Origin: Podarcis tiliguerta
Lineage: Eukaryota
Reading direction: 5' to 3' (one strand)
Length of the DNA: 64,000 nucleotides
NCBI GenBank assembly: GCA_965153285.1
Contig: OZ229111.1
Shown: piece after piece, positions 1 through 64,000 of the stretch
Position numbering within the stretch: the stretch's first letter is position 1
How the letters are laid out: each line of letters begins with the position of its first letter
Program-made: the position numbers and the translations under genes
Notes under the pieces: model-generated
The model's input: the letters and a program-made list of their open reading frames with translations, nothing else
Databases searched by the model: none
What the model was told of the DNA's origin: nothing

Positions 1-1353
1 TGATGTGCACAAAGAGCCAATTTCACTGTAGTCTTTTTTACCACCTCCTCTTGCCTTCACAGTATACCTTTGCGGGCTTGGCCTGCTTTAACAAGAGGAG
101 ATCCTTTCTTAAGGCAACAAAAACCACCACCCCATTTTTCGTAACTGAGAACAGGGCTGCGGACCATTTCCTTTCCTTGCTCTTTTCAGTCCCCAAAGTG
201 TTTGCTCCACTTATATTATCTGCTATAGAAGCACCAGCTAAGCCACCTGGTTGCGAATATACACAGACAGCGAGTCATCTGCCTCTGCCGCTGCAAAGAG
301 ACCTTCCCTAAACCCTAAGTGTTTCATTTTAGACCTCCTGGTGATGGTGCAAATGTTACCGCACTTTTTACCCCAGTTGATTATAGCATTGAAAATTGAG
401 CCAGAACTCCAGAGCTCTGCTCCCATCCCTGGACTAGTCAGAATACATCCCATAAACCGATTAGCAATGCCACTAGGTGACATCACCACCCTCAAATAAA
501 AAAGGAGAGAAAAAGAGAGCAGAACTTAGGACTTCCACCTCTTTTTACACATACTTTTGTCCTTTAGACACATGTTCATTTCAGGTGATCCAATACCCCT
601 TCCAGAAGGCTAAGAAGTCTGGGAATACTAAACCAATTGGGTTTTTTTCCAGTTTAAATATTTATATTTTTTTTAAAAATGGGAAGAAAGAAATAATAAA
701 AAGCAGTTGACTCTGGGCAACGACCATGAAAACTGGAAGAAAAGCCTACCCAAACAGAAAAGAGAATAAAAAGATATTTGATTAAAACCTCCTGACACCT
801 TCAGCAGGCTCTATCTTTGTCTTCTTGAGAACAGCAACAAAGGGAGGGGAGCAGGTAGGACCATCAAGTGCTACTGTGGTTGCTGTTGTTGTTGCTGTTG
901 TGGTGGTGGTAAAGGGGAAGGGGAAAGGGGGGATGCTGAAGCACAAATTATCTCAAACTGCGGCTGGGAAGAGGAACAAAAACCACATCTTTCCACCCTT
1001 TCCCAAGAACAGACAATGCACTATGGTAAGTAAAATGCTGGGGTAAGTAACACAGACAGGTTGGGAGAAGGGTGGGATTTGTTTTTTTGCAGCCCTCCCT
1101 CCCTGTCTTTCCTATCTCTGGACAATCAGGGTAGAGAAGCCGCAAAGCCTGGATCGTCATTTCTGTCCTCCCCACCATTTTCACAAAAATCTGGCCAAAG
1201 TCCTTCTTCCCCTTCCCACACAGCTGCTTCTCTTTGTTTTCATGGAGGCAGAGAAAGGCTGAAATGACTTGAGACAGCAGCGGTTGGCAGAGTCCCCGTT
1301 CACTTCTCCCCACCCAAGCTCTCCACACCCTTCGCGAGCTGCGCCCGTCCTCC
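1..1353 (-). other. SAMD1: SAMD1 3'UTR (end not located; may extend beyond the window)
   Basis: Directly follows the stop codon; no minus-strand AATAAA seen in 1-1353. Confidence 0.55.
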
Positions 1354-1512
1354 TCAGCCCATGAAGGAGTCGCCCTCGTCCTCCTCAAAGTGGCACTGCT
1401 GCAGCACCTTGATGTGGTACTCGTAGATCTTGAGAGCAGGCCCCAGGCGGATGGAGAGGCCGGTCAGGACATCGGTGCGCTGCATCAGCAGAAGAGACTT
1501 CCCATCGATCTC
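1354..1512 (-). CDS. SAMD1: SAMD1 coding exon 5 (second half of SAM domain, stop codon)
   Basis: [38 protein letters not shown]..., TGA at 1354-1356. The five exons total 1485 nt = 494 aa. Confidence 0.95.
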
Positions 1513-2710
1513 CTGCAGCGGGAGCAACAGAGGCACAAAACATCAGGGCATTTAGGGCACAGGGACTCCCCCCATTAAGAGACGGAATATAGATCACACA
1601 CACAGACACACACACTTCTTTTAAGAAAGCAATAGTAGAGATCTGTATTAAGAAGGAACCCCCCTCCTCAGTGAACCGGAGGGAAGAAGGAAAGTGTTCT
1701 ATAAATCTAGACGAGCTTCCAGGTTGAGAAATGGATTTGATTGAATTTATGCACATTTTTTTGCCTATCTTGAATGCTTAGTCCTTCCACATCCTTTTAA
1801 CACATATTTAAGCATTATCAATTACGATTCATGCCACTGGTTTAACATCCAGCCATCAACCCATTAGGCCTCCAACATAAGTCACCAGGAAATGCCCATC
1901 CTAGGCAGAATTTCATATTTTGAAATAGTCACAAGAGTATTTTTCAGTCTTTTCTATCTGAACACAGCGCATAGGAAGCATGATGACACCACTCTCTGTA
2001 GAGCTTAGGTGGCAACAGGGCCTATGGAAAGGTGGCTTGAAGGTGCAGATGTCCATAGACAGCATGCAGCTCACAAGGTGGGATGCTTCTAGGTGCAGAT
2101 CCCTGAAGAGGGAAGCCTGACTTTGGCCTTGGTTGAGCCCATTGACAGCTGTAAGTGGACCAGGCAGAGAGCCTTGATTATAAGAGGAGAGAGGGCTGAA
2201 GGAGCCAAATCCCATACTAAGGGAAAGAGGCCCATGATGCAACATGCAGAGAGGGATGGGGAAGACATATGTGGGAGAACACTCTGGATGCTTCCTATGA
2301 ACATAAACACACATTCAAATAGGATTGCTGAGCTCTAGTAACTTTATTTTTCCTTAAGCGAATAGCCAGTCGGAAGCAATGGTGGGGGGTGGGGGTGGAG
2401 TGGCAATATGGATAACTGAAACAGATCTCTAATCATTGGCAAGCACCTCTGTTATTTGCAAGGCATGTTTTTTAGCACGCAAGAAAACCCCATGGTGACT
2501 GCTGCTTTGATGTACAATCATATGCACCCTGGCTCGTGTTTTACATTTGACAAAGAGCCCCTAAGCAACTAGGAACCGAGTGTGCATACATGCAAGTCCC
2601 TACCCTGTTAAACATTCAGTGCCCATGCCATTCAGGGCCTTCTATTTCACTAAGAGTTCCGCTTGAGCATTAATCCCCAAATCTTTCACTAGGTATCCCA
2701 AGGTTCTCAC

Positions 2711-2819
2711 CTGTTCTTGAAAGGCAGATGCTTGCTCAGCAAAACCAGCTTCTGTGAAATAATCCACAACATCACTCACAGTCCATTCCACTGGGTCAGA
2801 AGGCTTCTCCTTCACTGAG
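2711..2819 (-). CDS. SAMD1: SAMD1 coding exon 4 (first half of SAM domain)
   Basis: [36 protein letters not shown]; cgtag| acceptor, CAG|GTGAGA donor. 109 nt, phase 2 to 0. Confidence 0.95.
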
Positions 2820-3099
2820 CTACGAGGAGGAGAGAGAGAGAAAAGAGAATTCATATCCCAGGCATCCAATGGCCTCCTGCTCCACAATGTGAAGGGGACT
2901 TCTCACCAGGAGTTAAACAGAAGAGAGTGCATGCATGGATCCAGAATGGGCAGGGGGTGGCAGATCATAAAAAGAACCCAACTTGAGCAAGAGACAAGTT
3001 TTTCTGTACGGGGCCACCCAAACCCCACCCCAGTAATTTATTATGTGTATTTTTAAACCACCCTTCAAATATATTGCGGGAAGGGGAGGGGTTACAAGA

Positions 3100-3800
3100 A
3101 TAAAACAAAATGTGAATAATAAAGTAAGTCAAATGCCGCAAAATGATAGAGAGCAAGAACTTCATCTCGGAAGCTTGGGTAAATAAAAAGACACCTGCTT
3201 GGAGCTGAAAGGAAAAATAGCATCTTGTCAGGGAAACATCTTTGGTTAGAAGATGTTCCATCACTTGCTGGGGATCCACCAGCAAAAATAAACTTTCTCT
3301 GGTTGCCACCCAGCTCACCTCAGTCAGTGAGGCCTATCTGGAGACAGATGGCCCTTCAAGTTCCCTTAAACAGGACCCACTAATGGAATGGAAGCCAGTG
3401 CAGCCGCATAGCACAGGCAAACCATGATCCTAACCCCCAGTCCCAGGCTGCAATCAAGCAGCTGTACTCTATACGAACTGCAGCTTCTGAACAGTTTCCC
3501 AAGGCAGCTCTATAGACAGTGCATTCCAGCAGTCTATCTTGGAGGTTCCCAGAACATGGATGACAGAGGCCAGGCTAACAGGAAGCCTATCCCAGCAAAC
3601 AGGAAGGCACCAATATGGCATCACAGTCACACGAATATGGCAATGTGAAAAGCAGCCTAATGAGGACGTCTAAGTATTTCAACCCCACTGTGCCTGCTTT
3701 GGAATCTGAAAGGCAGCAGCAACTCATTTCCTCCAATGAAGGAGGGAGGCATCTGAAGAAAGCCCTTCTAGATGCAGTCAGCCTTTACTCACTGCTGAAG
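3100..3800 (-). mobile_element. Degraded L2-like LINE fragment
   Basis: Resembles squamate L2 RT/3' region (aactgcagcttctgaacagtttcccaaggcagc...gcattccagcagtcta). Boundaries approximate. Confidence 0.5.
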
Positions 3801-3937
3801 ACGTCTTGTCTGTTCCTTTTCTAGATTCCCCTAAATAGGTGGTGGCACTGATGGCAGGGGACTCAAGTGTTCTCTCCTTACAGAGGGCCATAGGTGTCAT
3901 TAAACAAATGGGTTTTCGGTGCCCACTCAAAACTTAC

Positions 3938-4028
3938 GTGCAGCTGAAGGGTCTCCCATCTGCCTGGATGCCAGGTCTCCCAGGGGATGAGGGCACAGAG
4001 GGCTCAGTACCTGCAACAGCTGGTGACA
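3938..4028 (-). CDS. SAMD1: SAMD1 coding exon 3
   Basis: Pyrimidine tract with cccag|TG. VSPAVAGTEPSVPSSPGRPGIQADGRPFSC; donor AC|GTAAGT. 91 nt, phase 1 to 2. Confidence 0.88.
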
Positions 4029-4452
4029 CTGGGAGAAAGTAAGAGAGAGGGAGAAAAAAACACACAAATGGGAATGGGCCTGGTTCTCTTACAAAGCAGA
4101 GCTGGTGAATGAATTTGTGTGTGTGTGTGCCTGGAGCCAGTTTTAATTCCCATGGCACAAACACCTGAGAGCCAAAGCCATCTTCCCACAATCCGACCCC
4201 CCCACTCCTCATCCACCCATAATACTACTGACCTGGCCCAGGGCTCCTAGGCATAATTCTCAATAGTGAGTTGCACAACGACCCCAGGGGTCTATTTACA
4301 CTGGAAAAACCTGTGCAATAATCTTATCACCATCTCCAATGGTTCCTCCATTAGGATCTTTTGCCATATCCCTCTAGGGCCTGGGTCTCCCAAGAAAAGT
4401 CAAGCTTAGCCAACTATTCCTCCCACCCTCTCGCCCACCCTATACCCTATAC

Positions 4453-4831
4453 CTGCTCTGTCTGGCTGCTGATAGGCGCTGCCATCTTTCTTGCTGCCCC
4501 CCAGATGGTGACAGGCACTTTCTCCAGGCCAAGAGGCCTTTGTATGACATTGCTCATTTCCTTCATGGTGGGGACGCTCTGATCCTTTGTTCAAGGGCTG
4601 CTCCTCGAGGGAGCGCAGGTCTCTGGTGAGGGCACTGCTGGGTGGGATCTCTTTCCCACCATGCTTGCTGTCCTTACAGTCCCCGTTCACCTGGCCTATC
4701 CCAGGTCTGCTGTAGTTGCTGGCCTCATAATCTTGTGCCACCTCTGAACCTTCAGACATGGTGGAGGCTTCATCCTCTTCTTCTTCCTCCTCCTCTTCTT
4801 CTTCTTCACCTTTGACCTCCTCACCTGCCTT
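4453..4831 (-). CDS. SAMD1: SAMD1 coding exon 2 (acidic Glu-rich stretch)
   Basis: Acceptor tttgcag|AAG (NAGNAG, could shift 3 nt). KAGEEVKGEEEEEEEEEEDEASTMSEGSEV...; donor CAG|GTATAG. 379 nt, phase 0 to 1. Confidence 0.88.
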
Positions 4832-5249
4832 CTGCAAACATAAAAAGAATACATGTATATTTACAAATCCAGGCCCTGCTTCCACAGCACCCCAGACTAA
4901 TCACCCTCCGTGTCTAACTCTCCAGGCTTACTCAATGTTGGTGCCTCAAGTTCCTCGTTTCACTTTTATTGACTTTACAGTACTGTCCTGCACGTAATTG
5001 TTGTTAATGTTGCTTACTGCCAGGCTAAGGGTGTATGGGATTGTGGACTTTTGCTAAATCCTATGCCAACTTTCCTGGGAGTTAAGTACCACTGACCTCT
5101 GTGGCTGTTGCTTCTGTCTAGACATAAACAGGACTGCACACTTTGACAACTAACCCAATCTACTTCCAGGTTACAATGTAATTTTACTCAGAGCCCTTTC
5201 TTGTAATCCTGCTTTGGTTTCCCCTATTTGTTCAAAATGAGTTACTGTA

Positions 5250-5466
5250 CAGTGGTACCTCGGGTTACATACGCTTCAGGTTACAGACTCCGCTAACCCA
5301 GAAATAGTGCTTCAGGTTAAGAACTTTGCTTCAGGATGAGAACAGAAATTGTGCTCCAGCGGCGCAGCAGGCCCCATTAACTAAAGTGGTGCTTCAGGTT
5401 AAGAACAGTTTCAAGTTAAGTACAGACCTCCGGAACGAATTAAGTACTTAACCCGAGGTACCACTG
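5250..5466. mobile_element. Tc1/mariner-type MITE, complete
   Basis: Perfect 18-bp TIR CAGTGGTACCTCGGGTTA / TAACCCGAGGTACCACTG with TA on both sides. Confidence 0.9.
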
Positions 5467-5899
5467 TACTTGGAACCAGTGGTGTTGCTTCAATACTACC
5501 GCAAAATGCTCAGAGGCTCTTTGAAACACAGCAGGAGCCTTCTAATCCAAGAAGAGATGGAGTCAAACTTCAGCCACACCATCCCTCCACTTGGCTTTGT
5601 TGGGCGGATCCGCCTAGATTTATGGAAATCTATTGCCATCCTTGTAACAGAAAATAAGAGAGAACCAAAAGGGGCTTCTTTTTACTGGACTGTAATTGTA
5701 TTCTACCCTTGATAATTGCTCTGATCCTTACTGGATTGGGTTACATTCCAGAGCTGGTCACCCTCCTGACCAACACCACATGATTTCTCCTTTTCTGCTC
5801 CCCCCTCCGCTCCCCGTTTGCATTCGCTGCCTTACTACTCCCACCACCTCCCGACCTTATTGGAGGTTACAGAACCCTTTAGGTCAAGCACAAACTGAC

Positions 5900-7660
5900 T
5901 CTTTGTTCTGTGTTTATACGGAGCCTGGCACGGCCTGAGTTTGGCGGGGGGGGGGCGAGGTCGGAGAAGGGGCCACTGTCCAGGGCCCGACGTGCATCCT
6001 CAACGCCGCACAAATGTCACCGGAGGGCCACGCGCGCAGGTGAGCGGAGCCCCTCGGCACGCCCGGGGGTGGTTCTTACCCGCTCCCCAACTCGGCCCCG
6101 CAAGTTCCCCGCGGACCAGGCGGAGTTGTGCCATCCAGCGGCGGCCTTTCCGCTCACCTTCCCACAATACTTCGGAACTGCACGGGAGAATGTCGCCCCA
6201 TCGAAGCCCAGGCACCAATCGTGGCGCCCCCTCCCGTGCCAAAGCGATTTGATTGGGCGCTGCCCATAACTCTTCCTCCCAGACACACGCACACCTGCGC
6301 GAGCGCCCGCTGACAACATTCGGGGGGCTGGGCGCCGTCTGCCCTCCCCGAAAGCGGCTCCTCTCCGGCGCCCGCCCCCCCCCCCGCGCCCAGTATTCGG
6401 GCGCCCCCTGCGCGCGCACTCCTCCGCTAGGTCCGTTTCCGTCCTGGGGAAGCTCACCTGTTCCCCTCGGCCCGTGCGCCCCCGCCGCCCCGCCCCCACC
6501 CCTCCCCCCGCGCGCGCCGCGGCAGCCCCTCACCTTGTTCCTGTAAGCCCTGGCGCTGGGCGCCCGGGCCTGCGCGCCTCTCTCCGCCCTGGGCAAGGCG
6601 ACGCTGTTGCCGCTGCCGCCCCCGCCCCCGCCGCCACCCAAGCGGGTCCTCTCCAGCCGCTCCTCTTGGAGCAGCCCCTGCGCTCGGCCTCGAGTCACTC
6701 GGCCGCCCCCCGGCGCGGCGCCGTCGCCGCCCAAGTAGCGCACAATCTCTCGCAGGCTGACGGGGGAGGGCTCCTCCGGGGCGGGGGCAGGCGGCGGCGG
6801 TCGCTCCCGGCCGGTCCGACGAGGAGGCGGCGGCTGCGGCGGTGGCGGCGGAGGTGGCGGCGGCGGCGGCGGCGCGGCTGGCTCCGCGCGGGGCGCTGCA
6901 CGCTGGGAGGACCGGGGCGTCGCGGTGGCGGCGGCGGCGGCGGCGGGAGCGCTGGGCGGGGAAGTGCGGGCCGGCCGCTGCGGGGCCGCGGGGCTGGCGG
7001 CGGGCGTTCCGCCTCGCCGAGGCGGCTGGACCCGCGCAGCGTTGCGGTACGAGATGCTTCCCTTGTAGCTGACGCGGAGCACGGCGCGCTGCTGGATGAG
7101 CTTCTCCAGCTCGGCGCGGGTGCGCTCCGGCTCCGGGCCGTGCCGCCGGCGCACCATGCGGCAGATGCGCTCCAGGTCCGGGCGCGCCTTGCGCGAGCGC
7201 AGCGAGTCGATGGTGTCCAAGATCCACTCCTGGTAGCGCGGCGCCTCCTGGCCCGGGGGCGGCGGCGGGGGCCCGGCCATGGTGTTGCCGCCTCCCCCGG
7301 GGCTTCGCTGCCCCCGTGCGCCGCTCCGCCTTGGCCTCAGCTCTTGCCCGCGCGGCGCCAACTAGACCCTCCGCCCGGCAGGCGCTGCTGCTGCTGGAAG
7401 CGGCGGCGCGCGGGCTGGTCCGGGCAGCGCGAGCTCCTCCCTCCCCTTCCCCCAGCCGCACGCGCCGCCGCCTCCACCACCGCCCGAGCGGGACCCGCAG
7501 CCGCTTAAGGAGGCGCTGTTGCCTCCCGTAGCCTCCCTACACTTGGCGGCTTAAGGTGGAGCAGGAGAATTCGCCGCGTCCCCTTAGCGGCCGCGCCGGC
7601 TGGAAAGGGCGCTCTCTGGCCGCCTCAGGCAGAAGTCAACAGCAGGAATCCGGCGACTAC
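5900..7660. promoter_or_regulatory. CpG island / SAMD1 promoter covering exon 1 and the start of intron 1
   Basis: Very high GC and CpG density compared with CpG-depleted flanks; GC boxes; CCAAT at 6215-6219 and ATTGG at 6252-6256. Confidence 0.9.
6534..7280 (-). CDS. SAMD1: SAMD1 coding exon 1 (winged-helix CpG-binding domain plus Pro/Ala/Gly-rich region)
   Basis: ATG at 7280. MAGPPP...YQEWILDTIDSLRSRKARPDLERICRMVRRRHGPEPERTRAELEKLIQQRAVLRVSYKGSISYRNAARV matches the SAMD1 N-terminus. Donor AAG|GTGAGG, 747 nt, phase 0. Confidence 0.95.
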
Positions 7661-7960
7661 ATAATTCTTTTTTTTTTTTTAAAAAAAAAGCACTCGCTGG
7701 CTGTTCCATTTATAGCAGCAGGAGTTTCAGCGGCGGATTTCAGCGGAAAGTGGAATAGAAGTTTTCCCCTCAGCCTGCAACGCTTAGCTTTCCTCTCAAA
7801 CGCCCGTCTTCATTTGCCCAATTTACGAACCTGACCTCCTCCTAGTCCACATTTATTCACTCAAAACTACAGCGGTCAGCGTCCACGCCCTTGCTTCATC
7901 CCGATCGCTGAAGGTTTGTCCTGCCTGCCCCTGTACACTTGTATTTCCTGACTACAGCAG

Positions 7961-10900
7961 ATAAATGTGAGCGCTCAAATATGGAAGGCGATCAGAAACC
8001 TCTATGTTTTGCTTTGTGTTTTTTTTTTAAAGGCGGCTGTAAAGAGAGGAAAAATGTCCCTCCCAGCCACCACTCCTTCACTTCCTATGACATTTGCTTT
8101 TGCAGCCCTAGGCTACACCATTAAGGTTTCAGTTCTGTGCACAGAGAAGCAAGCTCCACTGAGCATAGTGAGACTTGCATCCAAGTAAATATGCAGAGGT
8201 CAGACTGAACTGAACTCTTGCAGTTGTCACAACCAGTTGGCCTCTAGTCACACTAGGATGTCCTGCTGTAAACTCTCACAGTCTTGGGTACCCTCCTCCG
8301 ACTCTTGTTCTCATACACTAGAAATGTTAGAAAGGAGGCCCTTAGATTTCACAATATGTTGCATTTTGATTACTGTATTCTTCTTTTTGGCCAGGAACCC
8401 AGAGTTTATGATGCGATGACATAACAAAACATAAGCTGCTAAAACATAGTTTAAGAGGATAAGTAGGATCAGAAAGGGGAAGCTTGTACCTGTTTCTAGT
8501 ATGGTTAAGCAATTAATTGTAACAGTTGGATTCCCCCCTCCCCACAGCCCCAGAAGTCAGAATCTAAGCAATGCTAGGAATATTGACTATTGAATTTCAA
8601 AGAGATGAGACAGGAAATCTGCAGTAGAGTGACTGAGGCCTTGAGTATATTTTCTCTGTACTGATGTACTGTAGAGCTGTGAAATTTTCACAAGATGCCA
8701 AAGGCTAGCACACCACGCTCTTCATTTATTTGTGAACACGTGTTGCACTAAGGCATATCCATAGTAAATACAGTGTGGTAGTTATTGTTCACGTAAAAGT
8801 CAGCAGCGCACATCAGCACCACCAACTTAAGCTATGTCTGGTTGAAGTCAGTGCTATTGTCCATCTTCTCTACCTGCTAATTACTCAAGTCCTGACCAAG
8901 CTAGACCAATCTTCATCACAGTCACTCTGCAGCTAAGCTACTACCATCCCTTGGGTAGTGCTAGCTTGCAGAGGAAGGGCAGTGCTGCAAAATGTTGTGT
9001 ACACAGATGCTGCTCCACTTTCAAGCTGTAGGTCCTTGCACAAAAGGGGAGCTACTACCAGGCATAAGGGAACCCCAGGATTTGTAGCAATACAAAAAAA
9101 TGGTGGAAAGAAGCCAATGGAAGGAAATCTCAAAGCAGACCAATGAGAACAGCATGCTCAGGAGCCAGAGACTGACTAACTGGTTTGAGTGAGGGAGTGG
9201 TTGGAATCTTTAATAGCAGCACTCAGCAGTGCATCATATTATTGCAGCTCCAACTTCTATATATATTTCCAACAACACATTACAATAGCATGGCCAAGAA
9301 TTAGAATACAGACGCTACGTAAATAGGAGCAGGCTCGGTTCTCGGTGAGAGATGCGATGAATGTCTATGCAGAGTGCAGCAACCCACTGAACTATATAGT
9401 AGATGAGTTCCTGAAGTACACTGACCATCATAAGAGAAATACAGTAGTGATCTGCTTTATGCCTGGGGCAGAAGCAAGAAGAGGGGGAAAGTGAATAAGG
9501 GATCCTACAGAACAGAACCCCTTCCTTGTTGATTCTGGGGGAGAACAAAAGCATCTGCTTTGTATGTAGGTCCCAGATGCAATCCTTGGTGGCTTAAGGT
9601 AGGACTGGGGGGAAACCTTGCATCAAAAACCCGAGAGCCACTGCCAGCCAGTGCAGACTAAGCTGGATAGACCAATGATCTGACTCAGAATCAGGTAGCT
9701 TTCTATGGCCCCAAAAGCAAAATGGATAGTATAAATTGAACAGCCATGCTAAGTTACCATGAGTTTTAACATTGCGCTATGGACTACTTCTATAAGTTGA
9801 GGACAGCTGATAAGGATATGTTAAGATCAAGTGCGTAGCTTTCATGAGTTCGATTCCCAGTTCCCACATATTGCAATTAGGGCAGAATAACAGGGCTTTG
9901 TGTCTTCATAGGCTGTACCTGTTTAACTCAATACTTTCCCCAATGCTAATCCTGTGAGAATTTCCAGTCCACCTCAAATCATAGTTTTTCCAGTTATGGC
10001 ACAGGTAGCACGATTAAGCAGTGATGTGGACTGTGGGAAGCAGTGGCTTTGATCCACCCCCATTACTGATGGGAAAGAGGCACTGGAAAGGGAAGCAATA
10101 TGCCCATGTTCACAAGCTGAGTCAGTGAGAGGAAGTGGTCAGGAATGAACTGCCTTCATGCCATCTCTTTTTCAAGCCCTCCTCCCTTCCAGAGGTGGGA
10201 ATAAAGCACTGTAGCTTTCAGTATGCTTTGAAACTACCAGTCCACTTGTTTTACTTTAAAACTCCCAGTGTGTCAAACGAATGATCTTTTCCAAACCGAA
10301 GCATTTGTGCCCTCCAGAGAGATTTCAAGAGCAACCGCCTTGAAAAATTGCAGTAGCATTTTTGTTACTCTTAACATCTCTCATTTGTGGTTTTCCTTAA
10401 AACACCAAGGTTCAAGAATTCCAGTATTTGCTGGCAAGCAAATGCAAGGTTTCCAGGCATCCTGAACAGAGACAAGAGTATGCCAAATGTAGCATTCCTC
10501 TTGAGTATACAACTTTAACATATATACACATCAGTTATCTAAATCTTATGTAAAAAGGATATTATGCAAGTCAAATGGCCTGAAGACTGCACACATACAG
10601 ATTAATCCAACTTGAAGATACCTAAACAGCTGATACATTGAAATTGGGGTATGATTACTTACATAGGGCAACGGAGCCTGTCTTACGTGACAGGAAAAGG
10701 GGCAAGTTGCGTTAACAAGCCTGTGTTTGAGAGATTTAACTTTGTGCTTCTGGGTTTTCAACATTCTCTAGTGTTATAGTGTCTTTTGTACCAACTTTCT
10801 TGCATAGCAGCCATGAGTTGTATGTGGACCTATTGAGAGGCCGCATGGTGTCAGACTGCTCCGAGAAGCTGCGAGAATTGTAGGCAGGCTCACTGGCCTA

Positions 10901-11085
10901 CAACTTCTGCACCCTGTTAGCTTCAGAACGCTGGGGATCACTGTTAACCAAGTGCTACCCTCCTGAGCAAGACTTTGCTCATCACCAGATGTGGCCTCCT
11001 TGCCTGACCACATCATGAAGAGAAAAAAGTGCTCAAACAATGGGGACCAGATAGGGTATCAGAAGGCAATTTAAGAGGGAGACAG
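7961..11085 (+). pseudogene. Possible decayed multi-exon gene of unknown identity, divergent from SAMD1
   Basis: Several AG-preceded protein-like fragments with partly matching splice phases and several in-frame stops (see findings). No homologue identified. Confidence 0.3.
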
Positions 11086-12090
11086 GTACGTTTGAGAGAT
11101 GAAAAGTGGTTTGAGAAGGGCTTCAGTTCCCATGTGTACACACACACATTTTCGTCCCACTGCCATCTCTGGTCAAAAAGATTTTGCAGTTTTTCAAAGT
11201 AATACCACAGAAAGTGGAATTCCTCTTCCAAACTGTCGTCAACATTGGGGGAATGTGAAGTGAACAAACTACAGTGTATCTGGGTTTAGCTAAGAAAATT
11301 AAAAAAGGAACCAAAAAGAATCTCATAGCTGTTTTCATCTCCAAGAAGTCTTACCTCTATATGAACTGGGAAAGCAGCTAGCATGCTTCAAATCAAGTTG
11401 CATCCCTTTGCTGTTCAGTCCCTAATGCTTGTTATTCTCAGAGTGACCCATTCACTTTTAGAACAGTTCACCCTAGTTTTCCAGTGCACCTCATTCCATC
11501 ACTTCACTTGAGCAGACATCTCTTTAGTCGAACTAGAACAAGAAAGGAGTCTTGTAGCAGCATGAAAAACTGCTCTAGCATCCTAGCTAGCTAATGCAAC
11601 ACAAATAAGTTAGTTTGTAATGTGCCACAAGCTACTGGTAGGCTGTCACTTTTTCAAGCCAAGCCTGAAAATATGTACATAGAAAAAGCAAAATTTAGAT
11701 TAAAGAAAAGAGTGACATCATAGCCAACTACAGTTGACATACATCTTGCTGAAAAAGTTCTTTTAACTATGGTCATAAGCAGAGATCCCAAAAGCAAAAC
11801 ACAAATGTCCAGAGGCCTTGCAGTATCTCTGGAGATTAATACAATTAGTTTTCTCATAGACTGTTGATAATGGTTGATCTCTTACAAGAACGGGAATGTC
11901 TGTGTACCATTAAAGTGGTTTATATTTTGTCTGCCCAACTTTCAATGGCCTTGAATGGATGGACTTTGTACAACACTATAGTTCATTACGTAACTCAACA
12001 TGTGACATTTATTTCATATACAAATAGTGTATTCTTTTGTAATCAGCAGGGTAGGAGCTTTCTATGAATATCCACATTCTATGGCTACAT

Positions 12091-12099
12091 ATCTATCTA

Positions 12100-12143
<44 letters not shown>

Positions 12144-12156
12144 ATCATCTATCTAT
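12091..12156. repeat. (ATCT)n microsatellite
   Basis: Directly visible tandem ATCT/TATC units. Confidence 0.95.
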
Positions 12157-12717
12157 ACATATATTAACACACAGGTCCAGTGAATCTGGCAATTGTGGAA
12201 TGCTGGTGTAAACTTTAGGTAACAGACACGTGATCCCATTTTCACAGCTATTTGATAATCTTAACTTTCCATCTTTAAGATGCTAGCAGAATTCCCACAA
12301 ACTAAAAATTAAATAGACTCAAAATATCACTTATATTGCTATTGCATTATTGATTGGCTAGTAAGTTAAAACTAGCTAATCCATTTTGTTAGCTGACCTC
12401 CTTAAAGTTGATCAGGACAGACAATACCCTCAATCTATGTACCTTCAGGCATGGCAATTAAACCGTAGGTAAAGAATCTCACTGTATCAGTGGCAAATGT
12501 AAGCACACATACTGCTCTCTAAGAAGATATATTCCATAACTTCCCGTCCAGTGCCATCATTTAGCACCTGTCATTTGGAAGGCCCAAGTACTGTCTCCTG
12601 TATTAGCGTTCAAACGTCTCAATGTCATCACAGCCCCTTGCTTTTTCCTCTTCTCCACACCATTCTGTCTTAAGTCATGCTTCAGAAATAAAAGTTCAGG
12701 TTTTTTTTAAACAAAAC

Positions 12718-12723
12718 TTTATT
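12718..12723 (-). terminator. PRKACA: PRKACA polyadenylation signal AATAAA
   Basis: Minus strand reads ...catatttgaaactattaccAATAAAgttttgtttaaaaaaaa, resembling the mammalian PRKACA mRNA end as I recall it. Confidence 0.8.
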
Positions 12724-13753
12724 GGTAATAGTTTCAAATATGTTTACAACAAAGCACACTGTTAAAGAGGAAGTAGGGTTTGTTTTTTTCTCAGTGAAAC
12801 AAGTTTTGTTGGATTACATAGAAGTGTTTTTTTCTGAGGCAGGGAGCTGGTGGGTATTTTAACTCCCGCTGTCTCCCCAACCCAACATAGAAGAGGCCAA
12901 TGAGCTATTGGTGGGAAGAGGACGACGAGGAGTTGGAGGGGCAAGCAAAGCTTGCCTGCTCCTGACAGCGCTTCTGTACGTGTTATATGTCATCTATCAA
13001 TCTAAAGAAGACTGCTTTGCTCCCCAGCCACAGAAAGAAAACAAAAGAAAACTAAACTGGTGAATATAGAGTGTGTTTGGAGTGGGGTAGGTGAAGACAG
13101 AACACAAAGAGGCATTGCATTGGAAAGGGAGGGGGAGGAAAGAGTCGGAACAAATTAAATGGAGAGAAATGGGCTCCCCCTCCTCATCTTTGAGTCACAG
13201 CTCCCTCCGCATCCATGAGAAAAGACTCTAATAAAACAGATGCCACCTCTCATTCCCTGTCAAGAACTGCAGGTCAAAATGGAATGGGCCTTCCCAACAC
13301 TTTCGTTTCTAAGCCCCTACCCCACCTCCGTTTACACCGGGATTTACATTTTCCACTCCCTCCTTACTGTCTTAACATTAAAAAAACCCAAAACATAGCA
13401 GGCCGATGGAGCCCTTAAGGACCGGTGCAATGGAGTCTCCACCAACAGACTGGAAACATCCTTGTATTACAAAAACAGATGCCGGAGGTTTGAGTTGGGA
13501 AGGGTAGGATCCCAGCAGCCAATGCGTTTTGCCTGCGACGGTCAAGCTCTATCTACATGGACTTTCTCCCACCCTGATGGCTCACCAAACGGGAGAAGCC
13601 CCTTTGAACCATGGCAACTAGCTAGAGTCTATCTGATGTTTCACAGGGTGGACTAGATCCTGCTTGTTTCTCTTCCGTTCAGGCAGATGCTCCAAGAGTT
13701 GCCTGAAGTGGGGAAACTCATGTTGGGACATTTGGATTGGAGGGTGGTGGTGA

Positions 13754-13890
13754 NNNNNNNNNNNNNNNNNNNNNNNNNNNNNNNNNNNNNNNNNNNNNNN
13801 NNNNNNNNNNNNNNNNNNNNNNNNNNNNNNNNNNNNNNNNNNNNNNNNNNNNNNNNNNNNNNNNNNNNNNNNNNNNNNNNNNNNNNNNNN
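13754..13890. other. Assembly gap (137 N)
   Basis: Run of n characters. Confidence 1.
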
Positions 13891-14826
13891 AGAAAGACAA
13901 ATTGAGACAAGCTTCTTTCTCTCAGTATGCCTTTGCCAGCTGGCAACCAGTCACTGCTCCCTCCTACAGGTGTGAAAACTATTGCCCCCTTCTTTCCCCC
14001 AAAATAGGGAGACAAAGATTGGAAATAAAGTGTTTTTCTATCCAAAAAACACACACAAATTCTTCATGCTAAAACTCAGTTGTTTTTACAGAGTTAAAAT
14101 TCCGGCTGAATTTAATTTAACGGTGCGGGAGACAGAGCGTATAAAAAAGCACTGTGCCCTGCCTAGACTTTTAAAACCCTTTTTTATAAAGCCAGTCAAC
14201 TATTTCTTTAAACTTTTTATTTAAAGATAATAAAAGGGGCCTGGAAAGGGGGGGGGGTACTGATAAAAGGACAGGAATTGTCCCATAGGGAAAGTTGAAA
14301 GGGTGGGGCCATTAACCTGTTCAGTGCTGGTCTAAACACCAAAGTGCTGTGTGGATGTGGTTATTTCTTGCCCTAACCCACCCCCTTCCAGAAATTCTTG
14401 CAATGCCCCATGAACCAGACCTTTCATTGGGGGTGATGAATGGCAAATAAATCCCCTTTCCCCTAAAAATAATAATAAAATAAAGCCACCAATAAACCAG
14501 GGACTGTCCAATTAGGGTTTGTGTGTGGTGGGGAGGGGAATTGGAGTCAATATGAGGAAGGGAATTTGTTTAAAACCTGCCTGAGAGTGGCTGGGAGCCA
14601 CCTTACAGCTTTCAGTGGGAGGTGGATGGATGGCACTCCGACTGCTGCCTTTTCCACAGCTTCAAAATGAACTCCCCTTTTCTCTCTTCTGCCCAAACAG
14701 ATTCAGGTGAACCCCAACACTCTCCCACCTCCCCAAATTAACATATAGGCAAGGAACTCTGGCCCTTGGGGCTGATCAAATCCAGCCCTTCCTTTTCCTG
14801 GGCACACAAAGCAAGGGGGACTGGCC

Positions 14827-14952
14827 CTAAAATTCTGCAAACTCCTTGGCGCACTTCTCACTGATGGACACCCGGATCTCCTCTTCCTCGTAGTCGTCAA
14901 AGTTACTTGTGTCGCCGGGGCCTTTGCACTTTGGTATAAAGGGAGCTTCCAC
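14827..14952 (-). CDS. PRKACA: PRKACA exon 10 (C-tail, stop codon)
   Basis: [41 protein letters not shown]; ccgcag| acceptor; 126 nt. Confidence 0.97.
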
Positions 14953-15739
14953 CTGCGGAGGGGAGGGGACAAAGCGAGGAGTTATTAGGGGTCGTGTCTG
15001 CATGGGTTTAGGAGAGAGAAATGATACCATTTGCTGTGAAATTGGGCTCCCTGCGGGGTTACTGGTTTAAGCCTTCTCAATTTAACCAAAAACAAAAATA
15101 GGTGGGCAGGGGAGAGAGAGAGAACACATATCATACAAGGGAAACTCAGGGTTGGGGGGCAAATGTACTCCTCTCTGACCTGTGGGACCCTCCCCAGACC
15201 ACACACACCTCCCTGCCCCCCCTTGCCTGACTGGAATAGGTCCTTGGGCTCTGGTATTACCTCTTGCTTGCCTGGATGGAAGGCAGGGTGTGTGTGTGTG
15301 TGCGCGCGCGAGCATCTGTGTAAAGGAACCTATTGCACGATAAAATTCACATCCACTGCTTTGCTCACTTTGGCCTCTGGCTTCACCCACCATCAGCATG
15401 TGGTCCCTGGAAGGCTGCCCAAAAGGGAATGTGGCCCTTGGGTACAGCTGAGCCTATTCCACAGGCAAGGAGAGCAACAGGAGCTCTTCCTCACTCATAG
15501 CTTGAGCCCGCTAAAGGGCAAGCCAGATATGCCTGTGCTTTTTAATCAGGTCCTTGACTGCTTATCTCTCAAGTGGGGCTGAAATCTACTTTCTGTGTAT
15601 CAAAAATGAGTTGGCAGGAGAGGGGAACAAAACTTTCCCCTTCTTTACCTTGCCCCACTTGGGTTACTTTAATCTCCTTTCCCTTTATGCCACTCTACTT
15701 CCAATACTGGAACTGGTTTGGGGGGAAATAATCTCAAAG

Positions 15740-15955
15740 CAGCATTATAGGCGCAAGGCAAAAATGTTCCTTTTTAACCAGGCCTTTGATTGATTAAAAT
15801 GTGGTATTTTTTTGTTTCGTTGGGGTGTGTTTATTGGGTTGTTGTTTTTATTTTGCTAATGTGTTTTGTGGTTTTTTATTTTTATTTTGCTTTGTGAACC
15901 ACCCTGAGACCTCTGGATATAGGGCGGTATATAAATTCAATAAATAAAAAAAAAT
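15740..15955 (+). mobile_element. L2-like LINE 3' end
   Basis: ...gtgaaccaccctgagacctctggatatagggcggtatataaattcaataaataaa tail typical of squamate L2 ends. Confidence 0.6.
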
Positions 15956-16739
15956 TATAATTATAATAAAACAAAAAGGAAAAGGGTGGATGGAGTAGCC
16001 CTTGATTCCCTTCCTTGTATGCCCACCCTGACATAAAACATGGCTCTCCCCACACCTGCACGTTACAGGCAAATGGGCAGGTACAGACTGAACAAAAACA
16101 CACGTCTTGTTTGGCCCTGAATCAGGCCCAGCCAAAATGGAAGCTGTGCCTACTGACCCTTGCCTTGCTGCTCAGCTTCCTCCTCTCAGCAGAGATGCAT
16201 TTAATTGGGCCTGCTATTTCCCCCCAGTTTAGGAGGAACTGAAACTTATAACCTTCATCTCCAGAATATTTGCAAATTAGGTAGGCAGCAGAACTAAGAG
16301 TGAACACGGTCAACGACATCATCCTATCCTGCCTCCCTTCAGCTTTTTCATACAAAGGGGTTTCTCGGCCTTGCCCGCTCCTCATGTTCTATGGGCAATT
16401 ACTTTCATTTGGCCCTTAGCAGATCCTATACCAGGAATGGCACTCCAAACTGTGCTGGATTCAAACTCCTGACCAGCAAGGTGGGAACTGGAGTCTGACA
16501 ACATCTGGAAGGCTGCAGGCTTATACCATGGAAAGCAGCAAGTGACCAGAGAAGGTTTTTAGCATCCAGATGCCATTAGCAGCTGTGGGGCTGAAGCTTT
16601 CAATCAAATTCACAAAGGGAAGGTTTAAGAGAAGACATGATGATTTCCAACACAGCTGCAACAGTGGATTTAACTAGATCCTGGGATCTTTTCACAGATA
16701 ACTAATAATCACAATATGTCCCGAGATCCCATATCATTA

Positions 16740-17294
<555 letters not shown>

Positions 17295-18798
17295 TCATTA
17301 TGCTCTGTAGCCAAAGCACTAATTCACCATATGTCTGCAATTGCAACATCTACCACAAAACTGGGGCCTTGGGAAGTTGCACCCATGCCCTGCTTGAGGA
17401 CTTCCCATATGAATCTGGTTGGCCACTGTGAGAACAGAATCTAGCAGGCTCTTCTTATGTCCTTAAATGTTAACATTGCACATTCCCACAAATCCTAGAA
17501 TTTATTCTAACAAGAACTTCTAGCTGCCACAGAGACAGAGATGTGCACATCCCTCTGGAAACACTCTAAACACAAGAGGGACAGAAGGAGGGCTTCGACT
17601 AACACACTTGGAAGGCTTGCCTCTCTCTCTTTAAACGGATTTATAACTTCTGAATTTAAAAAAAAAGGTCTGACTGGCTTGGCACAGGAACTGCTGAAAG
17701 AGAGAAATTCACATGCACACACAAATGTCCCCTGGACTACTTTTTAAAAACTGAAAACAATTTAAGAAGCAGTTTGGCAAAAGAAGTTGACAGCAAGAAA
17801 ACCCTTAAAAATAATACAGGTGCTCTTTGCGCTTGCTTCTCAACAATGTATCTCACCTAAATGAAATTCAGGGTGGCTAGTGGGTTTGAAGATCTTCAAT
17901 CAGAACCCCTAGGAGCAAATGCCCTAAGAAAAAAGCACTGGCAAAGTGGCTATATTTATTTTATTTGTGTATTAAATTTGTATACCACCCTTCATCCAAA
18001 GATCTCAGGGCAGTTCACGTATATGTGCTTACTGTAACCTATGTTTTGTTCTACCACAGAAAGATATTAGATAGATAAAAAGGTAGAATGTTATCAGGCA
18101 GAGATTAGTAGGGATGTGGCGCTAGTTTATGCATGTATTTACACCACAGTTTTTAAAGGGGCTTAAGGCATTAGGCAATGTGATTCTATGAAGCAATGAG
18201 GATCCCCAAGCAATGCTCTTAGTTTTCCTTGGCAGGGTGGTGGAAACAGATGAACCAGTTTGAAAAAAATCTGGCTCAAATCTGTAGTGTAGACATGCCC
18301 TATATTTAAGTACATTTAGTGTACCAGTTTAAATGTAAGACTGGAATTTTATACAAGCTTCACCAAAATCAAATGTAAGTATCACAGAGTCTGGCTTAGC
18401 CTCTTCTCTTAGTATTGTGAAAGGAGCTCCTTCTACTCAGATTCCCTTTCTCTTTTAAGCAGAGCACCTAATCTTGATTAATGGTTACTTGCTATTCATT
18501 CTGCTGAGATCTGTGCTAGACTGTCATCATGACCAACCTGTTTAACCCTCAGTCATTATTACTTGGATGACTTATCTAAGTAAAAGCCCACCTCACAGAG
18601 GTGCACAAGCTTCATCAGTTTCTTTTGCAGAGAACCAAACCTGATCAAGCGCATAACATTTTGACTATGTTTTTTCTATGCAACCTTAGCTGAGCTATCC
18701 TGATGCAAGAACCTATCACAAACAAGGTTCTGGGAGCTTTTATATTAATTCAACTAGTTAATAGTAATGCCTCATGCCCAACTGTGATACTAAGTGCT

Positions 18799-18865
18799 AA
18801 TAATAGTGATAATGATGATGATGATGATGATGATGATAATAATAATAGTAGTAGTAGTAGTAGTA
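18799..18865. repeat. Compound trinucleotide microsatellite (GAT)n(AAT)n(AGT)n
   Basis: Directly visible. Confidence 0.9.
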
Positions 18866-20015
18866 TCACAGCAATCTTAACAAGGACAAATCCTTTGCTG
18901 AAGGACATTGTGGGGATCCATAACACACCTGCACAAATTTCAAATCCAAAGTAAACTGCGGTCAGTGCCATAGAATAACTGTTATCCACAATGCATGTTT
19001 ATTCGTCAACAATCAGTTGACTCAATAGAAGATCTTAGGTGTTACTGAGAAAGGCCGGGTCAGTACAGCTCCTGGCCTAATAGCCTGACTCAAACGGCAA
19101 CTTAATACTGATTATTTTAGCATTAACCACCTGAGAAATCAAAGTTGGCAAGTAGGGCCCAGTGAAAATTCATAGGATAAATGGCAGGGAAGGGATAAAA
19201 GGACAGCTGGACTCAAAGAGAGCATGCATGTTCTGGAGCAGCAGAACAAGAGCAAGCCCCAGCCATCTGAAAGCTAGCATGCACATATATCCACTGATCT
19301 CCATTACTTTCGTTTAGTTTTCTTGGGTGGGGGAGATGTTCCTTTGACATCACACATTTTCCTGCAAAGCTCTTCCAACACTGCCCTGCCACACCTCACT
19401 CCTTTAGGCCATGTTACAAATTCTAAGAGCAATATTCTGAAAACTCACAGCGTTGCAGTTACAGAGAGCTTGAGTTGCATGTCTCCCCCTTTCCGCAGTT
19501 TTACTCTGTTTAACTTATAAAACTCCACTTTGTGCTTTTCTGATCTTTTTTGTGCTGCTTGGCCTCACATTACTCTAGGAGTCTCACCTGGGAGAACTGC
19601 CAAGTATTACAGACACTAGAATTCTAGACTCAGAAAATCCATATTCTACTTAGCCTGTAGAATTCTTCAACTAATTTCTTCTTCACACTGAAGACTAGAG
19701 CCTTAAGTTTGTTTAAAGTATACGAAATTTGAGACTCAGCATTCAAATGAAGCCAACAGATCTGCCCCTTTCCTCAAAATAAGGTCAGACTATGAATATA
19801 ACTGCAGCCATCTAGATTTCCAGACATTTGTTCCTGTGGTGAAAGCTGCAAGCAGCACCAAAAAATAGCTGGAAGATTTGCCAAGAAAATACAGAGGGGG
19901 TTTCCGTTCACAGTCTGCTGAATTCCACCTACTCCAACATTTATTTGGCAGGTAAACACAGCAGGTCCATGCTTCACCGAACATTATAAATGTATGCACT
20001 GTATACTGTGAGCTA

Positions 20016-20291
<276 letters not shown>

Positions 20292-20417
20292 TCACAAACA
20301 CCAAGGATGATCGGCACTTAATTGCAGTGTACTGCAAGATATCGAGATGAACACAGTCTTCTTTCTGGGCTGAACGAGGCCCAAAACACTGTTCCTGAGT
20401 ACAGGTGTCTCTCTCAC

Positions 20418-20513
20418 CTTGCTCAGAATGATTTCAGGAGCCAGGTATTCTGGAGTCCCACAAAGGGTCCATGTTCGGCCTTTCACTCGTTTGGCAAAGC
20501 CAAAATCTGTCAC
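20418..20513 (-). CDS. PRKACA: PRKACA exon 7 (DFG, activation loop, APE)
   Basis: [32 protein letters not shown]; 96 nt, AG/GT. Confidence 0.97.
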
Positions 20514-21008
20514 CTGGAGGTAAGAGAAAATTAACAAAGCTGAGTTCTCCACACCAATAGGGTCAGCAGCACAAAGGAAGTGATGGAGGCTTGCACAAAC
20601 CCCAGCACATGGAGAGGTGATGTTTCGGGTGGAATAAGAGAGAAGATTTTGTTTCCAAAGGTAAGTATACTTTCTAAACAGCAACTGCTCGTAATGAATG
20701 TTTTCTAACATGCTCCCCACTTGCCACCAAAATAGGAAAAGTGCATCTGGTGGTTTGGAGCACATTTGGTTGAGCAGGTACCACTGGGGGGGGGGGTGGA
20801 CTTCCTGATATTCAAAGAACAAATGATAGAAAGAGGTGCACCTTTAGATTTTATGCCAACTCCAAAATTTCCTAAGTTACTTATGCTTGTCAAAATTCAG
20901 TCCTTTCTTAAAAAAACTAATTGTTACAGATATTTGGGGAAAGAAACCGTATTCCTAGACATACTGACAAGGAGAGGAATTCTCAAAATGCTGTGCGGCA
21001 GAATCTCA

Positions 21009-21185
<177 letters not shown>

Positions 21186-21238
21186 TCATAGGCCACCTCC
21201 AATGCATGCCAGCTGAGTCTTCACTGATCCCCATAAAC

Positions 21239-21368
21239 CAGGGATGGAGAACCTGTGGTCCTCCAGAGCACTGCTGGGTTGGGCTCCAACTCCCATCAGC
21301 CCCAACCAGCTCAGTCAGGGATGATGGGAGCTGTACTCTCAGCAAAAGGGCTCAGGTTTCCACCCCTG
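21239..21368. mobile_element. Short hAT-type MITE (actcccatcagccc family; relatives near 28143, 35270, 37270, 37505, 49780, 56860)
   Basis: CAGGGATGG...CCACCCCTG termini; degenerate 8-bp TSD ccataaac/tcacaaac. Confidence 0.6.
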
Positions 21369-22279
21369 TCACAAACCAATACTATAAGACCAGATCTCTC
21401 CCCTGTTCCCCGTTCAACAGGACCTTGAGTCTTCAGCTGGAAGTTATCTCACACATTTCACTCATGCTCTCCCTGCCCCACCTATGGCTGAACACATGCA
21501 GAATCTCTTCCCTTATTCTGACCATGTTCTTATGTAGGTGTAATCATTGCAACAATCCTGGAAGGTAAGTCATTACTATTTACTCTCCATGTTGCAGATG
21601 GTGGGGCTGAGGCTGTGAGACAGAACTTTGCGTAATGCCATGTAGTTGAGTTCATGGCAGAGGCACCATTCGGACTGGGGGCTTCCTGGTCCGTCGCTCA
21701 GTCTCAGTGCTATGCCAGTTCTAGACTGTTCTACAAGATGGCAGCTGATCTGAAGCACACATATCTACACAGTTAAATGAGAGCATGTTAACAAGCATCC
21801 CGCTTTCCATACAGTAAATGGATACAAAGCAAGATAGAAGCATGTTCTACGGTGGTAGCTTCTATACTGAAGTCTCCGCTAACAATCCTCTGATGAAAAG
21901 CACTCCGCTCATATGGGCCTATTCAAGCCAGGTCACTCCTTGCCCCTTAGTGTTAAAGAGAATAATCAGGAACTCAGTGTCATTGCCACCACACTCTGAT
22001 AGGAATGATCTGCTCTTTGCAAGTCACCAGCTTCACATCCAGGAAGATGGGAATTAATGTCAAAGCAAATGCAGCTTCTGTCCTATCATTAGACTTTTTT
22101 CTAAACTGCATATTCTTTACCCCAGAAGTTAGGGCTTGCTGGAAGGGGAAGATATCCTCCACCTAGTTCTTTCCTGGTTCCTTTCCCCTGTTCTAACCCA
22201 GGAAGCCCAACTCTCAGCTCTTCTGTTCCCACAACTGAGAGCATCATCCCAACCTTACAATGACAGGGGAGCACACTCA

Positions 22280-22369
<90 letters not shown>

Positions 22370-23169
22370 TCAAGGGCAGAAACAACTCAGGGTCCTGGCC
22401 AGCACTGCTTTGCACCCACCCCAACCTTGTAGGTTCAGGGCCACAGCTCTCCAATTTATTTACTTCTATTGCCTTTCTGCAGTGACGCTTGCACCAGTGT
22501 ACTCACACATCCATAGGAGCACTCTAGAACAGAAACTGGGTTTGCTGTTGGGCTGGGAGAAAGGACTATATACACCACAGAATTCAAGTTCCTGCCAATT
22601 TCCTTTAAAAAAATGAAGTATCTTGCCCTTGCAGTTGCAGATAAAAAACCAAAATGTTGATACAGTGCCTACAGACTAGGTGGTGGTGAAGGAACAGGTC
22701 ACAGCATTTCTGATCAGTACTTCATTCCTTCACATGGCTACACTTTCCTAACTGCCCCCAATTCCCATCTTCACGTTTGTTCCCTAGTCCATCGCTCTCT
22801 ACCAACATTGCCTTGCTTCCCGCTCAATAAATACAAGTTCTTTAAAATCTGAATGTATACAAGTTCCTTGTCCTCTAGTCCCCATTCATTTGCACAACTT
22901 ATTTGCACAACGATCGTATAGTTCTGCTTGGTGCAAAACTGTTTCTATAGCAGAGTGTTTTGGTTTTAGTGCTATGTTCTGTTCAGAGTCTTTTCCTGCC
23001 ATGATCTTAAAAAAAAAAAGGCAACAACTTCAAAAGCAGCTGTTACTAAGTTGAACTCAAATCTCTTAGTACCTGGTCATGTAGGATAAGACTAATAATG
23101 ACCACTAGTCATGATAACTATAGTAACTCCACTATGGGGTAGCAGGCCTCTCCATACCAGTTCATAAAC

Positions 23170-23300
23170 AGAAGAGTGTTGTGCTCAGATCCTGTTTGTG
23201 GCTCCCCGTAGGCACCTGGTTGGCTAGTATGGACTGCTGGGCAGAATGCTGGACTAGATGGGCTTTTGGGCTGATCCAGCAAGGATCTTCTGGTAGACTT
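23170..23300 (+). mobile_element. CR1-like LINE 3' fragment
   Basis: gatgctggactagatggg...gatccagcaaggatcttc-type 3' motif; related copies near 17400 and 53750. Confidence 0.5.
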
Positions 23301-24481
23301 ACAGAATTACTCTCACTACCAAGGGAATGAATTATACACAGTCTAACACCAACCAACTTGGAAACAAGTCCCACTAACATCAATGGGACTTACTGCCAAG
23401 GAAATAGTATTTAGAATTAAGATACTTTTTTTTTTTAACCCCCAAAGTCTGCAACTGAAACAATCTCTGCAAGGTAGCATGAATGTATTTGTTCAGGCTT
23501 TATTCTGATTGAGAGGTAAGCTTTTGACAGGGCATTGTCAGGACTGCTATAGCAGAGGGGAAATGGGAAGGAACCTATGAGGCAGCAGTAGAGGCCTCCT
23601 CTTCTGGTTGAGCTTTCAAACAGCCACTGTGTCCATGGTTTTAGGTTACAGCCACAAAGGGTATATAAACATGCATATTTCCTTCAAAGCAGATTTTTAA
23701 AAAATGGTTCTGCCCTTTGTGGCAATAGGTAGGACTCAATGGCTTTTTATATCCTTTCTATGTAGCTGAGGTGAACGGAAGCCTGCAAAACCTTGATTTA
23801 GAGCTGCATTAATAGACAAGGCACAGTTGCCTTGTCACATAGTCCAGACTTACACGCTCCCTATAGCACTTTCACATTGACTTAAAAGTAAATCCTACTG
23901 AATTCAACGAGGCTTACTTCTAGGTAAGCGGTGTTAGGATTGCAGCCTTACTTACTGTATTTATATAAGGCAGTAAGATTGTTCTCTGGGTAACTCAAAC
24001 ACAAAATGATAAAATACTGTTGGCTTTATTAAACATTTTGTATGCTTATAGTGCCCACTTGTTTACTTGCCCAAAACTCCACCAACACCAGAAAGAGCTA
24101 GGACAAAACAAAATATTGAAGGCCTATCATAAGGAAGAGTTTTGATGGCCTATCATGACAACGTGTGCTCTAGCCCAGGAGATCCACCTACCCAGGCTGC
24201 TCCCAAAGGGGAAGCACACTGTACCTACTGTACCAGCACAGAAAGTATCCAGCCAGCTGGGCTTGCCTGCAATGGTGGATGCCCAGCTAGCCACAAGCCC
24301 AGACAGGGGCAAAAAGATTAGCTGGGTGCTATGGTAAAGTGGTTAGCTTCCCTTAAGTATCTGGTTGGCCACTGTGTGCCTTTGATCTGATGCAGCAGAG
24401 CAGGTGTCCAAAGGACCAGAAAGCCAGAGAATGAATATTTAGGCAGGGGGTGGGGAGAGAGAGTGCAAAGACATCCTTTAC

Positions 24482-24580
24482 CTTAAAAGAATACTCTAGC
24501 CTGACAAGGAATGGGAAGTTCACAGCCTGGAGAATGCGCTTTTCATTGAGGGTGTGCTCGATCTGCTTCAGCTTAACAAC
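24482..24580 (-). CDS. PRKACA: PRKACA exon 4
   Basis: [33 protein letters not shown]; 99 nt, AG/GT. Confidence 0.97.
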
Positions 24581-24678
24581 CTGCAAGACAGAAAGGAAGT
24601 CCACCAGAGTCAGTTGGGCCTCCCTCTTGCCAACCTCAGGCACCAACTCCCAGAACTCAACGACAGGCTCAAACTCAC

Positions 24679-24807
24679 TTTCTGCTTGTCAAGGATCTTC
24701 ATGGCAAAGTAATTCCCGGTCTCCTTGTGCTTCACGAGCATCACCCGCCCAAAAGAGCCTGTACCCAGGGTCTTGAGCCGGTCGAAGTGATCCAGGCTGG
24801 ACGTATT
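24679..24807 (-). CDS. PRKACA: PRKACA exon 3 (Gly-rich loop)
   Basis: [43 protein letters not shown]; 129 nt, AG/GTGAGT. Confidence 0.97.
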
Positions 24808-26077
24808 CTGAAAAAGGATTTTGAAAATAATAATATAAAAAGCAGAGGAAGACAATCTGTCAAGGACACCAGGCTCTAGTCATCAGATTTTGAGGACCCT
24901 TAAGTGGCCGTCAGAGTTCAAAATGCCGGCTTACTAGTTTCATTTTAAAGATAACCCTTCAGGCAGTACCATGTCTTCCCATGCCATATTAAAGCAGCAA
25001 CTGTTATTGAAGAGGATCATCCCTGTGGCGTGCCAACTCTTCTCCCTGAAACTTGCAGCGTTCTTGGGGTTGGAGACACAGATAGCTTTTTACCACGAGA
25101 GGGCGCAAAAGGCAAGAGTTTTCAGAGAGAAAGACATACAATCCTCCTGCATACTGAACAGCAAGAAAATCAAACTCAATCCACAAAAAGGACTGTACAT
25201 ACACCCAACACTCACTACACTATCTGTAATAACCTAGAAACTAGCAGCAACAGGTTAAGCCTTAGAGCCTGACAAAAAAACAGTAATATCCCCAAATATC
25301 ACACTTATTGCAAAATACAACCAGATGTAATGACACCTTTATGTAGGGGGCAGCAAATGGAACAAGCCAAAACAGCGAGAGCATCCAAATTTCCGGGCCA
25401 ATTTACACAGTCATTTTATTGCCATGAAGCAGTTATTTTGGCAGTCACCTTCTGGGAGTTATTTGCTGAAAAGCTAAAGCATCGGACCTGTTAGTTGAGC
25501 AGTGAGGTATTCATCAGATATTGCAGGGAAGAAAATACCTTATTCAGCTAGAGGGAGATTGCATTCCCCTTTCTGTAATATGGTCTGCTAACACCAAAGA
25601 GTATATGTGATAGGTGAAGGGCTTCTGAGCCTTGCTTAGTAATTTGGAAAGATCTTGACTATTTGTTCCTTGTCATGCAAGCAACCCGGGCACTGGCAAA
25701 CCTTATTGTCAGACACATCTTCCAAAGTGTCTTAGAACTGCAAAAGGTAAACTAATCCAAAGCTGACTCTCTTCCTGTGTTTCCATCTTGGACACCTCAC
25801 TCTCCTCCTGTATTGTACCCCTGCAAAATTATTCCTAGAAAAGGGGCAATTCCAGAATAACCTGGGGACTGAAACACCTGTCTCAGTGCCTATTTCTTCA
25901 GCAGGATAATTTAGGATGTCCACCAGCATCAAGACTTTTGCCTTTGGTGTAACTAGCAATAACAAAGGTTTGGAAAGATCCTTCCAAAGCCTTGTTTTAA
26001 AAAGTTACACTGGTCACATTTTATACACATAAAAAATAAGTGAATGCAGACCCAAATGGGCTTCCACACAGCCAGTA

Positions 26078-26230
26078 CAGGAGAGCCAGAGTGATCAGAG
26101 TGTCAGACCTGGACCCAGGACACCAGGGTTCATATCCCCACTCAGCCATGAAGCTCAATGGGCCAGTTGCAGTTTCTCAGCCTAACCTACCTCACAGGAC
26201 TGCTGTGAGGATAAAATGGGGAGAACTATG
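26078..26230 (+). mobile_element. Old tRNA-derived squamate SINE fragment
   Basis: ggttcatatccccactcagccatgaagctc...cctacctcacaggactgctgtgaggataaaatgg; B-box-like ggttc. Confidence 0.6.
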
Positions 26231-26663
26231 TACTAATGAATTTAATATCAAGGCAGTCGTTTCAATGCATGAGGCACACTATAGCATTCAAGTTAGGCAG
26301 TGTATCCCTTACTTAAATGCAACACCAGTTGTGTGGAACGGTACACACATATTCTGAGCTTAAACTGTACACATGTATTGTGTGAAACTGTACACATGTA
26401 TTCTCGGCACCCTGGTCTGTTTTCTTTCCAGCACATCAAAAGGAGGCAGGGTACATGGGAGCAATTTAAACCGTGTGCACCAACACACATGCACATTCCT
26501 GCGAAGCCATAAGTTGTCTAACTCTGGCTGATGGTTGCATGCAAACCAGGTCAGTGTCACTTTCAAATCAGGCCTAAGAGCTTAGAAGCAACAAGACCCA
26601 GGCTGCTATGGCTAGATAAAGGAAGGAAGGCAAAATATCAAGACGAGAAGAGAGGTGTCATAC

Positions 26664-26725
26664 CTGCAACGGGTTCTCCCATTTCTTGAGGAACTCTTCT
26701 TTGGCTTTGGCAAGAAACTCCTTCA
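26664..26725 (-). CDS. PRKACA: PRKACA exon 2 (A-helix)
   Basis: ttacag|TG AAG GAG TTT CTT GCC... = (V/M)KEFLAKAKEEFLKKWENPLQ; 62 nt, phase-1 acceptor. Confidence 0.96.
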
Positions 26726-27569
26726 CTGTAAGTAAGCAGAGGCAGAGAAAGAGCATTGACAAGAGAGCATGTTGCCTGAAGGCCTGAGCTGCTGAACACT
26801 CCTTAGGAGTCAAAGAGGCTATGTTGGGAAACAGGAGTCCCCTTCACGTCTGCCAGCTCTCATTTCTTTGACGGGCCTATTTGCTGAATCACCAGGAACG
26901 GAGGATGCATTCCCAGCAGGAAGGCCAGAAAGGGGAAGACAACACCTTTCAACAAGTCGGATTCCCAAGGAGCAAACATTCCCTGGAGGGCAGAGAGCAG
27001 ACACACAGCCCCCTCTTTTAGGCTCAGCCATGAGACTCTAGATGAGAAATGGCCAACTGCTGGCCTGTGGAAATATGCACAATCAATATCTGAGAAGTCT
27101 GTGTTACCACTGGAGCCCTAAATCCAGCCTGGAGAATACAGTAGCAACCGGTCACCTCTGCTAAAGATCACGGCTGCTCAGCTTTAGGTCTGTCACCATG
27201 TTGCTTATTTTGGGGGCCAACCTGTGCCCAATCCTTGCAAGTCACAGACAACTTTGGGCCACATTGGGACCTCCAGCCTTTTAAAGCAAGAGCAGGGAAT
27301 AAGGAAACCCATGAAAAAGGAAGGCAGGCCCCACTCTCTCCACATCCATGCCACTCATTTGCAAGGCTTTTGAGGAGTCATACAGATGTGAAATTCAATG
27401 CTGCACCATGACAAACGCTCTGCCTATGCAAGGATTTCCACTTGCCAGATGGAACCATCTCCCTCCCTCCCCTCCATGCTGTTCTGGGGGTACCCCAACC
27501 CCTTCGAGACAATTTCAGGGTGCATGTGGGAGAGCGGGAAGCCCTGTTGCACATACAGAAGCCCTTGTG

Positions 27570-27746
27570 CAGAAATAATGCCTCGGGTTAAGAACTTTGC
27601 TTCAGGATGAAAACAGAAATCGTGCTCCGGCGGTGCAGCAGCAGCAGGAGGCCCCATTAGCTAAAGTGGTGCTTCAGGTTAAAGACAGTTTAAGGTTAAG
27701 AACAGACCTCTGGAACGAATTAAGTACTTAACCCGAGGTACCACTG
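27570..27746. mobile_element. Truncated copy of the mariner-type MITE at 5250
   Basis: High similarity to about 5299-5466, including the right TIR and TA; left TIR missing. Confidence 0.85.
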
Positions 27747-29319
27747 TATGTCCCATCTGTTTGCATGCACACATTTTCTCCTCAGTTTCCAACTCAGAGG
27801 GTGCTCTGCAAGTTTCAAAAATACACACACACAACTAGAGACTTTTAAGACTGGCAGTTCCATGTACTGGCAGCTTCTCCCCTTCTTAGCAGCTGCTCCC
27901 CTTCAAAAAGGTTCTCATGCCACAACCCCCAAACTTATTTTTGAAAGAGACATTTAGGAGCTGTGGAATGAAATTCTGAGAAGAATCAGGGGAAGCATGG
28001 GCCCTTCTGGATTTCAGCCAATAATGTCAATCATGAGAGGTAAAGTGGAATCATTCAAGACTTAGAGACTCTAAGTTTCCCAGTCACAGGTGAGCTACTC
28101 ATGGTTAAAGCACCTGCCATGTGCTGAGACAGTGACTGAAACATGGGGGAGAGGGGACCTGTGGCCCTCCAGATGCTGCTGGACTGCAATTCCCACCTTC
28201 CCCGACCACTAGCTGAAGCTGGAATAGACATTTAGAGAGCCACACATCCACCAGCACTGAACTAAGGGCTCCCAATATCATCCTGACTGCAAACCAACTG
28301 ATGACCTGTATGCAGACACCAGCAGCCATGGCATGGCCACTGCATACCTTGTGTTCTATAATGCACAAAAGATCAGATCCAACCTGGAAGGTAGTCTTGT
28401 GTCTAAGAGAAACTACCTGGTGCTCCAACACACTCCATGTATCCAAAGCAGGAAGGCTACCACGTAGATAGTTGTACACTCTCTAAATTGCATAATCAGG
28501 TTTTTTGAAGCTACAGGTATGTAATGGCACCAAGCAGAATGACAAAGAGGGTTCTTGAGAGCAGAAAATTCACAGAACCAAGGAAATGCTCCATGTCCAA
28601 ACAGGTTTGGGGCTGAAAAACCCATCTACTGCCGACAGAAACATGTCAAATATAGCTGCAGATGAGAACACCCAACTGGGCGTGACTGCCTCAAATTAGA
28701 CAGTTTCTAGCAGTCATGGCCACAAAGGAAAGATAAAGCTTAGGAAGGTGGATTCAATGTCTTCTAAAGGATCTAGAGGTAAACAGGTAAATGAGAGAGA
28801 GAATTACCCTTAACTCATCCTAATCATTCACCTGTATCCCATGAAGCCCATCCTTTTCTCTCTACTCCAGCTGCACAATAGAAATAATACCCCATGCTGT
28901 TACCACTTGTGCGGGTTCTGAAGACAATTGGAGTCATAATCTAATCAGTTAATTAAATAAATTTGGCTGATTAAAAGTGATCAAATAATTATATGCTAAT
29001 TCTGTGTATTATGCAAGCTGAACATCATCCAAGTTTAGTTTTGTTTTTTTTGTCATGATATAAACTAGAGTTTTGGGGACTCTGGCAGAGGATATTTCCA
29101 GAAGTAGCTCAGGGCTGGGCTTTAGAAAGCAGAATTGGCATACTAAACTCCCTCTTCCAGTGTTCACTGGCAAAGCAGTACTGCTTGATTAACTAGGAAG
29201 GGGCTGGGTGCATTCTTAGACTGGTACCCCTTGCTGAGCTGGGAAGGAACCCCAAACAATGTTCACCCCCCCCCCACTTTCTAAAGGGTTGCCTCGCTCC
29301 TGGAATGTTTTCTGAGAGG

Positions 29320-29630
29320 GGCAACCATGATGATGAAGAGCCTGGAAACCAAACCCTTTGGGGGAAGGTTGAAGGAGTCAGTGAATTTTACATCCTGGAG
29401 AACAGACTACCAAGAGGCAATGCAATAGCCCTCTGTTACATAGATGGAGCAACTTTGTTTTCTGTTGTTCCAGAAGATAGCACCCGAATTAATGGGTTTA
29501 GATTACAAGAAAAAGGATTTGATTTAGACCAAACATCAGGAAGAACTTCCTGACGGCATAACATGTTCAACAGTAAAGCAGACTGCTTTGGAAGGGGTAG
29601 ATGACTCTCTTTCATTAAGGCCTTTTCAGT
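29320..29630 (+). mobile_element. CR1 LINE fragment (end of ORF2)
   Basis: aatgggtttagattacaagaaaaaggattt...catcaggaagaacttcctgac, NGFRLQE-like CR1 C-terminal motif. Confidence 0.65.
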
Positions 29631-30022
29631 GGTGGCTCCCTGTTGTGAAATGCTCTCCCCAGGGAGGCATGCATGGTGCCATCTTTATCTATATTTAGAC
29701 TTTTCTCTTCACCCAGGCTTTGGGTCCTTAAAATGGGGGGGGGGGGGGGAATTGTGGCCTCTTTTCGTGTTGGCTGGGAATCTATCAGACCTGCCTTTTA
29801 ATTGTATTGCTGTGTTTTTTGTTATTGTTTTCAATGGAAGTTTCTTCGGGTCACTCTGTGAGAAAAACAACTAAATATCAGCATCAAGAACAGTAGGCTG
29901 GCTGGCCACCTATCAACAATACTGCAGTTGGCAGTTGCCACCTCTATGAGTCTATGAAACAACAACCTTACAAACTAAGCCCTCAAGATCCCATCATTCA
30001 CTGGGGCCAAGCACAGCATATA

Positions 30023-30272
30023 CAGTCATACATTGGAAGCCGAACGGAATCCATTCCGGAAGTCCGTTCAACTTCCAAAACACTCAACAACCAAGGCGCG
30101 GCTTCCGATTAGCTGCAGGAGCTTCCTGCACGCAATCAGAACCCGCGGAACCTATGTCAGATGTTCGGCTTCCTAAGAACATTCGCAAACCAGAAGACTC
30201 ACTTCCGGGTTTGCAGGGTTCGGGAGCCAAAAGATTCGAGTTTCAAGGCATTTGGGATCCAAGGTACGACTG
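30023..30272. mobile_element. Tc1/mariner-type MITE
   Basis: TIR CAGTCATACATTGG / CCAAGGTACGACTG (12/14), TA on both sides. Confidence 0.75.
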
Positions 30273-31218
30273 TATCTGCATAAAGCAAAGAGAAGCAGAA
30301 AAGGCCGAGCAAGCACTCCTCAGCCAGGGTAAATTTGCTGAACAGTTCGCTACCATCTAAAGAAATGGAGCCTGACTACAGATTCCAGGGATCCTGGCTC
30401 CCAGTTCAGAATGTGAAGTCTGCCCCTGCATCCACCAGAAAAAGCTCATTTTCAGTCGTCCCCCCCCCCCATCATGGAGATGCAGCTTCTCCTGGCATGA
30501 GATCAGAAGACCGTAAAATGGAGGAGCCCCTGAAATAAGGTTGCTTTGCACCAGCCTCTTATTTCCTACAGGAGAGGTACCTGACACAAAGGGAACATGG
30601 CCAGGCGCTGTCTGGGGATGCTTTCACAGCATCCTCCCACTCCAAACCTTCACAGCAATCCTCCCACCCAATTCCTTCATGCTGCAGCACAGAGCGGCTG
30701 GATTTCCCCGAGACACGCACACAAACAGACGTGGAGCTGCAGCTCAGCCTGTCTGACCTACTTTCCCTTTGTCTCCTGCTTTATCCACATTACTTACAGA
30801 GCGCCACCAGCTTACACCTTCCTGCACAGATCCCAGCCCCCTCCCCACTCCTCAAGGAGATTTCTTTTGCCACGTAAGAAAATTCTGGCAGCTCTTCCCC
30901 CCTTCCTAGGGCCATCTCAGCATTATATTTTAGCTCCATGGGGCCCCCTCCAAAAAGGGGCAGCAATCACCCCTCCCCATCTCCAGAACACTGACCTCTT
31001 CCATAAGCCATGAGGGACCCCCGACAGCGACAGAGCACCACAGGCCTTAAGGCCAGGCTGAGCACTATGATCTCATCTAACCTCAGGCCGTCAGTCGCTC
31101 CTGCGTCATGCCCAAGAGCCTCCAACTGCACTCTAAACCATCAACCCTGTCTTGAGGTCTAGGCAAAGGGAGGGAACAATTCTGCATTCTTGATGGCTGC
31201 TCTGTTCTCCAGACAGAG

Positions 31219-31605
31219 GCCTGGTTCACACAGAACACTAAACCACGGTTTGTTAAAACAAGCCATGAGTTGTCTCACAGATGAGCAAGCAAACCATGGC
31301 TTGTTTTTCTCCAAAGTTTGGTTCAGCTGCTCTCAACTCATGCCTTTGTAGTTCAGTGAGCATCTGGGGCGGGGAGGCCAAACAAACCATGGTTAAGGAA
31401 GGGTGTTTGGCTTGGTGAGAGTTGCAAAACTTAATTACAACAAACTAAGGGTCATAAACCAGCAACGAACCACAGCTTCAGATCATGGTTTGTTAGCAGT
31501 AAACAAACCATAGTCAAGCCACTAGGCAGGCTTTGCATAAAACACTAAGCCGTGGTTTCATAAACCATAGTTTAATAAACCTTGGTTTAGTGTTAGGTTC
31601 AGAGT
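31219..31605. mobile_element. MITE with repeated AAACCATGGTT motifs
   Basis: 24-bp inverted repeat, 31234-31257 vs 31571-31594 (22/24), with internal aaaccatgg repeats. Confidence 0.65.
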
Positions 31606-32005
31606 GTGGTTTAGGGGCTGGGAGTTTATTTTGCCTGAAAGTGAGCCCTGAACATTCGCCTGGCTCCATAATGAAGCCGATATCCCCTAGCAATATGGGC
31701 TTCCAAGTTATGGCACACAAAACTCAAGACATTGCATTGCAATCCAAACATGTGCATTTACATGCCAAATCAGAGAAAGATGTAATAAATACTGTCTCAT
31801 CAATATGTATATTTCAAATAAGAGAAACTGTGGTTTAAAAAACCACTTTGGCTAAAATTTAGATAGGCCACCAGGAACAGGAAAAAAATTCCTTAAGACA
31901 ACCTCTCTCATTCTTGGGTTACCAGATGGTGTTGGACCACATGTTTCATCATTACTGACTGCTGTACAATTTCTCGCCCAGTGAACTTGCATCATTCCTC
32001 AAGGG

Positions 32006-32318
32006 ACATGAGTAGGCAAACTAAGGCCCGGGGGCTGGATCCGGCCCAATCGCCTTCTCAATCCGGCCCGCAGACGGTCCAGGAATCAGCGTGTTTTTAC
32101 GTGAGTAGAATGTGTCCTTTTATTTAAAATGCATCTCTGGGTTATTTGTGGGGCCTGCCTGGTGTTTTTACAGGAGTACAATGTGTGCTTTTATTTAAAA
32201 TGCATCTTTGGGTTATTTGTGGGCCATAGGAATTCATTCATTCCCCCCCCCAAAAAAAATATAGTCCAGCCCCCCACAAGGTCTGAGGGACAGTGGACCA
32301 GCCCCCTGCTGACCCCTG
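32006..32318. mobile_element. hAT non-autonomous element
   Basis: ...taggcaaactaaggcccggggg...ccggccc and ...gacccctg termini; 8-bp TSD CTCAAGGG/CTCAAGGC; internal duplication of about 43 bp. Confidence 0.8.
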
Positions 32319-32639
32319 CTCAAGGCTATAATTGTGATGTGCTAATCTCCTCTTCTCCCAGCTTTCAAATGGCACTGTAAGAGTCATTGTGGTGTAGTGG
32401 CTACATAACTGAATTTGAACCATGAAGCTCAATGGTTTTGAAGGGGTTTTTTTGCGGGGTGGGGCGGGGGGAAATCACACAAGCAACATAACTTAATTCA
32501 CAAGGCTGCTGGGAGGAAAAAACTGATAATCCCACATACGTTACCTTGAGTTCCTTGGAAAAACGTAATACAAGTGTGAAAGTGCAAGTAATTGTTTGTT
32601 CCTCTTGTTGGATGTTGGCAACAATAATCTTGCAGGATC

Positions 32640-33420
32640 AGAATTCTAGGTTCATCAAGTGTAGTATTTGGTCTCTAACCAGGACCAACCACATACCCTT
32701 GGAAAATTGATAACTAGGACATGATTTCAATAATCATCCTCTGTCTGTTCACTGCCTCTGGTAAGGAAAGATATAGTGCATCTGCAAACCATGACCTACA
32801 GCCACTGAGAGACCCATCTATGGGAGCTAACCTATTTCAGTTGACAGTGACAATGACAGTGTTAGTGGCCTTCCAAACTGTGAGATGAATTCCGTAAGTT
32901 GAAAACAGTGCTTGCTTTAATTTGTCCTGAACTTGCTGTCAAAGTATTAGAGAACTTCAAGCTCCAATGTTTTGGTTTCTTTCACACCATTCCTAAATAA
33001 GTGTGCGGCCTAAACTTCTCTTTGAAGGAAGTCCCATCCACCTGAATATCTTTAGCCACCCATTTCTTTACTTTCCTCCCCTTCTGTGATCTCTTTTTCA
33101 AAATCAGGCCACTAGAACTACATTGGCATTCCAAGCACAGCCATACCAGAGACTCATCCTGGCGTACTTGCCGTTTCATTTTCAGTCCCTTTTCATAGTA
33201 ATTCCCAGTATCAGATTTGCTTTTCCTCCACTGCGCCAGCACACTGAGATGACGTCACTGCGCTTTCTACCATGACCCCAAGTCCTCGCTGGCAGTAGTG
33301 ACAGCTCATTTAGATCCCATCAGTGTCTGTGCGGGAGTTTGTGTGTCCCAATGTGGAACACGAGGCGCTCGCTCACTCTGAAGCTCACCTGCCATTCTGC
33401 AGTGCTTCTGAATCATCCAG
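32640..33420 (-). mobile_element. Degraded CR1-like LINE fragment
   Basis: Reverse-complement CR1-like motifs (accatgaccccaagtcct...tcacctgccattctg). Boundaries approximate. Confidence 0.5.
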
Positions 33421-36400
33421 CTTGAAGAGTGCCTTTGAAGAAATGCTCACACCATTTTGTAGATTTCTTTTTTTAAGAAACAAAAAATTATTGGGAGTCT
33501 GAGCACTCCCCTACAGCACAAGACAGGCATGGGCATGTTCAGCTAGCCCTATTTTTAACCCAACAAGCTCTACCCACATTTTCTTCATCTCCCACACTAA
33601 TGGCCCCTATCATTTCATGAAATTTCGTCTAGCGGCTTATTTGATAGATTTGCTTTAAACCATTATTTGAACTCCGTGCAATGGAGGCCTTCTGTGCTGG
33701 AATGCACATCTAATAAAGGTTTTCTAAGTGGTAGAAGCTGCCTTGTGCCAAAATCAGCCCACTGGCCCATCTTGCTCAGCACTGCCTGCAACACTTGACT
33801 GCCAGCGACTCCACAGGCTGGCAGGTGAGACACTTTTTCAACCTTGCTAGCGGTACAAGCAATTGAATTTGGGACCTTCAATGCACACAGAAGTATATGC
33901 TCTGCCACTGAGCTATGGCCCTTTCCAAAGACAGCTGTTCCCTCCCCCTGTATTACAGACCCAACATGAAGAGCTGTATTCTGTGGCCATGGTACCCACA
34001 GCCTGAGTTGAGAAGGCTGGGGAAGAGCGGATTCAGCTTTCCTTTCTGAAGCACTCTCACTGACCAGAATGCTTTGAAGCAAGTTTGCAAAAGGCAGCAG
34101 CATTCTGTTAAGTTTTGTGGCCCTCCAGGTGTCACTAGGCTCCAATTCCCATTTTACAGCATTTTACTGTACAATTTACAATTCAGCATTTTACAATCTT
34201 TTTGCTAGATCTGAAAAACAAAGGAATGGGCTTCATCTTTTCTCAATTTTAATGTATCTGGCACACCTTTGGATTTAATTCAGCTACTTGGGCATACAGA
34301 AAAAATAATTCTAAATGTTCAGGGTTCCACATAGCCTGAAACAGGAGGCCAGCAATACTATTCAAGATTCACATATTTTTGCTTTCCCACGTGTTATAAA
34401 CATTCCCCGAGTCTGCTATAAAATGCTAACTTGCCCAGGGTTCAGGGCTGGTTGCCAGTCCTGAATCCAAGCGTTTTATTGAGATCTATGTATGCATGTG
34501 TGTATATATTGCTTCTGGAAGGGCAGCACTCACCAATATGGAGTGCAGGCACCTTTTGCTACCAAGGCAGCCATTTGGTGCTGGTACCCACAGCACTTTT
34601 ATCAAGACATGAGTACGAGCACCTTATTTATTTTTTTAATTACCAAAATAGAGGAAAATATAGGGTGAAAATATTTTAGCCTCATGGCATGCATCCCCCA
34701 ACCTCCCCCTCTGCTTGCCACTTTTAACGGACACCATCATTCTATGGCTCAACAGCCTGCAGCCCTTGACATAATTGCTAGACTAACACAGCATGCCCAA
34801 CTTCCAATCTGACCCACTTTTTCCATCCTCCAGGGCAGAACTAAGAGCTGCTCACATAAAACAATGAAGGAAACCCAGGATTTTAACATTGCTGTAAATG
34901 GACAGCAGCAGCAGCATGGACCCCTCCCTGGCACCCAACCCCCTCCCAGAAGAGGCCAGCAGCAAAAAGACAGCACCTCTTACTTTTGGGGTGCAACATG
35001 AACCTAGAATTTCCCTCTTCAGACAGACATGAACTGCACCAGTAAATAGTCTATTTTTCTGTATGTCACTGACATTCCAAAGGTCTTAAAATGCCCACAG
35101 TGCTTTTTTTCTCTTTTCAAAAAGTTGTTCTCTCTTTCAGCTCACAAACTTACATACTTCTGCATGTCTCGCAGAGAGTCCTCTGAGTATGCAGAAATCA
35201 TGACTTTATTTTTGGGTGGCCCTTGTTTCCTTTAAGAGGGTTCCCTTCATGAGATCTGGAGTGCATAGGGAGGGGCTGTGGAATCAGTTAAAGTGGGCCA
35301 TCCATAAGCCTCAGCCAATATGGTTAATGGTCTGGGATTATGGGAGTTATAGTCCAGCAACTTCTGGGGGACACAGGCTCCCCACCCCAACTTTAGGGCT
35401 TCAGCAAATTTCTGTTGCAAATTTAGATACCCAATATATGTGTGAAAACATCCTTTCTATGACCACTAGAGGGCTCTTCTACCTTTCTTGTAATAGGTTT
35501 CTTATGCTAGCTGCTGTGAGAAATAGTACTGTATACTGTATACAAGACTGGGTTGGCCCAAGGGGGTTGGATTCTCCAGCCATTTCCCTTCCTAATTATG
35601 CTCCCCTCCCCACACATCCTCAACCACTGCTGCAGCCAGAATTGCAGATGACAACCGAACAAGAAATTGGTTGGCTGAATAGAAGCAACAAGGGGGAAAG
35701 AGCAGAAACACACCATTTGCCTCATTACGACAAAGCCCCAGGTGTTAAAAGCATCTCTTGCCACAGAAATAACTCTCCATTACACCATTTGAGCTGAGAG
35801 CACCCTTTAAACAGTGAACCCGATGAAGGCATTTTCTATTCACGTTGGCTTGGTCAGACTCCATGAATCCAGCTTATGGAACTAATCGACCATGTCCAAT
35901 TGCACAAGAGCCTCACAGACTGACCTGTGCCAAGATAAACACCAGAGCATAGGGGACTAATAGAGATGCAGCCCTAGTAATCTTTCAAAGCCTCCGGTAT
36001 CTCCTTCTTCTCCCACTGTATCCAAAACACAACTACTAGGCTGCATTGCTGGCAGATAAACTGAGCACAGGGCACTCAAGCAACATAGGCAGGCACTCTC
36101 TTTAACTGCGCCGATCTCCACCATGCACGCTTTCGTCCTCAAAGAGTTTCCCCATCAGGCTTATTCACCACGCAGAAGCTGCTCTCACCAGACACACAAA
36201 TCCACCTCTTTTCTCTCTGCACTTTGGAGATCAGCAAAGCAACAGCCAGGGTGGAGCACCTTCTTCGACAGAGGGGCACCTCAAGAAAAGCTGCAGGAGC
36301 TGAAAGCTCAGTGCTAATCCACATGAAATACAATTTGCATATGATTTTCATGAGCATGGCAAATTAGAGCATCGTATGATGGACGTGCTGCGTTTATTTT

Positions 36401-38400
36401 TTAAAAAACCTTATTTTGTGTTTCCTATGGAGAAAGCCACCTCCAAATGTTATTTTGGCTGCTCTGCAGCTTAGGTCGCAGTCCTCTCACAAAATACTTG
36501 GTGGAAATGCTTATGATTAAGCTGCATATAAACGCCTTAAGAATAAACAAATGGAAGGGAATACAAAAGAAAATCTGCACTAGGGAATAAAAGCCCCAGT
36601 GTTATTTACGGAACGCATTTTGTGGAACCACGCATGCTTCAAATAATGGTTGGTATGGCACCATTTGCATTCCCAGGCAGATGGTATCTTCTGCATGGAG
36701 TAAAAACAAGGTCCAGGCTGCTCAAGGAGATGAACAGCACTACCTATCAGAAGGGAAGCTGAAGTAACTGTAGGTTACTAGGCATTCTGGCCATACAAGG
36801 GGGAAAGACTACAGGCAATAAACTTGTGCACAAACGCATATACATGCAGTGCCAGGAAATAAATAAAAAAATTCAAAGCAGGAAATAGTGGGAGAGAGCT
36901 GAACAGTCCTTGTTGCTTGTGAGGAGACCCTCCCCAGAGCCTGAAAAAGACATCAGGGACGGCGGAGGAAGCCCCAAAGAGACCCGAGCACACAGCCTCC
37001 CTCCCTAACAGCTGATGGGCGGGGTACTGCAGCAGCCACAGCCGCCACCACCACTACTTGCCTGCGTGTCCTCCAGCCTCCAACCAGCCCCAGAGCTGAT
37101 ATTGTAGTCTGCATTGTAGAGAAAGCTGGAGAGCAGGGAAAAGCAGGTGTTCAAAGGCTTTTTAGAGGGTGCTCCCCACTTACACAATTTTTGCTTATGT
37201 GCGTGGGCCCTGAAACATAATCCCTGCCTAAGTGGGGGGGACACCTGTATAGCAAGAGGGCACATGCGACTGAGAAACCTCTGGGCCTCCAGATACTGCT
37301 CACCTCCAGCTCCCATTGTCCCTTACCATTGGCCATGGTGGCTGGGGCCGATGCGAGTCAAAAGTCCAAGAACAGCTGGAGGGCCCCAGGTTCCCCACCC
37401 CTGCTTTACATGCAGAAGGCTCCAGGCTCAATCTCTAGTATCTCCAAGTAGGTTGGGAAAGACCTGTCTGAAATCCTGGAAAGGTGCTCGCAGTCAGTAT
37501 AGACTAGAGATGGGAACCTGTGGCCATCCATGTTGCTGGGCTACAACTCTTATCATCCCTGGTCATTGGTCATGCCAGCTGGGACTGATGGAAGATGGAG
37601 TCCAACATCTGGAGGGCCAGAGGGACTCCATCCCTAAATTAGATTGACCAATTGTCTGCTTTGGTGGAAGGTAGCTTCCTGTGTTCCTGACACACATACA
37701 CTAGCCTCCCATTAGGAACTTCTGGTTGGGCCCAGATAAAAATCCCCATCTTCCAGAAGTTAAACTTCAATTGGAAGGGGTAGGACCTTTCCAGCAGGTT
37801 TGGAATGAGTTCCCAGAAGAAGTGTGGCAATGATTTTCACGATTACATTTTAGAAATGCAAGGGAAAGATCTTTTTGCAGGACTGTTGGGAAGCAGTCTG
37901 CGTGGGATTCTTATTTGTACTGATCTGCTGCATCTGAACATTGCCACCTCAATGTTCCTCATTTAATGTTTTACTGGTTTTGTTTCACCACTTTATCACT
38001 CTGGGTCTTTTCAGCATTAATTTAGATATGAAATTAGAATTTAATCTTGCTCCTGCACTGCTAGCAACTGGAGACGGAAACCAATATATTCTCCAACACA
38101 AGGGGCCTCCCTCCTCACAAGGTTTCCAAAACAACAACGAAAAAGCATCATCATTTGGCTAACAAGTCTCTTGAGGGGCAAGTGTTGGCTTTGGTGCGTA
38201 ACTTGTATGTTATCTCAGAGGGATCTTAGACATCCTAAGAGTCTTGGTGATAGGCAAGCACAGGCCAGCCAGATGTTATCAATACACTGCCTTGCATTCT
38301 CCTGTCTTTTTCAGTGGCTATACAGGAACAGATGCCATTGTAATCTCTCTAGTATAGAAAGCCAGTCAGCAAAAGGATGGGATACAGACTAGCAGATTTA

Positions 38401-38586
38401 GGGCAGATCCATGCCGTACCCTTGAAGCACAACCAACACACAGTTAAAGCACATAACTTCCTCCGAGGAATCCTGGAATATGTAGTTGAAGGTACTGGGG
38501 GGGGGGGAGAAACAGAGTTCCCAGGATTCTTTCGGGAAAGTCATGCGCTTTAAATATGTGTTGGGATGTATGGTGTGCATGTGCCC
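38401..38586. mobile_element. PIF/Harbinger-type MITE
   Basis: GGGCA...TGCCC termini (14/19 TIR match) with TTA on both sides. Confidence 0.7.
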
Positions 38587-38749
38587 TTAATTTCTAGGCC
38601 AAGTGCAGGTAATCTGGTTCTATAACCTCACCCCCTCAACCCTTCTAAGAAATATCCTATGACCAGTAAACCAATGCCCACAATTGGAATCAACCATGGG
38701 ACAGATTTATGCAAATTTCATTTTGGTTGTGATACTCTTGAGGATGTGA

Positions 38750-38985
38750 AATATTTATTTTTTTATTTCTTATTACATTTATATCTCGCTCTTCTCCCAA
38801 GGAGCTCAGGGCACCATACGCAATTCTATTATCCCCCCTTCCTCCAATTATACTAACATAAGTTGTGAGCAGATTAGGCCAAGAGTCACTGATCCAAGGG
38901 CACCCAGTGGGTTTCATAGCTGAGTGGGGATTAGAACCCAGGGTCTGCCCAGTCAAAGTTCAATACTGTAACACTACATCACAAT
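38750..38985 (-). mobile_element. tRNA-derived squamate SINE (same family as 26078; further copy near 44450-44630)
   Basis: Reverse complement of ggttctaatccccactcagctatgaaacccactgggtg, with an AT-rich tail. Confidence 0.6.
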
Positions 38986-40257
38986 GACTCTATTTTTTAT
39001 TGGGGGCTGAAACAGGAAGTCTCATGACATCTCAGCTCAGCCATGACATCTGTGAACATGGTCCTAATAAGTGACAGGACAGTGTTTCTGAGAAAAAGCA
39101 TGGTGCAGTTTATTCACCAATAGGCTGCCCCTCACCCTATAACTGAGACTGTAGTGACCAGGTCAGAAGGTGTAACAACAGATATTAATAGGGGGAGAAA
39201 GAAAGGCCTCTAGAGAAGACCAGTGGTCAAAGTGAACAGGCATAGGTTTCCAGGGGGAAATGTTTTCACCTGCCATTTGTCACTGAAAGCCAAATTAGAT
39301 GTAACACTTAAATGCACCATTAGGAAGCCAGTCAGTTAAAAAAATATATAGAGGGAAGTTTAACCTTTTCCTCCTACCCCACAAATGATGAGCCTTCTTC
39401 ACCCTTGCCATTCCCATGAGTTTGGAATACTGATAAAATGTTAGAATTCCAGGAAAGAAGAAAATCTGCTTCATGACAGCAGAAGATTCATCCATATCCT
39501 TAATGTTTAGCAGAATCTAAACAGCTATTTCTGATACTTCATCACAACCTTGAGGGCTAGACATTTTATTTAAATACAATCATGCCCAATGGACTGGGTG
39601 AAAGTTATCAGAATGTGCTTTAGATGGCTTGTCAGCAAGGAGACATTCTTGAGCATGTTGATCCTTAGATTTCTCCTAATTGACCCTCCTTACTCTTTAT
39701 GATGCCAACACCTTTGATTTCTGAGGCTTTGAATCTACTACTTAGAATAAACTGGCAGATTCTTCCTTCATATAAGCATTTAAAACAGCAATTAGGATGG
39801 TAATAGCAGCAAGAAAGCTCAGCTCAAACTACGACGTGCTGCAAATTCATAAAGCAAAAATGGTACCCTTAGAGAGAAAACAGCAGCTCTGAGCATCTTT
39901 TGTTCAACGCTCAAGGTTCTTTAACTGGAAATAAAAGGGGATAAATTCTGGAGTTAGTGGAAACATAATTCATCAGGAATAACTCCCCCAAGGCTAACCA
40001 TTTAAATAGTTTCTACATATGTCTATGACAGTCAGAGCTGATTTGTTGTAGGGGCTGCATGTGAGTACAAACCCATCTGCTCAAAAATTTACTGTGCCAC
40101 ATTCAGCGTCACAGATAGATCCATGTGTGTCTTTGTCTTTAGAGCCCTTTTCTCACCATACATTCCTTGAAAGAAGCAGCTGTCTAATAAACACAGGGAG
40201 CGAGGGAGAAAGCAGACAGCAGTCCGTTCACCCACCCAGGACCCCGTGGTTCCTTAC

Positions 40258-40264
40258 CATCCAT
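40258..40264 (-). CDS. PRKACA: Candidate short alternative first coding exon of PRKACA (MD|VKEFL...)
   Basis: ATG GAT G|GTAAGG: strong donor, phase 1, in-frame upstream TAA at 40331-40333, in a CpG-retaining block without obvious repeats. Confidence 0.5.
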
Positions 40265-42419
40265 TCGGTGGCCCTCAACCCCAAGGGTCCACCTGGTGAC
40301 CCGGCTGTTTCCGTAGCTGCAACCATACAGTTAAAAGGTCAAAACGGGTGGTGGGGAAGGGCTGACCCGACGGCTCATGGGGGACTTTGCCCCCGGTGGC
40401 AAAAGCAAACAAGGCCCCCGCCTGGAGCTCAACTTCTCCTGGAAGCGAAAGAGAGTCCCCAGCCAGCAAAGGGCTGAGCGCAGCTCCAGGGCACGCCTGT
40501 TTCGCCTTCTCTCCCTTTCCTTCGACTGCATCAGTGTAGGCCACCGTTATAGCCAGCAGGAGTGATCTACCATAGCACCTGGAAAGGCTCCTCTGGAACA
40601 CCTGCTGCTTATTCAGACACAGCAGGCTCCGCCTTGAAGATCCACCATACACGGAGCTCCTGAGATTCCAAGTGGAGCAGCGAGGCTTGAACTAGGCCAT
40701 GCCAACGTGGCCTCTGCCTAGAGATGAGGTCGAGAAAGTCATCGCAGATGCTGTGCAAACCATTTCCCCCCCAGTGTAACACTTCCCCGAAGTCCAGAAA
40801 CAACTGTTCTGTAAGTGGGACAGCTGGTTACGAAACAATGCTGGGGGGGAGAAGGGGGGCAGGGGATCACATGATGGCAATGCAAAGAGAAAGAGAGGAG
40901 GAGGTGGCGAGAAAGATACTGCCAGTCACCAAAGGCAGCTCATTCACAAGCCTATCACAAAAGGCTGCCGTAGATCCTCCCCCCACGCCCTGCAAACTGA
41001 CCCAAGCCAAGACCAGCCTGCATTATTAGGCAACTTGTGTTTTTGCTTGTTTTCAAGTGGTGCCTATACATCTCTTTTCTATTCCTCAAGAGGGGCAAGG
41101 AAGCAGAGAAAGTAAAAGCCCAGGTCTCCAGCTGGTGCCGAGAGAAACCCTTTCTTTTGTTCCCTCGGAATGAAAACATTTTATCAGCCCAGCCGTAAGA
41201 TTTTCATTCTGCCATTAGTGATCTCAGTTCCACCTTGAGCTCCTGCTTCACTCACCCTCATTACTTGTTAGGTTTTTACTTTGATGTGTGTGAGTGAAGT
41301 GCCATGCGGCTGCTGAAAAAGAGAGGAAGCCCCAAAGATTGAAAAGGCATCGCCTCTTAACCCAGCCACCCCAGAGCAGATCCTAAAAACAAACAAACAC
41401 CAGAGCAGAAAGCAAGTTCAAGCACATGCTTGCCAAGAACAGATAGCCCTGTGTCTCTTTTCATTAATAGAAACAGGTTAACACAGGCTTAAAGTAACCT
41501 ATACAAGAGTAGCTCCTAATCCAAAAGAAAATACCAAGGGATGAGAGGAGAGTGGCTTGTTTACATGGCCTGCAGGTGATGACCAGTGAGATAATAAGGC
41601 ATGACAGCTACACCGCAATTGCCAATTTACTAGAAGATTAAGCATATACAGCTATCCAGCACAGGACTCTCTCGAGGTGGTGGCCCAACAGAAGTAGCTA
41701 GAGATAAGTAGCAGGATTCACGTGGAAATACGAAGTAGAATGAAATCTACAACATAGACACACACATATATATATTTGAGGGGATAAAAGGAGTCCTATC
41801 CAGCACAAGTACAATGAAATGCCAGAAGGCCCAAGGCTTCACATTGCTCCCTCAAGTCAGAGCTGGACTAATTTCTCAAGAGAAAAGCAGTACAGTGATT
41901 TCAGAAGGAATGACTGCTCGGTAGCTGAGCTAAAGATAACCTCCATACAGAGGATGCTCAAAGATCAGCCCAACCTTCTCAGAGCGTCTCATAAGCAAGA
42001 ATGGATCAAAAGCAACCCCCCCCCCCAGCTTTTGCTTTTCGGGCATCAGCTGGCTGAGTCTGCCTCAGAATTTTGTAATAGCCCCTGTGAAGAGCATCCA
42101 ATGGTTTCTGGCAGCATATGGGAGGGAGGCTCTTTCTGAAAGTGCCAGGTTCTGAATGTGTCTGAAGGAATGATGGTCAGCAGGCTCCGAGAATACTGGA
42201 AGGGAGGGAGATACCGTCAAACAACTGATGGCGTCAGTCCTTGGTTTTCTTCATTTCAGGAGCACTTCTTACTGAAGTCTGTTCAATGGGAAGGTGACTA
42301 CCCAACTGGACAATTTTTAATTTATATATTTCTACTGCATCAGACCAACACTTACCTGAATCTAGAACCATGGAAGGCACCACATTAAGCCGCATGAAAT
42401 GCAAATCCATTAACCTCAC

Positions 42420-42500
42420 AAGGTATCTGAAGAAGTCTGCATGCACATGAAAGCTCATACCAAGAACAAACTTAGTTGGTCTCTAAGGTGCTACTGGACA
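42420..42500 (+). mobile_element. Penelope-like 3' terminal fragment
   Basis: ctgaagaagt...catgaaagctcatacc...gttggtctctaaggtgctactgga motif. Confidence 0.45.
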
Positions 42501-45249
42501 TTTTTTAAAAAAAATTTAAAATATATTTCTATGCCACTTTCAGACATGGCAAACATCCTTCCAACCTTCAGACGCACATGGAAATGTTTCACCTGTAAAG
42601 TAGTGCAAAGCACTACAGTTGGAGGCAAAACAGCATGGTATACTTCTTGATGGATCAGACTACCCTAGAAGGCCTATTACCAACAGGTTCCAAGGTGAGT
42701 AATGGTTTTCTTTAGTGATGCAGGCACAGTTACATATTTTTTAAACCTATTTGGTCTGAAATTGTTTGAGCCCTATATGCCATCTTTTTTAGATTTTATG
42801 ATCTCCCCCCAAAAAGGGGGGGGGGAATCATGACCATGCCTACCATGTAACAAGGTAGAGTTCTGCTGTATGTGGCACCAAAGGGGCAGTGATGAAGAGA
42901 TGGATGAAGGCAAGAATCTGTGCCTGAATAGGTGGCAAAGCCATTTTAAAATGCTGACCCTAGTAGACATAATTCGGGCTCTACTTGAGGCAGCAAAATG
43001 CCTAGGGGTGGCACAAAAGAGATTCCCAGAAGACCCCAAGAATGCCACACCAAATGATGACTTGCAATCATGGAGAACACAGGTGTTCCAGGCAGCTGCA
43101 TATCTCATAACAGAACTCCCTTTCTCTAAGGGTCAGACAGTAGAAGCAATGCAAGATGCCCCCATTTGCACCATCAGTCAGAGGCAGATATTAAGGTAGG
43201 TTGACTTCCTTTCAACTTTGTTTTGGAGGTCCCATTTCCTGCCCTGATCATATTAGGAAAGAACATCAGGCTTTGATTGCTATCATAGATTCTCCTTTCA
43301 AAACATTTTTCCAGCCAACACTTTTCAAAAAGCTAATGCTCTTTTTGAAGCTTTCAGCTGTTAAACATTCATTGCTATTCTGCTGCCCTTCCTCTTCCTA
43401 TTTCAGGATCATGGACTTCAGCAGTTCATAGTTACTTTCTTTTACATAGCCAACTGTTTTCACAGACTCAAACATTTCCTTCCTATTAGTCAGATTCTGA
43501 TCTAAAAATAGCATGTCCCTCATTGTTTCCTCAACTTTCTGAAGGAGAAGTTTGTTGAGAACAAGTAGGAACCCTGTTTATGTATTCCATTTAAAATATG
43601 GCAAAAGTGCTTTTGTACTTCTACTTGATATGGAATTTTTTTGCTAGTGCAGTCCAGTCCTGCGAGCAGCCAACGTGGAAGCTTACATGCTCAGTGGAGG
43701 AATCTGGAGTTTTGCTGTGGCTCTCTCTGTCTTGATTCTCTCCTCTCAGCAGCCACCAAACCCTTTCTATCATAATACGGCTCCCTTTCTCACTTAAGAT
43801 TGGACATTGTTTTTTCCTCGCGAATTTCATTCTCTTGCATTTCCAGAATCTATGGCTCTTGGGCAGGTGTATCAATAAGAAACAATGACACCATTCAACA
43901 CTGGCATTCAAGCTGCCAGTCCCTGGCTCACTTCCAGAATAGTCACCAGTTGGCGTTCTATGCACACAGATCCCATTCTGTGCTTGTGGGCAGTGGCAGG
44001 GGGCAGAGTCTCCACAAAGCACATTCACTGCTTTAGCACTGGCTATGTTCATCTGCTTGTATGCAGCTCATTTTTTTAAAAAAATAATAGAGCCCATAGA
44101 GCACAAGTCTCTTGTTAGGGCCCTTCAATATTTTTTTATGCAACGAGTATGCAGTTGCAACTCATGTCATGTGCAGTTGAGATGCCTTTCTCAGAAGCTG
44201 TGCTTCTGTTCCAAGAGTTACTGCACTTTGCCAGTGATGGCACTTACTATTTATGCCTGGGAAAAGCAATTCTTCCCATGCATAGGAGTCTTTGGTGCTA
44301 TTACTACTGTGTGCAATGGGGCTGAGCAAATGCTACCAGCACCTGCCACTGGATAGGTGCAGTGTTATAAGTGACCATTCCATTCCTACCTCCCACCCAG
44401 TCCTGCTATAATATTCCTACCTTTATAGCTGAAAGATTCCTGCCATACAGTTGCTTTTAAATTATACTCCGTTTTTCAAGGAAGTCCAGGGAGTAGCATA
44501 TATGGTTCTCCCTGCTCCCTCAGCTTTTATCCTCCTAGGTACCCTGCAAGGTAAGTTAAGCAGGAAGAGCTACTGTCTCAGGACAACCCAGTGAGCTTCA
44601 TGGTTGAGCAGTGACTTGAACCTGTTCCCTCTTGAGCAGCTTTCCAAGAGCTGTATTCCAGAGAGGAAGCAGGACCAGAAGCAATAAGTAGGTGGGGCGA
44701 CAGATGCAGCCCTTACTACCTTTGTATAGTAGGTTGCATTCTGACCATGCAGAAGCCACATCATGCAGAAGCTGACCATGCAAAAGTACATATCTCTCCA
44801 TCCCAACGAGGAAGTGGGATCATTACAGTTCAAGGATGCATTCCAGCCAGCAAAAGCACTTGAGGAAGGCGTGAAGCAGGGCTGGTGAGATGTGTGGACT
44901 GAGGAGGAGAGGCAAGGGGTTTGAGAGGGTGGTGGCTTCTCAAATCTAGCTAATCTTTCTTCTGGCCCAGTTTTGCTACCAATGCTGCTTTGGTCACCAT
45001 AAAGTATTTGTGTGTGAGAGAGGGGGGAGGTGTGGGGTAGCTTTGATGATATATTTTTATAATAATATACTTAATTATACCCCACCCTTTTTCCTGACAG
45101 GACTCAAGGCGGCTTACAGGTTAAAAACAAGAACCACTGATACTCCTGGACATCTCACTGGCTCTTCATACCATCTCTCTTGGTATACTTCTAGATCTGT
45201 TATCGCACATGTGATAAGAGATACCACTCTCTTCTAGTTCTTTTTCCAC

Positions 45250-45560
45250 TTGACTGGTTGATTCCAGAAGATGTTGGAGGATCCTTCTTGTTTCTCATGC
45301 TGTTTAACATCTAAATGGCATAGCTGAGGAAAATCATCCAGGAATTTGGAGTCAGGTGCCATCAAAATGCTGAAAACACCTAGTTATTTTTCTCCTTTTA
45401 AATCTATTCCAGTGAAGTAGTAGATGTTGTGAGCCGCCGCCTGACGGACCAATAAAATGTAGCCCAATTCAAAAAAGACAAAAGTTTTGTTGGTAGGTGG
45501 TACGATGATCAAAGAGTTTGTAATTTGCCCTTTTGCAATACTACCTCAAAGATGAGGTTC
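45250..45560 (+). mobile_element. L2-like LINE RT fragment
   Basis: Translates to a degenerate LFNI...IIQEFGVRCHQNAENT (YADD region). Confidence 0.55.
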
Positions 45561-48254
45561 AAAGACAGGCAATGTTAAGTGCTCAAGTCCTCAACTAGGC
45601 AGGCAAAAATTACTGACAGTAGCAAACACAGTCCAGGGAAGCTTCTTTAGGAAGTAGCTGACAAAAGTGGATGACAACAGACTGCGCCTCTACTGCTCTG
45701 CTTATAAGACCCTAAAGCAAAGCATCAAAATTACAAAATTAAGGCAAGAAGCTCATTGAGAACATCTTCCACTAAGTTATATGTGCAGAATGAAGACATT
45801 TTAGATACTGGAGGAGGTACCTTGAGACATATTGCAAGAACAAAAAGTATCAAAGCAGAAAGGAGCGAGCACAATTTCTGCTGAATTCTTCAGTGCCTTC
45901 AAAACAGAATTATGTAATAATTATGAGTGTACAGGTGCAGTCAGAATAATTTAACACAGCACCCAGAGAAAAAAGGTTGAGCACTCATCTCTCTTTAATC
46001 CTGAAGCCTTTATCTCAGCTACAGGTTGCTTTAATACCAGTCTGTCATGTTCTGTAAGAGGCCCACCTACAGGAGAGAGACACTGGTTTTCCACCCTTCA
46101 ACCACAATGCCCCAGTGGTCTAGAAGATGAAGGACAAAGTAGCTTTGCCAGAGGCCCAGAACACAGTGACCCTAATCAATTTCCCTGGGAATAGATTGAA
46201 CAGCCAGCCATGTCCCTAACACGGCTGCGCTCAATAGGAAACTGCAGCCGATTCAGGCCAAGAACCAAAATTAGCAGGCAAGCAGTGAGTCAAACAGCAC
46301 CTCCCACCAGCTATTGTTTAGCACTTGCCCATCAGCTATTGCAGAGCTGAGGGTGCCAGCCCAACTTAGGCTTCAAAGTGGCATTCTATTCCACAATGTT
46401 GTGAACTTGCCATAGCATAAGATAGGGAAGGTACAAGGGAAATGGGGCGGGGAGAGGGAGAGGGAGAGAAAAAGCAGCAAGCCTTCCTACAAAAAGTAAG
46501 GATTCTTAACTTCAATGCCTTCTTGCACTATGATTTAACGAGATAACCATTCAATGCATGTACCAATCACACTTCTCCTGCAACGCTAGATGCACAATTG
46601 TCATAAGAATAATATGCAGTCCTTGCATCAACCAGGCCACATGGAGAAGTGGGGTTGCTGCTGCTTTATGCCTTGTCTTCAAGAGAGGCGAACTAATCTT
46701 TCAAGTTGTCGTAGAGCCTAAAGCACAGTGGGAGAAATCAATATTCTTAAATCAACAGTACCAAGACCTAGGAAGCAAAGGACCAGACCACTTGAACATA
46801 TTTACACTTGGGAACATAATTCATCTCACTGAATGCGTACACCACAAATCTTGCAGGGATTTCTCATAAACAGCTCTACCTAGCTGCCAACCGTTCCAAG
46901 TCTGCACAGGTTTTAACTATGCATCTGACTGTTACTAAGGGAAGGGAATCCCTGGGAATAGAGACAACATGTGTTGCCTAAATTACAAGTCCCTTTGACA
47001 TCTGCTCTATATAACTGGCATGGGAAGGCTTTGGTGGGCTTTAGGAGACCTGGAGAAGCAACTGGTCCTGCTAACACTAAGCTTCCAGGAGTGATCAACA
47101 TAGGAAGTCTGCCACGTTTCAGCCAGGAGTACCAATAACACATAGTCAATCCTTGTTTAAATGAAATTGGCCAGCCAACCTAGCTCTAAGGGCGCAGATG
47201 CTTAAGGCCTAAAATTTCACTGACAGATGCACTCTATGCATCTTCCCCAGTGGGTGGATGCCAGGTGGTTGACAAGTAACATACTTGTTTATTGTTGCTT
47301 AGGCATTTAGGGTTGCCAAGCTAATATAAGCTCAAAGACAGTCACATTTAAACCTGGATTTGGACAGGGCAAGGTAGGCAAGCAAATCCAGCCAGCAGTT
47401 CTGGAGAAGATGACACAAATGTAGAGAACACCTTGTTTGAAAGGACATCTCTGAAAAACAGAAACAAATTTTTCAGTGCTTAGCAGGGTAGACAAAACCC
47501 ACCCTGATTTAACTAGCATGCTTTCTTTATGAGGATTCTATAAACATGAAATACAGGGATCACTGATAGATCCAGAGAAATCTCATCCTACTGCAGAGTT
47601 GCTTAATTAGTTAATTCAAATGAAACTATGCAGGAAGCTAAATAGCCACCAATCATTCATGACGTTACCCTGTATTTTTATGCTCTAGGCCAGGGGTGGG
47701 CTGAAGATACTCTACTAACAGATCCCCAAGGGGTTTATAGTAGATTATTAAAAAACTAAGGATTAGAAATCCTTGCCAATGGCAGCAACAAAATGACCCC
47801 CTACTGTCTTACATTATACTGTTGAAATGAACTGCTCCAATTGGCTTGTCAATTTTGGAAACATCGGAGGAGATCGGAAGCACTTCACATTTCCCAAGTG
47901 CTCTGATCTTGAAATAAATAAAAAACCAAAAGAAGACAGAGCTGATGGCAGATGCGCATTACAGGTAATGGCCTTGCTGTGTGTTAGATTGGGTGGATTG
48001 GCTGATGCAAAGGGACCAGCCCTGCAGTGACCTTCTGGTCTTCAGCAAGCCAGAGAGTTGTGCAGTGTTAGCTGGAGTTCTGATTTATTATCTGCCTGGC
48101 AAAGAAGAGGCAGGGTGTTGTGTGGTGAGCACCCTCTCTGGAGCAGGCTGAAGTCTGGCAAAAGCCTGGGGTTCCTCACAAGAGGGTTCAAGGCAACTGA
48201 ACATGATAACTAATCAGCAGCTAGTGCAAATCATGTAGAATCAGCATTCATATA

Positions 48255-48512
48255 CCGTATTTTTCGCTCTATAAGACGCACCAGACCACAAGACGCACCT
48301 AGTTTTTGGAGGAGGAAAACAAGAAAAAAAATATTCTGAATCTCAGAAGCCGGAACAGCCAGAGGGATCACTGCGCAGTGAAAGCAGCAATCCCTCTTGC
48401 TGTTCTGGCTTCTGCGATAGCCGTGAGCCTGCATTCGCTCCATAAGACGCACACACATTTCCCCTTACTTTTTAGGAGGGGAAAAGTGAGTCTTATAGAG
48501 CAAAAAATACGG
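48255..48512. mobile_element. pogo/Tigger-type MITE
   Basis: 23-bp TIR CCGTATTTTT(C/T)GCTCTATAAGAC (22/23), TA TSD. Confidence 0.9.
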
Positions 48513-48529
48513 TACATTAATTACCGATT

Positions 48530-49050
48530 CAAAGTGCCTTGCATTCTGGCAGCAACTAACTGAGGTTTCCAAACACTTTTGAAAGGCAGCCCCACATAAA
48601 CAGTTACAGCACTGTCATCTGAAGGTCACTAGAGGAATGACTGTGGCAAGATTCCCCTGTGTCAGGGAGGATGATAGCTGTTGCACCTGGTGATACTGGG
48701 AAAAGGCACCCCTCACCACCTGCAGAAACAGGACCCAGATCAAGAAGCACCCCCAAACTAAGCACCTGCACTTTCACACTTTCCACCCAGAACAGGCTGC
48801 AAAACCAATCTCATATCACATGGTCCAACTACCAACAGTACCTCTTCTGTCTGAATTATGTTTCCCCTCATTGCATCCTATCCAATCCATCACAGATATC
48901 AGACAGCGATTCAGCCTTTCAACTATCTTACAGGAACAAATGAAAATGAGAGAGAGGTGGCTGTCATCTGCATACTGATGACTCCCCAGCCAAAATCTAC
49001 AATTGACCTCTGTCAGCAGTTTCATGTAGATGCTGAACAGAATCTACATG
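48530..49050 (-). mobile_element. L2-like LINE RT fragment
   Basis: Minus-strand ORF contains SHQYADDSHL (RT YADD motif). Confidence 0.7.
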
Positions 49051-50341
49051 TGTATTGTATATGCTAAATAGTTCCAAAATGTTCTGCTGGTGGTTTTGAA
49101 CACTTTCCTTCATGTGCAACACACTCAGATGCAGCATGGAGGAGGTGTCAATGCCAAAAGATTAAAGGGGCCAAAGAAGAATCTGGCATCAGATGTTCTA
49201 CAAGCTTCTATTTTAGACCAAGCAGCATTGCCAAAACATTGTGACAGTTTTGTTTAAACATACTTGAGGATCCAAGAAAAGACTGCATTCACTCCCTTTT
49301 GCCTAAGATGAAGGAGTAATGTGTGGTCCAGACAGAACAATAGAAAACCTACCATCTATTTACAACCCATCACCCTAGAGGTAGACAACACCACGACTTA
49401 AGATACAGCCAGTGACAGAAATAGAATATGACATCACACCAACTCAACAACAAAAGCTACAATCCTGACTGGTAGTGGCAGCAAAGAGGAAAAAGCAACA
49501 ATCATCAGCCCATGACTTTCACTCACATCACTCTGTCAACCTCAGACTGAAATTCCCTATGTCAACAACTCTGACCACACATTTTAACCAAAACAGCTAA
49601 AGTGACAACATCAGTTGGAGAGGCTGGAGGAAAAACTGTCAAAATGGGAAGAAAGTTTTGAAACACACACGGGCAAAGAGAATTTGCTTCTTAATAATGA
49701 CCTTTGCCAACATCTTCCCCAAAATTTGCAATTCTCCCCCCAAAATGTGGGAGAACATCCAGGAACGCTCCAGCTATCCTTTCTCTAGGTCAGGGAACTT
49801 CTGCCCCGCCAATGTGAGACTACAACTCACACCATCCCTTCCTATTGGCTATTTGGGCCAGGGTTGATAGAAGCAGAAGCCCAACAACTTTGGGAGAGTT
49901 ACAGGCTCCCCACCTCTACTCCATGCAGAGTTAGAGCTTGTAAAGAAGATTCAGCAGCATCCGGCACCAACAGCTTGATAACAAATAGTAAGAAGTTGCA
50001 GTGGGCTTTTGAGAACCGATGGGGCTTCTCTAAGGCCAAAATCAAAGCCACACACCAAGCAGCTGTGGCCTCATTAAAGTTGGGCACCCTACACTTTAGC
50101 TTAGCATGAGGAAAGAGGTAGTCAACAGTCATAGCCAGAATGGCTGTCAGAGCTAAGGCTATAGCCATTTGCGGGCTTCTCTGAAAAATATCAGAGCCCT
50201 ATTTCAGATTCCAGTTACACACTCAACCACAAGCATACGCATGCACCAAGAGGCACAGAACAGCGGCAGCTCTGGAGCAGAGCCTCAGAGGAACCCACCG
50301 ATTCAGGCACCCCTGGAAACCGTGCTCCCTTGTCAACTCAC

Positions 50342-50531
50342 TCTGCTCATTCCAGGCTGCCGTGTGCTCAGATTCATAGGCTGCCTCCCCAACGTTCGGT
50401 GCCCCAGCATCACTCCGTGGCCCCCAGTAAAAGATCCGCCCTGCCAGACTCTCCAGTTTCTGTAGCGCCGACATCTTACACCCTTTGTCCTTGCTGGAGT
50501 TTTGAGAGTTCACCTCAGCTCCATGGCTCAT
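50342..50531 (-). CDS. PRKACA: PRKACA long alternative first exon (CalphaL type, paralogue of the PRKACB Cbeta2 exon)
   Basis: MSHGAEVNSQNSSKDKGCKMSALQKLESLAGRIFYWGPRSDAGAPNVGEAAYESEHTAAWNEQ plus A|GTGAGT (phase 1, joins as MKEFL). Matches the Cbeta2 motifs ALQKLEGFASRLF and SEHTALWDRSMKEFL. Confidence 0.9.
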
Positions 50532-53348
50532 GTTTCTCTTTTATTTTATCACCGGTTCTTTTCCTCTGCCCCAGCTCTGCTCTCGGAGCAAACACAGCCA
50601 AGCAGCTCAGTCAGGATCCAGGAGGGCACTCTCTTCAGTCATTGCTATTTGCCAACAGGTAGAGGCACTGCTTTTCCTGTCCCGCCACAGGAAGAGAGGG
50701 GTAAAGGCAGCAACTGGAGAACAGACACAGTCCCAGATTCAGCAGAGCTCTTAACATTCCCCTCCAACTGATTCACACAGGCATTTGGCTTGAGCCGACT
50801 GCTCTCAACTTCCATCAAACCCACCTCCCTGGACTATAGCATTCATGTCAGTTCAGCAACAAGTCTGGGGCAGCCATCCATATCAGGTTTTCCCAAGCCC
50901 CCACGCTAAGGCTCAGAAAAGCTCCAAGACAGTTCATTCCATATTCTCTCTGTTTAGAAAGAAATACAGGGAGCCTGGTCACTTACACAGCTGATCAGAG
51001 GGTGAACAGCAGGCAGATTTGATTAATACAGAGGGAGGAAGGCCTGCCAGATCAGCAGTAGCAAGAACTATGCAATGAGGCTTAAAATAGCTCACAAATT
51101 CTCCGAATCTCTTTTGCCCTCAGGGCTGAAGGTAGGGCAAATAAGGAAATTGTCAGGTAGGGAAGCCCTATTATCTTCCAAAACGAAGTGATTCTTTAAC
51201 AGAAAGAAGAAACAATTCAAGGAGAGAGGGAGACTGAGATAGAATCATAGAATTGTAGAGTTGGAAGGAACCAAGATGTTCAGATAACTTGATGAAACTA
51301 GAGCACGCCAAAGCAAACCTCTGATGCTGTAGATGGAATAAGACAAGGTGTGGCCGTCCAAAACTCAAAGTAGGAGCTCATTCAAGCCCATATCCCCTTG
51401 GATGCTCCATGCTCTGGAGATAGAAATCACTCTTTCTAAACACTAATACAACATTCCAAGGGTGAACATTCATTTGCAGAATGGCAGTCTTCATAACTTC
51501 TGGATTCTATTGCTAAGCAGCCCCCAAAAGCTCATATTCTCTGAATGAAGCAAAAGATTACTGCACAGTCCAGAGTGTGTGGATAAACATGGGAAGAGAA
51601 ACCAGAAATCTTGCTTCTAAAGCTTTGTCCTTCTCTCAAGGTTAAGAAGCCTTTCTTAGGCAAGGCCATCCAGAACAGAGAAGAATGGAGGTAAGGAAAA
51701 GGAAAGAAGAAAAAATACAGGGCGACGTCTCTTTCTCATAGGACTGCTTGCCAAAGAGCTCTAAAAATATTAGATGTCACAGTGGACCTCCAAAGAACAA
51801 CCAAGTCATAAGGGACAGGAAGGAGTTATTGTTTTAGCCCCCCAAAGCTACGCAGGACGTAAGTGACCAACCGGCCAACCAAGTGCATCCACAGAAAAAG
51901 CTGGGTCCAAAACTGGAAGCTGAATTCGGAGTCGCCTTCCCACGTACTCTGAGGACTACGGGGTTCAGTTTCCATATTGCTATTTCCAGACGACAGCCTT
52001 GTTCTCTACGCCTTCAGCACAGATCCAGACTCAGGCTGCATAGTTCATTCTGCCTGTGCTGCAACTCTCCATCGTCCCTCAAAGCAGAGCTGGCTCTTGA
52101 TTCAGAGACTGTCTGCAGGGCAAGCAGAGTGGCAGGGTAGCTTGCGGTATTGTTTCAGGAAAAGCCCCAAAGGAACAGCCTTGAAGTGGGAAGAAGAAGA
52201 GAAGAGGCTGGGCATGGTGCCAGCTTTGTACAAAGTCCTTAAAGGAACAGGCTACGAACTTTGCATCTTCTGCACTAATGTTCAGCAAAACATGCACGCA
52301 AAGGTTGTCCGCGAGGAAACTGCCCTCCACCATTGTCCATTCTCTTCGCTGAAACTGCTGAGATCACCAGCTTAAGGACTGAAACTCTGAACTATTAACT
52401 AAGAATGCAAAGAGGATCCCTTTGCTGCTCTGCATTTCATAAAGTTCAGAAAGCCTCTCTACAGTCCAACACTTTATCATCATTCAGATCACAAAGCAAG
52501 AACATAGTCACTTCCTCTGAGAGCAGTCAGATTTGACTACTGCCAAAGACAGCTTACTGAACTAGGTAGACTAATGATGCACCCAGGAAGAACAACTTCT
52601 CACATGGCTGGAAAATGCTTCAAACTGAGTATTAAGCATGCCATTTCTGGAAATCCAAACAATTATTCTAGACCCGACTTACAGAAAAGACAAAAGTTCA
52701 CAACAACTACTGTTCATACTGCAAATCCATTGGGTGCATGTTAACGCATCTCTAGCAGAAAAACAAAGGAAATAATGAGACTCTTCTTCACAGTACAACA
52801 ATTCAGATGAATCAATCCAGATCAAATACATCAATGTGATATGTAGCAGAAGTAGAGCAAACAATTTCCTTCTTAGACTGACTTGTAGGCAGTATTAGAA
52901 ACCAAGTACTTAGAGCAGGGTAGACCTACTAACTGCAGATAAGTTGCAAGGTTTCCAAGCTCTCAAGAAGTTAGAAATCTTAATTTGTGGCATTAAAAAA
53001 CAAACAGGTTCTCACCTTTGAAGACACAGAAAGGGTTAAACATTGTGCAGGTGAGGCTTCATTAGATCAGGTGATTTTTTATTTATTTTTTTGTCATCCC
53101 AGGAGGCAAATCTCTGACGGGTTCAGCACAGAAGCTTAAAATATTTTTTAATGAGCATGCTGGAATAAATGCAACCAGCCACAGCAGCAGAAAGCAATGG
53201 TTGTGTAAGACATGGACTGGCACACTAAGAGGACAGGTGGAAGAGTCCTTGAGGTGCTCTGCCCTCCTCAGCAATTTCCATGCCTCTGACTTAGCAGGGT
53301 TACCCTTCAACACTACAAGCAGATATGCAACCAGATGAAGAAGACCTA

Positions 53349-53515
53349 CTGTATTTTTCCATGTATAAGACTAGGTTTCCCCCCCTAAAAATAATGTCAA
53401 AAATTAGGGGCATCTTACTGTACACGGCTACATCTCCCCCCATTTTCTTAAATCTGAGTCCCCCAAAATAGGGGGTGTCTTATACATGGGGGCGTCTTAT
53501 AGACGGAAAATACAG
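53349..53515. mobile_element. pogo/Tigger-type MITE
   Basis: TIR CTGTATTTTTCC..TATAAGAC / GTCTTATAGACGGAAAATACAG, TA TSD. Confidence 0.8.
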
Positions 53516-55758
53516 TAACTGGAAAGGCTAAGCGAATGGACAGTTTGGGATGACAGCAAGTGGTCTGTACAAGTAAATTCTGTACCCATAATACCTTTAC
53601 CATAATACTGCTACATCAAAGTTCTCATCAGTTTTTGCCACATACAATTGTGCGAAGGGGAGAAAGGTGCTGTATCCTATCCTCCAGGATCAGAGGTGGC
53701 ACACCTCTGTATACCAGTTGCTGGAGTGCACATATCCTACCTCCTCCCAATATCTGGTATCTGGTTGGCCACGGTGGGAAACAAGATGCTAAATCATATC
53801 AGCTTTTGATTGGATCAAGCAGGGCTCTTCTTATATCATTAACTACTTGGGGGTCAACCCCTGCCCCCCCCAATTTGGCAGAACTATTGTAGCATAATAT
53901 AAACTACCAACTAAAGGACAATTAATGCCTTCTTAATTACACACATTTTGAAGCCCAAACATTTAGATGCTGGTACAGATAGATGTGCCATTAAAATTAG
54001 GGCTGTACAAGATGCCTTTCACACAGTTAGCAATTGCATTAATGGCCCTTTTAAAATAGGAACTTAGTAGGCACAGGGATTCAGTATGAATTGGCAGGAG
54101 AACAGGGAGCTTTAACCTCTTACTGCTGCTGCAATCCCAGTCTGGATTGGGAGTTCCACACCTGCCATTTGCAGTGGAAGAAAAGCTTCCAGATTACACA
54201 TGGACAAGTCTTCAGTTGCTCAGAGGTGGCCACTGGCAAGCAAAATTCAGGATACTACTTCATAGACTCTGAACAGGGGGTCAACTTGTCTTGCAGCAAT
54301 GCACCTTGGGAACAAGCAAAATCAAACTGTGCTACCATCAGCTTTGTTTCTTAGAAATGGAACACATCTTTCTTTTGAAGTCTGACTATATCACCTCATC
54401 ACTGTATATCTTTCAAATGTACCAAATTGATAGGTAATGGAACCAATTTTCTCATTATGTAAACTCAATACCAGAATGTACTTAGTGGCATCCTCTTTCA
54501 ACTGCACCTATTGGACTGTCACAACACTCTTTAGAACTGGATCTCAGAACTTGCGAGTAAGATACAGAAGCCCTCCCCCCCCCCCTTTTCAGAAAGGAAA
54601 GTGAATATTTGGGACTTGAGGATATTTCAGACTTTTCTTTCTTGGCACACTCTGTCAGCAGATTCTTTTGACAGAGCTCTTTCTGTTCTTTGCTACCTTA
54701 CAATGAACCCAATTTCATATGTCAGATATTGGGAGTGTATAATCGGTTAAGCTGACTCCCTGGGAACTTGGGTCACCCTAATTGGCTGAAAGAGTCATCT
54801 GGTACGATACGACTCCCTGCCATTCCAAGCAGCCTGGAATACTTCACTAAGAATGAAAGTGGTTAGAAACATGAAGCTCCGACACAGAAGCTACAAACGA
54901 AACACTGAGGAATGCTTCTCAGTTAAAACATGCCAGGCAATATTATTTAATTTGACATATTTAACACTGCCTCTTAACTTGAATGATTCATAAGAGGGCT
55001 CACAATGTGCAAAAGCCATGCATTAAAGCCACAGTAAAGAGCAATAGGTAGCAAATAAAAATCAGATAATGACCTGCATCAGAATTAGTTAAAACAAAGG
55101 TGGTTGGGGAAGCTGAATCTTTTAATTTCTGCTAACAGACTGTGGTTAACTACTGGCCATTCCTTTCCCTACATTTCAGTAATTGCTGGTGGTGTAAACT
55201 GATGTAAATCAATTAGGTAGCACTGACCACCTGAATTTTGATGTGGGAGTTGTACCACTCACCAGATAGAGTGAGATATGCAACAATTAGTGCTTTTAGA
55301 GGGCGGGCTTCTGCACATTTGTTATTATTTATAAAATACTAGTAGATGGAGTCCTCCATTAATTGGCAAGCACAAAATATAAGTGGTTACCAATGGAGGT
55401 TGCAGAAATGGCAAGAGCGGAAACATGCTTATACATGCTGTGCACATTATTCTACTTAACTAAAATGTGAAAGTCAGCTATGTCCCTTTAGTTCATTATC
55501 CATTCCCAGCACTTTAACAAGTTTGCTGCCGAGAGCCACAGTTTTCACCGTAAAATCCTCCAGTTATGTTTGTCTGCATATTTTCTGTCTTATGTATTTT
55601 CACAAACAAGTCTTAAATCACACCTGAAAACTTTAATGAGAGAAAGGAAGGAGAATTGGTGAATAGTCTTTGTTTTTAAAACAAATGCAATAAAGCATTG
55701 CAATAATGTTTTAAAAATGGCTTCTGAATTCAAAATTCCAAACCACTACCAAATAATG

Positions 55759-56124
55759 GGGGACGCGGGTGGCGCTGTGGGTTAAAGCCTCAGCGCCTAG
55801 GGCTTGCCGATCGAAAGGTCGGCGGTTCGAATCCCCACGGCGGGGTGCGCTCCCACTGTTCAGTCCCAGCGCCTGCCAACCTAGCAGTTCGAAAGCACTC
55901 TCGGGTGCAAGTAGATAAATAGGGACCGCTTACTAGCGGGAAGGTAAACGGCGTTTCCGTGTGCGGCTCTGGCTCGCCAGAGCAGCGATGTCACACTGGC
56001 CACGTGACCCGGAAGTGTCTTCGGACAGCGCTGGCCCCCGGCCTCTTTGAGTGAGATGGGCGCACAACCCTAGAGTCTGTCAAGACTGGCCCGTACGGGC
56101 AGGGGTACCTTTACCTTTACCCCT
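55759..56124 (+). mobile_element. Sauria SINE, full length
   Basis: tRNA-like head (GGTGGCGCTGTGG A-box, GGTTCGAATCC B-box), (ACCTTT)n tail, perfect 12-bp TSD TACCAAATAATG (55747-55758, 56125-56136). Confidence 0.93.
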
Positions 56125-57054
56125 TACCAAATAATGAGTTATGCTCACTGGAAAATATTGTTTAGCAACTATTGGCAGAGTTTTATCCTGATGTTTGCAG
56201 CATCAGCGTATCAATGTTTAGAATGAGACATCAAGAGATATACCATCAAGCCAAAGAGCAACACTTTAGAATTGGAGCACCACACTTACAGAGTTCCATA
56301 CCCGCTAATGTAACATGATATCAGGGTTTGCATAGTTAATCCAAGCTTGCCAGTAAGCCCAAGCTACTCAGGAAAGCTATGGCTTTGTCTGCGTGAAGTC
56401 TCCAAACAGCTTTTTTTAAAAAATAAATGTCAGAATTTTAATTCCCCCCCTCCTCCGTTTGCTGACAGCAATGTAATCAAGAGGTATTCTGTGAAAAATA
56501 AGGGCCTCTCAGACTCATCCAACACAAGGTGCAGAACAATATTGAACTACAACTATCCTGATAGGAGATCACAAAGGGTGGTGATCCCATTACACAGCTT
56601 CCCCACAAAAAAAGGCAAAACTTCACAGCAACATCATTTTTTTCTTCCACAAATCTGAACCCCACAATGAGGATATCACACATTCTCACGCACATTTTCC
56701 ACAGCCAGGCTGGACAAGTTGGTTTCATTCTCAATACAGCTGGCAGGTATAAAGCATAAAATAGTAGTATTGTCAACCAGCAGCTAAATTCACCAATGCT
56801 GTCCATCCTTCTGACTGTCCCCTGTTCCAAAATGCTGAACCCAGCATACCAGTCTAAAGCAGGACTACAACTCCCATCTTAGCCGACCACGGGTCATGCT
56901 GACTGCAGCAGATGGGAGTCCAACAAAAGCTGGTAGACCAGAAATCAACTTGACCTAAAGGCTTTGTGTAACAAAACAGCACAGCTCAGTGCAATATGGT
57001 GACCTCTACACAATAAGTACAAGTCAGAATAAGCTGCACCTTAGTTACTCACAC

Positions 57055-57419
57055 CGGGTGACGCTGTGGGTAAAACCTCAGTGCCTAGGACTTGCCGATC
57101 GCATGGTTGGCGGTTCGAATCCCCGCGGCGGGGTGAGCTCCCGTCTTTTGGTCCCAGCTCCTGCCCACCTAGCAGTTTGAAAGCACCCTTAAGTGCAAGT
57201 AGATAAATAGGTACCGCTTTATAGCGGGAAGGTAGGCGGCGTTTCTGTGTGCTGCGCTGGTGCTGGCTCGCCAGAGCAGCTTTGTCACGCTGGCCACGTG
57301 GCCCGGAAGTGTCTCCGGACAGCGCTGGCCCCCGGCCTCTTAAGTGAGATGGGCGCACAACCCTAGAGTCAGACACGACTGGCCCGTACAGGCAGGGGTA
57401 CCTTTACCTTTACCTTTGG
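57055..57419 (+). mobile_element. Sauria SINE, slightly 5'-truncated
   Basis: Colinear with the 55759 copy; TSD TACTCACAC (57046-57054, 57420-57428). Confidence 0.92.
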
Positions 57420-60400
57420 TACTCACACATCTACATGTAATGGGCCCTGGATGTATATTGTTTTCACAATGTGTATACACACACATATGTCCCCCCCCCC
57501 CACTTCCTATAGATAGTGCTTTAGGTATGAAGAAGAGCAAGAAAAGACATGGCCATTATGTTTGCTGGCTGATCAGCTGAAATCCATTCCTCTCTCAAAG
57601 TGGCTCCTTGCTCTGTGAACAGGATTGCAAAGGAGAGAATGAAGATACCAATATAGCTCTTGCAACAATCAGCTGGGATTTGAAAGTGATCCTTTTTTGC
57701 AGCCTCAACCTTACATGGCTTTGTAAAGTTTATCTAGATGTAAACTGGAAGATTTATCTACATGTTAAGGATTTCTCATTGCATCAAGCAGGCTTACTTC
57801 CAAAGTACACATTGTTAGGATCTGACTGTTTGCGATATTTTAGCACCTCGCTACACATAATGCATTGCTAATGAGTGTTCCACTTTCTGAAACCTTATTC
57901 CCTTATATGTACTTCACACCCTCTCTCACCATATACCGTAGCTCTAAAGCCACAGGTTTGCTCTCAAGAGGCACATGTATGTGCTAAGAGCTTTGCAAAA
58001 GGAGATCTCCGACAACATGACTATTTTCTGGCATAGTAACACATATTACAACTCCAACATTAGCACTTCCACACATTCTAGCACACTGAGTCAACTTCTG
58101 AGATTACCCGCATCTCTTATGCTTGTGTCCTTTGTGATTAATGCAGAAACAGATAATCTTATCTGCAAAAGGTATCATCAACCATTTTCTCTTTCCTAAA
58201 CCAAGTAATAACTGAACAAAGAGCACAGAGCACAAACGGTACACTTTGCCAACAATTACAAGTGACATACACACCCCATGGTTCTTCTCATTAATTGGTA
58301 ACAAGAGATGCTCGAATCATACATTCTGAAACTGGCAAACCAATCAGCATTATACTGTCTTTAGAAACCATGTGCAACACCCCCCTCTGGTGGCTGGACC
58401 ACAGGGAATGGTGCTGGGCCACATCTCTCTCTCAAAACTCTTTTCTGTGGCCAAGTGTCCCTTGAACTTTTCCATTCATCTGAAGTACTTTGCAGATGGT
58501 GGATCAGATCACGAACTGGAAGCAGCACAGTTGGAATCAAGTAATGCTTCTCAACCTGTTACCTCTCAACCTATGTTAAAAAGAATAAAGAGTAAGCACT
58601 GAAGGGTGCATAAAGCCTTCCACTCAGCACTCTATTCATACGTTGGCTGTTGGAAGCTGAATGCACACCAAGCCAAGCAATACAGCTGCATCACAAGGTA
58701 CCCATTCATTTGAAGTGAACCCCGATGAGTCTGCTTCTGAAAGCAAACAAGTACATCACATGGAAAGTTACATGAGTGGGTCACATATACTCTACTGCAG
58801 TTAAGCCTGTAAAAGCAAAATTCAGTTAGCTGGTGACTCTTCCATGTAATGATCATCTGCTACAAACAATACAAGTATGACTGACTGGTGACCCCAGTTA
58901 AAGATTTTCAGTATGGCCCTGATGCTGAACAAAATCAAGAATTTTGCTTGTGTGATCTTTTGGGTTCTCTCCTGGCCATTAACTGCACAACCATAGCAAA
59001 GGAGCTGAGATTAAGATGTATAACAAAAAGAAAAAAACTTATGAAAGTCTGACTTTCCAGAAGTATTCCACCTTTATATAATTTGGTTTTTCTTTGCACA
59101 CATCCTAAACAAAACTCACTAGAAGATAAAATGGATTCCTTTTTCAAGAGTAACAGCACTTTCCCTATTTTCACTGCTTGCATCTTAAACGATCTATTCC
59201 TTCATTTATATAACCTTCATGCCTTCCCAAGATTCCCATTCCAGTCTGCCAAAGACACCACTAACATTATTTTCCATTCTAGAAAAGCCTAATTCTACAT
59301 TACACACATCATCGGAACAGAGCTCAAACTTCACAGCCTACTTCTGCATAGCACCAGAGTACTACTTTCCCTATATGGAGAATTAGCAAAGTATTCTATG
59401 CTTAACGTAAGAAACACTGAACTTCTCCAGTTCCCCCCCAATTCTTAGAAAAGGCATCCCTCTCAACAGCATTTTAACTATAACACACCTACCTCTTTGT
59501 AGCATCTCAATATGAAGTTTGGGTTTCAATCAGAACATTTATTTACAATCATAATTTAATCAATAAGCTCTGGGACCATCAACCAGCCCTAACAAATAAT
59601 GCTCTCTCTTAATAATTCAACATAGGAATCCAAAGTGTGGACATTCCCTCTGTTAGCCACTTGCCACGCTCCACTCTAAAGAACTCAGTCCCACAGTAAC
59701 CACAGATTTTTAGGGCCTTGTACAACTGTCCCAACAGAAATAAAAATCCTCTCCCTCAAGGAACGTAAACCTGAATTACTACCAGTTCTGACCTGCTGCA
59801 GTGCAAACCTGCAAGAGGCCAAGACAGGGAAAGGTAACCAGATGGGATTATGTTAAGACCGAACAGCATGTTATAATCAAAGGGCCTACCTTTTCTTAAA
59901 TTATCAGCCTGCAGAAGTCAGACGGTACAGCTAAGTACATCAAAGCCATTCTTCACCTTCCCAAGTCCCTCAATCGGGCCCAAACGGAAGCCACCTCACA
60001 TTAAGAGTGGGAAATCTCTCTACTTCTCAGCTCCACCGATCCTGTCACATTCCCCTCCCTCCACCCGGGGTGAAGACCGGGGCTGCCCGTCCCTAGACAA
60101 AACCACAACACCTCTTCCTTGGACCCCCGAGAGGGCTGGTATCATAGACTCAGAGCCTCTTCTTCTCCCCGGGCTACCCAGCCTATTACTCCCCCTCACC
60201 TCCGACCTCCATCTTGCCAGTCTGGAGTGTGGCTTCTCTTCCCCTATGGCTCCCCAGAAGGCCCAATCCATACTACAGCTTTGCCAGCTCTCTGGGAGAC
60301 CGGCTCCAAGGGGCAGAGAGAGAGGGGGGGTGGAGTGAAACAGCCCGCTTAAAAGACCTAAAGCCAGACCCTGTAAAGAACAAGAGTAAGGATCAAACCC

Positions 60401-60629
60401 TTCCGAGGCCCAGGAGCCTGCCTTTGGCACATACTTTTAAGAAACGCAAGCGGAGCACATCAGGCCCCGGGCCTGCCTGGTCTGATCTCCAGTGATCTCC
60501 TGTAGAACTGGGAGGGCGTGGCCAGAGCAGAACCCTCAGCACACAGGCCTGCTGCCCCGCGCCCAATTGGCTGTTTCGCTTCGTTCAAGTTTGTATAACA
60601 AATCAAAACTAGGTGACTGAACACAGTTA

Positions 60630-60975
60630 TAATAATAATACTTTATTATTCATACCCTGTCTGTCTGTCTGGGTTTCCCCAGCCACTCTGGGATGCTCCC
60701 AACAGAATATTAAAAACACGATAAAAGATCAAACACCGAAAACTTCCCTAAACAGGGCTGCCTTCAGATGTCTTCTAAGCGTCAGAGAATTGTTTATTCC
60801 CTTGACATTTTGATGAGAGAGTGTTCCACAGGGCGGGCGCCACTACCGAGAAGGCGCTCTGCCTGGTTCCCTGTAACCTTACTTGCAGTGAGGAAACTTC
60901 CAGAAGGTCCTTGGAGCTGGACCTCAGTGTCCGGGCTGAACAATGGGGGTGGAGACGCTCCTTCAGGTATACTTC
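60630..60975 (-). mobile_element. L2-like LINE 3' end
   Basis: AT-rich tail followed by ggctgccttcagatgtcttcta...gttccacagggcgggcgccactaccgagaagg. Confidence 0.7.
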
Positions 60976-61426
60976 AGTTATAATGGTCCTCTGTCCTCCC
61001 CAACCTCCCCAACTTCCGGGCAGTGGACTAGTGGGACTAGACTAGTCCCCTAAATGTTCCTGGTAAATTAGAGTATTAAAGCATTAAAGCCTGGCACCTC
61101 CTCCTCAAAGCCCAGGAGGCTTCTGCCCCGCTGCCGGCAACCATCCTCACAAGCTGGTGCTTCTGACCCAAAGTGTTTCCCTACAAAAAAAATCACTGCA
61201 TGTCACTGCTTCCACGTTTAGAATTCATGTCTTTATAAAACTAATTCTTCTTTTAGTTTTTCTCTTACGTTGTTCCATCAGGGTAGTGTGGGAGCATCCA
61301 TCCACAGCAAGGTCATCTTCTCCAGCTGAAGTACAAAGAAGTATGCATGGCCACAACACCCAGTTTTGTAGAGATGCAGTGGATAACATTATTTTCTAGA
61401 CCCTTTTCACTAGTGTAGGAAATAAA

Positions 61427-61443
61427 TGGCCACCAGATGGCAC
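61427..61443 (+). promoter_or_regulatory. Predicted CTCF site
   Basis: TGGCCACCAGATGGCAC closely matches the CTCF core TGGCCACCAGRKGGCRC. Confidence 0.5.
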
Positions 61444-61544
61444 AAAAAGCATCCATTTTTTTCCTTTTCGTTCAGCACTGTTAAACTACAGTATACGTTA
61501 TTGTGTCAGCTATAGCTAAACTCCACACTATGTTTGGGCAATGG

Positions 61545-61745
61545 GCAGTGTAGTGTAATGGTTAGAATGTCCAGGCTACAGAAACCTAAGTTCAAACCCC
61601 CATTCAGCCATGAAGCTTGATGAGTGACCTTGGGCTAGTGACCAAGTTGTTGTGAAGATAACAGGGAGGGCTGGGTAAAGAAAGGAGGACCATGTACATT
61701 GTTTTGAGCTCCTTAGAGAAGTAGAATATAAATGTGATAAATAAA
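61545..61745 (+). mobile_element. tRNA-derived squamate SINE
   Basis: gtagtgtaatggttaga A-box, gttcaaacccc B-box, cagccatgaagc body, ataaataaat tail. Confidence 0.65.
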
Positions 61746-63574
61746 TACAACAGCAAAGCTCTTAATGGGGGTAGATTGCTGACAATATATTACATCCGTT
61801 TTCAAACATTTGCATGCATTGCCAGTGTGCTTCTAAGCACACATCAAAGTATATTTTTGATATTTAAAGCCCTGAACCAAAGTTATCAGAGGCATACCAC
61901 CACTATTATGTCCTTGGGGACACGGGAAAAGCAATGCTTAACAGTCCCCTTGTTTGTTGCAGTAGGATGAGGGGTACTCTTTGGAACACTATTCCTAGGG
62001 AATGCATTTAACGAACTCTTGCATCAGCTTTCAAAAGTATAATGTTTAATATCCTTTTAGGAGGGTGTTTGGGTTAGAGGCATCCAATGGTTGCATTTTC
62101 CTCTTTGCTCTTAATGATTTGTGTTTTCTTTTTCTTTTTTTTTTAAATTCTGTCAACTGAAATGACTTTTGAAGTCTAATCAAGCAAGGCTAAAAGCTGC
62201 TAAATAAATAGTGAACACACAAGACCGTGTACTGTATTTGTAGTTTCCAATCTTCCATGTACAAGAAATTCATCAGGAAAGAGCCAAAACCCAATCACTG
62301 TATCGTGCTACAATAAGGGTCTGGCCTGTAAGTCTTATCTAACCTGATCAATACAATTATTAGCCATTACTCCTTTGCAAAAACGTTACAAGTGGAATGG
62401 CTCACAACACAATCCCACACTTGAACCATAGGGCAACAGAAGGTTAAACTTCAAGTTTGTTCTCCTAACTAGAATTGCCAGAAAACATTCCACAGGCCAG
62501 GCGCTGATAGTCTTAAATGCATCATGGCTGAAGAACGTGCCTGATCGGGTCTGTGGATGCCCAAACCACTCTCCTATTCCTGCCAAAACTACAAATGCAC
62601 TAATTTGTAATACTCCCTCACTTATCCACCAAGGTTTACAGCATGCTACAAGTTAGCAAGAGGCAGTAGTCACTCAAGCCAGCTTCTGTCTCCATTTAAA
62701 CATAATAGGGTTCTCTTGAGCAATATGTCCAATGTTTTTTCCCCTTTTTTGTAATTTAGTAGACAGACCCCTTTACAGTCTTCGGTCTGAAATCACCTCT
62801 TGATTAACCTACTAACAAACAGAACAGGTTGATCAGGAAACGAATCATTCTGGTCAAGGATTTCAGTACTCAGGGTCAATGCTCAGTTTTACACATTAAA
62901 ACTGGAAGGGAAGGGAAGTTGCTACTGCAGCCACCAGGTTTAAAACCATCATGAGAATATAATTAAATAACATCATATACCGGTACATTTGTCTTCCTCT
63001 GCATCCTAAAGAAGCTAGGAACAAGCGTTTCTCACCTCCTTTACACCCCTTTCAAAGGAACCTAACAAAAATCAAACTGGTAGATGTTTGCTACCAGAAA
63101 ATATAACAGTTAACAGTTATTGGGTGCTCTTGCCTGCAGTGCAATTTAAGCTGGTCCAAAAATTTGACCAGAATGTTTTAGGGGTGTCCTGGACCACTTT
63201 GGGGGTATCCATAGAGCCTGGTATGGGCCTCAAACCTTATGCTTGACCCCTCTGCTTTAGTTGGCACTGTGAATCAAACAGTTATAGAGAAAGGCTCACA
63301 GAGTCACCAAGTCAAGGCATTACTAATTGTACATGAACCTCTACAGTGACCCACAGCAGCATATGAGAAAATAAGCAAGCTGGATCTTCTTGAAATTTCA
63401 GTTTATTTTGCTGCCTTCCCAATTCAAAAGCCAGCAACAAGGGCAGGGGTAAGAGATATAGAAAGCAACTCCAGGAAACGTTCCGTGTTTCTGTTCCATA
63501 ATAATAAAATGCATTTTAAAAGATAATCTAAAATACTTGGAGCAAGTAACAAATCAGGATAAGATCTAGGTGAT

Positions 63575-63950
63575 ATAAGAATAAGAAGAGTTCTGCTGGA
63601 TCAGACCAAAGACCTATCTAGTCCAGCATCCTATTCTCAAAGGGGCCATTCAGACCTACGGGAAGTCAACAACCAGGTCACGATCACAACCGCACTTTCT
63701 CCCGTTGTGCTTCCCGACAAACAGTATTCAGAAGCACATCACCTCTGACACGTGAGATTATACACAGCCACCATGACCAGGAGCCTTAAAGATGGTGACC
63801 ATCACAACATTTCTGACAGCATGTAGTTTAACTATGCCCTGCATGAAGATATACTTCCTTTTGTGTGCCTTGGCACTTCCAACATTCAACATCTAGTTCT
63901 ATTTTTATGAAGGGGAGGAAAACCTCTCTATCAACTTTCTCCACATCGTA
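63575..63950 (-). mobile_element. CR1 LINE 3' fragment
   Basis: ataagaataagaagagttctgctggatcagaccaaagacctatctagtccagcatc is the reverse complement of a CR1 3' end. Confidence 0.7.
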
Positions 63951-64000
63951 CTGCTAGATCAGTCTACAGATAGATACAGATTGTGGAAATTTGATGGACG

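Follow-up and report, generated by a model that had tools for sequence, protein, structure and literature searches.

The minus-strand segment 50342-50531 of the window, the whole stretch of 64,000 nucleotides that was analysed, very probably represents the coding portion of PRKACA exon 1-L, encoding the long catalytic subunit CalphaL of protein kinase A (PKA). This exon and its product were described by Soberg, Moen, Skalhegg and Laerdahl in 2017 (PLoS One 12:e0181091, PMC5526564), and the lizard exon 1-L is thus an already known kind of isoform, which agrees with the view of an earlier note on this DNA that it is an easily missed known form and not a new class. The same note had stated that long Calpha forms are reported in non-eutherian vertebrates and are absent from placentals, which proved too narrow: exon 1-L occurs in most vertebrate classes and is missing from all mammals and birds (PMC5526564; review of 2018, PMC6143667).

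The reading frame opens with the ATG at 50531 and runs through 63 codons, MSHGAEVNSQNSSKDKGCKMSALQKLESLAGRIFYWGPRSDAGAPNVGEAAYESEHTAAWNEQ, down to position 50343 of the minus strand, after which a single extra base, A at 50342, closes the exon and is followed by GTGAGT at 50341-50336. An in-frame TAA is situated four codons upstream, so that 50531 is the first in-frame ATG of the exon. The peptide starts with Met-Ser-His and has no N-terminal Gly. The acceptor of exon 2 is pyrimidine-rich and clean (...cttacttacag/TG AAG GAG TTT CTT...), and when the donor at 50342 is joined to it at 26725 the product reads ...WNEQ-M-KEFLAKAK across the junction, the split codon A/TG giving Met. The 63-codon frame with its phase-1 donor (A/GTGAGT), this junction, the distance of about 23.6 kb to exon 2 (23,616 nt of intron by measurement) and a second in-frame ATG at 50474, which corresponds to Met20, had all been proposed in the earlier note and were found exactly so (Table 1). 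With the 63-aa peptide as a query no Pfam family was matched, the PDB sequence search gave a chance match only (E=1.5) and the ESM Atlas search returned nothing usable.

Table 1. Coordinates of exon 1-L, the remaining PRKACA exons and the neighbouring gene in the window.
Feature	Position	Strand	Basis or remark
Exon 1-L, minimum 5' UTR	50532..50826	-	reach of X1 contig; X10 to 50786
Exon 1-L, coding part	50342..50531	-	63 codons + first base of split Met codon; sequence, contigs, conserved ORF
Exon 1-L ATG	50531-50529	-	ORF reading
Second in-frame ATG (Met20)	50472..50474	-	invariant in 10/10 aligned sequences; would yield 380 aa if used as start
Predicted helix, residues 22-34 (ALQKLESLAGRIF)	50430..50468	-	AlphaFold2, hydrophobic moment, conservation, published signature
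Trp60	50352..50354	-	four residues before split-codon Met; equivalent of Trp59 in human Cbeta2
Exon 1-L 5' splice site GTGAGT, phase 1	50336..50341	-	used in X1 and X10 contigs
Intron between exons 1-L and 2	26726..50341	-	23,616 nt
Exon 2 (TG + KEFLAKAKEEFLKKWENPLQ)	26664..26725	-	acceptor upstream, GTATGA donor downstream; spliced contigs match 26696-26725
Exon 3	24679..24807	-	AG/GT borders
Exon 4	24482..24580	-	AG/GT borders
Exon 5	22281..22363	-	AG/GT borders
Exon 6	21033..21159	-	AG/GT borders
Exon 7	20418..20513	-	AG/GT borders
Exon 8	20145..20267	-	AG/GT borders
Exon 9	17037..17201	-	AG/GT borders
Exon 10, coding part	14827..14952	-	includes stop TAG 14829-14827
SAMD1 (winged-helix + small helical domains)	6534..7229	-	directly downstream of kinase gene; Pfam domains

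The search of sequencing runs gave 19 runs with matches, from 8 studies and five organisms, and four of these runs were mapped on 49500-51500. The evidence consists of assembled contigs from two runs, X1 (organism A) and X10 (organism B), each of approximately 65-130 Mb of contigs; their type, RNA, is a guess, in favour of which speak the junction and a depth confined to the exon. The X1 contig (810 nt, depth 154) spans 50342-50826, and the X10 contig (491 nt, depth 8.4) spans 50342-50786. At 50342 both contigs depart from the window, and the 30 letters that follow are identical to 26696-26725, a stretch that is unique in the window and with which exon 2 begins, while the intron flank next to the exon (49500-50341, 840 nt) was free of any contig or read in the four mapped runs. 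Transcripts of exon 1-L are joined to exon 2 at 50342>26725 in two related organisms, at the very junction for which reads had been suggested as a check. No reads on exon 1-L were present in the raw bulk RNA runs X22 and X24 of organism A, of which 12-13% each was read; its expression is therefore not ubiquitous and appears to be tissue-restricted.

At least 295 nt of 5' UTR precede the main ATG, the true transcript start lying beyond what the contigs can define, and they contain four upstream ATGs, at 50815, 50784, 50757 and 50642, with open reading frames of 56, 3, 40 and 11 codons, all of which stop before the main ATG. Further upstream, a low-depth contig of X1 (197 nt, depth 4.4; minus strand, 50892-51457) joins 51319 to 50949, omitting 369 nt that are bordered by a GT donor (cagag/gtttgc) and a pyrimidine-rich AG acceptor (tttctaaacag/A). 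This junction may belong to a non-coding leader exon further upstream, or the CalphaL transcript may have an alternative start here; the leader piece is not connected to 50826 by any contig. A separate 34-nt piece at 51239-51272 was covered at very high depth in all four mapped runs (X1 bin approximately 19,700), with reads continuing on either side into unrelated sequence, and probably derives from a transcribed repeat of high abundance.

Homologs were sought with HMMER against the full library (3 relatives) and with a word search (8), the latter restricted to candidates of 0.55-1.75x the query length; all hits were short ORFs, with no Cbeta2 among them, and the full-length CalphaL and Cbeta2 proteins have presumably been merged into 50% clusters together with short-headed isoforms. 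Eight related ORFs were 75-100% identical to the exon 1-L peptide: one (P0004) matched the ORF of the window at 100%, five Logan ORFs were 75-81% identical over the full length, and P0009, which starts at Met20, was 84% identical over 70% of the query. Among the named sequences, P0003 (TFJ95974.1) from the turtle Platysternon megacephalum is annotated as 'protein kinase, cAMP-dependent, catalytic, alpha', and P0002 (CAM4681303.1) from the turtle Caretta caretta is a partial product whose long head continues into Calpha-type exons 2 and 3. The ORF is consequently kept in at least eight other sequences, including those of two named turtles, which answers the question raised previously about its conservation in other reptiles. 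Both public turtle models of exon 1-L look faulty: the 'PRKACA' entry of Platysternon, an ORF of 78 aa, begins at Met20 and reads beyond the exon end, and the Caretta product has neither the Trp motif nor Lys16 at the junction.

In the alignment of 10 sequences 19 columns were invariant and 11 nearly invariant, and the identity to the window was distributed unevenly along the peptide: 58-84% in residues 1-19, 94-100% in the helix region 20-37 (17-18 of the 18 residues in all homologs), 47-67% in the linker 38-52 and 82-100% in the junction-proximal residues 53-63, where the Caretta model reached 27%. The same gene model is the single exception to the presence of Trp60, found in 9/10 aligned sequences. 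The homologous genomic ORFs keep the read-through residues SEL/SEW, encoded by the splice-site consensus, and past these donor residues they diverge and stop at differing lengths. At the nucleotide level organism B differed in the coding part at two positions only (50406 and 50433), both of them synonymous third-position changes, and the 5' UTR carried substitutions and indels in both organisms A and B. Such a pattern, synonymous in the coding part and with indels in the UTR, is that of a coding exon.

Among the alternatives, the one that survives best accepts a real spliced exon and places the main start of translation at Met20 (50474), the first 19 codons being a leader and the product having 380 residues. 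It is rather improbable, even though Met20 is one of the invariant residues, two database ORFs (P0003 and P0009) begin exactly there, the contexts of Met1 and Met20 are alike (A at -3, non-G at +4) and the upstream ATGs suggest a complex initiation. The opposing evidence comes from the region that would be lost: residues 1-19 are still conserved between the lizard and its relatives to the extent given above, with no frame breaks, and share a common beginning M-[SN]-[HY]-G-A-E at Met1, while the turtles carry the frame further upstream (MKGN...). Moreover, a ribosome scanning past the upstream frames would meet Met1 first.

It is less probable still that exon 1-L is a non-coding leader, or the start of a regulatory transcript, whose ORF yields no stable kinase isoform. 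The four upstream ATGs could indeed lower or regulate translation, and the exon was absent from the reads of the two bulk RNA runs. Against this, the frame stays open and is in phase with exon 2, the amino-acid conservation is patterned from lizards to turtles and peaks at the helix and the Trp motif, the differences seen in the coding part are synonymous, and the paralogous Cbeta2 has been described as a protein (PMC5526564). A processed retrocopy in DNA as the source of the spliced contigs, conceivable as long as the RNA type of X1 and X10 is a guess, has a negligible probability in view of the depth of 154 on the exon against zero on the 840 nt of adjoining intron in runs of this size, the same junction in two organisms and the second GT-AG junction just upstream (51319/50949).

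The identity of the kinase gene was deduced from its exons and its neighbour. Splice sites of exons 2-10 are canonical, and the ten exon lengths add to 1200 nt with the stop, i.e. 399 aa, a figure obtained by exon-by-exon arithmetic; searches and folding were likewise carried out on separate exons. Exons 3 and 9 matched solved mammalian Calpha chains over the full length (75 and 115 bits, PDB) and no matched chain was named Cbeta, so that these matches do not separate the paralogs, and the alpha/beta call was made from published signature residues read on the exon translations. Soberg et al. (2013, PMC3625193) gave Gln35, Thr37, Glu64, Gly66, His68, Ser109 and Glu334 as characteristic of Calpha, and Asp42, Gln67 and Arg319 of Cbeta. 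Measured against this list, which was compiled without reptile Calpha sequences, the lizard gene has six of the seven Calpha residues (Gln35, Thr37, Glu64, Gly66, Ser109 and Glu334, with Tyr replacing His68) and none of the three Cbeta residues, which are substituted by His42, Asn67 and Lys319. An ORF downstream of the kinase gene (6003-7361, minus strand) contains the Pfam domains SAMD1_WH (E=2.4e-27) and SAMD1_SHD (E=6.2e-18), and SAMD1 is also the direct downstream neighbour of human PRKACA. Signature residues and downstream SAMD1 together identify the gene as PRKACA and not PRKACB, in line with the original assignment. The opposite reading, an ordinary Cbeta2 exon 1-2 of PRKACB, could appeal to Arg-Leu-Glu-Tyr in exon 4 and Glu-Asn-Pro in exon 2, which may be Cbeta-like, but it is refuted by the signature residues and has next to no probability given also the SAMD1 neighbour and the turtle homologs that are named Calpha or continue as Calpha.

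This lizard's Calpha departs from mammalian Calpha at several positions that are commonly taken to be fixed. The motif GNYFAMK contains Tyr68 and Phe69, His68 having been called Calpha-invariant in 2013, and the turtle fragment P0002 retains His68, unlike the lizard. The motif GYIEVTDFG has Glu before DFG, a place taken by Gln in mammalian Calpha, and FIPKCKG gives Cys318. These oddities are located at 24679-24807, 21033-21035 and 14827-14952 on the minus strand. A run of 137 N at 13754-13890 falls in or next to the 3' UTR, some 0.9 kb past the stop codon of PRKACA (14827).

On the minus strand no MGN-type coding start of exon 1-1 was found from 26 to 64 kb of the window, and exon 1-1 must therefore be located outside the window, separated from exon 1-L by more than 13.5 kb on its upstream side, which is consistent with the published position of exon 1-L between exons 1-1 and 2 of PRKACA (PMC5526564). 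A weak CpG-rich patch at 57001-57500 (GC 0.55, observed/expected CpG 0.66), 6.5 kb upstream of exon 1-L, contained no exon 1-1-like coding sequence.

AlphaFold2 run on the alignment predicted a single helix at residues 22-34 (block pLDDT about 85), with pLDDT below 70 elsewhere, so the tail outside the helix is predicted to be mostly disordered. Over the same residues the helical hydrophobic moment has its peak, with values of 0.56-0.63; its maximum was reached by 134 of 2000 shuffles and the amphipathicity is modest. Since there is no Gly after Met1, CalphaL would not be N-myristoylated in the manner of Calpha1, and an N-terminus with an amphipathic helix and without myristoylation stands as a prediction on both counts. 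According to the published hypotheses, the helix forms upon binding a partner or a membrane, and the pocket left empty by the missing myristate is covered by the Trp (PMC5526564).

In the preferred reading, exon 1-L is an alternative first exon that has a promoter region of its own and is joined without intermediate to the common exon 2, and the mRNA so formed in all likelihood encodes CalphaL, a PKA catalytic subunit of 399 residues in which the kinase is kept from Lys16 onward. The 14 myristoylated residues of Calpha1 would be replaced by 63 residues plus the split-codon Met, i.e. by a flexible head of 64 residues composed of a mostly disordered tail, the conserved helix 22-34 and the conserved Trp just before the A-helix. 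Conservation points to translation that begins at Met1 or, in part, at Met20, and the helix may act as a docking or membrane-binding element. A more elaborate scheme, put forward tentatively and with low expectation, has two CalphaL proteoforms, one of 399 aa from Met1 and the other of 380 aa from Met20 starting exactly at the helix, the choice being tuned by the uORF-rich leader and the optional leader exon; translation would thereby control whether the docking helix is exposed.

PKA Calpha is among the best-studied kinases, and its long isoform, absent from mammals and birds, is for that reason little known and readily overlooked when genomes are annotated. The coordinates, the verified junction and the conservation map provide a usable non-mammalian model of CalphaL in a lizard, with which the binding partners of the CalphaL/Cbeta2 N-terminus, and the replacement of myristate by Trp in the hydrophobic pocket, can be addressed. 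Current understanding is unchanged: the results of Soberg et al. (2017, PMC5526564) are confirmed in one more species, and the value lies in the verified annotation.

Compared with the published CalphaL (PMC5526564), which was defined from mRNA, the isoform has the same long alternative 5' exon of PRKACA with its own ATG, no Gly2, a tail predicted to be disordered, a putative helix and a conserved Trp, and differs in nothing essential, the window containing the ortholog from a lacertid-type lizard. What is added to the published description are the exact coordinates, the 23.6-kb intron, the four upstream ATGs in a 5' UTR of 295 nt or more, the invariance of Met20 and a possible minor leader exon further upstream. 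Exon 1-L is paralogous to PRKACB exon 1-2, which encodes the head of Cbeta2 (63 residues in human), and the signature common to CalphaL and Cbeta2 consists of Lys/Arg21 and Phe30 in a putative inducible helix, Trp59, the absence of an N-terminal Gly and a disordered tail (PMC5526564). Lys25 and Phe34 of the lizard peptide, nine residues apart in the helix, correspond to Cbeta2 positions 21 and 30, and Trp60 to Trp59 with equal spacing to the junction, so that the Cbeta2-type motifs with similar spacing claimed in the earlier note are indeed located at the published signature positions. The head has 63 residues in both proteins. In human Cbeta2 the split codon likewise gives Met before KEFLAKAK. 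For the lizard exon, the paralogy with Cbeta2 is supported by the published work (PMC5526564) and by the match to the positions named there. In contrast to CalphaL, Cbeta2 is encoded by PRKACB, a gene present in all vertebrate groups including mammals. Cbeta2 levels are highest in lymphoid tissue. Other Calpha isoforms, Calpha1 (exon 1-1) and the mammalian Calpha2/CalphaS (exon 1-2), share with CalphaL exons 2-10 and the phase-1 junction with exon 2, but their heads are of a different kind: 14 residues with myristoyl-Gly1 in Calpha1 and a sperm-specific head just a few residues long in mammalian Calpha2, in both cases with neither a long disordered tail nor a helix.
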